From contig CAZSKP010000023.1 in assembly GCA_964607485.1 (NCBI GenBank), forward strand, positions 1 through 64,000: a stretch of 64,000 nt of DNA, read 5' to 3'. Positions 1-64,000 of this stretch are shown piece by piece (positions within the stretch are counted from its first letter, which is position 1; the number at the start of each line of letters is the position of its first letter). The stretch comes from an uncultured bacterium. Its GTDB lineage: Bacteria; Abyssobacteria; SURF-5. The notes below the pieces were generated by a model. The model had not been told where the DNA came from. It made no database searches and saw only the letters and a program-made list of their open reading frames with translations. A program made the translations under genes and the position numbers.

Positions 1-942
1 GGATTCAACCGATACACGGTCACGCAGGGGATTCCAGAACTCCGCGACGCCATCCGCAGCCACTACCGCAGCCATCACGGCGTCGAATTCGAGGACGTGC
101 TGATAACCTCGGGCGTCTCGGGCGGGCTGATGCTCGCGTTCATTGCCCTCATCGACCAGGGCGACGAGGTGCTCCTGACCGACCCATATTTTGTGATGTA
201 CAAACACCTGGCGAACCTCTTCGGCGGAAAGCCGGTGTTCGTCGACACGTACCCCGATTTTACCCTTCGCCCCGAAAGGCTCGAGGAAAAAGTCACGCGC
301 CGCACGAAGATGCTCGTCATCAACAGCCCGGGGAATCCCACGGGAAGGGTGTACACGTCGGATGAACTCCGGGGCATCGCCGATTTCGCGCGCCGCCACG
401 ACCTCCTCGTGGTAACGGACGAGATATACGACCATTTCATCTATGACCAGCCGTCCGAAACGTTCGCGAAATATTACGAGAAAACCCTCCTGTTGAACGG
501 CTTCTCGAAATCCTCCGCGATGACCGGCTGGCGGCTCGGTTACGCGGCCGGGCCGCAGGAGATAATCGAGTCGATGAAGACGCTCCAGCAGTACAGCTTC
601 GTGTGCGCGCCTTCGTTCGCGCAGAAGGCAGGCCTGGAGGCGCTCAGCTTCGACATCAGCCGGCACATTGCCGACTACCGAACCAAGCGCGACTTTATCT
701 ACGAGGGCCTGAAGGGATATTTCGATGTCGAAAAGCCCGGCGGCGCATTCTATATCTTTCCCAAGGCGCCCGGCGGCGACGGCGTGAAGTTTGTCGAGAG
801 AGCAATCGCAAACAATCTGCTGATAATTCCCGGCAACGTTTTCTCCGAACAGAATTCCCACTTCAGAATCTCGTTCGCCGCTCCAGACGAGACCATCCAC
901 CGAGGCATAGAGATCCTTCAGAAGCTCGCCAAGGAGTTCTGA
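1..942 (+). CDS. PLP-dependent aminotransferase class I/II (aspartate aminotransferase-like), 5'-truncated by window edge
   Basis: Frame open from base 1 (GFNRYTVTQGIPELRDAI); motifs NSPGNPTG, DEIYD, SKSSAMTGWRLG, GAFY. Confidence 0.92.
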   Translation, partial: GFNRYTVTQGIPELRDAIRSHYRSHHGVEFEDVLITSGVSGGLMLAFIALIDQGDEVLLTDPYFVMYKHLANLFGGKPVFVDTYPDFTLRPERLEEKVTRRTKMLVINSPGNPTGRVYTSDELRGIADFARRHDLLVVTDEIYDHFIYDQPSETFAKYYEKTLLLNGFSKSSAMTGWRLGYAAGPQEIIESMKTLQQYSFVCAPSFAQKAGLEALSFDISRHIADYRTKRDFIYEGLKGYFDVEKPGGAFYIFPKAPGGDGVKFVERAIANNLLIIPGNVFSEQNSHFRISFAAPDETIHRGIEILQKLAKEF

Positions 943-950
943 AACGGCAC

Positions 951-970
951 GGGGCGAACGCCCCCTTTCT
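951..970 (+). terminator. Possible intrinsic terminator
   Basis: GGGGC-GAAC-GCCCC hairpin followed by CTTTCT just after the stop; weak U-tract. Confidence 0.4.
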
Positions 971-1064
971 GCACGAGTCCCCTCACCCGCTGTTGATTAT
1001 TCCGGAAACTTTGTGATAAGATTGCGCTACGACATTGGGCGCTGTCTCAGGAGGGGGAACAGAA

Positions 1065-1298
1065 ATGGCGATCAACAGGGGAACCCGGAAAGCCACGTTC
1101 GTTCACATGGTCGAAACCTTCGCGATACTCGGCGTGCTATGTGGCGCCGGATGGGGAATCTACGACACGCTCGGCAAGACACCCTTCGACATGCTGATGA
1201 ACGCCATTCGTCTTGGCTTCCTCGGTTTCATCAGTGGCACGGTTGTCGGCGTCGTTCTAGGCGGGCTGACGGTGATTTACGCCACCATATTCCGCTAG
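1065..1298 (+). CDS. Small two-TM membrane protein, unknown function
   Basis: GAGGGGG RBS before ATG 1065; two Gly-rich hydrophobic segments. Confidence 0.65.
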   Translation: MAINRGTRKATFVHMVETFAILGVLCGAGWGIYDTLGKTPFDMLMNAIRLGFLGFISGTVVGVVLGGLTVIYATIFR

Positions 1299-1350
1299 GG
1301 TCTCGGACCCGAGGGTCTCAGGCCTGAGGCGGCCGGAGGAAACGAATTCG

Positions 1351-1737
1351 ATGGAAGATGTCGAAAAGTTCTTTGTCCAGCGCAGGGGCTGGCCGAGGAC
1401 GATAATTGATAAGTTGATAGACGAAGCGCAACTGCTATTGCCCACGCAGGCGCCGGGAGGCGCGCCCCGGGCCGAGGTGATCAACTTGAGCAGGGCGGGA
1501 GCGGGCGTGCTGATGCCGATGCGTCTCGAAAAAGGCACTCAGGTCAAACTGCAGATATCCGGAAAGAATATTCCGCGCTTGGATTTCGAGGCCGAGGTGC
1601 GCTGGGCCTCGAGCTCACCCGTCTCGACCGGGAAATATCCGGCGGGCCTGAAGTTTCATCATCTCGACGAAGCCAGGATGCTCAAGCTGCAGGATTTCAT
1701 CGAAATCATGCGCCAGCATCGCCCGCCTGCGGAGTAG
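1351..1737 (+). CDS. PilZ domain protein (c-di-GMP receptor-like)
   Basis: QRRGWPR (RxxxR) and NLSRAG (D/NxSxxG) motifs, AEVRW...GLKF; GGAGG RBS. Confidence 0.85.
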   Translation: MEDVEKFFVQRRGWPRTIIDKLIDEAQLLLPTQAPGGAPRAEVINLSRAGAGVLMPMRLEKGTQVKLQISGKNIPRLDFEAEVRWASSSPVSTGKYPAGLKFHHLDEARMLKLQDFIEIMRQHRPPAE

Positions 1738-2023
1738 TTCTGCCGCCGGCGACGGGGGTGAGCAGCGTGACTTCGTCCCCATCGGAAAGCCCATGCTCGA
1801 GGTCGCGCCTGTGGCCGTTGACAAGCAGGGTTGTGCCGCCCCGGAGCGTTCCGGTGGAGGGATCTATCATCAGGGCGCGAAATTTCTCGCCGTTGCGTTC
1901 GAGCAGGTAGTCAATCAATCCGCCCACCGAGGGAACAGCCGGCTCACACGTCTCCTCCTTCGAACGCGCCACATCCGCGAAAGCGCCCAGGTACCTGACT
2001 CTTATTCTTGCGCCGGTTTTCAT
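1706..2023 (-). CDS. moaD: MoaD/ThiS family sulfur carrier with 11-aa extension after GG
   Basis: IRVRYLG...LLVNG...LSDGDEVTLLTPVAGG; directly downstream of AOR. Confidence 0.85.
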   Translation of the reverse strand: MKTGARIRVRYLGAFADVARSKEETCEPAVPSVGGLIDYLLERNGEKFRALMIDPSTGTLRGGTTLLVNGHRRDLEHGLSDGDEVTLLTPVAGGRTTPQAGDAGA

Positions 2024-2033
2024 ACGCTCGAAC

Positions 2034-4001
2034 CTATACGACCGCCCCTTCTTTCTCGAGCACGTCTGCGACATCCGAGAGTCCGAGCGACGCGAGCCTC
2101 TCGCGAGTCTGGAGCGACGTGTGCTTATCCCATCCGTGCCGCTCGTAGTATTCGTCCAGCAGGTCGCTCAGATAATCTCGCGCTTTCATTCCCCGGCCGT
2201 ATTCGAACGTGACCGGCTCATCCATCCATCTCGCGCACAGCCGGTCGTCCTTGCGACGCAGGCCGAGGCGCGAGTTGAACGCCTTCTCGAGGTTGCATGC
2301 GCGCTCGCCCGCGAGCAGCAGTTCCTCGGGCGTGAGCGCGATGCCGGTCAGCGCCGAATAGGCCTCGGTGAGCAGCTTGGGCGGCATATGCAGAGGGTCG
2401 GTGGCCGGCCTGAAGATGCAGACACCCAGGCAGTTGATCGCCGCAGCATAGTTTTCCGCAAGCGCGGAGGCCGCGCCTTTCAGGTCGGGCGTGTATGCGA
2501 TGCCCGCGTCGGGCTTCCCGAGCCATTCCATCGAGATATCCTGTCGGGAGGCTTTGTCGATGATGTTGAGCCCCTTCAGGTGGTCGCACCCACGGGATGC
2601 GACCGCGAAATTCACGGCCCATATAGGGAACGAGCGTATCTCCTCGTGGAACGAGGTTCCTCCCTTTCCAGAGACGACGTATGGGGTGGTCGGCCTGTCG
2701 GTTATCTTCTCGAGAGCCTCCGCCGCTTTTTCGATGTTATGCGAACAGACCCGCCCAAGCTCGTTTTCCTGCAGGGCGACTGCCCGGATGATTTTCTCGA
2801 CGGCGTCGAAGTTGCCCCACTCGAACGACACGGGTTCGCCGAACCACTCCCGCGTGTGCTCTTCCGTGACGATGCCGCGTTCCCACAGCTCCATGAGGAA
2901 CGGGACGATTCCTCCTATCTCGGCGAGGTCCATACCGTAGTCGTTGCACATGCGATGCAGATGGGTGATGGCTGCGAAGTCGGGAATATCGCAGCCCATC
3001 CCGAAAGCGGCTATGCTGAAGTACTCGACGCTGCCGCCTACGGGACCGGCGAGCCGGCTCGCCAGCTCGGTCTCGCCGCCCTTTATCCGGCAGGAGGAAT
3101 CGCAGCCGAACGTGCATCCGGGCGAGCATGCGAGGTCGCGAAGCTTCATGTGGGCCGAATACCAGTCGGGCGACATCAGCCGTATCTTTTCATCGGGCAC
3201 CTTGGAGAACTGATTGTTGCGATACGCGTTGCCGCCGATGGCGTCGTAGAAGTCCACCATGTTCAGCGTGCCGTTCTTCTTGAAAACGTACACGAGCGGG
3301 TCGGTGTCTATCGCCTCAAAGATTCTCTCTGCGGCTCTGAACGCGGCCTCGGGGTCGTGCACCGAAATGCCCTTCGACCCGAGAGCGACTATCGCTTTGA
3401 GGTTCTTGCTTCCGGCCACACAGCCCGAGCCCGTGCGCCCGGCCGCCCGTTCTTCGGTCGATATGATGGAGGCATAGCGCACGCCATTCTCTCCCGCAGG
3501 CCCGATGCACGCGATGCCGGCCCTCGGGGAGACCTCTCCGGAGCGCAGCTTGCTCACAGTTTCATGCGTTCCCAATCCCCAAAGATGGCGCGCGTCTCGA
3601 ATCTCGACGTTGTCGTCCTCCACGTAGAGATAGACGGGCTGCTTCGCCCTTCCCGTGACTATCAAATGGTCAACACCCGCCCACCTCATCTGCGAAAAGA
3701 AATTCCCCCCGCAAGTGCTGTCTCCAAAAAAGCCGGTGACCGGGGATTTGTAGGTGAATTTCATTTTGCTGCCCAACCCGAAGCCCGTCGCTCCCAGCGG
3801 GCCGAGGCCGGCGATGAGCACATTGTCCTCGCTCAAAGGGTCGATGCGGGGGTTCACGTTCAGAAAGTGCTCCCACAAAAGCCAATCGTTCACACCCATC
3901 CCCCCGATGAATCTCCGCGCGAGTTTCAAAGGCAGGGATTGCCGCTTCACCGAGCCGTTCGTCAGATCGACTCTCACAATGTCGCCATAACCACGCGCCA
4001 T
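2034..4001 (-). CDS. aor: Aldehyde:ferredoxin oxidoreductase family (W/Mo-pterin)
   Basis: IGPAGENGV, RAAGRTGSG...GSKNLKAI, SRGCDHL, YYERHGWD; GGAGG RBS; alternative start 4007. Confidence 0.93.
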   Translation of the reverse strand: MARGYGDIVRVDLTNGSVKRQSLPLKLARRFIGGMGVNDWLLWEHFLNVNPRIDPLSEDNVLIAGLGPLGATGFGLGSKMKFTYKSPVTGFFGDSTCGGNFFSQMRWAGVDHLIVTGRAKQPVYLYVEDDNVEIRDARHLWGLGTHETVSKLRSGEVSPRAGIACIGPAGENGVRYASIISTEERAAGRTGSGCVAGSKNLKAIVALGSKGISVHDPEAAFRAAERIFEAIDTDPLVYVFKKNGTLNMVDFYDAIGGNAYRNNQFSKVPDEKIRLMSPDWYSAHMKLRDLACSPGCTFGCDSSCRIKGGETELASRLAGPVGGSVEYFSIAAFGMGCDIPDFAAITHLHRMCNDYGMDLAEIGGIVPFLMELWERGIVTEEHTREWFGEPVSFEWGNFDAVEKIIRAVALQENELGRVCSHNIEKAAEALEKITDRPTTPYVVSGKGGTSFHEEIRSFPIWAVNFAVASRGCDHLKGLNIIDKASRQDISMEWLGKPDAGIAYTPDLKGAASALAENYAAAINCLGVCIFRPATDPLHMPPKLLTEAYSALTGIALTPEELLLAGERACNLEKAFNSRLGLRRKDDRLCARWMDEPVTFEYGRGMKARDYLSDLLDEYYERHGWDKHTSLQTRERLASLGLSDVADVLEKEGAVV

Positions 4002-4003
4002 TG

Positions 4004-4459
4004 TCATTCCTCCGTCTCCACAAAAACCAGGGCCGTCGCCGCTTCGGAATTCGCCATCAACGGGCTGCTCGTCTCCGGCCGCTTCGAGCAGAACCGAACG
4101 CAGACCGGCTCGCCACCACACAGGTCGCACTTGAGGATCGTGCCGTCGGGCGCAACGTTGATGGCGCCGTACGGACACGCTTTTACGCACTCGAGGCAGA
4201 GGACGCACTTTTCCCCGTCGACCACGACCGCCCCCGTCTGCTCGTCGCGCAACAGCGCCTCGGAGGGACAGGCCTCCACGCAGGCGGGTTCGTCGCAATG
4301 CCTGCAAACTACGGGGCTGTAACAGTTCATCTCGGCATCATATTGGATTCGTATCCGCGCCGAAGCCGGGTTGAACGCACCCTGATGCCTGAGCGAGCAC
4401 ATGAGCTCGCATTCCCTGCAGCCGATGCAGAGATTCGGAACAACCGAGAGTTTTTTCAT
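4004..4459 (-). CDS. 4Fe-4S dicluster ferredoxin-like subunit
   Basis: CIGCRECELMC, CRHCDEPACVEACP, CVLCLECVKACP, KCDLC. Confidence 0.93.
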   Translation of the reverse strand: MKKLSVVPNLCIGCRECELMCSLRHQGAFNPASARIRIQYDAEMNCYSPVVCRHCDEPACVEACPSEALLRDEQTGAVVVDGEKCVLCLECVKACPYGAINVAPDGTILKCDLCGGEPVCVRFCSKRPETSSPLMANSEAATALVFVETEE

Positions 4460-4649
4460 TCACATTCCTCGCTGCGTAGACTTCGAAAACCACTCGCCTT
4501 GGCGTCCCAATAGCGGAACGCCGCAGGGAATTATACCGCATACGACGACAACTTCGCAAGAATTGCGAGCTCCATTTCCCGCCCCGCCCCCGGCGATCAA
4601 TTTGAACAGGTGCCCCAAGCAAGCTCACGCGAATGTCCGGTCTCGGGAG

Positions 4650-4678
4650 TTGACATAATCCCTTTGCTCTGTTATAGT
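4650..4678 (+). promoter_or_regulatory. Sigma-70 promoter of larE operon
   Basis: TTGACA-17 nt-TATAGT with extended -10 TG. Confidence 0.7.
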
Positions 4679-4720
4679 TATTGAGAAGCCACGCAGGTGC
4701 TCAAAATTTAGGCAACTCCC

Positions 4721-5542
4721 ATGGCGGATGCGAAAAAAGACAAGCTGGAGAAGATTTTAAGAGACCTGAGGAGCGTGCTCATAGCATTCTCCGGCGGGGT
4801 TGACAGCACATTTCTGCTCAAGGCCGCGCTGGACGCTCTCGGCCGCGAAAAAGTGCTGGCAGTCACGGCAACTTCGCTCACCTACCCCAGATCGGAGCTG
4901 GAGGACGCCTGCCGCATCGCCGAGCGCCTCGGGGCGCGGCACATGGTGATCGAATCGGAGGAGACCGAGATCCACGAATTCGCCACGAATCCGCCGAACC
5001 GGTGCTACTACTGCAAGCGCGAGCTTTTTGGCAAGCTCGTGGTGATCGCACGAGAGCATGGCCTGGCGGCGGTCGCCGACGGCTCGAACCTCGACGACCA
5101 GTCCGACCACAGGCCGGGCAAGCGGGCGGCCGACGAGCTCGGCATACGCAGCCCGCTCCTCGAAGCCGGCCTCACGAAGGCCGACATACGCGAGCTCTCG
5201 CGCTCGCTGGGGCTTCCTACGTGGGACAAGCCCGCGTTCGCATGTCTCTCCTCGCGGTTCCCCTACGGGACAGCGATTTCTCACGAGAAGCTCAGGCAGG
5301 TCGATGCCGCCGAGCAGTTCCTCCGCGGCAAAGGGTTTCGCCAGGTCCGCGTCCGACATCATGACCACACGGCTCGAATAGAGGTCGCACGCGCCGAGCT
5401 CCCGCGTTTTTTTGACGAGGCTCTCATCGCCGAAGTGGTGGCCGAGTTGAAGCGAATCGGCTATAAATACGTCACCCTCGATCTGGAGGGCTACCGCACC
5501 GGAAGCATGAACGAGGTGCTCCCGATTTCGCGCAATGAGTGA
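4721..5542 (+). CDS. larE: ATP-dependent sulfur transferase LarE family
   Basis: PP-loop SGGVDS, RCYYCK, CLSSRFPYG, VRVRHH, GYRTGSMN. Confidence 0.92.
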   Translation: MADAKKDKLEKILRDLRSVLIAFSGGVDSTFLLKAALDALGREKVLAVTATSLTYPRSELEDACRIAERLGARHMVIESEETEIHEFATNPPNRCYYCKRELFGKLVVIAREHGLAAVADGSNLDDQSDHRPGKRAADELGIRSPLLEAGLTKADIRELSRSLGLPTWDKPAFACLSSRFPYGTAISHEKLRQVDAAEQFLRGKGFRQVRVRHHDHTARIEVARAELPRFFDEALIAEVVAELKRIGYKYVTLDLEGYRTGSMNEVLPISRNE

Positions 5543-7181
5543 TTCCCAGAGCAATCCTTCCGCACAATCTGTACACCTGAACACGCCCGAGACAGAAGCA
5601 CTTCTCGCAATATCCGAGAAGCTGGGCGCGTCGCGCGACCTTTCCGAAACGTTCGGGCAGATAATGGAGATTCTCGCATCGAGGTTCGGGATGGAGCGCG
5701 GCACCCTCACCCTGCTCGACCCCGAGACGAAGCAGCTCATCATCCGCGTGGCCCACGGCCTCTCCGAAGACGAGATGAAGCGGGGAAAATACAAGATAGG
5801 CGAGGGAATAACGGGGAAGGTCGTCGAAACGGGCGGGCCGGTCATCGTGCCCAGCATCGGGCGCGAGCCACTGTTCCTCGACAGAACGGGCGCCCGCAGG
5901 AATATCGACCGCGAGAGGATCGCGTTCATATGTGTGCCGCTCAAACTCGAAAACGAGGTCGTTGGCGTGCTGAGCGTCGATAAGGTGCGCTCGGGCGACG
6001 ACACGCTCGAAGGCGACATGAGGCTGCTCACCATAATCGCCTCCATCGTCGCGCAGGCGGTCAGGGTGCACGGGGCGATAGGCGAAATCGTAGCGCTCAA
6101 GGAGCGGACGGACCGCATACTGGCGGGAATGCCCAACGGGGTGTTGGTCCTCGGCCCGACGGGCCTGGTGCTCGCGATGAATCCGGCGGCGGAACGCATG
6201 TTCGGCTTCGGCCGGGGAAGCGCGAACGGAAGGCGTTACATCGACGCGTTCGCCGACCATCGGAGCGTGCTGAACATAGTCGAGCGGATATACGACGACC
6301 CCGATGCCTCGGCAAGCTTCGAGGCCCACATCTTCGGCTCCGCTCCCGAGCCCATGCCCGTGGCCATAACGTGGTCGGTCCTGGGCGAAGAGCCCGCCGG
6401 CACACAGTCGATTGTCGTGAACGTGCAGGACCTCACCGAGGTCAAGCGGTTCGAGCGGCAACTGCGCCGCAACCAGAGGCTGGCCGCGCTGGGCACGATG
6501 GCGGCCGGCGTCGCGCACGAGATACGGAACCCGCTCGGGGGCATCCGGGGCGCCTCGCAACTGTTGGCCCGCAACATGAGCAAAGATGAAGGGCTCAAGG
6601 ATTTCCTCGACATTATAGTGCGAGAGGTGGACCGGCTCGACCGGACGGTGGAACAGCTCCTGGATTTCGCGCGTCCGGCGAAGACCGACATGGCCCCGAC
6701 CAGCGTCGGCGAAGCGGTCGAACGAGCGCTCGCGCTCTTGAAACCGGAAATCGAGAAGAGCGGCGTGAGGGTCGCCAAGAAAACCCTTTCGGAAACGAGA
6801 AAGATAAATGCCGACGCGGCCCAATTGACGCAACTGTTCCTGAACTTGTTTCTCAACTCCCTGCAGGCAATGCCCGCCGGCGGAACGCTCACCGTCACCA
6901 TCCGCGAGGAAGCGGCTTTCATCGACGCCGACGCCTCCTTCGTGGTCGTCGAAATCAACGACACCGGATGCGGCATGCCTGCGCAGACGCTCGAGCAGAT
7001 GTTCACGCCGTTCTTCACCACACGCGAGAGCGGGACGGGGCTCGGGCTGGCGATTTCGCACAGGATAGTCGAGGAACACGAGGGCGCGATAGATGTCGTG
7101 AGCGAGGAGGGCAAGGGCACGACCTTCATCGTGTCGTTCCCTGCGCCCCAGAGCCGGGCCGTTCCGAAGGAAGGCCAATAG
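5535..7181 (+). CDS. GAF-PAS histidine kinase (NtrB-like core)
   Basis: N-terminal GAF (GEGITGKV), PAS (NPAAERMFG), H-box AHEIRNPL, N box, DTGCGM, FFTT, GTGLGL. Confidence 0.92.
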   Translation: MSDSQSNPSAQSVHLNTPETEALLAISEKLGASRDLSETFGQIMEILASRFGMERGTLTLLDPETKQLIIRVAHGLSEDEMKRGKYKIGEGITGKVVETGGPVIVPSIGREPLFLDRTGARRNIDRERIAFICVPLKLENEVVGVLSVDKVRSGDDTLEGDMRLLTIIASIVAQAVRVHGAIGEIVALKERTDRILAGMPNGVLVLGPTGLVLAMNPAAERMFGFGRGSANGRRYIDAFADHRSVLNIVERIYDDPDASASFEAHIFGSAPEPMPVAITWSVLGEEPAGTQSIVVNVQDLTEVKRFERQLRRNQRLAALGTMAAGVAHEIRNPLGGIRGASQLLARNMSKDEGLKDFLDIIVREVDRLDRTVEQLLDFARPAKTDMAPTSVGEAVERALALLKPEIEKSGVRVAKKTLSETRKINADAAQLTQLFLNLFLNSLQAMPAGGTLTVTIREEAAFIDADASFVVVEINDTGCGMPAQTLEQMFTPFFTTRESGTGLGLAISHRIVEEHEGAIDVVSEEGKGTTFIVSFPAPQSRAVPKEGQ

Positions 7182-7183
7182 AG

Positions 7184-8590
<1,407 letters not shown>

Positions 8591-8658
8591 AAAGAAATCG
8601 CCGAACCATTGGGAACCGCACGCGACCGTTAGAGGGCGAAGGATTACCGCGACGAGAG

Positions 8659-9156
8659 ATGAAGAAAAACAGCCTTTCGCTGTGGCTGGTCTTGCTCTTT
8701 CTCATTGGCGCCATCTTCCTGTTCAATGTGAAAGGGATTAAGTTCTACCTGGTTCCCTCCGATTCGATGGACCCGACGCTGAAGAGGTCCGACTACATCG
8801 CGGGCTTCAGAATAAAGCCTTCCGAGCTGCAACGGGGCGACATCGTGGTATTTAACAGGGGAAAGAAGGGAGACTATTACGTCAAGCGGGTCGTGGGACT
8901 GCCGGGGGAGATGGTCATAATCTTCAACGGCTTCGTTTACATAAACGGCAACAAGCTCGACGAACCGTACGTGCAGAATCGCGGAGATGAGAACTTCGGC
9001 CCCGTGACGATTGCCAAGGGCCGCGTGTTCCTCATGGGCGACAACAGGACCGACAGCTTCGACAGCCGCTGGTTCGGGCCGGTGCCTGAAAGCCAAATCG
9101 AGGCGAAGGTTTCATTCATCTACAACCCTATCAGCAGAATGGGCCGCGTGAGGTAG
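8659..9156 (+). CDS. lepB: Signal peptidase I
   Basis: SDSMDPTL, YVKRVVGLPG, GDNRTDSFDSR. Confidence 0.93.
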   Translation: MKKNSLSLWLVLLFLIGAIFLFNVKGIKFYLVPSDSMDPTLKRSDYIAGFRIKPSELQRGDIVVFNRGKKGDYYVKRVVGLPGEMVIIFNGFVYINGNKLDEPYVQNRGDENFGPVTIAKGRVFLMGDNRTDSFDSRWFGPVPESQIEAKVSFIYNPISRMGRVR

Positions 9157-9213
9157 GGAGGAGGCTGCTCCGGCCCGCGCCGGGCAACAGACACAGGGTT
9201 CGGGGGAAATTGC

Positions 9214-9822
9214 ATGCTCCTTCATCTGATAAGGCACGGCGAGACCGACTGGAACGTCGAACGCAGATGCCAGGGTTTCAGCGACATCGAGCTCAATGCG
9301 ACCGGCCGTCGTCAGGCCGAGGCGGCGGCGAGGCATCTCAGCCACACGAACGTCACGGCGATATATTCCAGCACGCTCAAGAGGGCATATGAGACGGCCC
9401 GGATAATCGCCCGATACCACGACGCCTCTGTCCAGGCGACCGACGCCCTGCGCGAACTGAACCAGGGCGAATTCGAGGGACTTGCGCTGACCGAGCTCGT
9501 TGCGAATCATGCCGATTTCCTTGAACGCTGGTTCCGCGAACCGGCCGACATCAGGGTGCCCGGAGGAGAATCGCTTCGCGACGTGCAGAACCGCGCCTGG
9601 TCTGCACTGGAGGAAATTGTCAAGACGCATTCCGACGGCGACGTGGTCGTCGTCGGCCACAACCTGTGCAACATGACGCTGCTTTGCCGGATAATGAATC
9701 TGGACCTCTCCGATTTCCGGCGCATGCACCAGGACGTGGGTGGAATAAATGTTGTGGAATTCGGGGGACGCTGGCCTCATCCGGTCGTGCTCCGGCTCAA
9801 CGACACGTCTCACCTCCGGTAG
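9214..9822 (+). CDS. Histidine phosphatase family (GpmB/CobC-like)
   Basis: RHGETDWN, LRELNQGEFEG, PGGES, VVGH. Confidence 0.9.
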   Translation: MLLHLIRHGETDWNVERRCQGFSDIELNATGRRQAEAAARHLSHTNVTAIYSSTLKRAYETARIIARYHDASVQATDALRELNQGEFEGLALTELVANHADFLERWFREPADIRVPGGESLRDVQNRAWSALEEIVKTHSDGDVVVVGHNLCNMTLLCRIMNLDLSDFRRMHQDVGGINVVEFGGRWPHPVVLRLNDTSHLR

Positions 9823-9919
9823 ACGCTTGAACGAGCGAAGGCCTCGATGCCGACCCTGAGGGCTGTTCCTTTGAAACCGACCAGTTGCCCGAGCAAATGG
9901 AGAGAGAGGAGGTGACAAA

Positions 9920-10150
9920 ATGGCCAAGGCATACCTGAAGATTTCGGTGGACGCTGGAATGGAAAGGGAAGTATGCAGCAGTCTTAAGAAGTTGTCGGAG
10001 ATCAAGTCGGCCGACCTGACGACCGGCGACCAGGACATCGTCGCTGTAATCGAGGCGGGGAGTTACGAGGCGCTGCTGAAGACGATCGTCGAGAAGCTGC
10101 GTCAAATCAAGGGTATTGCCAGCACCTCGACAAGCCTGGTGCTGGAGTAA
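9920..10150 (+). CDS. Lrp/AsnC ligand-binding (RAM) domain protein without HTH
   Basis: TTGDQDIVAVIEA, IKGIASTSTSLV; GGAGG RBS. Confidence 0.8.
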   Translation: MAKAYLKISVDAGMEREVCSSLKKLSEIKSADLTTGDQDIVAVIEAGSYEALLKTIVEKLRQIKGIASTSTSLVLE

Positions 10151-10256
10151 GCGAACTCCGAGGAGGCACGCTGAACGGATGCGGGGGGCGGGGGTCATGC
10201 CCGAAACCGTCAAGCCGCTCCGCTCCTATAGCCACAGGGCGGAGTGGAGAAATTAC

Positions 10257-10285
10257 TTGACAATTTATAGTCAATAGGTTAAAAT
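10257..10285 (+). promoter_or_regulatory. Sigma-70 promoter of glmS with overlapping palindrome
   Basis: TTGACA-17 nt-TAAAAT; TTGAC-N8-GTCAA at 10257-10274. Confidence 0.7.
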
Positions 10286-10367
10286 GTGGCAGTGCTTCAC
10301 CGCGTGAGGGCGTGTTCGCGTCTCCAGACGCCGGCGCCACGCGTGCAAACGTCAGACGAGGTTGTCA

Positions 10368-12197
10368 ATGTGCGGAATAGTCGGGTACGTCGGGAAAGAA
10401 CAGGCCACTCCCATAATTCTCGAGGGGCTTAGGCGGCTTGAATATCGTGGATACGATTCGGCAGGTATCGCCGTCGTCAATAAGTCCGGGATAAATGTCA
10501 TCAAAGAAGTCGGAAAGCTCAGGGTGCTCCAGTCCCGGCTCGATAAGGACTCGCTCGCTGGAACAACCGGAATAGGCCACACGCGTTGGGCCACGCATGG
10601 GGTGCCGTCTCAGGCCAACGCCCATCCCCATCACGACTGCACGCATTCGTTCATGCTCGTGCACAACGGGATTATCGAGAATTACTCCGAGCTGAGGCAG
10701 GAGCTGCTCGGCAACGGGCACACGTTCGTGTCCGAGACGGATACCGAGGTGATCGTGCACCTCATCGAGGCGAACTATTCGGGCGACCTCCTGCAGGCAA
10801 TGTTGAGCTCGATGCGAAGGCTGAGGGGAGCCTATGCGCTCGCGGTCGTCGCGGCACATGAGCCCGACACCATCGTCGCAGCCCGATGTGGAAGTCCGCT
10901 CGTCGTCGGATTCGGAGACGGCTGCAACCTGGTGGCGTCCGATGCCTCGGCGGTGCTGGGCCATACGCGCCGGGTCGTGTACCTCGACGACCACCACGCG
11001 GCTCGGCTGGGGCGGGACAGTATTCATGTCTACGACATTGGCGGCGACAGGCTCGACCCGAAAATAAAGGAGTTGACCCTGAACCTCTCCGACATAGAAA
11101 AGGGCGGACATCCGCACTTCATGATTAAGGAGATATCCGAGCAGCCCTCGTTGGTGGCCGACGTCCTGATGCGTCGAATCTCGCCCACGACGGGAGAGAT
11201 AGATTTTCGAGAGGCCCGGCTGGAGGATCTCAAACTCGAAAGCGTCGAACGGATAATGATGGTATCCTGCGGCACCGCGTACCACGCGAGCATGGTCGGA
11301 AAGCATTACCTCGAAAACCTTACCCATCTGCCCGTCGAAGTCGATGTTGCCAGCGAATTCCGCTACAGGAACCCCGTTATCAACGACAGGACACTGGTGA
11401 TAACCATCTCGCAGTCGGGCGAGACGGCCGACACCCTGGCAGGGCTGAGGGAGGCGCGGAAGAGGGGAGCGAAGGTGCTCTCCGTCATCAATGTCGAGGG
11501 CAGCAGCATCGACCGCGAGTCGGACGCGACGCTGTACGTTTACGCCGGCCCCGAGATAGCGGTGGCCTCGACCAAAGCGTACACCGCGCAGGTGCTGGCG
11601 CTCTTGCTGTTCTCGCTGTATCTGGGAAGAAAGAGGGGAACCGTGGACGAGGAAGCGTACGCGCAGCTCATCGAAGAGCTGCGGCTGGTTCCCGAAAAGA
11701 TGAAATGGATTCTCGATAATCATGAAACGGTGAAGATGTGTTCGAGAAAGTTCAGCAACGCCCCCAGCTTCCTGTACCTCGGTCGAAGCTACAATTATCC
11801 AACCGCCCTCGAGGGTGCGCTGAAGCTGAAGGAGCTCTCATACATCCATGCCGAAGGATGCGGCGCAGGCGAGATGAAACACGGCCCCATAGCGCTCGTT
11901 GACGACACGTTCCCCGTCGTCTGCCTCGCGCCGGCAGGCAGAGTGTACGAGAAGATGCTGAGCAACATTCAGGAGATACGCGCCCGTAGAGGCATCCTGA
12001 TTGCAGTCGCGACGGAAGGAGACGAAGAGATAGCGGCGCAGTGCGACCATGTGATTCATGTTCCCAGGGCTCATGAATCGTTGAGTCCGCTTCTGACCGT
12101 TATCCCCTTGCAGTTGTTGGCCTACTATACGACCATCGTGAAGGGCCTTGACGTTGACCAGCCCAGGAACCTGGCGAAGAGTGTAACGGTGGAATAG
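10368..12197 (+). CDS. glmS: Glutamine-fructose-6-phosphate transaminase
   Basis: MCGIVG, RGYDSAG, GHTRWATHG, HNGIIEN, SQSGETADT, PRNLAKSVTVE. Confidence 0.98.
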   Translation: MCGIVGYVGKEQATPIILEGLRRLEYRGYDSAGIAVVNKSGINVIKEVGKLRVLQSRLDKDSLAGTTGIGHTRWATHGVPSQANAHPHHDCTHSFMLVHNGIIENYSELRQELLGNGHTFVSETDTEVIVHLIEANYSGDLLQAMLSSMRRLRGAYALAVVAAHEPDTIVAARCGSPLVVGFGDGCNLVASDASAVLGHTRRVVYLDDHHAARLGRDSIHVYDIGGDRLDPKIKELTLNLSDIEKGGHPHFMIKEISEQPSLVADVLMRRISPTTGEIDFREARLEDLKLESVERIMMVSCGTAYHASMVGKHYLENLTHLPVEVDVASEFRYRNPVINDRTLVITISQSGETADTLAGLREARKRGAKVLSVINVEGSSIDRESDATLYVYAGPEIAVASTKAYTAQVLALLLFSLYLGRKRGTVDEEAYAQLIEELRLVPEKMKWILDNHETVKMCSRKFSNAPSFLYLGRSYNYPTALEGALKLKELSYIHAEGCGAGEMKHGPIALVDDTFPVVCLAPAGRVYEKMLSNIQEIRARRGILIAVATEGDEEIAAQCDHVIHVPRAHESLSPLLTVIPLQLLAYYTTIVKGLDVDQPRNLAKSVTVE

Positions 12198-12219
12198 CCG
12201 AAAGCGAGAGACAATCAAT

Positions 12220-13176
12220 ATGGCGATATACTTGGTCACCGGAGGAGCCGGATTCATCGGATCGCACCTGGTAAAGCACCTCGTCGAACGAGGCGAAGAA
12301 GTGAGGGTGGTCGACAACTTCCTTACCGGCTCGCGGGACAACCTGAGCGATGTGATGGACGGCATCGAGCTGATCGAGGGCGACATTCGCGACGCCGAGC
12401 TGATGCGTAAGGTAATAACGGGGGCAGACTACTGCCTTCACCAGGCCGCGCTGCCCTCGGTGCCGCGTTCGGTCGAAGACCCGGCGCTCAGTAACGACAT
12501 AAACGTTAACGGAACGCTGAACCTCCTTCTCGCAGCAAGAGACGCGGGGGTCGAACGATTCGTTTATGCCTCGTCGTCGTCGGTGTACGGAGATTCGCCG
12601 GTCCTGCCCAAGCGGGAGGATATGCCCGCGCGCCCGCTTTCGCCCTACGCGATAAACAAGCTGGCCGGCGAGCTGTACGCGCGTGTGTTTCACTCCCTCT
12701 ACGGAGTGCCGACGGTGTGCCTGAGATACTTTAACGTCTTCGGGCCCGGACAGAATCCAGACTCGCCCTACGCGGCCGTGGTCCCCATATTCATCTCCGC
12801 GATGGCCGAAGGAAGGCAGCCCACCGTGCACGGCGACGGTGAGCAGTCGCGGGACTTCTGTTACGTTGACAACACCGTCGCCGCAAATCTTCTCGCCTGC
12901 TCCGTGCCGGCCGAACGAGTGGCGGGAGGGGTCTTCAACATCGCGTGCGGTGAACGTCACACCATAAACGAGCTGTTGAAGAACCTGAATGAGATCATGG
13001 GAAAACAGATCGAGTCCGTCCACACCGCGCCCCGAAGCGGAGACGTCAGGGATTCGCTGGCGGACATCTCCCTTGCCAGACGCGACCTCGGATATGACAC
13101 CGCCGTGAGGTTTGCCGAGGGCTTGAGACGCACCGTCGAGTGGTTTCAGCTCAGACGCTCGCGTGCGGTCACCTGA
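12220..13176 (+). CDS. NAD-dependent nucleotide-sugar epimerase (extended SDR, WbpP/GalE-like)
   Basis: TGGAGFIGS, ASSSSVYG, YAINK, RYFNVFGP. Confidence 0.92.
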   Translation: MAIYLVTGGAGFIGSHLVKHLVERGEEVRVVDNFLTGSRDNLSDVMDGIELIEGDIRDAELMRKVITGADYCLHQAALPSVPRSVEDPALSNDINVNGTLNLLLAARDAGVERFVYASSSSVYGDSPVLPKREDMPARPLSPYAINKLAGELYARVFHSLYGVPTVCLRYFNVFGPGQNPDSPYAAVVPIFISAMAEGRQPTVHGDGEQSRDFCYVDNTVAANLLACSVPAERVAGGVFNIACGERHTINELLKNLNEIMGKQIESVHTAPRSGDVRDSLADISLARRDLGYDTAVRFAEGLRRTVEWFQLRRSRAVT

Positions 13177-13179
13177 GCC

Positions 13180-15378
13180 TCACTTCTCGGCTTGACCTTC
13201 TTCCGAACGCTTCTTGATATCATCGAGGAAATTTTCGTAGAACCTGTCCGGTTCAAGCTCGTATGCCTTTGAGGCCCACAGCTCGGCCGCCAGAGTGTCG
13301 CCGAGCGCAACGCTCGTGAGCGCCAGCTCATATGCGGCAAGCGCCGAGGTCGGCCGGGATGCGAAGGCTGCGCTGAAGCTGGCGAAGGCCTCCTCGTGCT
13401 CTCCCTGCTCGGAAAGAATCTGCCCGAGCGCCATGTTCGCTCCGAAATGTGAGGGCTTCTTTTTGAGCGCTTCTCTGAGCAGCGCGGCCGCGGCTTCCTG
13501 CTTGCCGCTCAGACGCAACATCACCGCCTCGCCATACAGCCCGTCGGCCGAGCCTTGTTGGCGGGATAAGTGAGCAGTGAGATACACACGCTTCGCCTGG
13601 TCGTACACCTCTTTTTTCGTCAGCGCCACCTGAAGGGAGAAGGCCGCTTCTGCCTGGTTTTTATCGAGCTTCACCGCCCGCTCATAACTTACAATCGCAT
13701 CGTCGAAACGTCCCGCTCGTTCGTAGGCGTGGGCCAGTTTGAGATAGATCGTGGAATCGAACGCGTTCTCTCTCAGCGCCATCTTATAACTGCGGACGGC
13801 TTCGCCCGTTTCTCCCATCATCTGGTGGGCGTCTCCCATGCCCGAAAGCGCCGCTGCGGCATAGTAGTTGGCTATCACGAGCCGGCCCTTGACTTCGCCT
13901 TCGGCTCCTTGCGGAGCATTGGGTTCGGGCGCGGCGCTCTCGTCCGGCCGCGACCTGGTAAGTTCGTAGGCCGTTGCATACTCGGCCAGGGCTCCGGCCG
14001 TCTGGCCGGCGTTCAGCAGGGTATTCGCCAGACCGATGTGAACGCGGATGCTTTTCGGAGCATACCGAACCATTGCGGAGAAGAAGGTGAGGTCGTCTCG
14101 CCATTCGGTGTTTCGTCGGATTGTTTGGACGGAGAAGAACATGATAGTAATCGCCGGCCAAGCGAGCAGCGCTCTCCACTGCCAGCCGCCCGACCTCCAA
14201 ACGTTGGATTGTGCGAGGTTCACGATGGCGAGCGCCCAGAGCGCGGCCAGGCCGATCGAGGGGAAGTACAGAAAGTGGGGCGGCGTGAAAAAGCTCGGGC
14301 CCGGATGGAACAGGAAGAAATAGGAGAACGGAAGCAGACAGGCAAAAAACCAGAGAAGGAAGAAGCTGACTCGCGGGGAACTCCTGAAAGACAGCAGCGC
14401 CCCACCAAGCAATAAGAGAAGAGCCCCTTCCGCAACAACGACCTGGGGAGTGGCGACCGTATCCAGCATGGGGATAAAAGTCTCAAATCCGAGGTTAGAC
14501 GGAAGAAACATCAACCCCAGGTAAGAGGCTGCCGCCTGCGCCGCGGTCATGAGCCTGCGGGCGAGCTCGACACCCTCCACCGGAAGCGGAGTGGGGCTTG
14601 GCACAACGTGTGAACGCCACAGAAAATAGACGAGCGCGATGGAATAAATCGGCACAAGCGGCTTCACTCTCAGGCGCGCTGTTTCTCCCGCGGACCCGTC
14701 CGGCCGGATGATCTCGTAGGCGGTGAGAACGATTGGAATCGCAATCGCGTTTTCTTTCGACAACAGCGCCAGGACAAAGGCGGCGCAGGCACACAGGAGC
14801 ATCGGCTTCGCCCCGCGCGGGGCTCTTTGACGCGCACCCACGTAGCAGTAAACGCTTGTCAGGAAGAAGACGGCGCACAGCGGGTCGGACCGGCCGGAGA
14901 CGCCGGCAACCGAGTCGGCGAGCGCGGGATGCACGCCGAACAGCGCGGCCGCGATGAACGATACGGTCGCCTTCAGCCTGAGCCTGACGAGCAGGAGGAA
15001 GACGAGCACCGTGGCGGCGGCGTGGAGGAATATGTTGGAGAGGTGATACCCCCACGGCACCAACCCCCATGCGAGATAGTCGGCGAGATATGACATGAAC
15101 ACCATCGGGCGATAGTAGTCGTACTGGACCGGCCCGGTCATCGCCTGACCCACGGAGAAGAAGGGTCGGGTGAAGTACAGTCTCGCGTGACTCAGGCTGC
15201 GTATCGCGGGGTTGTGCTGAATCATGGAGACGTCGTCGAACACGAAGCCGTTGGAGAGGGTATTTTCGAAAACGATGAAGACCAGAATTGCGAGAAGCGT
15301 CGCGAGCACCCATTGCTGCACGCGTGGAGCGGGGCGTTTGTTCGGAGGTCTGGGCAGCTTCTCAGACGGCCTGGTCAC
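13180..15378 (-). CDS. TMTC-like GT-C membrane glycosyltransferase with C-terminal TPRs
   Basis: FVFDD, YYRP, YHLSNIFLH, HP...SV...GR, SKE, RNTEW, then TPRs; GTG start chosen from RBS. Confidence 0.78.
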   Translation of the reverse strand: MTRPSEKLPRPPNKRPAPRVQQWVLATLLAILVFIVFENTLSNGFVFDDVSMIQHNPAIRSLSHARLYFTRPFFSVGQAMTGPVQYDYYRPMVFMSYLADYLAWGLVPWGYHLSNIFLHAAATVLVFLLLVRLRLKATVSFIAAALFGVHPALADSVAGVSGRSDPLCAVFFLTSVYCYVGARQRAPRGAKPMLLCACAAFVLALLSKENAIAIPIVLTAYEIIRPDGSAGETARLRVKPLVPIYSIALVYFLWRSHVVPSPTPLPVEGVELARRLMTAAQAAASYLGLMFLPSNLGFETFIPMLDTVATPQVVVAEGALLLLLGGALLSFRSSPRVSFFLLWFFACLLPFSYFFLFHPGPSFFTPPHFLYFPSIGLAALWALAIVNLAQSNVWRSGGWQWRALLAWPAITIMFFSVQTIRRNTEWRDDLTFFSAMVRYAPKSIRVHIGLANTLLNAGQTAGALAEYATAYELTRSRPDESAAPEPNAPQGAEGEVKGRLVIANYYAAAALSGMGDAHQMMGETGEAVRSYKMALRENAFDSTIYLKLAHAYERAGRFDDAIVSYERAVKLDKNQAEAAFSLQVALTKKEVYDQAKRVYLTAHLSRQQGSADGLYGEAVMLRLSGKQEAAAALLREALKKKPSHFGANMALGQILSEQGEHEEAFASFSAAFASRPTSALAAYELALTSVALGDTLAAELWASKAYELEPDRFYENFLDDIKKRSEEGQAEK

Positions 15379-15400
15379 CCTGTGGTTCCTCGCTCTACCT

Positions 15401-16723
15401 TCAAAAGTATTTCTCCAGAGCCTGCAAATACCTGTCCGTGGCGCCACGATGCGCGTCGACCACACTTCTCGCGGCCTCGCCGAGCGCCCTCGCGCGCGAC
15501 GGGTTCTCGAGTAAGCTCAGTGTGACAGAAAGGAGCTCCCGTGCGTCATTCACACGCACGGCCCCATTCTCCGACAGGAAGGCTTCTTTGACATCATCCA
15601 AATGGTGCATGTGCGGGCCGAACAGAACGGGTTTTCCCATGGAGGCCGGCTCGATAATGTTATGGCCCCCGACTCTTGCGAGGCTTCCGCCGACAAAGGT
15701 GACCGTGGCCAACGCGTAGACACGGGCAAGCTCGCCGACTGTGTCAAGTAGCAGGACCGCCCGGGAGTTCGTTCCCACCCCGTCGCGGGCACGTGTTCTC
15801 CTCCGCACTTCGAGGCCCATCTCTCGAATCAGCTCGTCCACAGCGTCGAATCTTTGCGGGTGTCGGGGGGCGAGCAACAGACGCGCGTGCGGCTGCTTCG
15901 CCAGCACCTTGGGGTAGGCCTCGAGGAGCGCCCGTTCTTCTCCCTCGTGTGTGCTGCCCGCGACTATAAGCGGGGAATCCTTTTCGAGCATCAGCTCGCA
16001 GCGCAGCCTCTCGATCTCCTCGGTCGATGGGGGTTCGGGCGCGGCGTCGAACTTCATGTTACCGCATACCTTCACCGCGTCGGGCCTTGCCCCGAGGGCG
16101 ACAGCCCTGTCGGCGTCCCGGGGCGATTGCATGCCGGCGAAACTGATCCTTGAAAAGACGTTCCGAAATATCCCGGGGATCAGCCGATAAAACCGGAAGG
16201 ACCTTTGCGAAATCCGTCCGTTCACGATGGATATGGGAATGTGCAGCGAGCTCGCTGCTCGGATCAGGTTGGGCCAGATTTCCGTCTCGAACAGGACGAT
16301 CGTCTTCGGCTTCACGCGCGCGAGCACCCTTCTCACGATCGGGCTGAAATCGAGCGGGAAATAGGCTATCGCGTTCCCGATACCGAGGAGCTCATTGGCG
16401 ACGCGATAGCCGGTTTCGGTCGTTGTGGTGAGGAAAACCGGACGGACGCCGCCTGCGTTGATTTTACGGACGAGTGGAGCGACGGATTTGACTTCTCCCA
16501 GCGAGACCGCCTGAATCCAGATTGGATCGGCACCGATCTCGGTTTCGTGGTTCCCAGCCCGCAACGACAGCCTTTGCCCGACGCCCGCCCGAAAGCGGGG
16601 GTTGCGGGTCATCTTGAGGAGCGCATACGGAGTGAACAAGACGATGAATCCTGCGGCAAGAGTCACTTCATATGCCAAGAACGCGGCCGATGTAAAAAGG
16701 GGTTCTGGAGGTCTTGTCGCCAC
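15401..16723 (-). CDS. waaA: Kdo transferase
   Basis: AVSLGE, PLD, ETEIWPN, NGRIS, GNMKFD, AGSTHEGEE, PRHP, GGHNIIEP. Confidence 0.95.
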   Translation of the reverse strand: MATRPPEPLFTSAAFLAYEVTLAAGFIVLFTPYALLKMTRNPRFRAGVGQRLSLRAGNHETEIGADPIWIQAVSLGEVKSVAPLVRKINAGGVRPVFLTTTTETGYRVANELLGIGNAIAYFPLDFSPIVRRVLARVKPKTIVLFETEIWPNLIRAASSLHIPISIVNGRISQRSFRFYRLIPGIFRNVFSRISFAGMQSPRDADRAVALGARPDAVKVCGNMKFDAAPEPPSTEEIERLRCELMLEKDSPLIVAGSTHEGEERALLEAYPKVLAKQPHARLLLAPRHPQRFDAVDELIREMGLEVRRRTRARDGVGTNSRAVLLLDTVGELARVYALATVTFVGGSLARVGGHNIIEPASMGKPVLFGPHMHHLDDVKEAFLSENGAVRVNDARELLSVTLSLLENPSRARALGEAARSVVDAHRGATDRYLQALEKYF

Positions 16724-16750
16724 TCTTACGGCCTTTCCGGATACTCATGC

Positions 16751-16786
16751 AAAACACCCCCTGACCGCGAGGGCGCAGGGGGTGTT
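16751..16786 (-). terminator. Intrinsic terminator after secretin gene
   Basis: AACACCCCCTG...CAGGGGGTGTT 11-bp stem followed by T-run on minus strand. Confidence 0.7.
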
Positions 16787-16803
16787 GGATTCCACATCGT
16801 TCG

Positions 16804-19290
16804 TTACTTCAACCTGGTGTAGACAACTCCGCGGGAGTCCATGATGTTAACGGTTATGAAAATCAACAAGTTTGTCCTGTCGCTGCTCTTGACTTCGTTC
16901 TCGAAGAGCCTGCCGATGAGCGGAATGTCTCTGAAGAACGGAACGCCGGTTTTCTCATAGTTGGTAGTGTCCTCGATCAGTCCGCCGATGACTATCGTAT
17001 CGCCGTCGTTGACAACAACGTTGGTAAAGATCGACTGCCGTTCGACTTCGGGCCTCTGAATGGTGTTTACTATGGTTCCTCCGGTGCCGTCGGTGGTTGT
17101 TATATTAAACGTATCCAGGACGGGCCCGATCTTGGCGATGTCGGGCAGTATGAAGAGGCGAATGGTTCCGTCCGACTGAATCTGGGGTGTGATAGAGAGG
17201 GTGATGCCCTCGGTTACGTCGGTAAATTCCTGGTCGACTGACTGAACAAAGACTGGCGTATCGGAACCGGGTGTCTGCACTATGTCGGTCGTGATCGTGA
17301 GGTCGCTCCTGAAAGACCGTGTGAGCACATCCTGTATCACGGCGGCTTTGTTGTTGAGCGTCACAATTCGCGGCGCGGAGACCAGATGTCCGCTCTGCAG
17401 CTCTGACAGAAGATTGATGGTGGCCTCCAGAAAATCGCCGTCGGCCTTCGTGTATCGAAACAGAATGTTTCCGCCCCGGTTGCCGAGCAGGGCCTGGGTT
17501 ATGTCGGTGATCAGGTGGAAATTGGTGAAAGAGCCCTTAGAGATCGAGTCGGCCGAAAATTGGGCTGTTCCTCCCACGTCGTCTCCTGCGGCTGGGCCGG
17601 CGAACTGAAACCCGACTCCGACCCTCTCGGCCTCGAACAGGCTGTAACTTATGAACTTCGCCTCGACCGATATCTGCCGAGGTTCCTGGTCGAGGTGATC
17701 CAAGAACACTTCCAATATATCGAGGTTGGTGGGTGTGTTGCGCACGATGAGTGTGTTGGTGTGAGGGTCGAAATCGATCATCGAAAGGATTTCCCTGCCG
17801 CTCGCGTCGGCCCACAATTTTCTGGGAAGATCGAAGAGCCTTATCTGGTCCGACTGAGTCTCAAAGCCCCCAACCTCCCTGTCCGCACCGATCACAGCCG
17901 TCCTTTTCCTGGTCTGCTTTGTCGGGTCCAACACAATGGGAACAAAGGTTCTCAGAATGTTCACCAGCTTAGGCACAGACATGGAGAGATAGTCGGGGTC
18001 GACTTCGAGCAACTTGCTTCCATCTATTTCCCTCACGCGGCCGACCAACGACTGTCCGGAAGCCAGGTTCAACGCTCGGCCGCCAAGGGAAACTCCGCCT
18101 GCAGTTCCAGAGGTATCGAGTTTCGGAAGAGAAAGCCGGCTCGTATCTTTCAGATGGTAGAAGCGTGTCTCAAGCTGTTCGAAGGATGAACCGCGCAGAA
18201 CGTCGGGAGTGGAAACATATATGAAATCCCGCTCGATGGAGAAACCGAGGCCGTGTTGCCTGAGCATGCCGTTGAGCGCTGATTCGAGAGGAAGCTCACT
18301 CACATGAATTGTTACAAATATCTCCTTCCGGTCCACCTTGGTTCCATAGCAGTCTTCTTCTTTCCCGAATTCCTCGAAGATTTCCTCATCCACCAATATG
18401 TTGATGCCGGTTATCTCCGTCAGAAACTTGAGTACTCCCCTGAGTGGTTCGCACTCAAATTCGAAAGCAACCGGCTGCGACAGCTCCTTCAGGATCGCTT
18501 CTCTCGAGCCGAACTCTTTGATCTTAGATGGAGGGGGTTTGAGGGATATGTCTTTCCGTTTGAGGCCATCGGCGCCTGCTCCCTCCGGCCATAGGGCCAT
18601 CTTGCTGAGGGTCTCAGTCATCTCCTGCCTCTGGACCTCGATGTCAGCTTCGGCTTGAGACATTTCCCAGGCGTGCCGGGCATTATTAGCCTCGGCCAGC
18701 AGGTCGGCAAGCACCTTGCTGCTGGGCACAATCTGCTGGGCTTCCTTCCATATCGAAATCGCGCTATCGAAATTGCCTGCGAAAAATTCATCGTGTCCTT
18801 TTTCTATCAGCAGGTCCACTTTGGCATGTTTTGCCGCGTCAATCAGCGAGCGAGCGAGCTTGTTCTCGGGGTCTATCTGGAGCGCCTGTTCCCATTCAAC
18901 CATCGCCTGGTCGTACTTTTCGGCGTCATAGTATTCAGTACCCTTGGTAAGATGGAAGTTCAGGCGGTCCCTCTCGATGGCTGAGGCGTCGGGCACGGCT
19001 GAGCGGGCTGCAATTTCCTGGTTGGCTTTGATGATGCCTCTTTTTGCCTCTTCCGAAGCGGGATTGAGCAGGAGGGCCCGATTGAATTCGGCAATGGCTT
19101 CCCGATATTTGCCCTGGTCAAGGCGTTGTGTTGCTCTGTCGATATGGCTTTTGTACTCGGCGGCCTTCTCTGCGGGAAGTGGCGTTTGTTCCTGCGCACC
19201 AACCGGTATAACAAAGATGAGCGTGGCGAGAAATGCCAAGAGAACCAACTGTGCAGCTTTTGGAATCCGCCCAGGCAAGATGTTTTCCAT
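16804..19290 (-). CDS. Secretin (PilQ/GspD family) with N-terminal TPRs
   Basis: Signal peptide, TPRs, N3 (NTLIVRNT), QISVEAKF, APRIVTLNN, GITLSITPQI, DGDTIVIGGL, GVPFFRDIPLIGRLF. Confidence 0.92.
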   Translation of the reverse strand: MENILPGRIPKAAQLVLLAFLATLIFVIPVGAQEQTPLPAEKAAEYKSHIDRATQRLDQGKYREAIAEFNRALLLNPASEEAKRGIIKANQEIAARSAVPDASAIERDRLNFHLTKGTEYYDAEKYDQAMVEWEQALQIDPENKLARSLIDAAKHAKVDLLIEKGHDEFFAGNFDSAISIWKEAQQIVPSSKVLADLLAEANNARHAWEMSQAEADIEVQRQEMTETLSKMALWPEGAGADGLKRKDISLKPPPSKIKEFGSREAILKELSQPVAFEFECEPLRGVLKFLTEITGINILVDEEIFEEFGKEEDCYGTKVDRKEIFVTIHVSELPLESALNGMLRQHGLGFSIERDFIYVSTPDVLRGSSFEQLETRFYHLKDTSRLSLPKLDTSGTAGGVSLGGRALNLASGQSLVGRVREIDGSKLLEVDPDYLSMSVPKLVNILRTFVPIVLDPTKQTRKRTAVIGADREVGGFETQSDQIRLFDLPRKLWADASGREILSMIDFDPHTNTLIVRNTPTNLDILEVFLDHLDQEPRQISVEAKFISYSLFEAERVGVGFQFAGPAAGDDVGGTAQFSADSISKGSFTNFHLITDITQALLGNRGGNILFRYTKADGDFLEATINLLSELQSGHLVSAPRIVTLNNKAAVIQDVLTRSFRSDLTITTDIVQTPGSDTPVFVQSVDQEFTDVTEGITLSITPQIQSDGTIRLFILPDIAKIGPVLDTFNITTTDGTGGTIVNTIQRPEVERQSIFTNVVVNDGDTIVIGGLIEDTTNYEKTGVPFFRDIPLIGRLFENEVKSSDRTNLLIFITVNIMDSRGVVYTRLK

Positions 19291-19338
19291 ATCCGAACAG
19301 CCTCCTCCACTCCCGATAGCCAATCGTTTACGCTCTTC

Positions 19339-19881
19339 TCACTCTTCTTTACAAAATTCCTTCTCTTCGTCCAACTGGCGTTTGCTTATGGTCAGACAGC
19401 TTCTTACTCCATCAATTCGCCGCACCTCAAATCCTTCAAACTGCTGTCCCTCCTTGACAATTCTCGAACGTTTATCCACTTCTATAATGGCTATATAGCT
19501 GCCGGACTGGGTGGGATCGAATACGCTCTTCACCCTGATTTTCGGCCATTCCGGCTCCGCCTTTCCTTTATCCACGCCCCTTTCCCTGCGGGGTTTGCCG
19601 AAGATATTCCTACTCCCGAGCAACTTGAAATAGGTCGCCAACGGGTACTCATTCCTGAGCGGCGTAACTTCATATTTCTGCGGCGTGCGAGACGGCGCCG
19701 GTTTCCAATCGCCGTATGTGAGCTGGTCCGGGTTCTTGCCGCCATTGTTGTCCGACGCACTGTTTTTCTCTGCTTTCAACTGAAAATATGCAACGCCCGC
19801 AAATGCAAGAACCAAAATGCCCAGTATTACTTTTTCCTTCTGCTCATATATGACTTTTAAGAATGCAAGAATCGCACCCAA
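19339..19881 (-). CDS. PilP/GspC-like membrane-anchored protein
   Basis: N-terminal TM, RNIF, C-terminal IAIIE...IVKEGQQFEGFEVRRID; sits between pilO-like gene and secretin. Confidence 0.65.
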   Translation of the reverse strand: MGAILAFLKVIYEQKEKVILGILVLAFAGVAYFQLKAEKNSASDNNGGKNPDQLTYGDWKPAPSRTPQKYEVTPLRNEYPLATYFKLLGSRNIFGKPRRERGVDKGKAEPEWPKIRVKSVFDPTQSGSYIAIIEVDKRSRIVKEGQQFEGFEVRRIDGVRSCLTISKRQLDEEKEFCKEE

Positions 19882-19925
19882 TATTGCTCATTCCTCAGTT
19901 CCGTGCCGACAGGCTCGCTCGCTCA

Positions 19926-20909
19926 TTACCTAAACCATTTCCAGAATTGATACCATTTCTTCTGTTTGTCCTGTTCAGCTTCCTTTTCCAGTTGCTTCTG
20001 CATCCCCAGCGCAAGCCCAAGCCAACCTCCGCCGCCCTGACGACTCTGGCCGACCTTCACACCCGCCGCGGCCGCTGCGGCTTTCACCTGGGCCTCGACC
20101 TGACTCTTGAAGACCATGGTCGTGTTTATCGTCGCCTCAACGTTGAGCTGCTGAGGACCCGCGCCGCGGATGCTGGTGCGGGGCTGAATGGTCATATCTT
20201 CGATGAAGTAGTAGCTGTCCTCCTCCTGCAAATGGTACAGAAACGACAGAAGGCTCTGTGTATCCACCGTCATTTTTACCGCGTAGCGAAGTATGTTGAC
20301 GGCCCCAGAGCGGTGTTTGATCCCTTCTTTGTAATCCTCGAGAAAGAGTTTGTCAAAAATGATAGAGCCCCCGTCTGCCGGCACTTTTGTCATTGCGTCG
20401 ACGAGCCCCTGCAGCCCGCCTGCCCTGTTCAAGTAGTATGCGGCTTCGTCGGCGTTTTCGAGTTCGGTGTAAAGGCGGATTTCCGGGGGAGGAATGTTGG
20501 CGCTCCGGAGCTTCCCTTTTATTCTGTCCTCCGCCACATCCATCACTTGTTTCATGTAGTCTCGATACAGCTCACGCCTGATTTCTCTGTCAGGGTCTTG
20601 AAGTTCCTTTGGAAGGTCCGACGTTTCGACCCCGACCGTTTTCACCTTCTCCAGCGCCTTGTTTGCCTCCTTCAGGTTGACGATTTCCTGCTCCAGCACT
20701 TTGAGCTCATCCTGAGGATTCTTCTGGTTTGCAAAGGCGTCCCGAAGATTATCCAGCTTTTTTTCGCGCTTTGCTATCTCGGTCCTGGCTTCCCTCCACT
20801 CTGTTACACGCGGCTTCAGGTAGCGCATGTAACCAACGACCACCAACCCGATCGCGAGAACCACGCCCGTCACACTGACCACAATTTTTCGTGAAAACTT
20901 AACTGCCAT
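19926..20909 (-). CDS. PilO-like alignment protein
   Basis: N-terminal TM, coiled coil, LLSFLYHLQE...FIEDMTI; gene position. Confidence 0.65.
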   Translation of the reverse strand: MAVKFSRKIVVSVTGVVLAIGLVVVGYMRYLKPRVTEWREARTEIAKREKKLDNLRDAFANQKNPQDELKVLEQEIVNLKEANKALEKVKTVGVETSDLPKELQDPDREIRRELYRDYMKQVMDVAEDRIKGKLRSANIPPPEIRLYTELENADEAAYYLNRAGGLQGLVDAMTKVPADGGSIIFDKLFLEDYKEGIKHRSGAVNILRYAVKMTVDTQSLLSFLYHLQEEDSYYFIEDMTIQPRTSIRGAGPQQLNVEATINTTMVFKSQVEAQVKAAAAAAGVKVGQSRQGGGGWLGLALGMQKQLEKEAEQDKQKKWYQFWKWFR

Positions 20910-20939
20910 ATATCATCTTCCCACGTCTTCTGCGCGGCG

Positions 20940-22622
20940 TTATGCCTCTTCCTTTTCTTCTGCCTCTGGTTTCTCCTGCTTCTTTTTCTGTTCCGCCTGT
21001 CGCGCGCTCAAGTATTTCTGCAGGTCGGACACATCTTTCAGCTCAAGGGTAAAGCCGAGGCCCTCGCTGGTCTCGCCCTGATAGATGGTCTTGACTTCCT
21101 TGCAGTATTTCTCGAGGTCGAGCCGAATCTTCGAAAGCTGCTTCAGCTCCTCGACCTTCGTGTCGCTGCTGATGGCGCCGCTTACGAGCACGCCGCCTTC
21201 CTTAATCTGTATCGACTTGACCCATGCATTATCGTCCAGAGAATTCGTCAGGAGGACCAGCGGCGTAACGGGATCTGCGCCCACCGACGGATATTTGGAG
21301 TAGATTTGGTATTCGCTCAAAAGGACGGCTTTCTGTTCGTTCAGTTCCTTGAGCTGGCCTTCGAATTTCTCATACTTGGCGATTTCCTTGTCGAGCGCGT
21401 CGATCTTTTCCGCCCTGATTTTCACTCCGGGCACCGCGCGCCAGAGTATCACTCCTGCAATTCCCAACAGAACGACAAAGCTCGCCACGTTGCAGAGCAT
21501 CTTCGTCCGCCGCGATTGCGCCGCCTTGATCTTCGGGGGTATCAGGCTAATCTTCAGCTGGCAGCATTCCTGCGCGCTCCTGAGCGCCAGCCCGACGGCG
21601 GTGCCGAACATGGGTGCAACCTTTCTGGCGCCGATGAGATTCTTCGGGACGGCGATTTTTCTCAAGGGATTCAGTATCTCCACCTGCACGCCCAGCCGGT
21701 CGGCAAGGAAGGGCCTCATGTTCCTAAGCATGGAACTTCCCCCGGCCAGGACTGCCCTGGATATCGCGGTCGCGCCCGTCAGAGAGCGGAAATAGCCTAT
21801 GGTCAGCTTTATCTCCCCCAGAAGCCTGTCCAAAACCCCTGCAATCGTCTTGGACACGCGAACCTGATCCTCGGTGAAATTGGCCTCTTGCGTCTCGGGG
21901 AAGATGAGTCCGTGCTGAATCTTGATGCGTTCGGCCTGTTCGAACGGGATGTTGAACTCGCGGGACAGGGCGTTTGTGATGTCGTTGCCCCCGATGCTCA
22001 CGCTGCGGCAGTATCTGAGCTCGCCCCCGAGCTCGATGAGAATGTCGGAGGTGCTCGCGCCCATTTCTATGATTGCGGTGCAGTCTTCTTTTTTGGAATA
22101 GCCGTTGTAGAGGTAGCAGTTGTAAAGGGCGAGCGGGATCGAGTCCATTATTCCCACTTTGACCTTGGCCTGCTCGATGTCGTGTATGAACGCCTCGGCC
22201 ACCTCCCCCTTCATGGCGACCATTATCACCTCGACCTCGCTCGATTCATCCGGCTCGAGCATCTGGTAATCCAGCGCAATATTTTCGATGGGGAAGGGAA
22301 TGGTCTGCTGTATCTCGTAGCGTACTATCTGGTCTATCTTGCTGGTTGGAATGGGAGGAAGCTTGATGTTGCGGATAAACGCGCTGTTGCCCGGCACTCC
22401 TACAACCACGTCGCGGCACTTACAGTCGCTCTTCTTTATCGCGGCGTCTATGGCCTTGGCCTGAACCTGGCGGGTCGCCTCGGGGGGCGCGTTCGGGGGA
22501 ACGCGAAACGGCATAACCGACCAGCTCGCCAGCGCCATGCCGTCAGCCGTTTTGGTTACTTCGACCACCTTCACTAACGCGGAGCCGGCGTCGACACCGA
22601 TCTTCTTAGTAGATGTGATCAT
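20940..22622 (-). CDS. pilM: PilM-PilN fusion
   Basis: IGVDAGSALVKVVE, IPFP, IEMGASTS, GGNDIT, LAGGSS, AVGLAL, then ISLIPP + TM + coiled coil (PilN). Confidence 0.9.
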   Translation of the reverse strand: MITSTKKIGVDAGSALVKVVEVTKTADGMALASWSVMPFRVPPNAPPEATRQVQAKAIDAAIKKSDCKCRDVVVGVPGNSAFIRNIKLPPIPTSKIDQIVRYEIQQTIPFPIENIALDYQMLEPDESSEVEVIMVAMKGEVAEAFIHDIEQAKVKVGIMDSIPLALYNCYLYNGYSKKEDCTAIIEMGASTSDILIELGGELRYCRSVSIGGNDITNALSREFNIPFEQAERIKIQHGLIFPETQEANFTEDQVRVSKTIAGVLDRLLGEIKLTIGYFRSLTGATAISRAVLAGGSSMLRNMRPFLADRLGVQVEILNPLRKIAVPKNLIGARKVAPMFGTAVGLALRSAQECCQLKISLIPPKIKAAQSRRTKMLCNVASFVVLLGIAGVILWRAVPGVKIRAEKIDALDKEIAKYEKFEGQLKELNEQKAVLLSEYQIYSKYPSVGADPVTPLVLLTNSLDDNAWVKSIQIKEGGVLVSGAISSDTKVEELKQLSKIRLDLEKYCKEVKTIYQGETSEGLGFTLELKDVSDLQKYLSARQAEQKKKQEKPEAEEKEEA

Positions 22623-22745
22623 CCGAAGCGCGATGACAGCTACCCCCGGACATACAAAAAGTCACATGCCCACACTTGTCCCCCGCTTCGAAACTGCGGA
22701 AGAACAAAGTGACCAAAATGTTGAAACCAAAATGGTTACAGCTAA

Positions 22746-22774
22746 ATTATATATGAACACTCACGCCATGTCAA
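22746..22774 (-). promoter_or_regulatory. Consensus sigma-70 promoter of pilM-secretin operon
   Basis: TTGACA-17 nt-TATAAT exact on minus strand. Confidence 0.8.
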
Positions 22775-22870
22775 CAAAAAAATGCTTCTCGTCGAGCCTC
22801 GGCAGGCGTGTCCAACCGCGAGACCGCGCTTCCCTTCTTCGCACCGTCGCACTTCGTCCTTCGCCCCTTG

Positions 22871-25303
22871 CTATCTGAACTGTTCCTGTCTGAGCTTGAT
22901 GGGTCTTTTCTCGACTGCCTCAGGCACGTTGACCTTGAGGCGGACAGTCGCGGGAACGAACTCGTAATCTGGGTTAGAGGCGTTAGTGCGCCGCAAGTAG
23001 TCCTGCGCCCAGAACGTCACGTCGTATGTGCCGGTGACAGGATTACCCGCCGCGTCGTTGAACGTAATACTCAGCGTGTAAGGCTGCGCGGAAGGAGTCG
23101 CCGGAACACCCGTGCCGCTGGAAGTTGCAAGTGCCGGCGAGTCGGTGTTCGGGACAGGCGTTACTTGCCACGCGTAGTCATAATAGGGTAGCGAACTCCC
23201 GTCCAGTGCTGTGTCGGCGACGCCGTTGCTCGGCGCGCCGCCTTCGGCAAACACGACAAATTTCAACTTGTGGTCACTCGGCAGTTGGACCGACGAGGGC
23301 GGCGCCTTGAGCAGCAGCGTCTTGCGCTCCAGTACCCTGAGCACGAGGTCGGCCTCGCTATCCGAATCGGCTCCGTTGTCGTCCACGGTCGCGGTGAACG
23401 GATAGTCGGCCGCCGTCTCATCTATGGGAATCGTGCCGACTATATACACACGGCTTATCTTGTCCACTGTATCAAGGGTCTTGTCAGCGAGTGAAAGCCC
23501 CGAAGGCAGACCAGTTGAACTCCAGGTGACCTGGGAAACATTGGTGCTGTAAATCGCGCGCACCGCTGCCAGGCTCTGCGCCTCCATGCGCTGGTAAGTG
23601 GCCCCCGTGGCCGGATCATTACTGTACTTTATTTTCTTCACCATCGGCTTCAGCAGCTTCTTGATAATCTCCACGCCGGTCGTGCTGACATCAACCCTGT
23701 AATACTGCTCTGCCGGCTCCTCATTTCCCGACGAATCGGTGAGCCTGAGCGTAAATCCATAGCTGCCGGCATTGGTCGGGGTGCCCGAGAAGGATATTGA
23801 GCTACCCGTTGTGGAGGCCGATGGGCAAGCGTCCGCAAGCGATAGCCCGGGCGGAATTGTGCCCGAGACGATACACCACGTGTATGGAGATGACCCACCC
23901 TGGGCCGTGAATGCCTGGGAGTACGCAGTTCCCTTCACCGCGGGCGCCAGGTCGGGCCCCGGCGGGTCTATCGCCAAGCCTGCGATATGGATGCTGAGCG
24001 GCTTCTGAGCCGTTTGAACCGGGACGGACTCGTCGGAGACCTTGACGGTGAAATTATACGTGCCGGGTACCGTGTATGGTGTACTGCCGGAATAGGTGAT
24101 TCGCAGGTCATAGTTCGGGCTTCCGGTATTCGCCGAGCTGAACTCAGGCGGGAGGCTTCCGGATGTAATCTCCCACACATATCCCCCAGTCCCGATATTT
24201 CCCCCGTAAGCCACCAAGGACTCATCGTACGACGAATACTTGTTGGCGTCGGGCAGGCTCTCGGTGGCGATTGTGAGCGGAGCCTCGCCCCCGGTCATGG
24301 TGTTCCAGTCGGCCTCGACCTGTATGTCATAGATGTTGAGCTTTGCGAGGCCCGCAGGATCGCTCCCGCACAGGGGGCACGTGTCAACGCCGTCAGTGGA
24401 ACATCCCTGCTGGCGCGTGAGGATTCTCACGGCCAGGTCGGTGCTGAGAGAGTCCAATATATAGTTCGGGTCGCTGGAGTCGTCGGTCAGAAACGCGCGG
24501 TTTGCGTCGCTCGCCAACACCTGGCCGAGGACCGTGCCAGTCGGTGGATTGTCATTTATCAACGAGGCGCTGCTTATGGTCGTGCTGAACGTGGGCGGAC
24601 TACCGCCGACCCCGAGGTTTTCTATGGCGTCGCTCACGCTCCATGATGTGAACTGTCCTGGGTAGTACCGCTCAAGGACAAGCGTGTTGGCAGTTGTGTC
24701 CTTTGACACGACATAGCCCACGTCGTCATATGGCTGAGTCGTGTCGCCTCCGATGAACAGCAGGATTTCGTCGCCCGCCACCAGGCCGGTGTCGTCGGGG
24801 TCGTCGACATACCCGATGGTGAACCGGACCATCTCATTCCAGGCTGAGTCGGCGGCGGTGGGGCCTTCGACAGTGTACTCGATCTTCCACTGGTTTGCCA
24901 GATTGTTGATTCCCGCGATCCGTACGAGCAGGTCGGCGTCGGTGATGAAGGTGGTGGTCTGCTGAAAGCTCGACCACTTGCCGCTCTCCGTGAATCCCGT
25001 ATCGGGCGTCTGGAGGCCGTCGCCGAAAATGTCGGCGTCGGTGTATGTCGTGGCCGCAGTAACAAGGTTCTTGTCGAACGCGAAGCCCAGCCGCTGTGTC
25101 GAGGAGATGGTGACGTCGGACCCGCAGTCGGTCAGGTTTCCTCCCACATACGTGTGCGTTGTGGCCGCCTGAGGCCGCCAGGTGAAGTCCAAAATTTGCG
25201 CCGTCACCCAGATCGAACGAAGAAGCAGCAGCCCCAGAATTCCGAACGCTATCAGGAAGGCCGCGGCGGCCGTCACATAGCGATTACGCTCTCGCGTACT
25301 CAC
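22871..25303 (-). CDS. Surface protein with putative Ig (He_PIG-like) repeats
   Basis: N-terminal hydrophobic segment; repeats WEITSGSLPP, WCIVSGTIPPGLSL, SGTPTNAGSYGFTLRLTDS, WSSTGLPSGLSL. Confidence 0.8.
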   Translation of the reverse strand: MSTRERNRYVTAAAAFLIAFGILGLLLLRSIWVTAQILDFTWRPQAATTHTYVGGNLTDCGSDVTISSTQRLGFAFDKNLVTAATTYTDADIFGDGLQTPDTGFTESGKWSSFQQTTTFITDADLLVRIAGINNLANQWKIEYTVEGPTAADSAWNEMVRFTIGYVDDPDDTGLVAGDEILLFIGGDTTQPYDDVGYVVSKDTTANTLVLERYYPGQFTSWSVSDAIENLGVGGSPPTFSTTISSASLINDNPPTGTVLGQVLASDANRAFLTDDSSDPNYILDSLSTDLAVRILTRQQGCSTDGVDTCPLCGSDPAGLAKLNIYDIQVEADWNTMTGGEAPLTIATESLPDANKYSSYDESLVAYGGNIGTGGYVWEITSGSLPPEFSSANTGSPNYDLRITYSGSTPYTVPGTYNFTVKVSDESVPVQTAQKPLSIHIAGLAIDPPGPDLAPAVKGTAYSQAFTAQGGSSPYTWCIVSGTIPPGLSLADACPSASTTGSSISFSGTPTNAGSYGFTLRLTDSSGNEEPAEQYYRVDVSTTGVEIIKKLLKPMVKKIKYSNDPATGATYQRMEAQSLAAVRAIYSTNVSQVTWSSTGLPSGLSLADKTLDTVDKISRVYIVGTIPIDETAADYPFTATVDDNGADSDSEADLVLRVLERKTLLLKAPPSSVQLPSDHKLKFVVFAEGGAPSNGVADTALDGSSLPYYDYAWQVTPVPNTDSPALATSSGTGVPATPSAQPYTLSITFNDAAGNPVTGTYDVTFWAQDYLRRTNASNPDYEFVPATVRLKVNVPEAVEKRPIKLRQEQFR

Positions 25304-25326
25304 AAAACCATCTCCTTTTTTCTTCC

Positions 25327-25592
25327 GTCCGCAGATTACGCAGATTTTTGCTGATTATTGACATATGTATAAGCATTGCAAAAGCCTTTGTTTCGTCATT
25401 CCCGCTTACGCGGGAATCCAGAACGTCAAAATGGTTGTGAGCTTACTGGATGCCCGCTCCCCGATCGGGTCGAGGACATGTTTCGCGGGCATGACATTCC
25501 CTGCTTTACTTAAACAGAAACCTATAATCAGGAACGTTCATCCTGATGCAGTCGTTGGGTTCAATCTGCGCCCATCTGCGTAATCTGTGGAT
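25327..25592. repeat. 30-bp CRCAGAT-type inverted-repeat pair, no gene cargo
   Basis: Arms 25327-25356 and 25563-25592, 23/30 complementary. Confidence 0.85.
25395..25495. repeat. REP/dRS3-like palindromic element nested in the 30-bp pair
   Basis: GTCATTCCCGCTTACGCGGGAATCCAG ... CTGGATGCCCGC...GCGGGCATGAC. Confidence 0.85.
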
Positions 25593-25600
25593 GAAATCGG

Positions 25601-28600
25601 TCATCTCTGATAGATCACTTCCATCTTCTTCGAGGATGTCACTTCCTCTTCCTCGATGATTCCGTTGTTGTTCGCGTCGGTGGCGGCCTGGCCCAGGACG
25701 ATTATCTTGTAGACGTCTGACCTCGCGGTTATCAGCCCGGAGATGTTTCTGAACACGTCCGGCGTGAAGAAATAACCGGGATTGGCTGAGGCATCCTGCA
25801 TCTGTATTTCACTCGCCCGGTAAACGTCGCCGATCGACTCGAATGCCCGGATATTCCGTGCCTGAATTATGGCGTCGGCGTAATCGCTCTTCGTCGGCGT
25901 CTCCGACCACGCGGCCGAGGAATCGTCCAGGTTGGGCAGTTCGAGCCGCAGCCCCTGCAGCACTTGGTGGCTCGCCGTGTTGACGTTGATGCGGCCGAAC
26001 GTTTGCGGCGGCGGCGCGAGCACCGCGCGGATGAAGTGATACTGCACGGCAGCGGCGGCGGCGTTCCGGATGGTCAAGTTCAGCATGGCCTGCTGACCCG
26101 GCGAGGTCTTTGCGATCGTCACGGGACCGACGTAGATCGGAATCTCGGTTGCCTGGGTCGAGCCGTAGTTTACGACGCTGTAGAGGTCATAGGTGCCCTC
26201 CTGCACGCCGGCATCTTCATCCCATGTGAGCGTAAAGTTGGTACTCGCTCCCGGCGGGACAGTGTACACTTCCGGATCGTCCGTGTCGGGCCAGGACGCT
26301 GCGGCAGCCGTTATGAGAGAACTAAAGAGTGACCCGTTCGTCATGCTTTCGCCGACCGCCCAGTATTTGGCGACCGAAGAGGGTTTGAAGAAAATCCAAT
26401 TGTTCGTCGTATCGACACCGACGAGGCTATCAGATTCGGTTCTAGTGGAATTGGTTATAGCGCTGCCGACCGAGAGTTCGCTGTCATCGGCTAAGGCACT
26501 GTACTGGATCGCGACATTTGCCGCTGCGGCCTCGAGGTCGATGCACGCCGTGGTGAAGTAGTCGGCAAGGCCGCGCACGTCGGCGGATTTTTCACGTACA
26601 GAAGTTATGGTGGCCGCGCCCGCCGCGTAGCTTATCGTCTCGCCCACCTTCCACTCGGTGACAGGGTCGCCCGAGGCCTGATTCATTGTCAACTGGATGA
26701 CCTTGTTATCCGGATCCGTTGTATCCACAACTGTTGCAATGCCGCTCTGGTTGGGGTCTTTCGATGTGTTGGTGATCGTGTCGCTGGCCGAGGGGTCGGC
26801 CGTCTCGTTTGCGTAGCCTATCTCCACGTAGAAGTCCATCTCGTCGCCGAGGTAGGTGTCCATCATCTTCACCGAGCTGATGGTCGCGCCGAAGTCGACG
26901 GTCGGGTCGGAGCCGTCGTCTGTCATCCAGTCGCCGAACTTCCACGTGGACACGGGATTCTGGAAATCGCCCCGCAAGACCATCCAGCCGCTGGGCCCCA
27001 ACTGGTTGACGGTCGAGCCGTAGTCGGTGGTGTTGATGGCGAGGATGACGGCCGTCTGGTTGTTCTCATCCTCGTTGATGATGACATCGCCGACGCTGAG
27101 CTTGAGGTCGTCGGTGGTGCCTGCGACGGTCTCGTCGTAGCCCACGACGGCGATGTACTCATGGAAAAGCGGCGCCCTCACCAGTTCGCCGGGGCCGGCG
27201 AGGTTGCGGTCCTTCACCTTACACTCGGCCGTGGCGACGCGCCGGTCGTAGCTGACGCTCCGATTGTTCGCCTCGGCGGGTGTCATGAACCCGGCGCTAC
27301 CCCGTGAGTTGGGCGAATAGTTGACGAACTCCGTCGTCGAGAGCGTGGGATCGACGTTCGGATCGGTCAGCCACGGGTCGTTCCAGAACTTCCAGTCGTC
27401 GTAGGCGCCGTCGGCGACGACGTTGTAGTAGCCGGGGTAGTTCCAAGGATAAGAAAGCGTTGCAATATAAGAACGCATCTTGAAGTTCTGGTCGGCGTTG
27501 AGCCGTTCTCCGGGATTGGCGGGATGGTCGCGCTGCAGGCTGGCGAACGCCTCGGCCACGTTGCCTGCATCGTAGGTCACCTGGTCAACCAGGTTGCCGT
27601 TCGCATCGTAGAGCGACACCTTTCCGGCCTCAACATTGAAGACGACATCGTCAGTGCCGTCGGCGGTGCCCCGCACATCCACGGCGGAGGTATTGTTATT
27701 CGGATTGTCCAGCGGCTCATTGCCGAAGAAATCTATCCCGCCGGAATAGATGTTCGAGATGGATGCGAGTTGATAGACGTTTGCGCTTGTCGCCAGTGTG
27801 GACCATACGGTGTCGAACGAGATGCCGTTGCTGATGGTGGCAGACGCCCCCGCGTTGTCGGTTCTGTCGATAACGAACACGATGTAGTGGGGCGGCCCGG
27901 GCGCCCACACGGTCGGGTCGTCAACGGGCAGTATGCCCACGTCGGGCAGCGACAACTGAAAGCTTTCCGAAACATACTTGGCCAGCGCGGTCTCATCCAC
28001 ATCCTTCGTGTACTCCGAGACGATGGTCCAGTTATTGACGTTGACGGTCTGGTCGCCGATGTTCACCAGCTCAATCCACTCGCAGTCGGGCTCAAGCGTG
28101 AAATAGAACCAGTCGACGTCAACGTCATCAACGTAGTCTGACGCACTTCCTGACGTAGGCCGTGGCTTCTCGAAATAGACTGAGTTGTCGCCGCCATGAA
28201 GGCGCGCATCCCCGAATGTGGCGTTGTCAGACAGAATGGCTTCCTCCACGTACCACACATTATTGGGGGTGGATTGCGGCGAAGGCTTGGTCGCCCACCT
28301 GCAATTCTGGCCGTTCAAGTAACCGGTGCCTGGATCACCGGGATCGGAACCGAGCCCGGAATAAATGACCGGGTTTCCATTAACATATACTCTGAAGCCG
28401 GTGTCGGCAGTATTGGAGAGAGTTTGGGTTCCCGAGCTCCGTACTCTCATCCTAAGTTTGAACGCGTATCCGGTTGCGGAGTCGAAAGGAGGGTCAGGCA
28501 AAGTGACCGTAACCACGGCAGATGTTTCACTCGCTGAGTTGTTTGGCCACGCGTCGGGATTCGTCAGATAATCTTCAGTTCCGCGAGGCGAGCCTGCGCC

Positions 28601-30391
28601 TTGCGCTACAGGATTCAACCCATAAAAGATCGCCGTCTCCCAATCATTCGCAATCCCGGTATAAAGCCATTCCCCTTCGTACAGGTTTGTGGCGGCGCGG
28701 ACGAGGACCTCATTTATGCGGATGGCCTCGACGCCGGCGAAGACGTCTCCGGCGGTGTCGCGGAGTTCGGCGCGCGAATTGCTTCGGTCGCGATAATCGT
28801 AGATGTTCGCGGCGGCCTGCATGTTGCGGAGGTCGGGCCGTTCAAACGCATCGGTGTCGAACGCATTAATGGACGGGAAGGCGGCATGCACGGCGGCCAG
28901 GTTCTGCTCGGGTATGGAGAAGTTGGGGTTAATCCGAAGCTCCTCGTCTCTGTTCAGGTTACGGTCGTGGGAGAGGGTGGACATGAAGTGGCGACGGTCG
29001 CGCGCCGTATTGGTCGAGCCGTCGAAGTTGGTGCTGATCGTGCCGGTCAAGAAGCCGCTCAGGCCGACGGCCGCCGAGTCCTCGAGCTGCTCGAGCGTGA
29101 GTATGGGCTGGTCGTCGGCTTCGTTGGTTTCATCGGTAATTCCATTACTGTTATCGTCGGAGCCATTATAGTCAAGCGGGGTTCCCCGATACGGCCTCAG
29201 CGGGCGGAATTCCTCCGGCTCGTTAATCCCCTCTGTCGCCTCATCGACGGTGCCGTCGCCGTCGTTGTCAACGCCGTCGTTGGCATAGAACAGCCGGTTG
29301 TAGTTGTCGTCGTCGTCGTTGAAGCTGGCCGGGTCGTACGTGGTCGTGTCGGACCACATGTCGTTCTGGCCGGGAACATAAATCCGGTTTTTATCCGTGC
29401 CGTCGCCGGGAGTAAACGTCCAGCCCGGCCCGGGCGACGCGGTCGGCGGGAACCCCCGCCGATACATGGTGATATTCCTCGCCTCAGTGGAGGTTGCATT
29501 GAGGCCGTCGGTGAGGCTGATCTCAAATGGGCTCCATCCCTCGTTCGCTCCGTGTCCCCAGCCGTTGGAATAGTCCTTCCACGTTCCGACGAGGTTGGCG
29601 AGATTGCCCGCGACGTTGATGTTGATCTTGCTCTGCTCGTCTAGGATGAGCACGGCGTAGCGGCCGATGAGGTTGCCGCTCTGGTCGTAGTAGTTGTGCC
29701 AGATGGCGTCGAGTGTGCTGGGATCGCTGGAGTCATAGTCGCCGTCGAGGTCAACCTCGTCGGGCTTGGAGACGGTGACGACCGCGACATTAAATAGATT
29801 GCTGGCCTGGTCGCGTTTTCCGACCAGTCTGTCGCCAACCTCCCAGAGTGCGGTCGAAAGCGAGTTGAGGTACAGGAGGTTATTGTTGGTGTCGATGGCA
29901 ATGACCTTCGCCGTGACCCCTTCGCGGGGCGGATCGGCGTCGGCGGGCTCGACGTTCGTTACCGTGTCGCCCGCCGCGAGCCCCAACTCGTTGCCATCGG
30001 TTATCGTGTCGTCGTAACTGATGACCACCGGGGCGGAGAACATCCGCCGCCAGTCGTCGCGGAGCGAGTCGTAGGTCTCGGTCACGGGCACAGTCGGGTC
30101 GCGCAGGTCGCCGGTGCGTTTTATCTTGTCGGCCTCGAGCACGTAGATGGCGTTGGCCGCTCCCGCCTCGGCGATGTCGGTGGCGGTGACGGTGCGCATG
30201 TACGCCTCGGATGCGCGCAGACTCAGGCGTGTCGAGAACACGAACGAGACGGCCATGACCGTCAAGAGCGCGAGTATGCCCAGCACGACGATCAACACCG
30301 CGCCGCTGTTAGAACGGCGAATTTTCACAAGAAGAGAACCTTTAATAGCCACATACTTCACTAAGCTCAAGAGACTTTTCCAGAAATGCAT
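25601..30391 (-). CDS. Giant PilX/GspK-like minor pilin (~1590 aa) with lamin-tail-like and HhH-like segments
   Basis: G-AVLIVVLGILALL (no E5), AEAG, DEQSKININ, IRINEV...EWIELVN, GRINVNTAS, ITARSDVYKI; start may be GTG 30328. Confidence 0.85.
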   Translation of the reverse strand: MHFWKSLLSLVKYVAIKGSLLVKIRRSNSGAVLIVVLGILALLTVMAVSFVFSTRLSLRASEAYMRTVTATDIAEAGAANAIYVLEADKIKRTGDLRDPTVPVTETYDSLRDDWRRMFSAPVVISYDDTITDGNELGLAAGDTVTNVEPADADPPREGVTAKVIAIDTNNNLLYLNSLSTALWEVGDRLVGKRDQASNLFNVAVVTVSKPDEVDLDGDYDSSDPSTLDAIWHNYYDQSGNLIGRYAVLILDEQSKININVAGNLANLVGTWKDYSNGWGHGANEGWSPFEISLTDGLNATSTEARNITMYRRGFPPTASPGPGWTFTPGDGTDKNRIYVPGQNDMWSDTTTYDPASFNDDDDNYNRLFYANDGVDNDGDGTVDEATEGINEPEEFRPLRPYRGTPLDYNGSDDNSNGITDETNEADDQPILTLEQLEDSAAVGLSGFLTGTISTNFDGSTNTARDRRHFMSTLSHDRNLNRDEELRINPNFSIPEQNLAAVHAAFPSINAFDTDAFERPDLRNMQAAANIYDYRDRSNSRAELRDTAGDVFAGVEAIRINEVLVRAATNLYEGEWLYTGIANDWETAIFYGLNPVAQGAGSPRGTEDYLTNPDAWPNNSASETSAVVTVTLPDPPFDSATGYAFKLRMRVRSSGTQTLSNTADTGFRVYVNGNPVIYSGLGSDPGDPGTGYLNGQNCRWATKPSPQSTPNNVWYVEEAILSDNATFGDARLHGGDNSVYFEKPRPTSGSASDYVDDVDVDWFYFTLEPDCEWIELVNIGDQTVNVNNWTIVSEYTKDVDETALAKYVSESFQLSLPDVGILPVDDPTVWAPGPPHYIVFVIDRTDNAGASATISNGISFDTVWSTLATSANVYQLASISNIYSGGIDFFGNEPLDNPNNNTSAVDVRGTADGTDDVVFNVEAGKVSLYDANGNLVDQVTYDAGNVAEAFASLQRDHPANPGERLNADQNFKMRSYIATLSYPWNYPGYYNVVADGAYDDWKFWNDPWLTDPNVDPTLSTTEFVNYSPNSRGSAGFMTPAEANNRSVSYDRRVATAECKVKDRNLAGPGELVRAPLFHEYIAVVGYDETVAGTTDDLKLSVGDVIINEDENNQTAVILAINTTDYGSTVNQLGPSGWMVLRGDFQNPVSTWKFGDWMTDDGSDPTVDFGATISSVKMMDTYLGDEMDFYVEIGYANETADPSASDTITNTSKDPNQSGIATVVDTTDPDNKVIQLTMNQASGDPVTEWKVGETISYAAGAATITSVREKSADVRGLADYFTTACIDLEAAAANVAIQYSALADDSELSVGSAITNSTRTESDSLVGVDTTNNWIFFKPSSVAKYWAVGESMTNGSLFSSLITAAAASWPDTDDPEVYTVPPGASTNFTLTWDEDAGVQEGTYDLYSVVNYGSTQATEIPIYVGPVTIAKTSPGQQAMLNLTIRNAAAAAVQYHFIRAVLAPPPQTFGRINVNTASHQVLQGLRLELPNLDDSSAAWSETPTKSDYADAIIQARNIRAFESIGDVYRASEIQMQDASANPGYFFTPDVFRNISGLITARSDVYKIIVLGQAATDANNNGIIEEEEVTSSKKMEVIYQR

Positions 30392-30400
30392 TTTTTTCTT

Positions 30401-30869
30401 ATCCGCAGATTGCGCAGATTCTCACAGATTTCTCCGTTTCAATTCCGCCACTTTTCCATTTCCATGGATGAATCTTCTAAACTCCAATGAGGCGGCGCCG
30501 AAGTTAAGCAATAGACCGACTTCCTTCTTTGCCGCTTTCAAATAATTGATGACCTGAGATTCTTCGTTTGGAGTCAATCTTGAAAGTGCCTTGATTTCAA
30601 CTACGACAGAATCGGAAGCCAAAAAATCGGGACTGTACTTTTTCTTCAAGAAGATATCCTTATATCGGATTTCGATCTGCGGCTCATCGGAATATGAAAC
30701 GCCTTTTCGTGTCATCTCAATCCCAAGAGCTTCGTGATATACTGGCTCAAGGAAGCCCGGTCCAAGCTCCTTGTGCACTTCCATTGCAGCGCCTATAACC
30801 TCATAAGTGATTTCTGCAAATGGGTACTTGTCCATATTCAATCTGTGCAAATCTGCGTAATCTGCGGAT
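30401..30869. mobile_element. Putative cassette: 30-bp inverted repeats enclosing a GxxExxY gene
   Basis: Arms 30401-30430 and 30840-30869, 27/30 complementary; interior about 45% GC by hand count (30481-30780); mobility is inferred. Confidence 0.6.
30422..30835 (-). CDS. GxxExxY protein (PD-(D/E)XK nuclease-like)
   Basis: IGAAMEVHKELGPGFLEPVY, PDFL...VVVEIKA, QVINYLKA, GLLLNFG. Confidence 0.95.
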   Translation of the reverse strand: MDKYPFAEITYEVIGAAMEVHKELGPGFLEPVYHEALGIEMTRKGVSYSDEPQIEIRYKDIFLKKKYSPDFLASDSVVVEIKALSRLTPNEESQVINYLKAAKKEVGLLLNFGAASLEFRRFIHGNGKVAELKRRNL

Positions 30870-30880
30870 TATCATCCCGT

Positions 30881-32938
30881 TCATCTTGCCGTTGAGAGCC
30901 AGACGGTGGTGCTGAGAATGACCGGCTCGAGCGTTTGCTGCGGGTCTTGGACCGCGATGGTGATGCGCACGGCCTTCGGCAGCGTGTCGTCGTCGGGGTC
31001 GGCCTCGTCGGGCTCGTCGATTCCCTCGGGCTTGCCCGCCGGCTCGTAGAACCGGTCATCGACCATGTTGTCGGAGTCGTCGTCCAATAAGTCGTTTGTT
31101 TCGTCAACGACCGTTCCCGTGTTGTCGGACTCGGGCGTGGCATAATCGATAAGCTGTCCGTCCGACAGGGTGATGAGCGTTCCGGTTCCATCATAATGGG
31201 TGTTGAGTCTGTCGTCGTTTTGACCATCCTGATCATCATCGGTGCTGTTGTATGCGATGCCGGAGCCCGCGCTCCCATCTCCGTAATCGTAATCATCGTC
31301 CCATCCGTTCAGCTCACTCGCCCTTCTCGGATTGCGCGGGTCGGGTGAGCGGCTGTCCCAAATGCCCATCACGCGGCTGTCGAGCCGCTTGTTGCCCTCG
31401 CCGATGCTCGTCTCGGAGGTGGTGCCGTCGTTGTCGCTCACGTTGTTCGGGATATCAGAGCCGCCATCGTCGAGCGGATCGTTGACGATCCCGTCGGCGC
31501 CGAGGTCCTCGGGGAACACAGGGTTCGACACGGTACCCGTGTTGTCGAGGATTCCGTTCGCCTGTGTCGGCTCGATGATACGATAATTTACCGTGCCACT
31601 TGTTCCCGTGTAAGGACGATTCAACTGCAGATTACCTGACACGATGTCAGTGATTGCATAAACATCATTATTGGGATCGGCGGTGTCGAATGTATAACCC
31701 GTGGGAGGCGAGGAAGGCCAGACCATGAATGTTCCTCCAACGAGTTTGGTGAGCGTCGCGGGCCAGACGGGAACATCGATGGTGTCTGGAGCTACTTGAT
31801 CGCTGCCCTTGGTCACTTGTACTTTACCGCTCTTTATCGCAAGCGGGCCCAAATCGTTCGAGTCACTCAATTCCCCTTCACAATCCGTCCCCATGTCCTC
31901 TCCCCGAACATCCTGGTATCCCCAGCCGACGCCCCAGACCTCGGGCGAGCCATCGGATTTCAACGCGATTGCGATCTTTCCGTAGAACTCAAGCTGGAGG
32001 TCGTAGATGTATGAGCCGATGCTCTCGCCGTCGTTCGACGACAGAAAATCATTAAAGTCTCGGGCGGGGTAGCGGCCCTGTGTCGTGCCGGTCGGCAACT
32101 CGTTGGCGGTTTGCCTATTGTTGACGGAAAACGGATTCTTATCGGGTGTGATATCGAGCCCGCGGCTCAGTTGGAACAGAGAGAGGCCTTTTATCTTCCT
32201 GGTCACGGGATTGAAGTCGTCCTTGTGGCCCATCGGTATCAGGTCGCCAAGACCGGTGAGGCCGCCCGCGCCCGGCGGGGTGTAGTCAGATGCGTCGACC
32301 AAACTGTCATAGTCGTTATCCACGTCGTCGATGAACGTCTCGGTGGTGACGATGTAGCGCACCTCTGCCAGCCGCGATTGATTACTGGTGTTGCCGGGGA
32401 AAAGGCGCGTGAAGCAGGTGAAGTCGAGCCTGTCGGGCGGGCCGGGTGACAGTGTGTAGATATCGCTGATGGCTTTGATCGACAGCGTGGTGTATATGGG
32501 AGCGCCGAAACCGCTGTCGGCATACAGCCTGAACACCTCGATGCCTGTTGGGTCGACGCCGTGAGGAGTCTGGGCGTTGCCGAGGCCGCGGTATGTGATG
32601 TTGTAAGTTCCGGGCGGGTTTTCGTAATATTCCAGGATGCTGCTTCCCCGGCCGGCCAGGCCGTCGGCGCTTATGAATATGAAATCGCGGTTGCGGTTGT
32701 CGATGTATGCGTTCTTAATCTCCCCGGCCATGATGTCGAGCGCGACGCGCGCATTCTGGTAAATCTGCTCGCGGGCCTCGCCGATGGCGGCGCTGCGCTG
32801 GGTGGTCTGGAACGCGGCAATGACGCCGAGTATGAGTATGCTCGCTATCGCCACCGCGACGAGCAGCTCAACGAGAGTGACGCCCTTTTGACCGCGACTA
32901 CTCACGGACCGAGGTCCTTTCCCAACTTTGGATTCCAC
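30881..32938 (-). CDS. PilW/GspJ-like minor pilin, 685 aa
   Basis: G-VTLVELLVAVAI prepilin motif, QNARVALD, C-terminal LPKAVRITI. Confidence 0.88.
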   Translation of the reverse strand: MESKVGKGPRSVSSRGQKGVTLVELLVAVAIASILILGVIAAFQTTQRSAAIGEAREQIYQNARVALDIMAGEIKNAYIDNRNRDFIFISADGLAGRGSSILEYYENPPGTYNITYRGLGNAQTPHGVDPTGIEVFRLYADSGFGAPIYTTLSIKAISDIYTLSPGPPDRLDFTCFTRLFPGNTSNQSRLAEVRYIVTTETFIDDVDNDYDSLVDASDYTPPGAGGLTGLGDLIPMGHKDDFNPVTRKIKGLSLFQLSRGLDITPDKNPFSVNNRQTANELPTGTTQGRYPARDFNDFLSSNDGESIGSYIYDLQLEFYGKIAIALKSDGSPEVWGVGWGYQDVRGEDMGTDCEGELSDSNDLGPLAIKSGKVQVTKGSDQVAPDTIDVPVWPATLTKLVGGTFMVWPSSPPTGYTFDTADPNNDVYAITDIVSGNLQLNRPYTGTSGTVNYRIIEPTQANGILDNTGTVSNPVFPEDLGADGIVNDPLDDGGSDIPNNVSDNDGTTSETSIGEGNKRLDSRVMGIWDSRSPDPRNPRRASELNGWDDDYDYGDGSAGSGIAYNSTDDDQDGQNDDRLNTHYDGTGTLITLSDGQLIDYATPESDNTGTVVDETNDLLDDDSDNMVDDRFYEPAGKPEGIDEPDEADPDDDTLPKAVRITIAVQDPQQTLEPVILSTTVWLSTAR

Positions 32939-32949
32939 GAAAGACTCTC

Positions 32950-33124
32950 ATCCGCAGATCTCACAGATTTTCACAAATGTCCCCTCAGCAAGAGTCATCA
33001 ATCAGACGCTCACGGAACCACCAAGGCACAAAGGCACAAAGAAAAACTCTCCTTTTCTTCTACTTCGTGTCTTGGTGCCTTTGTGGTTCATTTTTGTCTG
33101 CGCCAATCTGCGTAATCTGCGGAT
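32950..33124. repeat. 30-bp CRCAGAT-type inverted-repeat pair, no gene cargo
   Basis: Arms 32950-32979 and 33095-33124. Confidence 0.85.
33015..33089. repeat. Nested 27-bp CACNAAG-type (8-bp period) inverted-repeat pair
   Basis: GAACCACCAAGGCACAAAGGCACAAAG / CTTCGTGTCTTGGTGCCTTTGTGGTTC, 23/27 complementary, 21-nt loop. Confidence 0.88.
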
Positions 33125-33135
33125 TCCCTCATCTC

Positions 33136-34206
33136 TTATCTAAACTGGTTGGGGATGGAGGCGCTGAAGCTGGCGGCGCGGTCCTGGCCGCCCTCGCGCC
33201 AGCCGACGGTGACCGTTACCTTCTGTATGAAATCGTCCGGCCATGCGTCTATCTGCCCGTTGCCCTCGCTGCCGTTCGGGTCGACCTCGATGAGTGAATC
33301 AGTCCCGTTGGTATACCAATAGTACGATGGCGGACCGGCATATGACCTATACGCATATTTGTTGTCGCCGTGCGGGTCGGTCGATCCGTTGAAGCCGGTT
33401 TCGCCGATTCGGTCGGGGCCCGCCTGGTATCCGGCCGTTCCCGTGCCGATCGAGCTCATGTCTGAATCCCAGAAATCCGGCACGAGGTCCAAGCCGGTAT
33501 CCTCTTGTACGCGTTCCTGAATTCCATAAGCTGAGAGGTCTCGAACCGTTCCATCGGGCAATCGTCCCTCAAGGATGCCGTTCAGATTCTGGTCTTCTGT
33601 CATGGGCGCGCGCATTGCGTACCAGTAATAAGGAACGCCCCCGCGCATCTCGAGGTTGATAAGTATCTTGTCGCCGGCGGCGAATTCGTCGTAATCCTTG
33701 TCGTAAACGGGACTGTAAACGCTGGCCAGGTCGGGGCCGTCCTCGTTGTTGTACAGGATGAACGCGATGGAGTTATCGGTTGAAGTGTATATCGCATCCA
33801 CCTGTCCGGCGGGCGTGAGGGGTCCCCTGATAGAGTTCGTCACCGTGAAGTCTGTGGCGCTCGTGAAATCTATCCGCCACCACTGCTCCTGCGCCGGCTC
33901 GGTCGGGAAGCGGAGGGGCGAGAGGTAGCCCTTCACGGCCGAGACGGGGAGCTCGAAGTAGCCGAGGCCGTTGCCGTTGACCTCTCCGAAGCCCCTGTCG
34001 CTCGGGTCGTACAACTGCGTTGCGGCGCGGATGTCGTCGAGTGCCTGCTGGCCGATGAACGAGGCGGTCGTGAAGTCGCCCGCCAGGCGTGAGGACCGCA
34101 GCCCGACGGGAAAGAGCGTCACGAGCGCAATCAGGCCGACCCCGATGATGGCCATCGAGATGAGCACCTCGATGAGTGTGAAGCCTCTTGAAGCCGGCGA
34201 TTTCAT
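33136..34206 (-). CDS. PilV/GspI-like minor pilin
   Basis: G-FTLIEVLISMAII; C-terminal KVTVTVGW. Confidence 0.88.
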   Translation of the reverse strand: MKSPASRGFTLIEVLISMAIIGVGLIALVTLFPVGLRSSRLAGDFTTASFIGQQALDDIRAATQLYDPSDRGFGEVNGNGLGYFELPVSAVKGYLSPLRFPTEPAQEQWWRIDFTSATDFTVTNSIRGPLTPAGQVDAIYTSTDNSIAFILYNNEDGPDLASVYSPVYDKDYDEFAAGDKILINLEMRGGVPYYWYAMRAPMTEDQNLNGILEGRLPDGTVRDLSAYGIQERVQEDTGLDLVPDFWDSDMSSIGTGTAGYQAGPDRIGETGFNGSTDPHGDNKYAYRSYAGPPSYYWYTNGTDSLIEVDPNGSEGNGQIDAWPDDFIQKVTVTVGWREGGQDRAASFSASIPNQFR

Positions 34207-34212
34207 TTTCTC

Positions 34213-34294
34213 AACCACGGATTCGCACGGATTTCTTCAGAGCATCCACTAAGGGCGCGAAGGACCACGAAGGAAACACTTCGTGAGCTTCGTG
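34213..34294. repeat. CACGGAT-type arm plus CRCGAAG-type hairpin
   Basis: AACCACGGATTCGCACGGATT at 34213; CACTAAG-gg-CGCGAAG-gac-CACGAAG against CTTCGTG-ag-CTTCGTG. Confidence 0.7.
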
Positions 34295-34343
34295 AACAAA
34301 TCTTTGCAACCGTAAAGCGCAAGCCGTAGGCGGTAGCACCCAT

Positions 34344-35159
34344 TTATGATTCGCCGTCCTTCTTCCGGTCCCAGCCGCTGCCGCTTCCGTCGTCCCACGC
34401 ATAATCATACACCTTCACGCCGCCGGTGATCGGGTTGACCACAAGCGTGTAGTAATAGATATCGGTGGGTGAGTCGGAGCTGGGAAGCGAGAAGAACACC
34501 TGCTGATTGCTGGCGTTATTGATAACGAGCCCGGGCGGCACGCCGAGCGCATTGATGTTGGAGAGGGCCTGGGCGGCGGTTCCGCCGGGAATCTCCCTTC
34601 TGTCATCCTGGACGTTCCACAGGTAGATTTCGGCCGAGTCAGCCGTTCCCGTGGGCTGAAATTTGACGAGGTGATAAACGAGATTGACAATGCCGTTGGT
34701 TGCGGACGGAACGCCTGCGGAATCTACCTGGGGATTGAAGAGGGTATCGGTTTCCAACGGTGGCACCGTCCACACGTCTTCTGATCCGTTCAGGTTGACG
34801 TCGTCGGTCCTGGTGATATCCAGGTAGGTCCATCCGGGAGTGGTCACAGCCACGACGGCGATGTGATCGGCGAGCTTGTGCGCCTGACCTACCTGAGCCC
34901 ATGTCGTACCTGTCCATCTCATCTCCACGAACTCCGCGGGTATCGAATATATGTCGAGAGCCAGTGCTCTCAGTTCTCCCTTTGTTATCGCCTCACGCCG
35001 CGCGGCGCGAAGCGCGGACGTTATGTCACTCGCCGCGGCTTTGAGTCCGGCGCCCTGCTGCTGAAAAACGAATCGAGGGACAACGATGGCCATCATGAGC
35101 GTGATGATGGCCACCACGACCAACAGCTCGGCGAATGTGTAGCCTCTGCTGTCTTTCAT
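34344..35159 (-). CDS. FimT/GspH-like minor pilin
   Basis: G-YTFAELLVVVAII, LRAARREAI, KFQPTG, VVNPITGGVK. Confidence 0.88.
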   Translation of the reverse strand: MKDSRGYTFAELLVVVAIITLMMAIVVPRFVFQQQGAGLKAAASDITSALRAARREAITKGELRALALDIYSIPAEFVEMRWTGTTWAQVGQAHKLADHIAVVAVTTPGWTYLDITRTDDVNLNGSEDVWTVPPLETDTLFNPQVDSAGVPSATNGIVNLVYHLVKFQPTGTADSAEIYLWNVQDDRREIPGGTAAQALSNINALGVPPGLVINNASNQQVFFSLPSSDSPTDIYYYTLVVNPITGGVKVYDYAWDDGSGSGWDRKKDGES

Positions 35160-35170
35160 AGTTTTTATTT

Positions 35171-35416
35171 CACCCGCGAAAATCTGCACATCATGCGGAT
35201 TCATTTCAATAATACACCGGGTCCGGCGCGTGAGCACCGCCGTAGAGATGCTCGATTCACCCGGACCCGGTGTTACCCGGGGAAAGGGCTCTTTATGAAA
35301 ACATTTTGGATTTTGGATTTTGGATTAACCTCCGTCGTGTATTTATCGCCTCTTTCCCGTCTCCGCTTGCCTCGCGTGCTTCGCGCAGTTGCGGCAAAAT
35401 CCGTAATCCGCAATCG
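35171..35416. repeat. Cluster of palindromic elements
   Basis: Degenerate 30-bp arm 35171-35200; 13-bp perfect stem 35214-35226/35261-35273; (ATTTTGG)x3 at 35303-35323 against AAAATCC-GTAATCC-GCAATCG at 35396-35416. Confidence 0.75.
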
Positions 35417-35419
35417 AGA

Positions 35420-36673
35420 TCATCCGCCGTAGCTGGCATGGTCACGCCACGGACGCTTGTTGTTCCAACTGTTTATGTCGTCGCCGCCGATGTCGAGCTG
35501 ATCCTTAGTGTTATAGTGATACTTAGTAGCGACGCCGGGGAAATACCCGAAATCTTCGGTACGTATATCAGCGCCAGTACCGGAGGTGAGTTCTCCGTCG
35601 TCTTCCCCGGTGTCCTTCGTGCCCGGAATGCCGTCTAGTCCGGTATCCTCATAGCCCGTGTCCAGGGATGTATCCGAGTCAAGGTCTTCGTCGAAGGTGC
35701 CCGGAGCATCATCGACGTTGAGAAGAGGATGCTGCGCATCGCTTCCGTCGTTGACGATGTAGTTGAGGTTTATATCCTCATAGCCCGTCGCCGTCTCGTC
35801 CTTCTTGTTTCGGCCGATGCAGTAGATGTAGTAGCCGACATTTCGCGCGAGTCCGTCCGGAGAGATGTCCTTGTTTCCGTATTCAAGCACAACCGGCGAG
35901 CCGGAGGTTATTTGGTATCTTTGAATCACTCCGTCCTTGTTATCATCGTCTCCGTGGTCCAGTATTCCGTTCCCGGCGCCCGCTTTCATGTCGAGGAAAC
36001 TCACGAGCGGCGCGACGGCCGTCGTACGAACCTGCGTTGTATTAGAAGTATCAAAGTCGGCGATTCCGATATCCTCTCCCGGGTCGAGCCGACCGTTTTC
36101 GTTTGCGTCCTCGGAAGTGATGAGGTCACCGGTATCGCCCGGGTTGATCCACAGGAAATCCGATGCTGCGCTCGTGCCCTCCGGCCTGCGCATGGGCGCA
36201 TAATAGACGTACCGGCTACCCCACGGGTCGAGAGGGATTTCCTTCAGGTATGGGCCGCTCTTCGCCGTGGTCTTAAGGGCCCACTCGAGGTCGAGGATGT
36301 TTATGACTCCGTCGCCGTGGTCGAGCCGACCATTCGGAGGGGAAAGGGGGTCACCATTGTTCTGACAAGCGTAGTCGGGTTCACCGTCACCGTTTATGTC
36401 AACGCCTATGTCCTCGCCGGGGTCGAGTTTCCCGTTGTTGTTTATGTCCTCCGTCGGGAACACATCGCCGGGATAGGTTCCGAAGTCGGCATGGTAGGCT
36501 GCCAGCGCCGCCTCTATTTCGGCTATCTGGTCCTCGGCCGCATTCATGCGCGCTCTCGTGAGCCGGCCGGCTAAGTTGGGAACGACTATTGAGATGAGAA
36601 GAACAATGATTGCGACAACCACCAGGAGTTCGGTGAGGGTGAATCCGCGGCTGTCCCCGTGCGCACGAGGCAT
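35420..36673 (-). CDS. GspG-like major (pseudo)pilin with Asp-rich insertions
   Basis: G-FTLTELLVVVAII, ALAAYHADFGTYP, GPYLKEIPLDPWG, DDINSW; AAGGAG RBS (alternative start 36679). Confidence 0.88.
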   Translation of the reverse strand: MPRAHGDSRGFTLTELLVVVAIIVLLISIVVPNLAGRLTRARMNAAEDQIAEIEAALAAYHADFGTYPGDVFPTEDINNNGKLDPGEDIGVDINGDGEPDYACQNNGDPLSPPNGRLDHGDGVINILDLEWALKTTAKSGPYLKEIPLDPWGSRYVYYAPMRRPEGTSAASDFLWINPGDTGDLITSEDANENGRLDPGEDIGIADFDTSNTTQVRTTAVAPLVSFLDMKAGAGNGILDHGDDDNKDGVIQRYQITSGSPVVLEYGNKDISPDGLARNVGYYIYCIGRNKKDETATGYEDINLNYIVNDGSDAQHPLLNVDDAPGTFDEDLDSDTSLDTGYEDTGLDGIPGTKDTGEDDGELTSGTGADIRTEDFGYFPGVATKYHYNTKDQLDIGGDDINSWNNKRPWRDHASYGG

Positions 36674-36944
36674 TTTCATTCTCCTTTCGTGGCCCTTTTC
36701 TCGAGAATCGGCCCGATTGTGAAACCCCATCTGGGGTTATTTAACATATAAAAGCCCATTTAGGGAACTCCGACCTCCGAAGCACCGCAATGAGTGAGAT
36801 ACCCCACGTACTGAGCCAATCTCTGTGTGGAACAGTCACATCTGTCTCTGGTCAAAACAGTTGCGTCACCAGCCCCTTCTCTCAAGGTCGAGTGCACAAG
36901 TTGTGGGCATGATGCAAGTCCCACCTACCCACCTTCTTAATCCG

Positions 36945-36960
36945 AGCAATTAATGTGCCA
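36945..36960 (-). promoter_or_regulatory. Sigma-54 (-24/-12) promoter of pilin operon
   Basis: TGGCAC-ATTAA-TTGCT on minus strand. Confidence 0.8.
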
Positions 36961-37325
36961 CGATTACGACCGCGAGAGCAACGGTTTATAGACATCTGCA
37001 AGTATATCAAAAACAACAGCTTACATTCGTAGGAAAACAGGGCTGCAATCATCGCGCGCTCGGTGGGCCGGCCCCTTGACATCCTGCGAGTAGCATTTTG
37101 ACCAGCGCCTTTGTCGTTTTATATGTAAGCAACTGATGACAAGGTTCTTATGACATGATGTATTCCGACCCGTTCTGTGGCTTGTTCTGATACACGAACT
37201 CCTTTCCCTCGGTCGTTTGCGGGTTTCGACGGAATCAGAAAGCCGGAAAGAAAAGAAGACGCTCCCGCAGAGGCCGCGCCACGGCCTCGGGGAGCGCTCA
37301 GACGTTTTCAGACTGAGGGCTTGGT

Positions 37326-38855
37326 TCATAAGGCGATTTTGTGAGTCTCTATCTTCCTGTCCAATGTGGAGCGAGAAATGCCCAACAGTTCCGCCGCCTT
37401 TTTCTTCACTCCCTCCGCGCGCTGCAGCGCCGAGATGATGTGTACCCTTTCAAGCTCGTTCAGGCTGGGAAACGCCCTCGGGCCGGCGATTGCCTCCTTT
37501 TCCTTTCCCGGCTGCGCAAGCAGCGGGAAATGCTCGCATTTGATCTCTTCGCCCTCACACAACAACACGGCGCGCTTGATCATGTTTTTCAGTTCTCTCA
37601 CGTTGCCGGGCCAATCGTAGTCGAGCAGGAAATTTTTTGCGGGCAGCGACATGGATCTGACATTCTTGTCGAATTGCCGGTTGAACTCGTCCAGGTAGTG
37701 CTCGACAAGCAGCATTGTGTCTTCGCGCCGCTCCTTGATGGGCGGCAGATGAACCTGAATCTGGTCAAGCCGGTAGTAGAGGTCGTCGCGGAACAGGCCC
37801 TGTTTTACCGATTGCGAGAGGTCGCGATTGGTTGTGGCGAGCAGTCTGACATCGGTGGAGATGGTCGCATTGCTGCCGATCCTCTCGAACCGCTGCTCTT
37901 CGATGGCCCGAAGGAGCTTCGCCTGCGCGCGGGGCGAAAGTTCGGCTATTTCATCGAGACAGAGGGTGCCGTTGTCGGCGAGCTCAAATTTGCCCTTGCG
38001 CTGGTAGGTCGCGCCGGTGAACGCGCCTTTCTCGTGTCCGAACAGTTCCGACTCTATGAGCGTATCGGGTATGGCGGCGCAGTTGACTTCGACAAAAAGC
38101 TGGTGGCGCCGCTGGCTGTTCTCGTGTATGAAGCGGGCGACCAGGCCCTTGCCCGTTCCGGTTTCCCCGGTGATGAGCACGGTGACATCGGTTCCCACCA
38201 CCTTGTTTACCATCGCGAAGATGTTCCTCATGGTTTCGCTGTTGCCGATGATGGTGGGCTGCAGCCCGAGCACCCGGCTGAGGGTCTCCTTTTCCGAGCT
38301 GACCGCGGTGAAGAGCCTCGCATTGCGGACCGCGACAGCAATCGAATCGCTCACCGCGCACAAAAACTCCATGTCCTCCTCGTCGAAGCACTGCTTGCGC
38401 CGCGGGTTGATTACCTCGATGGAGCCGACGATTTTCCCCTCGACGGAAAGGGGGGCGCACACGATGCTCCGCGTCGGCATACCGACGCGGTTCGAGATGT
38501 CGTGGCGCACGCGCTTGTCGGATTGAGCGTCGGAGATGAGGAGCGGCCGCCCGTCGAGCGCCACCAGTCCCGCCACTCCCTCGCCCAGTTTCAGCCGGAA
38601 CTTCTTTATCTCGTCCCTCGCGGCGCCGGCGGCGCTGCGGAAGTAGAGCTCCTCCGTGCCGGGCTGTCGCAAGACCAGCGAGCACCCTTCGGCGTCCAGG
38701 GCGACGGAGACGGTCTCAATGACAAGGTCGAGGAGATTATCGATTTCGAGGGTGGAGTTGATGATGTTGCTGATTTCCACAAGCTTGCGATAGCGGTCGA
38801 ATTGGGTCGGAGCACGCATCATTGCTCTCGCAGGAATGGTCGAATCGTTCCTCAT
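37326..38855 (-). CDS. GAF-containing sigma-54 enhancer-binding protein
   Basis: GAF (GEGVAGLV), GETGTGKG, GAFTGA, WPGNVREL, HTH. Confidence 0.93.
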   Translation of the reverse strand: MRNDSTIPARAMMRAPTQFDRYRKLVEISNIINSTLEIDNLLDLVIETVSVALDAEGCSLVLRQPGTEELYFRSAAGAARDEIKKFRLKLGEGVAGLVALDGRPLLISDAQSDKRVRHDISNRVGMPTRSIVCAPLSVEGKIVGSIEVINPRRKQCFDEEDMEFLCAVSDSIAVAVRNARLFTAVSSEKETLSRVLGLQPTIIGNSETMRNIFAMVNKVVGTDVTVLITGETGTGKGLVARFIHENSQRRHQLFVEVNCAAIPDTLIESELFGHEKGAFTGATYQRKGKFELADNGTLCLDEIAELSPRAQAKLLRAIEEQRFERIGSNATISTDVRLLATTNRDLSQSVKQGLFRDDLYYRLDQIQVHLPPIKERREDTMLLVEHYLDEFNRQFDKNVRSMSLPAKNFLLDYDWPGNVRELKNMIKRAVLLCEGEEIKCEHFPLLAQPGKEKEAIAGPRAFPSLNELERVHIISALQRAEGVKKKAAELLGISRSTLDRKIETHKIAL

Positions 38856-38899
38856 TTACTATGAAATAGTATAGCAATCAGGCCATAAAGTCAAGGCGA

Positions 38900-39622
38900 T
38901 TATTGTTTTGCGGCCCTGCGTTTTGCCGATGCTTCGAGGAGCGGACCGAGGCGTTCGAGGACCCGTTCGGAAATGAGTTTGTGCCCTTCCTCGTTGGGGT
39001 GTATCCCATCCACCGTGAGTTTCGGGTTGCCGAGGATGCCCGCCATGAAGTTGGGAATCAGGAGCGGGCCGCGGGCCCGAGCGATGCGATTGTAGCCTTC
39101 CAGGTACTCGTCGCGGAACACTCCCGTGCGAATCTCCATCAGGACCACCATCGGCCCGTGCTCGGAGATGCGTCTGACAATCAGGTCGAGATTCCTGAAT
39201 GTCTCTTCCTTGGGTATCTTTCTCAAGAAATCGTTTCCTCCGAACTCGACCAAGACCACTCGCGGGTTGTGCTTGTACACGTCGCGGTCGATCCTCAAGA
39301 GCGCGTCGGCGGTGGTGTCGCCCTCGACGCCCTCATTAATCACAGGCATGTCCAATCGTCTTGCAAGCAGCGTGGGAAACGCACGTTCGGGCGCAATGCC
39401 GTAACCAGCCGTGATGCTGTCTCCAAAACAGACTATGGTTGTTCCCGTCGAATCCAGATTCGCGATGGTTTCATAAGGGCGAGAGCAGCCGACGAAGAAG
39501 GCCGCCAGAATCAAGATAAGGGAAAATGGGCGAGCCGCGAGGCCGGCGGCTGCACGCAGGCCGACGAGCCGACTCTCAAGACAGAGGCGCATCAACACAG
39601 TAGGATAACAACACAGGCTCAC
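38900..39622 (-). CDS. SGNH/GDSL arylesterase (TesA-like), probable lipoprotein
   Basis: FGDSITAG, GGNDFL, DGIHPN; FFVGC lipobox; start uncertain. Confidence 0.88.
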   Translation of the reverse strand: MSLCCYPTVLMRLCLESRLVGLRAAAGLAARPFSLILILAAFFVGCSRPYETIANLDSTGTTIVCFGDSITAGYGIAPERAFPTLLARRLDMPVINEGVEGDTTADALLRIDRDVYKHNPRVVLVEFGGNDFLRKIPKEETFRNLDLIVRRISEHGPMVVLMEIRTGVFRDEYLEGYNRIARARGPLLIPNFMAGILGNPKLTVDGIHPNEEGHKLISERVLERLGPLLEASAKRRAAKQ

Positions 39623-40638
39623 TCAGCGGTGGTGGTGATGGACTGCTGGCTGCCCGTCTTCAGGTATGTCACCACGACGGTCTTCAGGTCGATGTCAATG
39701 GCCGAGACTTTGAAATCGCCTTCGCCCAAAAAGGTCTCTCCCTCTTTGACCAAGAACTTTTCACGGGTTGAAGGCACTTCTATGTGGGCGATAAGCATCC
39801 CCTTTATCTTGGATATTCCCGTGAGTCGGAGTGCAGGTTTGGCAAGCTCGGCCTTCGATTTTTGGATCAGTTCTTTGGCCTCATTGCTGTTGGGGTCCAC
39901 CTTCAATACCTCTTCGGCTTTCGACAGCGCCGACTCGTAGATGCCCTCTTGGTAGAATGTCTTGGCCATTGCGAGATTCTTTTCCTTGTCGATAGAGAGA
40001 ATTTGGGCCTGTGCCTCCCTGAGCAAATCGGCGGCATCGCGGTTCTGAGGGTCTATCGCGAGGATGTCTTGAGCGAGGTTTCTCAGCTCATCGAATTTCT
40101 TTTGCTCGATCAGAGTTTTGGCGATATTCATCAAGTTGGCAATTTTCTCTTCGGCTTTCTTATTGGCCTCGGCAAGCAGGTCCTTGGCCTCTTGAAACTG
40201 CGGGTCGAGCCGAAGAGCTTCCTTCAGCAACCTGATGGCGGCTATCGGATTATCGCTATCGAACGCCTCCTTTGCCTTGGCGAATTGCATGTGCTTCTTG
40301 GCATCGGCAAGCATGGCCTTGGCTTTTTCATTCTGAGGGTCGAGCTCCAGCAATTCCTCTAGTTTATCGGCAGCCTCCTTGTACTTCTTCGCCTGAAGAT
40401 TTTCTTCCGCATCTGCAAGAAGCCGAGCCTTTATCTTGCTCATGAGACGTATGGCAAAGATGTTGCGGGGGCTTCTCCGAAGCACATCCTTGGTGTTCTT
40501 TATCGCCACCTTCGTGTTGCCGGCCTTCAGGGCTTGCTTGGCCTGCTTCAGCTGCAAGCGGTCGAGGTGGCTGCCGCACCCGTAGGCGGATAATCCCAGG
40601 ATCAGGGCCACGACGATAATCACTCTGCGCAATAACAC
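39619..40638 (-). CDS. TPR lipoprotein with C-terminal PilP-like domain
   Basis: AYGC lipobox; repeated LELDPQN/LRLDPQF/LAIDPQN/LKVDPNS; C-terminal LRLTGI...LVKEGETF. Confidence 0.75.
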   Translation of the reverse strand: MLLRRVIIVVALILGLSAYGCGSHLDRLQLKQAKQALKAGNTKVAIKNTKDVLRRSPRNIFAIRLMSKIKARLLADAEENLQAKKYKEAADKLEELLELDPQNEKAKAMLADAKKHMQFAKAKEAFDSDNPIAAIRLLKEALRLDPQFQEAKDLLAEANKKAEEKIANLMNIAKTLIEQKKFDELRNLAQDILAIDPQNRDAADLLREAQAQILSIDKEKNLAMAKTFYQEGIYESALSKAEEVLKVDPNSNEAKELIQKSKAELAKPALRLTGISKIKGMLIAHIEVPSTREKFLVKEGETFLGEGDFKVSAIDIDLKTVVVTYLKTGSQQSITTTAE

Positions 40639-40640
40639 GG

Positions 40641-41696
40641 TTATGAATCCTTTCCGGCGCTAATCGCCGACCATCTTCCCTCGACGCCGACACTCCTGGG
40701 GGAACTGCTCCGATTTTTTCGGAGCATTTCGATGAAGGCAGCAATACGGAGTTTGGTTCGACCATCGAGAACAGCGGGTTGGTCACCCTCAAGGGTCAGA
40801 ATGGGAATGGGGAGTTTCTTTCTGAAGATTACATCCTCAATTTGACGAAAACAGAAGCTCTGAGTGTAATGGACTATTCCGTCGAGGGCGCGTTCGGAAA
40901 TGGCCGAGCCTATGTCATTCAATCTCATGAAGACACCGTATGGGTAGGTGTAGGTCACATATCGCTCGACGATGTCCTGGCAATCAAAAGGCATCGAGAA
41001 CTGGCGCTGAATTTCGTTGAAAACCACGTGCGCACCCTGCGACTCCAAGAACTGATACAGGTCGCCCCAAATGGGCGGCACGCCGATGTAGCCGAGCCTG
41101 ACATTGCCCGAAAGAGGTTCCCTCTTGCGGGCCTGTTCCAAGAACTCGTCTATCCTCTGCTCAAAGAGCTCCACGTCTCCACAAAAGTCACTGGCCGAAA
41201 CCAGGAACTTGTGATTCTCGTATCCGGTCACGATGCCCCGGCGCCACGTGAGCGAATCGACTTCGGCCAACTTGCTCCGCAGAGGTCGAAGCCTTTCGAC
41301 CCACTCCTGCGCAGCCGAGATGCTTGTGCCGAGAGCCTCGGCAAGCTTCTCGATTTGAAGCCGCAGCAGGTCAACGTCGCGCCCAAACGGATACTCGAAC
41401 GGAATCACAGGCACGTCGTTAACCATCAGCGTCTCGACCAGCGCCAACGTGTTGCTGCAGTCGCCCTGCGTCAAAGCGATGACCACATCGACGCATCGCG
41501 TCTTCATCACGAGTCCGAACAATCCTTTAATCCAGCCGCAGATGTTGCGCGGGTACCCCGCCTCTTCCGCGTATCGGATGAAGCGCGACGGCTCGGGGTC
41601 CCCGATGAAGAGATTGTTCAGGTCAACGGCCGTATCACCGCCAGCGAGGACGACCTCAATCGGAATCGTACTTGTGATGCCTATTCGTCGTCTCAT
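40641..41696 (-). CDS. 2-hydroxyacyl-CoA dehydratase family subunit
   Basis: NICGWIKG, GDCSNT, YTQSFCFR, LTLEGD, RIAAFIEML. Confidence 0.8.
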   Translation of the reverse strand: MRRRIGITSTIPIEVVLAGGDTAVDLNNLFIGDPEPSRFIRYAEEAGYPRNICGWIKGLFGLVMKTRCVDVVIALTQGDCSNTLALVETLMVNDVPVIPFEYPFGRDVDLLRLQIEKLAEALGTSISAAQEWVERLRPLRSKLAEVDSLTWRRGIVTGYENHKFLVSASDFCGDVELFEQRIDEFLEQARKREPLSGNVRLGYIGVPPIWGDLYQFLESQGAHVVFNEIQRQFSMPFDCQDIVERYVTYTYPYGVFMRLNDIGSAISERALDGIVHYTQSFCFRQIEDVIFRKKLPIPILTLEGDQPAVLDGRTKLRIAAFIEMLRKNRSSSPRSVGVEGRWSAISAGKDS

Positions 41697-41837
41697 GGAG
41701 GTTCGCCATCAAGTTCCGCCATTCGGGTCATAGCCTTGATCGCTGTAACACCTCCATCCCTATTCATCAATATATCACACCCGCAAAAGCTTTTTCAAGC
41801 AAACTCATGTCGGACCGACGCGCCGACCGTTCAACAA

Positions 41838-43052
41838 TCATATCTTCTCAAAGGCGCACGCCACACCCTGCCCGATTCCGCAGCACATCGTGGCCAGTCC
41901 CCACTGGGCGTCCCGCCGGTTCATCTCGTGGACGAGCGTGGCGGTGAAGCGCGCGCCCGTTGCGCCCGTGGGATGCCCGAGGGCGACCGCTCCGCCGTTG
42001 ACATTCAGCTTGTCGGAATTAATCTTGAGCGCGCGCGCGCAGTGGAGCGCCTGACAGGCGAAGGCCTCGTTGAGTTCAATCAGGTCGAAATCGTCAATGG
42101 CCATTCCCTGCCGCTTCAGCAATTTTCTTGTTGAAGGAATAGGGCCGATTCCCATGATCTCGGGAGGAACGCCCGCCTCGCCGTGGTGGCGCACGGCGGC
42201 CAGGGGCTTGTATCCCAGCGCGTGGGCCTTTTCGCGCGACATCAACAGCACCGCCGCGGCTCCGTCGTTGGTCGGGCACGAGTTGCCGGCGGTCACCTCT
42301 CCGCCCTCCCTGAAGGCAGGCTTCAGCTCGGCCAGTCTCTCCACCGTCGTGTTCGGCCTAGGGCACTGGTCCTTGTCCACGACCGTCTTGGAGCCGTCTT
42401 CGTATTCGATCGCGATGGGAATCATCTCCCTGTCGAATTTCTTCTCTTCGATCGCCTTCTTCGCCTTCATCTGGCTCCAGTAGGCGAACTCGTCGGCCTC
42501 CTTCCTCGTGATCCCATATTTCTCCATGAGATTCTCGGCGGTGAGCCCCATCGAAAACGAGGAGGGATCGATCAGGTCGGGGAGCCTCAGCGGTTTGTGC
42601 AGCTTGCCGTCGGGACTGGGAACGGTGGGTGTGGCATAAAAGTATGTGCGGTACTCGCGCGCCATCTTCTGGTCATCGGGGCTCCAGGGGCCGAGGCGGC
42701 CCATCGTTTCGAGGCCGACGACGAGTATGCAATCGCCGTTTCCGGCCTTGATCGCATCCGAGGCAGCGCCGAGCGCCGAAAGGCTCGAGCCGCACTGGCG
42801 GTTCATCGTCAATCCCGACAGCTCAATGGGCAGCCCGCAGTAAAACACCAGCGAGCGAGCGGAATCAATGGGGCCGGCGATGGTCCCGCAATAGATGTCG
42901 TCCAGCTCTTTGGGGTCGAGCTGCGTTTTCTTCAGGAGGGCATTGACCACCTGGGCGGCGATCTCGAGGCCGGTCAGCTCGCGCAACACGCCGCGCTCGC
43001 CCGAGCGGCCGATGGGAGACCTCAGGGCTTCGACGATTACTGTTTCTCTCAT
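41838..43052 (-). CDS. Thiolase (acetyl-CoA acyltransferase)
   Basis: NRQCGSS, NEAFA, NGGAVALGHP, MCCGIGQG. Confidence 0.95.
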   Translation of the reverse strand: MRETVIVEALRSPIGRSGERGVLRELTGLEIAAQVVNALLKKTQLDPKELDDIYCGTIAGPIDSARSLVFYCGLPIELSGLTMNRQCGSSLSALGAASDAIKAGNGDCILVVGLETMGRLGPWSPDDQKMAREYRTYFYATPTVPSPDGKLHKPLRLPDLIDPSSFSMGLTAENLMEKYGITRKEADEFAYWSQMKAKKAIEEKKFDREMIPIAIEYEDGSKTVVDKDQCPRPNTTVERLAELKPAFREGGEVTAGNSCPTNDGAAAVLLMSREKAHALGYKPLAAVRHHGEAGVPPEIMGIGPIPSTRKLLKRQGMAIDDFDLIELNEAFACQALHCARALKINSDKLNVNGGAVALGHPTGATGARFTATLVHEMNRRDAQWGLATMCCGIGQGVACAFEKI

Positions 43053-43327
43053 GCTTCTTCTCCCGTTCGGTTCATCAAACTCGGTTCTTCCGTGTGATCC
43101 TTTTTTTGCGCCGCACATTCTAGCAAATATCATGAACTTATTCAACCGGGCTCAGGTCGAATCGCATGTACTCTGCGGTCACGTTGTGCATGGGTGGGTT
43201 GGAAAGGGGGAGACGAGACTGCGCAGTCCAACTCGACAGACGTCGCGGCAGGGTGGTCTCGAGTGAGGCAGTTGGGAAAAAGCTATGCGAGGTCGGGGTT
43301 CTCCCGGCTTTTCCCTCCGGAGTACTG

Positions 43328-45244
43328 TTAGGACTCGCGGGGGGGAAGAGGCTCGAGGGAATCGGCTTGAGTCGGCTTTTCGGAAGAGGCCAACGGGGAG
43401 AGAAGCCGTGGAACCACGTTGCCAGCGGCCTTCAGCCAATTGCGCACGTAGGGAAAGAACTCTATCGGCTCGGTCTCGAAGATCGTGCGGCCGGCCTCGC
43501 GCCGCAACAACTCGTGGTTGTAGGCCCTCAGCAGGTCGTCTCTTGACAACATACCCAGGATTTTCGAGTTCTCACCGTCGCTGAGCACGGGAAGGTCATC
43601 CACATTCTGCGCAGCGAATTTTGCGAGCGCGTCACGCAGGTCTTCATCGGGTCTCAACGTCGCCACCTCGGCCCGGAAGAGGTCTTTTCCGATCACCAGC
43701 CACGACAAGGCGTTTTCATTGATGAGATGCCTGAGGGTCTCGAACGGCAGTATGCCGACGAATTTACCGTCGCGGTCCGCCACCGGCAGAGTGGAATAGG
43801 GAGATTTGCTGAGCTGGTCGAATATCCTCGCGAGGGGCCAATCCTCGCAGACGATGGGAAAATCCTTGCGCATAATGTCGCCCGCGCTCATCGACCGAAG
43901 GAGGTTTTCGTCCCGACCGCCGTGCAGCCTGATTCCTTTGCGTGAGAGGCCGATCGTGTATATGGAATCGCGTGTGAACCTGCGAGCGACCGTCAGGCTC
44001 GCTATGCTGGCGATCATCAAAGGCAGAATGAGGTAGTAGTTGTTCGTCACCTCGAAGATCATAATCACCGCGGTTACCGGAGCAAACAGGGTGCCGGCCA
44101 TGGCCGCGCCCATTCCCACCAGCGCGAATGCGCCCGGGGCGACGCCAAGCTGTGGAAACTGAGAACCCACCAGCGCCCCGAAGACGGAACCCGTCATGGC
44201 GCCCAGGAACAGCGTCGGCGCAAACATTCCTCCCGAACCGCCCGAACCGAGCGTCATCGAGGTCATCACAAGCTTGGCCGCGATCAGTATCAGTACGAGG
44301 CCGACCGGGATGGCGGTGCTGAGAGCCGTATTGATCGTCCCGTAGCCATCACTCAGAATGTGCGGGAACTTGTATGCCACAACTCCGACCAGTAGTCCGC
44401 CGAGAGCCGGCTTGAGCGAGGCCGGAACCGCCAGCTTTCTCCAGAAACTTTCTACTTCCTTAAAAAATTTGACAAAGGAAACCGACAAGAGCGCACACAG
44501 CAGACCCAGGACGACGTACAGGGGCACCTCCCACAAACTCTGAAACGTGTAGGATGACCCCGACAGGAGCGCGCCTTCGCCCCACGTGGCCCGCGCAACG
44601 ACGGACGCCGTTATGGACGCCAGAATGATGGGGATAAAGGCATCGAGGCTGAAGTCCACCAGTATGACCTCCAACACGAAGATCACGCCGGTTATGGGAG
44701 CGTGGAATATGGCTGCCAATCCCGCCGCCGCCCCACAGCTTATCATCACTTTTGTGTGCTCTTCGGATGAACCGATGGCCCGGCCGCCGACGCTGCCCAG
44801 GGCGGAGCCCAGGTGCACCATTGGGCCCTCGGGACCGGCGGACCCTCCGAAGCCGAGCGTGAAGATGGCGGCAATGGTCTTGGCCAGCGCCTTCCTGAAT
44901 CGTATCAGCCCGACCCGCAGATTCACGGATTCGATTACCTCGGGCACACCGTGCCCGTTCGCGTTCTGGCCGGATAGTTTCATCAGCAGACCGACGAGCA
45001 GTCCGCCGACGGCGGGAACCACAATGATAAGATAGGCAAGGTGCTCGTTCCGCAGTATGGGTTCCAACAGGAGGGAGTTAAGCCAGTGGTAGCCGGACTC
45101 AAAGACCAGAGCGGCCAACCCAGCGGCCAGACCTATTGCGATGGAGGCAAACATGAGCAGGGTGCCCTGGCTGAAGTGCAGCCGGTCGAGGAGAAAACTC
45201 CGCAGTTTCCTCCCGCCGGGCGTTCTTGCAGACTCATCAGCCAT
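43328..45244 (-). CDS. ClC chloride channel/antiporter with tandem CBS domains
   Basis: GHGVPEV, GPEGP, GGMFAP, SIY; two CBS domains. Confidence 0.92.
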   Translation of the reverse strand: MADESARTPGGRKLRSFLLDRLHFSQGTLLMFASIAIGLAAGLAALVFESGYHWLNSLLLEPILRNEHLAYLIIVVPAVGGLLVGLLMKLSGQNANGHGVPEVIESVNLRVGLIRFRKALAKTIAAIFTLGFGGSAGPEGPMVHLGSALGSVGGRAIGSSEEHTKVMISCGAAAGLAAIFHAPITGVIFVLEVILVDFSLDAFIPIILASITASVVARATWGEGALLSGSSYTFQSLWEVPLYVVLGLLCALLSVSFVKFFKEVESFWRKLAVPASLKPALGGLLVGVVAYKFPHILSDGYGTINTALSTAIPVGLVLILIAAKLVMTSMTLGSGGSGGMFAPTLFLGAMTGSVFGALVGSQFPQLGVAPGAFALVGMGAAMAGTLFAPVTAVIMIFEVTNNYYLILPLMIASIASLTVARRFTRDSIYTIGLSRKGIRLHGGRDENLLRSMSAGDIMRKDFPIVCEDWPLARIFDQLSKSPYSTLPVADRDGKFVGILPFETLRHLINENALSWLVIGKDLFRAEVATLRPDEDLRDALAKFAAQNVDDLPVLSDGENSKILGMLSRDDLLRAYNHELLRREAGRTIFETEPIEFFPYVRNWLKAAGNVVPRLLSPLASSEKPTQADSLEPLPPRES

Positions 45245-45782
45245 GACGCACTCTCACCACCGATTCCATGCGATTCAGCATGCCGTGGACCGGCAGGGAC
45301 AGATGAGAATGCACCCAGTCTCTCATTCCCCACGGAAGCACTTCATCCCGAACGACCTCGAACGCCGTCTTGTCGTGCGGGGTCCGATGCAGCAGGGTCA
45401 TCTTTTCCTCGTCCTGCGAAAAACGGACGAGCTGATCCAACAGGAGCACAAACTCCTTAAAACGGCGTTTGGGATATAGCGTGACGAACAGCGTGTGAAC
45501 GGGCGAATACTCGCCGTTTCCGAAATTCACGCCCGCATCGGATACGCCCACCGCACAGATAATCCTTCCCGTTCCTTCGAATTCACACCGCGGAAAAGCG
45601 ACCCCGCCGGCTAACACGGTCGGCTTGAGCCTTTCCCGCCGAAGCATCGACTCGCACAAGGACATCCTTGCGCTCGACGGGATGTCGGGAACCAGCTTGT
45701 CGAGAACCTCCACCATCGAGTTCTCCATTGTGGGAGTTGAAAGGTGAACAATATGTTCAACCGCTGAAATGTAACGAATCAA
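45237..45782 (-). CDS. Degenerate PTS EIIA(Ntr/Fru)-like protein
   Basis: RERLKPTVLAGGVAFPRC, GVSDAGVNFG; phospho-His replaced by Arg. Confidence 0.7.
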   Translation of the reverse strand: MIRYISAVEHIVHLSTPTMENSMVEVLDKLVPDIPSSARMSLCESMLRRERLKPTVLAGGVAFPRCEFEGTGRIICAVGVSDAGVNFGNGEYSPVHTLFVTLYPKRRFKEFVLLLDQLVRFSQDEEKMTLLHRTPHDKTAFEVVRDEVLPWGMRDWVHSHLSLPVHGMLNRMESVVRVRHG

Positions 45783-45895
45783 ATCTTACACCCTCTTTCT
45801 CCGAAGCCTGTATCGTCCGCCGGGCGGCTCCTCCCGAGCCGCGCTGCGGAGGTTGTGATTCCACACACTGCCGGCACTTCGCCGACAGCCCGAAT

Positions 45896-46597
45896 CTAAT
45901 TCGCCTGGCCGCTCGAAAACTGCAGGTCCTTACGATGAATCAAGTCGTATATCTCGCCAACACCCGCCGCGGATTTGAGCGCTTGGCGAAAAAGTCCGTC
46001 TTTCAACATTCGAGTCAACCGCGCCAAGACCTTGAGATGCGTGTAGTCGTCGGGCAGACACAAGAGGAAAGCAAGTTTTACCGGCAAATCGTCCAGCGCG
46101 TCGAATTCGACACCCTTCGACGAACGGGCCATTATTATCGAGGGCTTGGCAAACGACTCGTTCAGCGGCTGGCGCGGATGGGGAATCGCCACCTCGTCGC
46201 CGATGGCCGTGCTGCAAAGCGCCTCGCGCTTGACTAAAGCCTTGAGAACAAGCGCGGGATTCTTGATCAGCTTCCCCTTGACGCCCAGTGCCAACATCTC
46301 CTTCAAGAGCTCGACCTTTTGACCCGCCCTTGCATCGGCGATTATGGTCTGGCGGGTGAGGAAGCTTGTCACCTCGACCGGCGTCGAGATGAGCTCAGAT
46401 TCGAGCAATTCCAACTGTTCCGCCGACAGGCCAATCATCTGATGTTCCAACCACTGGTTGATCAGGCTCCGCATGAAGCGCCACTGATTTGCGATCTTCG
46501 TCGCGGGGATGAGCCCCTGGGTGGCCAACTTGGAAACGGTGCGCTCGTTCATCTTGAGGTACTTCGATACCTCTTTGATCGTCATTATTTCTTCCAT
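45896..46597 (-). CDS. Excisionase-type HTH fused to PTS EIIA domain
   Basis: MTIKEVSKYL...IPATKIANQWRF; REALCSTAIGDEVAIPHP, HLKVLARL. Confidence 0.9.
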   Translation of the reverse strand: MEEIMTIKEVSKYLKMNERTVSKLATQGLIPATKIANQWRFMRSLINQWLEHQMIGLSAEQLELLESELISTPVEVTSFLTRQTIIADARAGQKVELLKEMLALGVKGKLIKNPALVLKALVKREALCSTAIGDEVAIPHPRQPLNESFAKPSIIMARSSKGVEFDALDDLPVKLAFLLCLPDDYTHLKVLARLTRMLKDGLFRQALKSAAGVGEIYDLIHRKDLQFSSGQAN

Positions 46598-46634
46598 ACT
46601 GGGCCCCCTATGCGGTTTTTGGTGCTTAATATGT

Positions 46635-46663
46635 AAGGTATCACATTTTCAGTCATTTGTCAA
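46635..46663 (-). promoter_or_regulatory. Sigma-70 promoter of HTH-EIIA gene
   Basis: TTGACA-17 nt-TACCTT with extended -10 TG. Confidence 0.55.
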
Positions 46664-46816
46664 GCGTTTCATGTATTTTAATGTATTATTCGGTAATATG
46701 ATGACAAGTTGTGTAGAAAATTGTGTCTGGGGCGGGAATGCGGAAAACAGATTCCTCTATTCGTAAGATATTGTAATGAGGGGAATTATACAATAACTGC
46801 GGCCGTATCGGAGTAT

Positions 46817-47404
46817 TCAGGGCCTTCTTACTCGGATGAATATCATGGCGCCAACCGCGCCGATGAGGTCGGAGACGAGGTCGAGGGAGGTGTTCGTGTA
46901 GCCTCCCACGCCCGTTTCGGGCACGAGAACGGTTGCGGTGAATTCGACAATCTCGTTGAGCGCTCCGACACCGAGCCCGGCCATCACAACGACGATGGAG
47001 AGCGCCATCCACTTCTTGAGGTCGGGTGCAAGCAATGGTTTGAGGAGATGATACATGACAAGCGTGGCGACCCCGAATCCGATGATGTGGACGAACTGAT
47101 CGTATCGAAATATTTCATACTTCTCCGAGATGGGTACGAGAATGATCTCGTAAAGTTTTGTTCCCTTGATATACAGCCCGCCGCCCGACATGTGCAGGAG
47201 CGCCCACAATGTCAACCCCCACAGGACGCTGTTGGGGTAATTCACCTTGTGGTTGGTGGCGAGAATCAGGAACAGGAAGAAAATGATGACCCCTATGTAG
47301 ATGAGGAATTCGTAATTCTTCCTGGAGCCGAACAGCGTCGTGAAAAAGAGCAACGCACAGGCGTTGAAAATCAGGATGGGAAGTTGCCCTTTCTTGAGGA
47401 GCAC
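46817..47404 (-). CDS. Membrane protein, DUF2238-like
   Basis: LHMSGG, YDQFVH, NEIVEF, TSLDL; multiple TMs. Confidence 0.7.
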   Translation of the reverse strand: MLLKKGQLPILIFNACALLFFTTLFGSRKNYEFLIYIGVIIFFLFLILATNHKVNYPNSVLWGLTLWALLHMSGGGLYIKGTKLYEIILVPISEKYEIFRYDQFVHIIGFGVATLVMYHLLKPLLAPDLKKWMALSIVVVMAGLGVGALNEIVEFTATVLVPETGVGGYTNTSLDLVSDLIGAVGAMIFIRVRRP

Positions 47405-47489
47405 GGTTCAATCCCCCGCCGAAGTGTTGAGAGTATCGTTGAAAAAAGGGAGTCCGCAACCACTTCCTGCCATGGTTTCCGCGGCCAGC

Positions 47490-48665
47490 TTACCTCTGAT
47501 AGACGGCCCGGAGGATGCGGTCGAGCAGGTCGGGCCCGCCCTTGGTCGGCCGGCTCACCGGCTCCGCGGCGGCTGTCTCTTCGGATGCGCTCGGTTCGGT
47601 CACGCCTTTCCCTTCCTCTTGACGAGCCTGCTGAATTGGCTTCTCCGGATTCCCGACCATTTTGTGTGTGCTGAACAGGACGGCCGCCGTGGAGGTATCC
47701 ACGACGCGCAGGTTGACGGCTCCGCGCCCATCTACATTGGCGACCGTTCCAAGGATGACGGCGTCCGCGCCCTGGAGCGTTCGCAGCTTTTCGGCCATGC
47801 CCTCGTCGAGAACGACCTGCTGTCTGTCCTCCTTCAATTCAGGAGCGTCGAGCGTCATCTGCCGTTTCTGGACCTCGGAGGGAAGTTCGGCCGGAAGACC
47901 GGGGCCGGACAGGGCATTCTGTATGGCCAGTTCACGCAGAATCTGACCAAGCTGTCTTCGCTCGACCACCTTGAGCTCTGAATGCTGATTGAGCTTCCCG
48001 AGAATCTCTTCGGCGACCAGCGAGCCGTATGGGCTCTCCTCTCCGTCCAACGTAGTGATTCCGGCGACCGCCAGCACCGGCGACTTACGCAGGAAGACAC
48101 CCGTGTCGCCTTCTCGAAATTCTCCTGCGGCAATGTGGACCGGGACGGCCTTTGAATAGTCCTTTTCCACGCCCACTATCTGCAGTATTCCGACGAAACG
48201 TTTCTCGCGACCGAGTGTCTGGCCGGTTTTCGGGTCGATTATCTCATCTCCCTCGCGGTACACGTTCAGCTCCAGACCCGGCCGAGCACCTTCCACGCTC
48301 CCGAGGTTGAGGTACACTGCCTCCGGTGCGACTTTGACCAGCCGGAAAGCCTCTTCCCTTCCCGCCAGGCGGGACACGCAGTGGGCGAAGCCATCGACCA
48401 ACTCTTTCGTCGTGATCTGAGCCGGCTCGCGGGCATCATACAGAATCTCACCGATGACGTTGCGGCGTAATGTCACACGCCCGCCGTTTTCGGGGACGAT
48501 TGTGACGGAATCCCCGTCCTCTGCGACGACGTCGCCGGCCATTTCAAAGCTGCTGTCTTTAAACCTGATGACGTCGAGGCTGGCGCTGCAGGGCGGCCTC
48601 TCGGTGGAGGCGAAAGCAAGGGTTGAAGCAGCCAGCAGGATCAGAAGGGAAACGAAGGTTCTCAT
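47490..48665 (-). CDS. Exported protein with FlgT-C-like and CsgG/FlgO-like domains
   Basis: Signal peptide; VYLNLG...IIDPKTGQTLG; VVERRQLGQILRE, GADAVILG, LRVVDTST. Confidence 0.65.
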   Translation of the reverse strand: MRTFVSLLILLAASTLAFASTERPPCSASLDVIRFKDSSFEMAGDVVAEDGDSVTIVPENGGRVTLRRNVIGEILYDAREPAQITTKELVDGFAHCVSRLAGREEAFRLVKVAPEAVYLNLGSVEGARPGLELNVYREGDEIIDPKTGQTLGREKRFVGILQIVGVEKDYSKAVPVHIAAGEFREGDTGVFLRKSPVLAVAGITTLDGEESPYGSLVAEEILGKLNQHSELKVVERRQLGQILRELAIQNALSGPGLPAELPSEVQKRQMTLDAPELKEDRQQVVLDEGMAEKLRTLQGADAVILGTVANVDGRGAVNLRVVDTSTAAVLFSTHKMVGNPEKPIQQARQEEGKGVTEPSASEETAAAEPVSRPTKGGPDLLDRILRAVYQR

Positions 48666-48784
48666 TTTTGATTTCTCCTTTTCCATGGCGGCAAAGCCGG
48701 TAAGCCGCGGCATTTCCTCCAGGGACAACCCGTTGTGGGCAAGATGAATTCTATCACGGAGGACCGTCGCCGGCTACAGACAAT

Positions 48785-49246
48785 CTAATCCCAGCCAATC
48801 ACTCTCTTCTTTGCGTCGATGAGCTGCTTATGAGAGAGGTTCAGCAGCTTCGCGAGCCTGTGAATCAGGTTGTCCTCGTAGAAATGGAGCCGGTCGTCGG
48901 CATATACGACCTTCCAAAGGGTCTCGATGACGCTTTCCTTTTCCTCGCTGGAATAGGTGTTGTCAATCACGTTGGTGAACCGCCACAAGTCCGCGCTGTT
49001 GGCTCTTTCCCGGTCCGCAAGCTCGAGGAGCTCGGCCGCATACTCGGCGGACAGTTGAAATTTTTCTTTCAGGACTTCGACGATTCGGTCGTGCTCGGCC
49101 TGGGTGTAATTGTCGTCGGAGTGAGCGACTTCCAAGAGCAGCACGCACGTGGCCAGTTGGATGCGCTCAGCGGTATCTTCTTGCCTTGCCGGCTGTGCAT
49201 TCGGCCTGGCTTGGGCAAACAGGTCTTTGAGCTTTCGTATTACCAT
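48785..49246 (-). CDS. TerB family protein
   Basis: LLLEVAHSD, LWKVVYAD...E...IHRLAKLL. Confidence 0.85.
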   Translation of the reverse strand: MVIRKLKDLFAQARPNAQPARQEDTAERIQLATCVLLLEVAHSDDNYTQAEHDRIVEVLKEKFQLSAEYAAELLELADRERANSADLWRFTNVIDNTYSSEEKESVIETLWKVVYADDRLHFYEDNLIHRLAKLLNLSHKQLIDAKKRVIGWD

Positions 49247-49296
49247 GCGTTCTTTACGTGGCTGCGATTCGCCGGCATGTGTCGCCGCGAAGGTTC

Positions 49297-52290
49297 TCAG
49301 CTCAATTCGCGTATCATGTTCTCATTGAGCTGTTTTTCGGGAAAGGGAGTGGTGGCCGCGCCGGCTTTCTTGAAATCTTCGAGCGCCTTTGCCTTGTCAT
49401 CGAGCTTCAAGTATGCCATTCCCCGATGATACCGAATCGAGGGATTGAGCGAATCGAAGAGGACCGCCTTGTCGAGCTGTTCCTTTGCATCCTCGTAGTT
49501 TCCCTTCTGGAAGAGTATCCATCCGAGCGTATCCCGCACCTCTGCCTTCAGCGGTTGTTCGGCCACGGCCGAGCGCGCATATTCGAGCGCCTGGTCGAGC
49601 GTATCGGGGCTTTTCGCCAGGAGCCAGGCGAGGTTGTTCATCACGGGCGCGAGGTTTGGGTGAAGCTCGTTTATCCTTCGATAGGTGTTGAGCGCCTCGG
49701 CGCCGTTTCCGCCGGCCTCGTAGGCGCGGGCGAGGTTCAAGAGGAGCGCCGGAGAATCGGGCTGGTATTTCACGGCCGATTTGAGATATCGCTCCGCCTG
49801 CGCGACCTGCTCCTCGTGAAGCGATAGGACGCCGAGCCGGTAATATGCGGGCCAATAGGACGGGTCGGCTGAGACCGCCGATTGATAGCTCAGTGCCGCC
49901 TTGTCGGGCTGACCCTCCTTTTCCCAGGCCCCGCCGACAATTTCAAGCAGCGCGGCATTCGGCCCGGCTTTCTGGAGAACTTCTTCGAGCTTCTGGATGC
50001 CCAGCCTGTCCCAATGGAACTGGGTCAAAGCGATTGCCAGGCTGAGCTTGCGTAATTCGGCCGCGTCCAATGAGCCCGCCTGCAGGAGCCGGGCATAGTT
50101 TTTCCTGAACGAATCGGAAAGACCCGAGCTCCGGTCGAGCGATTCCTTCGCCCCCGCAATGTCCCCCCGGGAGGCGCGGGCGTTTGCGAGCATGAGCCCA
50201 TAGACGCTCTCCTCCGGTGCGGCCGTTTGGAGCCCGAGCAATATTTTCTCCGCCTGGTCGGACGGCCCCCGCTCCTGCAAGACCAATGCGCGCACAACCT
50301 CTTCCGGAGGCGTTTCTTCTTCGGCGTCCGGGCGGGCGTCCAGAATCTCTTGAGCCTTTTCCGACTTACCCAGCGCGAGGTTGCAGAGGGCGAGCTTCAC
50401 TCTGAAATTCGGGGAGGCGGGAACGGCGCGGAGGAGCGCCTCAAACTGAGTCGCCGCGTCGGCGGCGTCTCCTTCCATGGCCAAAGCTTCCGCCAGAAGC
50501 TGGGCGGCGGGCGCGTTATTGGGTTCCGTCTTGAGAATCTGTGCAAGCTCTTTACGCGCATCCGCATACCGATTTGTGGAGATAAGCAGGTTGGCGAGAG
50601 CCAAGCGATGAGCGACCTGGTCTGGCTCGGCTTGAATCAGCTCCTTGAGGAACGCCTCTGCCGCGTCATAACGCTTCATGAGGACAAGCGCCCTGATAAA
50701 CCTGAGCCGGATCAACCTGTCCTTGGGCGAAAGCTCCACGGCTTTCCTGTACGCTTGGACGGCCTGCTCCTGACTGCCGATGGCGGTGTAGATATTCGCC
50801 ATGTTGACATAGGACGCGGCGAATTGGGGGTCCGCGTCGGAGGCCTTCAAGAAGTATGAAAGCGCCCGTTCGAACTCGCTCTGTTTCAGATACACCAACC
50901 CCAGAAGGTTGAGGAGGAGGGGTGAATCGGGAGCGATCTTGAGCGAGTCCTCGCACAGAGATTGCGCTTTGCGAAGGTCGCCCGCGCGAAATGCCTGCAG
51001 CCCCATCTTGATGTTGTCGGCTATTTCCTCCGGGATACCCTCCGAGGCGAGGAGGGAGTCCATATGCTCGAGCGACTGTTGGAGGGCATTCGCCTGAACC
51101 CACAACTGCCGGGCGTATTCATTTTCGGGTTCCTTCGACAAGACGGCGCCTATCTCTCGCTGTGCCTTCTCGAAAGAGCCTTCAACGAGAAAAGTCTGTG
51201 CGAGCATGAGGCGGTATTGGGAGTTATCGGGCTCCATCGCGAGTGCCCTCTGAAAGGCGGCTATCGCCTGCGCCTGCTGGTTCTTTCCTTTCAGTGCCAA
51301 ACCGAGCAGGTAATGGGCGTCCGCCAATGCGGCCGGAGAGTTCGCCGCTTTCGTGAGGTGGAACACCGCCGAATCATAATCGCCCTGCCTGAGAGAGATG
51401 GTGCCGAGCAAGAGATGCGCCTGCGTGCTTCCGGGCGATGCCTCAAGGAATGCCTCGGCTTCCTTTCGCGCATCGTCGAACCGTCCGAGGGAGTAGTAGG
51501 CCTCGGCTAAAGCCCCTCGCGCCCGGAAGTAAGTGGGATCGTTCTCCAGAATCTGTTCAAGCGTCTTAATGGCCTCGTCTTCCCGATTACTGAAACGATA
51601 TATCTTAGCCAGCGCCAGCTTGGCAGCCGAATCGGTCGGGTCGATTTCGGTCGTCAACTTCTTCAGATGCTCCTCCGCTACATCATACCGACCCTCCTGC
51701 GCGGCAATCTCGGCAAGCGTCATTCGAGATTCCACATTGTTCGGGTCGATTGCCAAAATCTTTTCAAACCATGAACTCGCCTCGTCCGCTTTCTTCTCTT
51801 TCCACTTGAGCCTGCCCAGAAGAGCCATGGCGGTGACGTTCTCCGGGTCGATTTCGAGGGCATCATGGCACATCTCCCCGGCGAGCGCAGGTCGGTCGCT
51901 CGCGGCGTAAATGTCCGCTATTTGAAGGAGCGTCTCCAGAGCGAGCCGTGAGTCGAGCGTTCTCGCCGCATCGAGAGCCCGTATGGCCTGCTCGTAGTAT
52001 TGGAGCTTGCTGTAACACTTGCCCAATTCATGCTGAGCCTCGGCCATCTGCGGGTCGATTGCGAGAGCCTTTTGATACTCCACAACGGCTTCGGCATACC
52101 GCCCGTGCTGGGCGAGAATCGATCCTTTGCGATAATGCTTCAGCTTGTCCTTCTCCGGATTTCCGCACGCGCTCACAAGCATGATCGCGACGATGGCAAA
52201 CACAACCGTCTTTGGAGAGAGAAAACGCGAACGGGCAAGAGCGCCGCGTGCACTCAAAATTCGTCGCCGACCATTCATACGATTCCTCAC
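49297..52290 (-). CDS. Large TPR lipoprotein (PrsT-like, PEP-CTERM/EPS-associated)
   Basis: VSAC lipobox, many TPRs, C-terminal NNLAWLL...DTLGWIL...IRYHRGMAY. Confidence 0.8.
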   Translation of the reverse strand: MRNRMNGRRRILSARGALARSRFLSPKTVVFAIVAIMLVSACGNPEKDKLKHYRKGSILAQHGRYAEAVVEYQKALAIDPQMAEAQHELGKCYSKLQYYEQAIRALDAARTLDSRLALETLLQIADIYAASDRPALAGEMCHDALEIDPENVTAMALLGRLKWKEKKADEASSWFEKILAIDPNNVESRMTLAEIAAQEGRYDVAEEHLKKLTTEIDPTDSAAKLALAKIYRFSNREDEAIKTLEQILENDPTYFRARGALAEAYYSLGRFDDARKEAEAFLEASPGSTQAHLLLGTISLRQGDYDSAVFHLTKAANSPAALADAHYLLGLALKGKNQQAQAIAAFQRALAMEPDNSQYRLMLAQTFLVEGSFEKAQREIGAVLSKEPENEYARQLWVQANALQQSLEHMDSLLASEGIPEEIADNIKMGLQAFRAGDLRKAQSLCEDSLKIAPDSPLLLNLLGLVYLKQSEFERALSYFLKASDADPQFAASYVNMANIYTAIGSQEQAVQAYRKAVELSPKDRLIRLRFIRALVLMKRYDAAEAFLKELIQAEPDQVAHRLALANLLISTNRYADARKELAQILKTEPNNAPAAQLLAEALAMEGDAADAATQFEALLRAVPASPNFRVKLALCNLALGKSEKAQEILDARPDAEEETPPEEVVRALVLQERGPSDQAEKILLGLQTAAPEESVYGLMLANARASRGDIAGAKESLDRSSGLSDSFRKNYARLLQAGSLDAAELRKLSLAIALTQFHWDRLGIQKLEEVLQKAGPNAALLEIVGGAWEKEGQPDKAALSYQSAVSADPSYWPAYYRLGVLSLHEEQVAQAERYLKSAVKYQPDSPALLLNLARAYEAGGNGAEALNTYRRINELHPNLAPVMNNLAWLLAKSPDTLDQALEYARSAVAEQPLKAEVRDTLGWILFQKGNYEDAKEQLDKAVLFDSLNPSIRYHRGMAYLKLDDKAKALEDFKKAGAATTPFPEKQLNENMIRELS

Positions 52291-52347
52291 CGCTGCGGTC
52301 CTGTCGTTTGAATATTCAGATGAACGAGGTGAGTCTGCGGGTCGAGG

Positions 52348-54030
52348 CTATGGGCGAAGAGGAGAGTCGACAGCGGAGCAATTACCCTCATCCAACTTGT
52401 TCTCCGTGATATGTTCAAGAGGCAAGTTAACAAGTATCGCTCCGCCCTTTGAAGCATTAAACTCGGTCCTTATGGTGCCATTATAATGTTCGACTATTCT
52501 TTTTGCAAGCGCCATGTTGTAAGAGGAGCGCTGAGATTCCCCGGGGAGAACAGGCCGAGGGCCGGAGGGAGCAGAATCGGGAAGCTCAACGCGCGCTTCC
52601 ACAATCAAACGATCACCACAGACGATATTCGACAGCGAGAGCGTCGCCCCCTTACTCGCCCAATCGAGCGCAATCCCGACGATGCTGTCAAGAATACAAT
52701 GCAAGCTGAATCGGTGGACCGACGCGGGTTCGCCCGCGGCATGCAGATGTACGTGTATCCGCTCATTCCTGAATCTGAGCTCGTACATATCGAGAATTTC
52801 TCTGGCCAGCAGGCCGGGCGTGACTGACCGCTGCCCTTCGTTGCCGCATCGACGGATAAAGGTGGCCAGTGACTTCCCGATGGCGACTATCTGCTTCTGC
52901 TTTTCGAGCGATTCAGAAAGCATTGCGTGCGTTGGGTCGGCGGAATCCAATGACTGCAACGACATCCTTGTGAGCCGCATGATTCCGTCGAGCGGGCCGT
53001 TGATCTCATGGGCCACGGCGGCAGCGACCGTGTTGACGTCGTTAAAGTCTTCGTATTCGCGCACCTCCCTCTCGAGCTGGAACTCTTTGGAAAGCTCCCT
53101 TATTTCCAGCACGGCCGTCAAGGCGTCGTTCGAAGACGCGCCGGCCGGCGAAAAACGGAGGCTGAGCGCACGGGTCTTGTGACCGACGGATCGGACCATC
53201 TGGCAGAGGGTCCGACCCTTCTTGTTGCGGAAAACATCATTCGCTATCGAATCCAATTGGCCCTGCTTCCACTCAAGCGGCAGGTGCCTGAGGGATTGCA
53301 TCCCGACCGGCCTGCATTCAAACCCGAGTATCTCGGCGGCCTTCCGATTCATATTGGAGATAGAGAGATCCTCTGCAAAGACCACTACACCGCAGGGAAC
53401 GGCCTTCAGCAGAGATTCAAGGCTGCGTTTCCGTCGAAGCAGCTCCAACTCTATTCGCTCCCTCTTTCCTTTCATGCTCCGCAGTTTCGCGTGCAGACGA
53501 GAGTTTTCCGTAACAACCTTCTGGTAGGACAGCACCTTTTCTATCGCCCGGCCTACCATGCCGGAAAGGTCCACGAGCTTATCGAGGTCGTGGGGCTCAA
53601 ATGGCGGACAGTCGGTGTGCGAATTGATGTTGATTACTCCGAGCACCCCATTCGATGCAAGGATGGGAGCGGAGATGAGCGAGGAATTGTCACGCGCAGG
53701 ACTCCGGAGTTTAAACGAATCATTACGCGCCAACGCGCGAATCAGGCGCGGCGTCCTGTCGCTGGCCACCAGCCCGGAGAATCCTTCTCCGATGTTGAAT
53801 ACCTCGCCCACGTGGTCGTTGCCCTGAGGGTCGATGGCCGCTCGCAGGATGATGTTGCCGTTTCCGTTGTCGGCGAGGAATATCGAGCCCGACTGTTTCC
53901 GGAAAACAGTGAGCGAATAGCGGAGAGAGGCGGAGAGCAAGAAATCGAGGTCGCTCAGGTACTTTGGGGGTGTTATGAGGCAGGAATCACGAAAGCAGGA
54001 GTTCAGCCAATCGAAGAACGGGAAAAGCAA
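52348..54030 (-). CDS. GAF-PAS histidine-kinase-like protein with degenerate ATPase domain
   Basis: GAF (GEGFSGLV), PAS, H-box AHEINGPL; N/G1/F/G2 boxes eroded; start uncertain. Confidence 0.7.
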   Translation of the reverse strand: MLFPFFDWLNSCFRDSCLITPPKYLSDLDFLLSASLRYSLTVFRKQSGSIFLADNGNGNIILRAAIDPQGNDHVGEVFNIGEGFSGLVASDRTPRLIRALARNDSFKLRSPARDNSSLISAPILASNGVLGVININSHTDCPPFEPHDLDKLVDLSGMVGRAIEKVLSYQKVVTENSRLHAKLRSMKGKRERIELELLRRKRSLESLLKAVPCGVVVFAEDLSISNMNRKAAEILGFECRPVGMQSLRHLPLEWKQGQLDSIANDVFRNKKGRTLCQMVRSVGHKTRALSLRFSPAGASSNDALTAVLEIRELSKEFQLEREVREYEDFNDVNTVAAAVAHEINGPLDGIMRLTRMSLQSLDSADPTHAMLSESLEKQKQIVAIGKSLATFIRRCGNEGQRSVTPGLLAREILDMYELRFRNERIHVHLHAAGEPASVHRFSLHCILDSIVGIALDWASKGATLSLSNIVCGDRLIVEARVELPDSAPSGPRPVLPGESQRSSYNMALAKRIVEHYNGTIRTEFNASKGGAILVNLPLEHITENKLDEGNCSAVDSPLRP

Positions 54031-54113
54031 TGTTTGTCCACACCTTTTTCCAGGCCGACTGCAATCGATTCAAGACCCTTTCACTGAACCTTGCGTCCTA
54101 TCGTTGCGAAGAC

Positions 54114-54133
54114 AAGATGCGCCGGCGCATCTT
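54114..54133. repeat. Perfect 20-bp palindrome downstream of PEP-CTERM gene (possible terminator)
   Basis: AAGATGCGCC-GGCGCATCTT. Confidence 0.55.
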
Positions 54134-54187
54134 TAGGTTTCCGAAAGGATGCGGCTTTGAACTCGAAATCCCATGGGCCGCCCCCTT

Positions 54188-55003
54188 TTACGAAGCCCTC
54201 TTTTTCCTCCGACGCGCGAACGCGGCCCCGACGAGTCCGATTCCGAACAGCAGGCCCGTGGCTGGCTCGGGCACGGGGGGAGTGGTGGTTGTACAGCTCA
54301 GCCTGATCACATCGTTTCCGCACGATTGTGTCCATTGCAGGGTGAACGGAGTGCCCCACAGACCGGCATCGATGAAAGGCTGGACAGGAATGCCCATTTC
54401 AATCACATAGTGGTCGTACACGCCGTCATTGATGGCGCCGCTGTAAGCGAACAGGGCGTCCTCAAGGGTGTCGGTACCGTCGCCGATGCTCGCCGGGAAT
54501 GATGAAATGGGAAAATCGCTCGGCGGGTCCCAAACCACATCTCCAACTAAAGTGCCCTGGTCGAACGCGCCGCCGGGATTGGGAGTCACCTCCACGCCGT
54601 ACTCCCAGGGTGTTCCACCAGTGAAATTGATAGCGAGATCGCCCGGAGTATACAGTTCCCCCTTATAGTACGTCCCCGTCGCGGGCATCCCCGAGACGAC
54701 GGCTACGTAAAGATATCCATCGCTGGAGTTGCAGTAGGCGTACATGGCCTCGGCATCGAATGGCTGCCCCCCTATGCCAGGGCCGACGTAGAACGGAGCT
54801 GTCGGATCCGACGGGTTAGTTGCGTCTTCGACCTTGTAGGCGACGGCCGCATACGGCGTCCAGTCGGGTCCCCCGGACGCCAGCAGATCGACGCCCCAGT
54901 CGGAGAGACTCCCATCAATTGTCGGGACCGCCGAAGCTCCAACGGGATGAATGAGTATAAGCGCCAAAACCAATGATAATGATAAGAAGATACGGCTTCT
55001 CAT
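54188..55003 (-). CDS. PEP-CTERM sorting-domain protein
   Basis: Signal peptide; C-terminal VPEPATGLLFGIGLVGAAFARRRKK; AAGGAG RBS. Confidence 0.93.
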   Translation of the reverse strand: MRSRIFLSLSLVLALILIHPVGASAVPTIDGSLSDWGVDLLASGGPDWTPYAAVAYKVEDATNPSDPTAPFYVGPGIGGQPFDAEAMYAYCNSSDGYLYVAVVSGMPATGTYYKGELYTPGDLAINFTGGTPWEYGVEVTPNPGGAFDQGTLVGDVVWDPPSDFPISSFPASIGDGTDTLEDALFAYSGAINDGVYDHYVIEMGIPVQPFIDAGLWGTPFTLQWTQSCGNDVIRLSCTTTTPPVPEPATGLLFGIGLVGAAFARRRKKRAS

Positions 55004-55067
55004 AGCTCTCCTTTCGTCGAGGTCGCCGGGGCGACCCATGTATAATACGATTAACGTATAGATTATA

Positions 55068-55083
55068 AGCAACAAGCGTGCCA
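55068..55083 (-). promoter_or_regulatory. Sigma-54 promoter of PEP-CTERM gene
   Basis: TGGCAC-GCTTG-TTGCT on minus strand. Confidence 0.82.
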
Positions 55084-55786
55084 CCATGTCGTAGACTGAT
55101 AACCGATTCTAATACAATAAGTTACAAACATAAACCGAAACTCCTTGAGACTGAGGAATGATGTCAAATCTAACCATCGTAAGATTCATGTTGATTTTGC
55201 CAAACATTTCGACCTGGGCAAAAAACCCGCATTCAACGCGACCGGGAAGAAGGTGACAATAGTAAAGATTAATATACTTGTGTATTCATTAATATCCCGC
55301 GGCCCACTTTCGAGGCTTTTTTGGATCAAGCCTCCCAACACATCGCCCGGGGACAGACCGAGGGAACCGTCGGCTCAGATGTTCTCCGCTCCCGGCACTC
55401 TTATCAACCTATAGATGAATCCTCGGATTGACGTAAGCGAAACGTTGGTTTCCTGAGACAATGTTGATGTTTTAAAACACTTTTCCGCTAATTTACTCAA
55501 ATAAAGAACAATGTAAACAAGCTGAAATGGGGAATGTTACCTTTTTTCTTGTGGCCGCGGACGAGAGCCGGAATGCTGGTTCGTCTGGGCTCGAAAGTCC
55601 AGCTCTCATGTCACTGCTCGGAGGATTCCGAAACAGTGTAAGCCTTTGTTTTTCAAACTATTGCGGCCACAGCCCGCCGGAATCGTAACTCTCAAATCCC
55701 GATTCTCTCTTGATATCGAACACCACGAAAAGGACTACTCGCCTTCCGAACGGTTTTCGAGTCTCCTGCCGCTCCCAAGGAATCCG

Positions 55787-55801
55787 TGGCATAGATGTTG
55801 C
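55787..55801 (+). promoter_or_regulatory. Sigma-54 promoter of EPS export operon
   Basis: TGGCAT-AGATG-TTGC about 100 nt before wza. Confidence 0.7.
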
Positions 55802-55901
55802 CATACCCTCCCGATTATTAAGGAAGCAAGACGGTGTGAGGGCGCTTCCTTAAGAAACCGGGAACCCAAACTCTAAGCATTGGCCCTAAGGAGCCGCAAC
55901 C

Positions 55902-56606
55902 ATGAAAAAACAAATCATCTTACTGGGAGCATTTCTTCTCACCCTCTGCACGGGCTGCCAAACACCCCGCGGGGGCAGCACCATCTATGAGTACCCGGTC
56001 GTGAGGGAAGAAACATATCATCTCGAGGCTCCGGACGAGATTTCGATCGCGGTGCTTCCACAGGCGGAGCTCGACCGAGTGGTCACCATCCGGCCCGACG
56101 GAAAGATATCGCTGCCTCTGATCGGCGATGTTTTCGTCGAAGGGTCGACTCCCACGGAGCTTGCCGACAAGCTGACCGAGGAATTCTCGAAATACGTGAA
56201 GAATCCGTCGGTCTCCGTGATTGTCACCGGTTTCAACAGCAAGAGGATCTTCGTGATAGGAGAAGTCTTCAGACAGGGCTCGTTTCCTTATACCGGCGAG
56301 ATGACCGCCTTTGAAGCCGTGGAGGAAGCCGGCAGTTTCACAAGGCGCGCCGCGATGGGCCGCGTTATCCTCGTTCGCGGAAATCTTGAGAATCCGCAGG
56401 TGATCGACGTGAACTTGAAGGCTGTGATCAAGAAGGGGCTGAAGCAGAAAGACCTCTACCTCCAGCCGAACGACATCGTGTACGTTCCGCCAAACGGATT
56501 TGCGGCGGCCGGTTACGCCATCGAGCAGGTTCTATTTCCCTTCAGTCCCATCCTGGGAGTGGGGAGAGATATCGGCTACGCGCGAGACCTCGAACAAACA
56601 TTCTAG
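55902..56606 (+). CDS. wza: Polysaccharide export lipoprotein (Wza/OPX family)
   Basis: CTGC lipobox, IRPDGKISLPLIG, VIGEV, LQPNDIVYVP. Confidence 0.9.
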   Translation: MKKQIILLGAFLLTLCTGCQTPRGGSTIYEYPVVREETYHLEAPDEISIAVLPQAELDRVVTIRPDGKISLPLIGDVFVEGSTPTELADKLTEEFSKYVKNPSVSVIVTGFNSKRIFVIGEVFRQGSFPYTGEMTAFEAVEEAGSFTRRAAMGRVILVRGNLENPQVIDVNLKAVIKKGLKQKDLYLQPNDIVYVPPNGFAAAGYAIEQVLFPFSPILGVGRDIGYARDLEQTF

Positions 56607-56654
56607 AGTTCTCGCCATCACGTCACCACAACTGTGTGAGACAAGGATTTGAAA

Positions 56655-58214
56655 ATGCGCACATCGAACGAATTCGACATTCACAAGTACCTGGACATTT
56701 TTCACAAGTATAAATGGTATGGCTTAATACCCGCCTGCGTGGTGATGGTCGTTCTCTTCGCCGCGACCTCTTTGCTGCCGAAGGTGTATGAGAGCACATG
56801 CCTGGTCGAGGTTGACAGAGGCACCATAGAAAACCCACTGAAGACAGAAAGGGAGCGTCCGGTAGTGCTCGGCGACCTGTTGCGCATCTTTTCAGAAAAT
56901 GCCCTGAAATGGGACACCCTCTCCCGGGTCGTCGATGAGGTGGGAGCCGACGCGATCGTGGAGAACAGCGACGTATACAACATCGGAAAGCTGAAGAAGA
57001 AGCTCGGACTGGGGACAAAGGCGGAGCATCTACCCCAGGACGACCACGCCCGGAAGGAATCTCTCATCAGGCTTCTGCAAGGAGGGATAAGATTCAACCA
57101 CAGAGAGCCAAGATTCCTTGTGCTCTCATACAGGGGCACGCGGTCAAACGTGAACGCCTCCATCCTCAACACACTCGTTTCAACTCTCATCGAAGAGAAG
57201 ACCCAGGAAGAACTCAATCAGGCGGGCCGAAATTACGGGTTCATCAAGGCGGAGATGGAGAGTTACGAGAAAAAGCTGGAGGAGGCCGAGGCGCATCTCA
57301 AAGATTTCAAGCAGCAGCACATCTCTGAGCTTCCGAGCAACATGAACGTGAACCTGACACAGCTCACAAACGACAAGTCCACGCTCCTCGCCTGCGAGCT
57401 CGAGACGAAGGAGTTGACAACAAGAGTCCAGTACATTGACGAGGAGTTGAAAAAGCAGAATGAGCTCATCGTCTCCGAGATCAAACGGGAGAAAAATCCC
57501 ATGGTCGTTGTCCTGAACCAGCGGATCGTGGACATGGAGATAGAGCTCACGAGGCTTCGCACGAACTATACCGACCTGCACCCCAAAGTGATCGAACTCC
57601 GCGGACAACTCGACGACCTGAAAAGGCAGAGGGACGAGGTTCAGGAGTCGACGGTTGACTCGGAGACTTCCATGCTGAACCCCGTGTACCAGCAGCTCGT
57701 TCAGGATAAGCAGAACACGCTGGTGCGAATCGAGGTCCTGAAGAACCGGATTGCGAACTTGAAAAAACGCATCGAGGAAAATGAGAAAAAAGTGCTCAGC
57801 ATGCCCGCGCAGGAACAGCAGCTGTTCACGCTCAAGCGAAACTATGAGGTGACCGCCAACATTTACAACATGTTCGTGCAAAAGCTGGAAGAGGTACGAC
57901 TCCAGGAGAAACTTGCGACAGAGGAGAGAGACAAGGAAGCCTTCAGAGTGCTGGAATACGCGCGAGCCACTTTCTCGCCCATCGCTCCGAACAAGAGCCG
58001 GCTGCTCGCGCTCATCACACTCATCGGCACGGGAACCTGCATCGGCATCATGTGGCTGTTCAACACCTTCGACGACTCATTGAGAAACGTCGAGGAAGCC
58101 AAGGAATTCCTCCGAAAGCCTCTGCTGGGAGCAGTTCCCTCGCTGAAGGAAGATAGCGGAAACGGCTCATTCTCTATGCGCAAAGCGGTGCTCAAGGCAA
58201 TCGGCAGGTCCTGA
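56655..58214 (+). CDS. Polysaccharide co-polymerase (Wzc/GumC membrane part)
   Basis: TM-LPKVYES, coiled coil, YTDLHPKV, C-terminal TM and PLLGAVP. Confidence 0.88.
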   Translation: MRTSNEFDIHKYLDIFHKYKWYGLIPACVVMVVLFAATSLLPKVYESTCLVEVDRGTIENPLKTERERPVVLGDLLRIFSENALKWDTLSRVVDEVGADAIVENSDVYNIGKLKKKLGLGTKAEHLPQDDHARKESLIRLLQGGIRFNHREPRFLVLSYRGTRSNVNASILNTLVSTLIEEKTQEELNQAGRNYGFIKAEMESYEKKLEEAEAHLKDFKQQHISELPSNMNVNLTQLTNDKSTLLACELETKELTTRVQYIDEELKKQNELIVSEIKREKNPMVVVLNQRIVDMEIELTRLRTNYTDLHPKVIELRGQLDDLKRQRDEVQESTVDSETSMLNPVYQQLVQDKQNTLVRIEVLKNRIANLKKRIEENEKKVLSMPAQEQQLFTLKRNYEVTANIYNMFVQKLEEVRLQEKLATEERDKEAFRVLEYARATFSPIAPNKSRLLALITLIGTGTCIGIMWLFNTFDDSLRNVEEAKEFLRKPLLGAVPSLKEDSGNGSFSMRKAVLKAIGRS

Positions 58215-58242
58215 TACCCAGTTTTCCCAACTTCGGAAACTC

Positions 58243-60633
58243 ATGTACCTGGAATATTACAACCTGAAAGAAAAGCCGTTCAGCCTCACGCCCGACCCGG
58301 CTTTTCTCTACTACAGCGACGCGCACAGGCGCGCCGTGGCCTTTCTGAAATACGGGCTCGAGGAGTCCAAGGGATTCCTCCAGCTCACCGGGCCCGTCGG
58401 CTCAGGCAAGACCACTCTGCTCCGGGCCATCCTCGCACAACTGGATGAGAGAACAAGGACGGCGTACATTATCAATCCGTCCGCGCCGTTTCCCGACCTG
58501 CTGCGTTCCATCATGAAAGACCTCGAAATCCCTAATATCCCCCCGACGCGGCTGAAGATGGAACTGCTCGACTTCTTTCATGACTACCTGCTCGTTCAGA
58601 TGAGGCGGTCCAATCCCGTCATCGTCATATTCGACGAAGCCCAGAACCTGAGCCTCAAGAACCTCGAAGAAATTCGGATGCTCTCAAACTTCGAGACCTC
58701 GACGGAGAAGCTCATCCAGATTGTCTTCGTCGGCCAACCCGAACTGATCCCGACGCTCGACCGCCCGGAACTGAGGCAGCTCAAACAGAGAATCCAGGTG
58801 CGTTACCACCTCTCGTCGCTGACGCTGCCCGAAGTGGGAGCATATATCGACCATCGCCTCCGCGTCGCCGGTTCAAACGGCGAGATCGTGTTCACGCAGG
58901 ACGCGTACGAGGCCATACACGATTTTTCGAAAGGCATTCCACGCCTCATAAACTCCGTCTGCGACATCGTGCTCCTGATCGGCTACGTCAACGAGCGGAA
59001 ACGATTCGACCGCACCTCGGTTGAAGAGGCGATACGGGAGATGAACGGTTCCTTCGATGATGAGCCGGCGCAGCCGGAAGAGAAATCATCCTCAAGCGCG
59101 GCCCCGGGTTCAGACACCAAGACGCAGCCCTCCGAACACATCGAGGCCAAGCCGCTTGATGTTTCCTCTCCGCCGGTGGACACCGGCACGCAAACTCGGC
59201 CTCACGCTCCAACCGGCCCGAGTTCCGAAACGGTTGTTAAACACAAGGGCGTCGAACCGAATCCTCAGATTCGGCCGGCGGGGAGTACCACGAGCGTCAC
59301 CGAAGTCGAACCGAAACCCTCCCCCGACGCCGTCGATTCCATCGAGGCCCGAGAGGAGAGCGGGGACATCCGGCAGGCAGCCGGTGCATTCGAAGCGACG
59401 CCCGACCAGCCGCCTTGCTCACCTCCCGACGGCGATTCGGTTGACGCGTCACAAGGACAGATGTCGGGTTTTCTTCATTCCCTGCTGAGGCACAGCGCGA
59501 CAAGAAGATTTCGCGTGACAACTTCTCCCGCCGCCAGACGCTGGGAGCCCGAGAGAACCGTTCGAGAAAGGCTGAGCGAAATTATCCGGAAATGGGCGCC
59601 GGGCAGAAACGGGACCTTCGTCTATGCGGCAGAGCGCAAAGCGCAACGTTTCTCCGGGAACCCATCCGAGACAGGCATCACTCGAGATTCTCAACCGACG
59701 GGTTCCAACAGCGATGGGGGCGCCAACCAACTCGCCTCCCAAACCGGTCCGGCGTGGGCCAAAGACGTGAAGAAAACACGCAGCCGTCGGTCGAAATCTA
59801 AGGCGAAAAGGAAGCGCCTGCGTCGGCGTACCCCCAACGGCCGCAGAATCTCCCGACGGGGCGGCCAACCGGTAGGACCTTCCGTTGAACGGAACGTCGT
59901 GGTGCTGTTCGAAGACGGAAGAGTCGCCCGAGGCGCGACAAGAAACATCAACTTGAAAACACCCGGCTTCCACTTTTCTCCCGCCGACGGCCGAGGCAGC
60001 GGCAAAGAGGAGTTCGTGCCCTTCGAGCGAGTCATCACCGTCCGGATGGCGGACAGTTTCGAGAACGATTGGGGCGGCACCAAGGACGTTGCGGACAACC
60101 AGCCGAAGGGCCAGCAGATAATCGTGACGTTGGCGAACGGCGAGATAATCGACGGCATCACTCTGAGCAAATTCGACCCCGACTGTCAGAGATTCTTCGT
60201 TGTCTGCACCGACGATGACGGGGAAGTATGCTGGACCCTTGTGGAGAGAACCGGCGTGGCGGGCATCCTCACGGAGAACTTCAAAGAGGGGATATACGCG
60301 GAAGAATTCGAGACCTTCGCCCGTGTGACCGAAATCGCGGAAACCAGCCCCGAGCCCGTCTGTCAACACGAGTCGGCGGGCGACTTCTACTTCTCGCTCA
60401 ACGACTATGACTCAGCCCTGTCGGAATATCAAAAGGCGCTGACAAGCGCGAGCGACGAAAAGCGGCTGGCCGCCAAGATCTCCGTCGTCCATTTCAACCG
60501 AGGCGTCAAGTATCTGAGAGGAAACCGGTTCCATGAGGCTAAGAAGGAATTTGAGAAAGTGATCGCCAGCCGCCATCATCGAGACAAGGCGCGGGCGAGA
60601 ATCGAAAAGATAGAAAGGCTGCTCAAGTCATGA
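58243..60633 (+). CDS. ExeA-like AAA ATPase with long C-terminal extension
   Basis: MYLEYYNLKEKPFSLTPDP, GPVGSGKTT, DEAQNL, GQPEL, GIPRLIN. Confidence 0.88.
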   Translation: MYLEYYNLKEKPFSLTPDPAFLYYSDAHRRAVAFLKYGLEESKGFLQLTGPVGSGKTTLLRAILAQLDERTRTAYIINPSAPFPDLLRSIMKDLEIPNIPPTRLKMELLDFFHDYLLVQMRRSNPVIVIFDEAQNLSLKNLEEIRMLSNFETSTEKLIQIVFVGQPELIPTLDRPELRQLKQRIQVRYHLSSLTLPEVGAYIDHRLRVAGSNGEIVFTQDAYEAIHDFSKGIPRLINSVCDIVLLIGYVNERKRFDRTSVEEAIREMNGSFDDEPAQPEEKSSSSAAPGSDTKTQPSEHIEAKPLDVSSPPVDTGTQTRPHAPTGPSSETVVKHKGVEPNPQIRPAGSTTSVTEVEPKPSPDAVDSIEAREESGDIRQAAGAFEATPDQPPCSPPDGDSVDASQGQMSGFLHSLLRHSATRRFRVTTSPAARRWEPERTVRERLSEIIRKWAPGRNGTFVYAAERKAQRFSGNPSETGITRDSQPTGSNSDGGANQLASQTGPAWAKDVKKTRSRRSKSKAKRKRLRRRTPNGRRISRRGGQPVGPSVERNVVVLFEDGRVARGATRNINLKTPGFHFSPADGRGSGKEEFVPFERVITVRMADSFENDWGGTKDVADNQPKGQQIIVTLANGEIIDGITLSKFDPDCQRFFVVCTDDDGEVCWTLVERTGVAGILTENFKEGIYAEEFETFARVTEIAETSPEPVCQHESAGDFYFSLNDYDSALSEYQKALTSASDEKRLAAKISVVHFNRGVKYLRGNRFHEAKKEFEKVIASRHHRDKARARIEKIERLLKS

Positions 60634-60748
60634 ACGGGAACGCTTCTTGGGGAGAGTCACCGCACTGCCGGGGCGCGCATGTGCGTATCGACCCGGGATG
60701 GAATGCGTTCGGGCAACATCTTCCCCAAAGCCGAAAGAAAGGTGTCAT

Positions 60749-61543
60749 ATGTCGAAGATTGAACGCGCGTTGAGAAAAGCAGAAGAAGAAAAGCGCAAGA
60801 AGGCTGCGACTGCGCCTTCTCTCGAAGAGCCTCCGAAGGACGTGATCGCCACAGAATTCGGCATCACCGAGTCCCACCAGGCGAAGCCCGAGCGGGCGTG
60901 TCTCCCGGAGTACTTCCGGAAGATCTCGGCCAAGCTGAAGGCGTGCTGTGACGTCATCGGAGCCACAGACGTCGTGTTCGCCAGTGCCGGCAGCGGGGAA
61001 GGCAAAACCACGAACGCGGTAAACTGCGCGATTTCGCTCTGCCAGGATTTCAACCTCTCCGTATGCCTGGTCGACTGCGATCTGCGCAATCCGACAATTT
61101 CGGACTACTTCAAGTCGAACGGGAGCTTGACGATCATCGAGCACCTCAAGGGAGAGGCGGAGATCGATTCGGTGATCGGGCCCACACCCATCAGAGGCCT
61201 GTCGGTTGTCAACTCCAAGAGGGTGGGCAGGATGTCGCTGCCCTTACTGAACACCGAGCGCCTCAGAAAATTCGTTCGAGAGCTTCGGTCACGGTTCGAT
61301 TTTGTGATATTCGATTCCCCGCCCATTCTTCCCGTGGCCGACGCCGCTGTGCTGTTGAAACATGTCTCCGCGACGGTGCTCGTCATCGAATCGGGAAGGA
61401 CGCGCAGGAAGCAGATTGAGCAGATCTTCGAGCAGGTTGACCGCGACAAGATAGTCGGATTCATCATGAACTACAAGAGGTACAGAATGCCCGAAACATA
61501 CAACTACGCGCGGGATTACGATTACGGTTTGGAAAAAAAATAG
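60749..61543 (+). CDS. CpsD/CapB-family tyrosine kinase
   Basis: GEGKT, LVDCDLRNP, FDSPP, C-terminal Tyr cluster. Confidence 0.9.
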   Translation: MSKIERALRKAEEEKRKKAATAPSLEEPPKDVIATEFGITESHQAKPERACLPEYFRKISAKLKACCDVIGATDVVFASAGSGEGKTTNAVNCAISLCQDFNLSVCLVDCDLRNPTISDYFKSNGSLTIIEHLKGEAEIDSVIGPTPIRGLSVVNSKRVGRMSLPLLNTERLRKFVRELRSRFDFVIFDSPPILPVADAAVLLKHVSATVLVIESGRTRRKQIEQIFEQVDRDKIVGFIMNYKRYRMPETYNYARDYDYGLEKK

Positions 61544-61597
61544 GGCGAGTGGACACTGTTTCTGGGAAGGGTGGAAACTCAGAAAAGGAAAGAGAAT

Positions 61598-61801
61598 ATG
61601 GAGGCCAACAACAACGAAATCTTGACCGGCCAGGAAGCCATGGGCTTACTCAAGATCAGCCGGTCCACCCTCTGGAAATTGACCAAGGAGAACGAGATTC
61701 CTGCGTACCGGGTCGGAAATGGGAAGACCTCTAACCTCCGGTACAAACGATCCGAGCTGTTGGAATGGCTGGAAAACAATCGGGTCGGCAGACAGGAGTA
61801 A
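61598..61801 (+). CDS. Small excisionase-type HTH protein
   Basis: ILTGQEAMGLLKISRSTLWKL...IPAYRVG...LRYKRSELLEWL. Confidence 0.85.
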   Translation: MEANNNEILTGQEAMGLLKISRSTLWKLTKENEIPAYRVGNGKTSNLRYKRSELLEWLENNRVGRQE

Positions 61802-61809
61802 GAGTAGCG

Positions 61810-62997
61810 GTGTCGGAATTGTTGCAAACAAGCGCACCACGCGCGACCCATTCCTCACTTCGGGTGGCCGTCGCCGAGGATTTCTCCTCAGTGGCCGAAC
61901 CATGGTCTGAGCTGCTTGGCCGGAGCAACTCGGACATGGTCTGCCTGACGCCGGAGTGGATGCATTCATGGTGGGAAGCCTTCGGCAACGGCGACACCCC
62001 CTTTGTCCTGACTGTCTGGCGCGGCAGCCGGCTTGTCGCACTCGCCCCGCTCATGCTCGCGAGCGCGGGCATCCCCGGCGTGCCGATGAGACGGTTGCAG
62101 TTCATGGCAAACGGACATTCGCCCCGGGCCGACATCGTCACAGACGCTTCATTCACGCGGCCGGCGCTGCGCGCCATTTTTGAGTACCTGAGCTCGCGCC
62201 GCGAGGTGTGGGATTTCATCGAACTGAGACGCATCCCGCGCGAGACCGGCACGGTCGAGGCGCTGGAAGAAATACTGGCCGACATGCCCCTCAGGCACGA
62301 AGTTCAGGCAGGCGTCGGGTCGCCCTACATCTCGATAGAAACGGACTGGGACACCTTCTACGCCGGCCGCTCCTCAAAATTCCGAAAGGTCATGCGCAAC
62401 AAACTGAATCGGGTGAAACGCCTGGGGAAAACCGCGGTCGAACAGGTGCAGGAGGAACAGTCGCTGAGAAGCTCGCTCCCGACGGTGTTCGAGCTGAGCA
62501 ACAAGAGCTGGAAGGGCATGCACGACTCAGGCATCGGCAGCACGGAGGCCAGCCGGGCCTTCTATCTGTCCCTTGCGGACCACGCGGGGCCGAGGCGCTG
62601 GCTGCGCGTCTGGCTCCTGCGCATCGCCGGAAATCCCGTCGCGTTCGAATGCGACCTCGTGTATGGGAACAAGGCCTACGCATTGAGCTCCGACTTCGAC
62701 GAGGCATACCGCGAATCCACGCCGGGAAGCGCGCTTGAACGACACATCATCGAAGAATATTTTCGCGCGGGCCTCGAGGAATACGATATGTGCGGCGCGG
62801 ACTATCCGTACAAGCTCAGATGGACTTCAACCGTGAGAGAACACGTTGACATATACATCTATCATTCCGGGGCTGCGTCTCAACTCTGGCGCTTCTGGCA
62901 ACATGCCATGCTGCCCCGCCTTCGTTCTTCGAAGACATTGAAATTGTTCAAAGACCGCTGGCGCCTCCGGAGGCGCGGCAGACAGCGTGAGGAGTAA
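61810..62997 (+). CDS. GNAT acyltransferase, CelD/BcsL-like
   Basis: TPEWMHSWW, LVALAPL, TPGSAL, YDMCGADYPYKLRW; start uncertain. Confidence 0.8.
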   Translation: MSELLQTSAPRATHSSLRVAVAEDFSSVAEPWSELLGRSNSDMVCLTPEWMHSWWEAFGNGDTPFVLTVWRGSRLVALAPLMLASAGIPGVPMRRLQFMANGHSPRADIVTDASFTRPALRAIFEYLSSRREVWDFIELRRIPRETGTVEALEEILADMPLRHEVQAGVGSPYISIETDWDTFYAGRSSKFRKVMRNKLNRVKRLGKTAVEQVQEEQSLRSSLPTVFELSNKSWKGMHDSGIGSTEASRAFYLSLADHAGPRRWLRVWLLRIAGNPVAFECDLVYGNKAYALSSDFDEAYRESTPGSALERHIIEEYFRAGLEEYDMCGADYPYKLRWTSTVREHVDIYIYHSGAASQLWRFWQHAMLPRLRSSKTLKLFKDRWRLRRRGRQREE

Positions 62998-63001
62998 ACG
63001 C

Positions 63002-64000
63002 ATGAGAAATGGTTCACTGCTGCCGGTCGTCACATCGCTGAAGCGCGACCTGCGCAACTATTCGAGACGGGAGATCGGCTACCGGTTCATACGTCCGGGA
63101 AACCTGCTGCTGTTCATCACCTATCGCTGCACGTCAAGGTGCAAGACCTGCACCATGTGGCAACGTCCCCCGTCGGACGGAGAGCTCTCGCTGGATGAGT
63201 GGCGGAGGGTGATAGATGAAACGGCCCGCTATGGCATCGTCAACGTCGAGTTATTCGGCGGCGACGCCCTGCTTCGCAAGGATGTGACCGTTCCCCTCAC
63301 CGAATACATTCGCCAGAAGGGGATTCAGCCGGACCTGAGCACGAACTGCAACCTGCTCGACGCCGAGACGGTGCGGGCGCTCGACCGCAACGGTTTGGCC
63401 ACCTACTATATCTCACTCGATGCGCTCGGCGAGAAGGACGACGAAATCCGGGGAGTCCCCGGCACGTTCGAGCGGGTGGTGCGCGCAATCACGCACATAC
63501 GCGCCACGAGAGGAAATCGGTCAGAGCCGCAGATAGCGCTCGTGTGCACCGTCTCAAAGCTGAACCTGGGGCACTTCGAGGCGATTCTTCCCTTTGCAGA
63601 GGAGATCGGCGCGGACGAACTGCAGCTGGAGTACATTGGGGAAATTCCCGCGGAGAGCATGCAGGAGTCTCTGCTGGGCGACAGCAGACCGAACCCATAT
63701 TTCAGCCAGCAGGAGCAATCGCTCCTATTGAACCGGGAACAGGCGGAATTTTTGAAAAGCAAGATCGAAGAGATGAAGGCGCGCGCGTTCGGGTCTTCCG
63801 TAATACTGAGGACGATAGACATCGACGTGCTCGACGTCGAGGATCTGGTGCGCGGTGTGTTTCCCGCGCGACGGTGCTACGTCTGCCGGCACTGGGTAAC
63901 GATCGACCCTCACGGCAACCTGCTCGCTTGTCCGTTCTTCGAGAGCTACCATCTCGGCAACGTGCGCGAGCGACCGTTCGACTCCGTCTGGCGCAACGAC
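63002..64000 (+). CDS. Radical SAM protein with SPASM/Twitch-type C-terminus, 3'-truncated (not in ORF track)
   Basis: ATG 63002; ITYRCTSRCKTC (CxxxCxxC), FGGDALLR, late C...IDPHGNLLAC...LGNV. Confidence 0.9.
   Translation, partial: MRNGSLLPVVTSLKRDLRNYSRREIGYRFIRPGNLLLFITYRCTSRCKTCTMWQRPPSDGELSLDEWRRVIDETARYGIVNVELFGGDALLRKDVTVPLTEYIRQKGIQPDLSTNCNLLDAETVRALDRNGLATYYISLDALGEKDDEIRGVPGTFERVVRAITHIRATRGNRSEPQIALVCTVSKLNLGHFEAILPFAEEIGADELQLEYIGEIPAESMQESLLGDSRPNPYFSQQEQSLLLNREQAEFLKSKIEEMKARAFGSSVILRTIDIDVLDVEDLVRGVFPARRCYVCRHWVTIDPHGNLLACPFFESYHLGNVRERPFDSVWRND

Follow-up and report, generated by a model that had tools for sequence, protein, structure and literature searches.

The intergenic gaps of a pseudopilin operon in the window, that is, the whole stretch of 64,000 nucleotides analysed here, probably contain five local representatives or remnants of a family of small intergenic elements found throughout the genome. 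These elements seem to be a type of mobile DNA not described before, which travels with a small nuclease gene and is not specific to surface structures. No published description of a unit made of the nuclease gene plus its arms was found in the literature. On balance we favour a joint explanation, in which the operon elements belong to a genome-wide, nuclease-linked heptamer family, are moved by the nuclease, and cluster at gaps that are already colonised.

Each arm consists of two or, usually, three CRCNRRD heptamers spaced 8–10 bases, with an outer WCC end. Two facing arms enclose a short loop (hairpin form, about 55–120 nt), another such element (nested form), or a gene of about 125 codons for a GxxExxY PD-(D/E)XK nuclease (cassette form, about 0.46 kb). 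The operon gaps contain the following features.

25327..25356, plus strand: gap 1 (K-like gene to 810-aa gene), CGCAGAT-type left arm, two units clear and one decayed
25563..25592, minus strand: gap 1, right arm, CRCAGAT three times
30401..30430, plus strand: gap 2 (J-like to K-like gene), left cassette arm, CGCAGAT/CACAGAT three times
30422..30850, minus strand: gap 2, GxxExxY / PD-(D/E)XK predicted nuclease gene, same orientation as the operon
30840..30869, minus strand: gap 2, right cassette arm, 90% complementary to its left partner
32950..32978, plus strand: gap 3 (I-like to J-like gene), CGCAGAT-type outer left arm
33017..33087, no strand: gap 3, hairpin element nested inside the outer pair, CACNAAG arms at 33019-33041 and 33063-33085
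33096..33124, minus strand: gap 3, outer right arm, CGCAGAT three times, I-like stop codon 11 nt away
34213..34237, plus strand: gap 4 (H-like to I-like gene), lone arm, CACGGAT twice, adjoining the I-like start
34244..34297, no strand: gap 4, short hairpin element of CRCGAAG type, arms at 34247-34272 and 34279-34294
35171..35202, minus strand: gap 5 (G-like to H-like gene), degenerate arm of CGCAGAT type
35214..35273, minus strand: gap 5, operon-specific hairpin kept in four genera
35303..35415, minus strand: gap 5, a tract of AATCC repeats (35303-35326) and one of GGATT units (35397-35415)

A repeat search recovered both gene-less arm pairs that a preliminary description of this DNA had placed at 25327/25592 and 32950/33124, as inverted pairs 25323-25356 / 25563-25596 (34 nt, 76% complementary) and 32950-32969 / 33105-33124 (20 nt, 85% complementary). 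A third inverted pair, 30401-30430 / 30840-30869 (30 nt, 90% complementary), encloses a gene. The search also returned a direct family of four right arms, at 25568-25594, 30845-30871, 33100-33126 and, in degenerate form (74%), 35176-35202. The last of these bears out the degenerate single arm described at 35171-35200; its supposed fellow at 34213 is real but carries CACGGAT twice, not CGCAGAT. The two sister families, CACNAAG and CRCGAAG, were described correctly.

The 206 nt separating the arms of gap 1 are gene-less, yet contain two other palindromic repeat families. In gap 2 the K-like start codon lies 9 nt from the outer end of the left arm, and 11 nt separate the right arm from the J-like stop codon; the true start of the enclosed gene is likely the ATG at 30835, just within the arm. 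The inner hairpin of gap 3 shows 86% identity across 77 nt to a solo hairpin at C1:196090-196166. The degenerate arm of gap 5 has a better-preserved counterpart at the equivalent position in the related genomes G003 and G007. The neighbouring hairpin lacks the heptamer grammar and has no second copy in the genome, and the AATCC and GGATT tracts, to which tracts in G003 and G009 are related, look like a decayed arm pair. The filling of all five gaps, as first described, is clear for four, while the fifth (35238-35419) is mostly a non-grammar hairpin of four genera plus degenerate arms. The preliminary description saw no such repeats in the housekeeping or EPS parts of the window, and this was confirmed; among the window's 20 gaps of at least 60 nt between called genes, heptamer doublets occur in four operon gaps and in one other, at 16154-16803 (the nuclease-gene gap, split by the gene call, falls outside the 20).

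The genome-wide search against shuffled sequence proposed earlier was carried out, and the motif is commoner in the genome. The strict three-heptamer grammar identifies 148 arms, versus 18–27 in five order-3 Markov shuffles, which rules out chance or low complexity as the origin of the repeats. A looser CRCNRRD triple gave 137 matches versus 27, 29 and 46 in shuffles. The strict arms are largely intergenic (106/148), with only about 15% of the genome intergenic. Calling of two-unit arms genome-wide was abandoned as noise (1342 matches versus about 1450 in shuffles). The three-heptamer part of the common design first proposed is beyond chance; its outer RWC end is present in only 63 of 111 arms, WC in 89/111 and a C immediately before the first heptamer in 98/111.

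Comparison of the two arms in 17 pairs showed identity at 336/358 heptamer positions (94%), a figure somewhat inflated because the pattern itself marked these positions, and at 20/59 spacer positions (34%), which are near random and unaffected by this. Heptamers that are alike between arms, with free spacers, point to a reader of the heptamers and not to selection for a continuous stem. Integron attC cassettes were considered because many arms end AAC...GTT. They were dropped on sequence inspection alone, as other types end ATC or CAC and the copies are dispersed, not arrayed.

The gene at 30422-30850, whose predicted product has 137–142 aa, scores 137 bits against TIGR04256 (cut-off 35, E 3e-40) and 133 bits against PF13366 (cut-off 22, E 7e-39). 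These scores above the curated cut-offs place it in the GxxExxY / PDDEXK_3 family, a widespread protein family listed as of unknown function (PMC3424549). The G32/E35/Y38 motif together with D75, E85 and K87 is invariant in 14/14 aligned paralogues; with PD-(D/E)XK catalytic residues and the GxxExxY motif, the window protein is a predicted nuclease. Its structure model is confident (pLDDT 88). The nearest solved folds, Cas4, Hjc resolvase and lambda exonuclease, are weak matches (E 6e-4 to 5e-3, TM 0.36–0.48), and a sequence search against solved structures with this protein gave no match.

Every one of the seven GxxExxY genes in the genome is enclosed by arms or adjoins them, and no two share a heptamer type. 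A scan for further cassettes with a single protein yielded 6 loci. Across 11 genomes of the phylum, 28 of 28 distinct cassettes carry CRCNRRD heptamers adjoining the gene, and in 27 of them one heptamer type recurs at least twice on one side.

The 111 arms of recognised types are spread over 52 of 3679 gaps, mainly beside housekeeping genes, and all copies examined lie between protein-coding genes. At least 67 have a facing partner within 1.5 kb. About eleven heptamer types occur in the genome, seven of them with one resident nuclease gene each, and 85/111 arms match the type of one of the seven resident cassettes by the analyst's assignment. Because like arms enclose a GxxExxY gene here and at six other genes, the gene-less pairs are plausibly non-autonomous hairpin derivatives of nuclease cassettes, as the preliminary description had supposed of its repeats; the empty orthologous sites described below support the same view. 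Two observations count against the proposed explanation. CACGGAT, CACAGAG and CACGAAG (20 arms) have no resident gene in this genome (G000), and at some loci, for example C78, the arms are interleaved instead of nested, which is unexplained by simple insertion into loops.

The elements show presence and absence at orthologous sites, as expected of MITEs. In five relatives, 17 orthologous loci, counterparts of four other element-bearing loci, hold one three-unit arm in total. The queC-folE2 junction is compact and element-free in three genera (G007, G005, G009). The J-K gap holds cassettes in both G000 (CGCAGAT) and G003 (CACGGAT), and these are not sisters. Inspection by eye of the 35-nt flanks of 17 pairs found no direct repeat that could be a target-site duplication, which counts against the explanation. 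Neither was a fixed insertion distance seen in these flanks; distances to start or stop codons vary between 9 nt and more than 1 kb. There was also no sign of a transposition intermediate.

Protein and arm type have diverged together. The deepest split of the protein tree (support 100/97) separates 12 proteins with arms ending in G from 16 with arms ending in T or A, and the arm labels require 8 changes on the tree versus a mean of 13.8 after shuffling, with 0/200 shuffles as low. Clade-specific residues were also seen in the nuclease proteins (F33/L, A106/L, one Gly column and a 2-residue C-terminal insert). A Poribacteria homologue of 74% identity likewise has CGCAGAT arms. The more distant relative G010 has genes of the CGCAGAT and CACAGAT types, 37 CGCAGAT doublets and no CACGAAT doublets. 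A homologue from Geobacteraceae, outside the set in the protein tree and matched by the window protein of T type at 55% identity, carries arms of CACGAAG and counts against the explanation. Such co-divergence would also be expected from plain co-inheritance of one unit.

In G007 (97% complete, 330 contigs) no GxxExxY gene was detected, which also counts against the explanation. Two heptamer types had suggested that this genome is poor in arms, but the general three-unit pattern overturned this, with 86 matches versus 19 for a reversed control. Either the arms outlast the gene or the genes were lost in assembly gaps. The retention of arms in G007 would suit a different reading, in which the arrays are recognised by a DNA-binding protein of the host, such as a regulator or nucleoid protein, and GxxExxY is a passenger or homing gene that invades them without reading them. 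Repeated phased words with free spacers do resemble iterons or operator arrays. This reading is nevertheless very improbable, as about eleven heptamer types per genome would require equally many host factors, the arm type tracks the phylogeny of the enclosed nuclease even across phyla, and arms occur in every kind of gap without a link to gene class.

A reader encoded by the cassette itself is the explanation we prefer. The nuclease would bind both arms at the repeated copies of its own heptamer, much as a transposase binds the several sites at transposon ends, and would cut or recombine DNA there. Such cutting or recombination may move or copy the cassettes and, in trans, the gene-less hairpins, a logic like that of REPIN/RAYT. 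The nuclease would thus be the mobility enzyme; we know of no PD-(D/E)XK protein this small that acts alone as a transposase, and this counts against the explanation. New copies would mostly insert in or beside older ones, so that a gap once colonised would remain a landing pad, and the clustering would reflect this insertion preference. The operon may have been colonised in the ancestor of four genera of the family and later re-colonised by different types.

The ends of Mu, Tn7 and MITEs are inverted and carry several copies of a short word each; these elements have short non-autonomous derivatives and insert into one another. The present elements share the multi-word inverted ends, the short non-autonomous derivatives and the insertion into each other. 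They differ in that no DDE or other known transposase is present and in that the inverted arms of the 17 pairs lack a target-site duplication.

REPIN/RAYT systems are described (PMC3116915, PMC3337134, bioRxiv 10.1101/2022.05.22.493013) with features found here too: dispersed intergenic hairpin repeats forming within-genome populations, for each repeat type a single small gene with that repeat on its flanks, a large excess of gene-less copies over the gene, several orthogonal types per genome, and long-term persistence of the repeats. Gene-less inverted doublets of the gene-flanking repeat are present, as seen in the resident-type and paired arms (85/111 and at least 67/111). However, the enzyme here, about 125 aa long, is a predicted PD-(D/E)XK nuclease and no HUH/Y1 transposase, and the five Y1_Tnp genes of the genome have no heptamer arms within 5 kb. 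The arms are three-heptamer arrays with non-complementary spacers, not a single short palindrome, and the nuclease gene lies within the hairpin loop.

The intervening sequence of Coxiella 23S rRNA is described as a 428-nt hairpin-bounded element with a small ORF, excised by RNase III, and as tolerated because its stem can be processed (PMC4990558). Like the cassettes, such sequences of Coxiella and Leptospira are given there as hairpin-bounded selfish elements of about 0.4–0.5 kb with one small ORF inside a transcribed unit. They differ in lying in 23S rRNA helix 25 or 45 and not in protein-gene spacers, and in an ORF of the four-helix-bundle S23p family instead of GxxExxY; a TIGR02436 (S23p) search of this genome gave 0 matches.

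The pseudopilin operon is a real hot spot. Nowhere else in the genome are four consecutive gaps occupied, and no simulation produced such a run (0/20000). Genome-wide, adjacent occupied gaps form 8 pairs versus 0.71 expected, and 14 gaps hold two or more heptamer types versus 1.2 expected (never more than 5 in 1000 simulations). Other heptamer types occupy the orthologous operon in G007, G003 and G009, which are all the family relatives having it.

The preliminary description took these repeats to target, or to be retained in, surface-structure operons. The operon association holds for this single locus and is largely refuted for the class, which makes such a preference quite improbable. Both arm-carrying pilin-type loci of the genome are type II secretion pseudopilin clusters, and with this operon counted, arms are found in 3/29 pilin-adjacent gaps versus 49/3650 elsewhere (p = 0.0075). 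With this operon excluded the enrichment disappears (1/25 versus 47/3647, p = 0.28), although this test is weak because the prepilin pattern is strict and some pilins were missed. Among the proteins flanking the 53 other loci, 2/93 are pilin-like, both from one locus (C6:120776-122051), and the other 91 are not surface-structure proteins; they include SecA, GatB, citrate synthase, UvrC, HflX, QueC, regulators and radical-SAM enzymes. In G010 none of the 8 gaps of the orthologous operon is occupied, and arms are present elsewhere in its genome.

Mobility might explain only how the hairpins arrived, with their retention due to a role as processing or stability signals between the cistrons of a polycistronic mRNA. 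Their role could resemble that of REP sequences as 3′ stabilisers or that of the rRNA intervening sequences as RNase III sites, and through it they would fix how much of the major pseudopilin is made relative to the minor ones. We regard this as a serious possibility, albeit an unlikely one. The operon is occupied in all four family genera having it, despite turnover of heptamer types. An arm of CGCAGAT type follows the conserved G-H hairpin at the equivalent position in G000, G003 and G007, and at the second pilin locus an element lies directly past a GspG-type gene (C6:121416-121533). Gap 3 folds as nested stems (−80.2 kcal/mol, z = −7.5) and gap 1 gives z = −5.3, but gap 4 folds no better than shuffles (z = −1.3). 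The cassette gene is oriented like the operon, and the Coxiella element offers a precedent for a hairpin-bounded sequence with a small ORF excised by RNase III (PMC4990558). Against this, the spacers between heptamers are non-complementary, and a stem has no need of one word repeated three times per arm. Of the occupied gaps, 67% are co-directional, 17% convergent and 15% divergent, indicating no operon bias. An Rfam 15 covariance search of window positions 22000-38000 gave 0 matches at E up to 0.1, intrinsic terminators were rejected as no terminator-like site was found within the gaps, and G010 has the same operon with compact gaps.

A wider proposal, combining nuclease-driven mobility with such adoption, is tentative. 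GxxExxY proteins may be a large class of sequence-reading mini-nucleases with their own 7-base word per lineage, each driving its own heptamer-array hairpins, with at least seven orthogonal nuclease-repeat replicators per genome that cross phyla; the hairpins may also have been adopted as fixed intercistronic signals of the secretion-pilus operon in this bacterial family. With a DNA word of its own and the life style of a selfish element, the GxxExxY family would gain a testable role, and REPIN/RAYT would gain a nuclease-based counterpart. The matched protein-heptamer pairs in one genome are a natural series on DNA reading by a 125-residue nuclease fold. The operon hot spot offers a site for asking whether the cell only tolerates such repeats or exploits them to tune polycistronic expression. 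The elements also matter for annotation, as the arms break assemblies and yield spurious small ORFs. Several contigs of this genome terminate in arms.

The genome that contains the window amounts to 4.70 Mb in 93 contigs with 57% G+C, the window being positions 1–64000 of its contig C23, and the host phylum is small, represented by 11 species genomes in the searched collection. The operon carrying the repeats lies on the minus strand and consists of type II secretion-like pseudopilin genes. Its intergenic gaps are numbered from the 810-aa gene (gap 1, next to the K-like gene) through J-K, I-J and H-I to G-H (gap 5).

Genes of the operon, from profile matches
22871–25303, minus strand, Ig-domain protein of 810 aa
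25601–30391, minus strand, GspK-like protein of 1596 aa
30881–32938, minus strand, GspJ-like prepilin gene
33136–34218 (longest ORF), minus strand, GspI-like prepilin gene
34344–35237, minus strand, GspH-like prepilin gene
35420–36730, minus strand, GspG-like gene

A repeat arm is an array of usually three CRCNRRD heptamers with WCC outward, and its type is named by the heptamer. The repeat search located inverted pairs where the preliminary description had placed them, and that observation is real, mostly as first made.

Arms in the gaps, from the repeat search
25323–25356 and 25563–25596, gap 1, inverted pair, 34 nt, 76% complementary
30401–30430 and 30840–30869, gap 2, inverted pair, 30 nt, 90% complementary
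32950–32969 and 33105–33124, gap 3, inverted pair, 20 nt, 85% complementary
35176–35202, gap 5, degenerate right arm, 74% to the reference copy

The gap 2 pair (30401/30869) flanks a gene matching the GxxExxY family TIGR04256 (E 3e-40) and PF13366; such an arm-gene-arm unit is termed a cassette. Gap 3 is nested, a CACNAAG hairpin (33019–33085; 77 nt at 86% identity to a solo hairpin on contig C1) lying within the CGCAGAT pair, and its predicted fold forms nested stems over the entire gap (-80.2 kcal/mol, z = -7.5). Gap 4 holds a CACGGAT arm of two units and a short CRCGAAG hairpin, with a predicted fold no better than that of shuffles (z = -1.3). The core of gap 5 is a 60-nt hairpin (35214–35273, minus strand) just after the GspG-like gene and followed by a U/A-rich tail. 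It corresponds to nt 4447–4506 of L013, a locus in a relative, with equivalents in two further loci (L014, L016). The 16-bp basal stem is identical across four genera, and the variable apical stem shows three compensatory pairs. No second copy was found in the genome, and only degenerate arm-like tracts surround it. It could serve the major pseudopilin as an attenuator or by stabilising the mRNA at its 3′ end. One grammar filling all five gaps, as had been proposed, therefore describes four of them and fits gap 5 only loosely.

The strict form of the grammar (three CRC-N4 words, 1–3 nt spacing, tails with at most one mismatch) gives 148 arms in the genome and 18–27 in five order-3 Markov shuffles, an enrichment that had been set beforehand as a check. 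Of these arms 106 are intergenic, although called genes cover 85% of the genome. CRCNRRD triplets number 137 (109 intergenic) against 27, 29 and 46 in shuffles; two-unit matches are at noise level and were left out of the counts. An unbiased search for any tripled 7-mer recovers the same heptamer families. The census of recognised types comprises 111 arms at 56 loci, occupying 52 of 3679 gaps: CGCAAAG 31, CGCAGAT 12, CACCAAG 11, CACAGAT 9, CACGGGG 9, CACGGAT 7, CACAGAG 7, CACGAAG 6, CACAAAG 5, plus smaller types. The first heptamer is preceded by C in 98 arms and by WC in 89; the RWC previously assigned to the outer end fits just 63 of the 111. At least 67 arms have a facing partner within 1.5 kb, a lower bound since two-unit partners were left out. 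Because arms break the assembly, element and gene counts are also lower bounds; contigs begin or end in arms at C17:156, C18:128, C62:161, C66:141 and C2:209130. Purine-rich GGGRAAAAG-type tracts, seen in the tripled 7-mer search, are common just outside arms (C17:89–146, C62:125–151, C78:6004–6038, C39:26033–26064, and the gaps of L014 and L016), and given these tracts the inverted repeat may extend past the heptamers.

All seven GxxExxY genes of the genome lie between or adjoin arms, each of a different type: CGCAGAT on C23, CACCAAG on C18, CACAGAT on C66, CACGGGG on C19, CACGGAG on C15, CGCAAAG/CGCCAAG on C8 and CGCTAAT/CGCGAAT on C62. By our assignment, 85 of the 111 arms carry the type of one of these resident cassettes. 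Three cassettes are simple, with arms abutting the start and stop codons; in the other four, a complete hairpin flanks the gene on one side. Across the phylum, 28 of 28 distinct cassettes have CRCNRRD-type words beside the gene. All 14 aligned paralogues retain the GxxExxY motif and the catalytic D, E and K without change. The predicted fold is confident (pLDDT 88), and its nearest solved structures, all weak matches, are Cas4 SSO0001, archaeal Hjc resolvases and lambda exonuclease; no solved relative was found by sequence. In the relative G005, GxxExxY genes at C61:117–463 and 1921–2267 are split or truncated with CACGAAT arms still flanking. In the window, the longest-ORF starts at 34205–34218 and 30835–30850 probably lie too far upstream, at GTG and TTG codons within arms. 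More likely starts are the ATG at 34207 for the GspI-like gene, giving MKSPASRGFTLIE, and the ATG at 30835 for the GxxExxY gene.

Within 17 arm pairs, left and right arms are identical at 336 of 358 heptamer positions, a figure somewhat inflated because the search pattern itself marks these positions, but at only 20 of 59 spacer positions, a figure without that bias. A stem selected for pairing would hold its spacers complementary, whereas repeated binding sites need not, and a hairpin does not need one word three times. Since the spacers diverge and each arm repeats one word three times, the heptamers are read, from sequence, as putative sites of a sequence-specific reader. A tree of the 28 proteins divides most deeply (support 100/97) into 12 with G-ending arms and 16 with T- or A-ending arms, and sub-clades carry CACGGRG, CGCCGAT, CACGGAT and CGCAGAT. 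The arm labels require 8 changes against 13.8 in shuffles, and none of 200 shuffles needed so few. Beyond the phylum, the closest relatives of the window protein retain arms: CGCAGAT in a Poribacteria MAG (74% identity), CGCAGAT/CACAGAT in Methylophaga (54%) and CACAGAT/CACCGAT in a Verrucomicrobiota MAG. Counter to a strict protein-word rule, CACGAAG arms accompany a Geobacteraceae homologue at 55% identity. Recognition would predict the match of protein and word but is not proved by it, as co-inheritance of gene and arms as a unit would give the same pattern.

The closest logic is that of REPIN/RAYT, which likewise has one gene per repeat type, repeats flanking the gene and many gene-less doublets (PMC3116915, PMC3337134, bioRxiv 10.1101/2022.05.22.493013). 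The enzyme is different, however, and the genome's five Y1_Tnp genes have no heptamer arms nearby. The closest layout is that of ORF-bearing 23S rRNA intervening sequences, as presented in PMC4990558, but insertion site and ORF family both differ. The PDDEXK_3 family is listed as of unknown function in PMC3424549. No published description of the GxxExxY gene-plus-arms unit was found, the mention of GxxExxY in PMC8934634 concerning another topic, in a search that left out most subscription journals and so does not prove absence. The element family is a nuclease-linked repeat system, apparently undescribed.

In the relatives, CACGAAT and CGCAGAT doublets number 71 and 41 in G003, 109 and 89 in G009, 61 and 11 in G005, 6 and 4 in G007, and 0 and 37 in G010, with 0–1 in reversed-pattern controls. 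The G010 doublets match its gene content, which includes CGCAGAT- and CACAGAT-type genes and no CACGAAT type. G007 (97% complete, 330 contigs) is at odds with a simple dependence of arms on the gene, as it yielded no GxxExxY gene but 86 matches to the general three-unit pattern, against 19 in the control. Many of its arms are at contig ends, and GxxExxY genes may therefore be unassembled there. At four other element-bearing loci of the window's genome, taken as controls (the queC-folE2 gap and the regions upstream of secA, hflX and citrate synthase), the 17 orthologous loci of five relatives have one three-unit arm in total. Between queC and folE2, G007, G005 and G009 have a compact spacer, and the genome of the window has a hairpin of about 90 nt. 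Flanks of the 17 arm pairs show no target duplication, and stop codon-to-element distances range from 9 nt to more than 1 kb.

Of the occupied gaps, 67% lie between co-directional genes, 17% between convergent and 15% between divergent ones, so operons are not favoured genome-wide. The proposed targeting of surface-structure operons is not supported as a general rule: almost all of the 93 proteins flanking the 53 loci outside the operon have housekeeping, metabolic or regulatory roles, with pilin-like proteins at one locus only (C6), and pilin adjacency there is not enriched (1/25 against 47/3647 gaps, p = 0.28, a test weakened by the strict prepilin pattern). What stands is a conserved hot spot in one operon, and clustering of the elements is strong. 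Gaps with at least two heptamer types number 14 (1.2 expected) and neighbouring occupied pairs 8 (0.71 expected), and the pseudopilin operon is the sole run of four occupied gaps in the genome (0 of 20000 simulations). The orthologous operon has four occupied gaps and one masked by N in G007, five of five in G003 (GxxExxY cassettes in H-I and J-K) and four of four in G009, where CACGAAT arms flank a truncated GxxExxY gene in H-I (C11:47836–48093). Heptamer types differ among these genomes; the J-K gap has a cassette of CGCAGAT type in the window and of CACGGAT type in G003, but in G007 a hairpin of CACGAAT type. Since types differ and the two cassette proteins are non-sisters in the tree, this gap was filled more than once. 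In G010, of the same class, the orthologous operon has compact gaps and arms in 0 of 8, though arms are present elsewhere in its genome. Our reading is an ancestral colonisation of the operon in the bacterial family, which a preference of new copies for old ones and the insert tolerance of these gaps would sustain. The main rival, that selection for intercistronic hairpins keeps the elements there, is compatible with colonisation.

Larger ORFs also lie between facing arms (C8:11921–12775, C69:5662–7005, C78:4562–5587, C7:98982–99968, C10:18685–19560). Four (284, 447, 341 and 328 aa) match no Pfam family, and the fifth (291 aa) combines RNase_T exonuclease and BRCT domains; they may represent further cargo, or be ordinary genes that happen to lie between two elements. 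At C78:4389–5994 two arm types are interleaved (+A +B ... -A -B) rather than nested, which simple insertion into loops does not explain. Gap 1 contains two further palindrome families. The one at 25398–25421 (ATTCCCGC, 3–6 nt, GCGGGAAT) has 22 copies in the genome, none near the five Y1_Tnp genes and some adjoining heptamer arms (C33:19975, C38:15005). The other, at 25450–25496 (ATGCCCGC ... GCGGGCAT), has 4 copies in the genome, and a related palindrome fills the queC-folE2 gap of G003.

Follow-up and report, generated by a model that had tools for sequence, protein, structure and literature searches.

A GxxExxY nuclease-like gene boxed by inverted word-array arms in a pseudopilus operon, with counterparts in many phyla

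The cassette and the operon around it

The DNA analyzed here, referred to as the window, is a 64,000-nucleotide stretch of contig CAZSKP010000023.1 (assembly GCA_964607485.1) from an uncultured bacterium of the Abyssobacteria, whose genome (the source genome, G000) comprises 4.70 Mb in 93 contigs at 57% GC. A minus-strand run of genes in the window encodes a sigma-54 activator, GspG-, H-, I-, and J-like pseudopilins, the cassette that is the subject of this report, a 1596-aa GspK-like protein followed by an 810-aa Ig-domain protein (here called "L"), a PilM-like protein, and a secretin. Profile matches in the run comprise N_methyl in four genes, T2SSG, a weak GspK match, PilM_2, and Secretin. 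The prepilin N-terminal methylation motifs, the GspG/H/I/J/K-like gene order, and the secretin identify it, in a broad sense, as a pseudopilus operon of the type II secretion-like kind, since most scores fall short of the equivalog cut-offs. The cassette, a unit of 469 bp, lies between the J-like and K-like genes:

30881..32938, minus strand: pseudopilin J-like gene, the upstream neighbor; its stop codon is 11 nt from the arm
30840..30869, minus strand: arm on the 5' side of the cassette gene; words CGCAGATT, CGCAGATT, and CACAGATT with 1-2 nt spacers, outer end ATCC
30422..30835, minus strand: GxxExxY / PDDEXK_3 gene, 137 aa (TIGR04256, PF13366)
30401..30430, minus strand: arm on the 3' side of the cassette gene; inverted partner of the other arm (27/30), with all three mismatches in the spacers between words
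25601..30391, minus strand: GspK-like 1596-aa gene, the downstream neighbor; its listed ATG is 9 nt from the arm

The two arms (30401-30430 and 30840-30869) form an inverted repeat of 30 nt that is complementary at 27 of 30 positions (90%) across an interval of 409 nt, as the first-pass annotation of this DNA had described. In each arm the word C[G/A]CAGATT occurs three times, 9-10 nt apart, and the outer end, read in gene sense, is ATCC. A two-word pattern with at most one mismatch has 7 matches in the window against 0.08 expected from shuffled sequence, and 7 was reached in 0 of 100 shuffles. The tight fit between arms and gene, another feature pointed out in that annotation, was borne out: four bases (30836-30839) lie between the ATG of the open reading frame (30835-30833) and one arm's inner edge, and the stop codon TGA (30422-30424) falls within the other. 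The same holds for the low GC content ascribed to the interior, which is 0.40-0.47 compared with 0.64-0.66 in the flanking genes, and for the missing target-site duplication, since the sequences that flank the cassette ends, TTTTTTTCTT and TATCATCCCG, are unlike each other. Rfam at gathering thresholds returned zero families in the window, with no rRNA match, and zero in 40 related loci. As identities of the arms, a chance repeat and a CRISPR-like array were considered and rejected, as was, on informal inspection, an integron attC site: no integrase was seen, and arms are present on both sides. Next to the cassette, the first ~30 codons of the GspK-like gene (30300-30391) have a low GC content, occur nowhere else in the genome, and lack a match in the K gene of a related genome, G010; the true start of this gene may lie further in, and 30300-30391 may be old insert sequence.

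The cassette gene belongs to GxxExxY/PDDEXK_3, a large family that spans many phyla and has no assigned function. Its 137-aa product matches TIGR04256 at 3e-40 (137.2 bits against a curated cut-off of 35, model positions 1-116) and PF13366 at 6e-39 (133.4 bits against a cut-off of 22). In the tabulation of PMC3424549, PDDEXK_3 is entered with unknown function and multiple transfers. In an alignment of the window protein with 12 relatives, G25, G27, E30, Y33, D70, E80, K82, Q94, and Y98 are invariant, and the window protein retains a complete D...ExK core plus the QxxxY motif. A sequence search of the PDB gave one chance-level match only. The AlphaFold (AF2) model of the protein (pLDDT 88, pTM 0.82) has its best PDB folds in Cas4 SSO0001, lambda exonuclease, and restriction-endonuclease-like proteins (E ~4e-4, TM ~0.5). 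Pfam returned only PF13366 and a weak DUF7487 match for the cassette protein; neither an HUH/Y1 (Y1_Tnp-type) transposase domain nor a DDE, serine, or tyrosine recombinase was found in the cassette by Pfam. Compared with its closest relative found, a copy in genome G003 described below, the gene has a dN of 0.157, a dS of 1.90, and a dN/dS of 0.08. A ratio this low reflects purifying selection, which maintains the protein.

Turnover at the operon junctions

Periodic-word elements occur at all five junctions of the operon in the source genome (G-H, H-I, I-J, J-K, and K-L). Three elements have CGCAGAT arms, namely, the cassette at J-K and two gene-less ones (25327-25592 and 32950-33124). Those at H-I, I-J, and K-L are as follows:

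34213..34297, no strand assigned: H-I junction; a lone two-word CACGGAT arm, then a short CACGAAG-class hairpin
32950..33124, no strand assigned: gene-less element at the I-J junction; CGCAGAT-class outer arms at 32950-32979 and 33095-33124
33019-33041 and 33063-33085, no strand assigned: hairpin nested inside the I-J element, of another class (CACCAAG/CACAAAG)
25327..25592, no strand assigned: gene-less shell at the K-L junction, after the GspK-like gene; CGCAGAT-class arms at 25327-25356 and 25563-25592

Two other dispersed repeat families make up the inside of the K-L shell (25357-25560): one of ~80 nt, also present on contigs C14 and C12, and one of ~50 nt, also present on C4 and C13, that includes a short GC hairpin. 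The G-H spacer holds a repeat of TTTTGGA with a 7-nt period (35303-35326; AATCCAAAA on the other strand). It belongs to a different word family without an assigned gene and is also found beside cassettes of G003 and G009, at 1478-1510 of L014 and, in L029, on the downstream side of the gene.

The phylum is represented by 11 genomes in the collection used, and the junctions compared in the source genome and its relatives have the following contents:

H-I: arm fragments in G000; an intact GxxExxY gene in G003; a lone arm in G007; a broken GxxExxY gene in G009
I-J: a CGCAGAT hairpin with a nested insert in G000; a CGCAGAT hairpin with a different nested insert in G003; N in the sequence of G007
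J-K: the CGCAGAT cassette in G000; a different GxxExxY gene with CACGGAT arms, plus several extra 3' arms, in G003; a 130-bp gene-less hairpin with CACGAAT arms in G007; empty in G010 (stop, 12 nt, start)
K-L: the CGCAGAT shell in G000; a CGCAGAT cassette in G003; four tandem CACGGAT arms and a gene in G006; a CACGAAT hairpin in G007; CACGGAT arms and a frameshifted gene in G009; nothing in G010

The stretches reading N are positions 1404-1500 of L013, which is the I-J junction of G007, and the upstream flank of L111.

The cassette is thus an insertion in the spacer between co-transcribed genes, and comparison of the same operon junctions shows that such insertions are acquired, lost, and exchanged for others. 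The J-K alleles, whose comparison the first-pass annotation had proposed, include an empty site in G010, a hairpin in G007, and a different cassette in G003; the gene is not fixed at this position, and its closest relative found stands at K-L. As is expected of a transposable element, relatives occupy different positions and empty sites exist. The shell at K-L in the source genome occupies the position where G003 has its gene-bearing cassette, and the shell's boundary with the start of the next gene is common to that cassette (L032). A tree built from 23 proteins of the family puts the window protein and the G003 K-L copy together as a pair (support, 100/99). The two are 75% identical, while identity to the G003 J-K copy is 49%; the latter is in turn 82.5% identical to the G006 K-L copy. 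By these pairings, two lineages have changed junction between genera, each occupying J-K in one genus but K-L in a different one. Because the relocated copies are only 75-82% identical, movement is old or rare, and arm-to-arm recombination between neighboring junctions could give relocation without the nuclease. Arms can also multiply on one side, given the extra 3' arms at J-K in G003 and the tandem arms at K-L in G006. The latter lie at ~800-1010 of L028 (G006:C100) on the minus strand, where four tandem direct three-word CACGGAT arms with purine-rich spacers precede the K-L gene.

The initial reading of the unit as a small mobile cassette therefore stands insofar as there is a discrete gene-plus-arms unit that comes and goes. 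An excised or circular junction was not seen. In contigs of four metagenome runs from one study, the fragments that cover the arm boundaries show the filled form, and across 29600-31700 there were no joints, empty site, or circle, although contigs would lose rare forms. The sequencing runs listed for this stretch, 11 entries from 5 studies, include none of RNA.

Arms in the source genome and across phyla

Seven GxxExxY genes are present in the source genome, and by eye all seven have inverted word-array arms, each with its own word (CGCAGAT, CACAGAT, CACCAAG, CACGGAG, CACGGGG, CGCCAAG/CGCAAAG, and CGCTAAT/CGCGAAT). An extra gene-less hairpin adjoins the gene in four of the seven cases. A genome scan yielded 145 three-word arrays, 98 of which fit the family. 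Among twenty plus/minus array pairs, 12 are hairpins of 63-207 bp, with an open reading frame of at least 50 aa in only 1 of them, and three carry a GxxExxY gene; the rest bracket larger low-GC cargo. The abundant arm classes CACAGAG, CACGAAG, and CACGAAT have no matching resident gene. Cargo lies between C-R-C arm pairs in L002 (C8:11754-12994), L003 (C10:18643-20558), L001 (C7:98787-100252), L004 (C78:4389-5886), and L005 (C4:186750-189399). The boxed cargo includes a 284-aa protein with CGCAGAT arms and a weak PADLOC match to a type II restriction enzyme (1e-6), a DEDDh exonuclease with a BRCT domain that matches the candidate defense family PDC-S48, and several proteins without a family. 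These loci may be small defense islands lodged between arms, or the larger pairs may be two separate hairpins that flank an island by coincidence.

Three-word arrays outnumber those of a reversed-pattern control in each of four genomes counted (G000, 112 against 13; G003, 349 against 34; G007, 81 against 10; G010, 152 against 35). The count for G007 comes from a 97%-complete assembly with 0 GxxExxY genes, so arrays persist without a resident nuclease gene. In the source genome, five contig ends (the ends of C78, C30, and C4 and the starts of C17 and C62) have a common sequence of 55-216 nt that is 78-100% identical. Beside it in C78, C17, and C62 is a fixed series of arrays, consisting of GGCGAAAAG words, a lone CGCAGAT arm, and GACTCCA words, with a CGCAAAG arm in addition in C62 and C78; lone arms therefore border an unassembled multi-copy element.

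We searched the window protein against one genome per species, which returned 42 loci in Planctomycetota, Verrucomicrobiota, Acidobacteriota, Bacteroidota, Chloroflexota, several proteobacterial groups, and others. With 200-nt flanks, inverted arms scoring at least 14 were found at 29 of 33 intact genes from other phyla and at 0 of 123 shifted controls (pseudo-genes displaced by 700-1000 nt), whose maximum was 13. A narrower-window test gave 16 of 42 against 0 of 156, an undercount, since many genes have their 3' arm within the last part of the open reading frame. In the family set, 19 of 23 genes reached a score of 14. The first-pass annotation had suggested that arms should be enriched around GxxExxY genes in general, and these counts, together with the seven of seven in the genome itself, agree with it. 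The upstream neighbor pointed the same way as the GxxExxY gene in 36 of 38 callable loci, and the downstream neighbor did so in 29 of 33; these figures come from a crude longest-ORF test, and since relatives are not independent, no p-value is attached to them. Arms of the form ATCC[G/A]CAGAT are also present on the nearest relatives in other phyla, which belong to Planctomycetota, Verrucomicrobiota, and Methylophaga and are 54% identical. Judging from the sequences compared, the CGCAGAT cassette is one of the gene-bearing representatives of a small-cassette family that is very widespread.

By hand count, the arms of the window cassette and its G003 relative are identical at 27 of 30 and 25 of 30 positions, while the coding sequences are 74% identical and synonymous sites approach saturation. 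In 49 gene-bearing elements, mismatches between the two arms affect 8.5% of positions in word cores (81/952) and 28.8% in spacers (51/177; Fisher p = 4e-12), with cores defined by repetition within one arm, a definition that favors slowly changing positions. Even with cores so defined, a plain helix would constrain spacers and words equally. G:U mismatches in the sense strand were not enriched (49 vs 35, p = 0.16, with 114 others). The word also follows the protein. In a 48-protein tree, the deepest starred split (98/98) sorts the words by their last letter without exception, with T or A in 20 of 20 members on one side and G in 28 of 28 on the other, and the word label changes 20 times on this tree compared with a minimum of 28 in 300 shuffles. 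The mismatch, G:U, and word-tree tests took 30 of the 33 intact genes, leaving out the armless L074, L080, and L087. Physical linkage matters here, as co-inheritance of gene and arms alone explains part of the match between words and clades. Taken together, the patterns point to arms that are very probably under selection and tied to the protein clade.

Genes of a second type are boxed by inverted word arrays too. The four-helix-bundle (TIGR02436) genes of G003 and G007 (L110, L113, L114, and L116) have such arms, with greatly different words (GGCGAAAG-like, AGCAAGT-like, and GAATGAT-like). G007 has 5 four-helix-bundle genes and 0 GxxExxY genes; no four-helix-bundle gene was found in the source genome, yet the latter has GGCGAAAAG arrays.

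Possible roles of the arms and the nuclease, and related systems

The reading that we prefer is of a selfish cassette made up of a promoter-less GxxExxY nuclease gene, with a PD-(D/E)XK fold like that of Cas4 and lambda exonuclease, boxed by inverted arms that would act as recognition arrays. Each arm comprises two to four copies of a 7-nt word, C-R-C-N-R-R-K, spaced 8-10 nt. The nuclease would be expressed by read-through from the host operon; as a multimer, it would bind the words in its own arms and cut at or between them; host recombination or repair would then copy or move the cassette into other spacers, preferably those that already bear arms. Copying into such spacers would account for the nested elements, the repeated use of sites, and the missing target duplication, and gene-less hairpins would represent either shells or copies that are not autonomous. 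At the RNA level, pairing of the arms would also give a stem of 28-30 bp that RNase III could cleave, as in 23S intervening sequences, and cutting there would limit the harm to the host operon. We put the probability of this statement as a whole, recognition of the arms by the protein included, at about 0.5.

Its parts carry different weights. That the cassette belongs to a family and is an insertion we regard as close to certain. Binding of the arms by the GxxExxY protein is slightly favored, and words that follow protein clades are what a nuclease reading its own arms predicts. We are more doubtful that the protein drives the movement of the cassette. To our knowledge, PD-(D/E)XK enzymes hydrolyze DNA and do not join strands; movement would therefore need host functions. 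Arms of the same kind also bracket other cargo and so could be read by something else. Further points against the nuclease as driver are the arrays that G007 has without a GxxExxY gene, the arm classes of the source genome that lack a resident gene, the failure to see an excision product, and the share of the word-clade match that linkage alone explains. In its boldest form, in which GxxExxY proteins read their own 7-nt word arrays and define a new class of mobile element that hops between operon spacers and phyla, the idea is a conjecture that we would not expect to hold in full.

The strongest competitor places the action of the arms mainly in RNA, in the manner of an intervening sequence (IVS): RNase III would cut the stem, the cassette would be released, and the J and K messages would be separated, while the nuclease would do something arm-independent, such as defense or repair. 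The predicted fold of the sense RNA does pair the arms as its outer stem (-155 kcal/mol, z -4.6), the size and anatomy match the 23S IVS of Coxiella as set out in PMC4990558, and the strong co-orientation with host genes is in keeping with a role in the transcript. A plain stem, however, has no need of repeated words, nor does it account for spacers that are mismatched 3.4 times more often than words or for words that follow protein clades across phyla; the G:U excess in the sense strand is not seen, and neither the window nor any of the 40 related loci falls in an rRNA gene or Rfam family (0/40). We consider this account unlikely, though it deserves more credit than the two that follow.

The arms might instead be read by a host or other trans-acting factor, in which case the space between them would be a landing pad for foreign low-GC genes and GxxExxY would be merely the commonest cargo. 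The restriction-enzyme-like 284-aa protein, the DEDDh exonuclease with BRCT, and the several unknown proteins bracketed by arms in the source genome fit such a pad, as do the nested elements and the arrays that G007 retains without a GxxExxY gene. Against this stand the tightly fitting arms on 29 of 33 GxxExxY genes in many phyla, the exact split of word type with the two main protein clades, and the other words used by four-helix-bundle genes; the larger cargo pairs may also be two unrelated hairpins around an island. On balance, a landing pad is improbable. Least plausible of all, and by some distance, is that the hairpins are stabilizers or attenuators setting the major:minor pseudopilin ratio of the operon, with the nuclease gene as a passenger, for although all five junctions in the source genome carry periodic-word elements, the operon is also occupied in G003, G006, G007, and G009, and paired word arrays in Geobacter are interpreted as regulator sites in PMC2700814, the G010 junctions looked at (J-K and K-L) are empty, the arm class at one junction varies between genera, and the same arms are found at about 100 unrelated places in the genome.

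Returning to the nuclease cassette, the gene-plus-arms design is real and widespread, and in the literature searched, as far as the retrieved text extends, it was not found described: searches on GxxExxY, PDDEXK_3, PF13366, and TIGR04256 returned no description of arms around these genes. The fixed architecture, that is, word-array arms, co-orientation with the host operon, purifying selection, and a word type tied to the protein clade, gives a family without an assigned function a concrete candidate substrate in its own word array. It would also account for a large part of the periodic hairpin repeats in the intergenic spacers of many environmental genomes. If the word is indeed specified by the protein clade, a specificity code could be worked out. 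The window operon adds empty, shell, filled, and replaced states junction by junction, along with two lineages that changed junction across genera.

Several known systems resemble the cassette in part. RAYTs are HUH/Y1 enzymes, and REPs are self-folding palindromes. As with REP/RAYT, a single gene is flanked by short repeats on which it presumably acts, many gene-less copies are intergenic, and every type of gene goes with a repeat type of its own. In contrast, the window cassette has no HUH/Y1 domain, its arms are direct arrays that pair only with each other, and several paralogous gene-and-word systems coexist in the source genome. The analogy to RAYT/REP that the first-pass annotation had drawn is thus apt as a functional likeness but fails as a strict parallel, given the different enzyme, the repeats that are not palindromes, and the 81 arrays of G007 without a gene. 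Free-standing homing endonuclease genes are small nuclease genes at the site that they recognize, are copied by repair, and leave no target duplication. The cassette is similar in that a nuclease gene stands at a would-be recognition site, no target duplication is seen, it would spread through copying by repair, and the same sites are invaded repeatedly; it differs in having no intron or intein, in a site that would be a split array of repeated words kept on both sides, and in gene-less sites that are multi-copy hairpins. MITEs and IS elements have terminal inverted repeats and short gene-less copies that outnumber the gene-bearing ones, and they insert into one another. The cassette family likewise has terminal inverted repeats, commoner gene-less copies, and nested insertions. 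Unlike MITEs and IS elements, it has no target-site duplication and no DDE, serine, or tyrosine recombinase, and each arm is repetitive within itself.

The "global regulator binding sites" of Geobacter metallireducens consist, in the account given in PMC2700814, of four or five tandem words of 7-8 nt, arranged as opposite-strand pairs at variable distance and present in tens of copies per genome. Their words differ from those described here (GTTGCTYN and MTYCTGA), and the relevant part of that source reads them as regulator sites and draws no link to a nuclease gene. The 23S IVS of Coxiella burnetii, as described in PMC4990558, is 428-444 nt long, with a 28-bp terminal stem that RNase III cuts within, a GC content below that of the genome, and one small open reading frame for the four-helix-bundle protein S23p, which is reported to be decaying; IVSs are sporadic, which suggests horizontal transfer, and are regarded there as selfish (PMC4990558). 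The window element has much in common with them, including a length of ~430-470 nt, terminal inverted repeats with a 28-30 bp stem, one small open reading frame, low GC, and sporadic occurrence, and in its predicted fold the 27/30 arms are the outer stem around the small frame. It differs in site, lying in the spacer of a protein-coding operon, with pseudopilin genes as flanks and no rRNA match, rather than in helix 25 or 45 of 23S rRNA. It also differs in content, with a PD-(D/E)XK GxxExxY protein in place of a four-helix-bundle S23p and with arms that are arrays of repeated words. Purifying selection on the window gene is strong, whereas the Coxiella frame is reported as decaying (PMC4990558). 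The cassette links periodic hairpins to the long-unexplained intervening sequences of rRNA that bear open reading frames.
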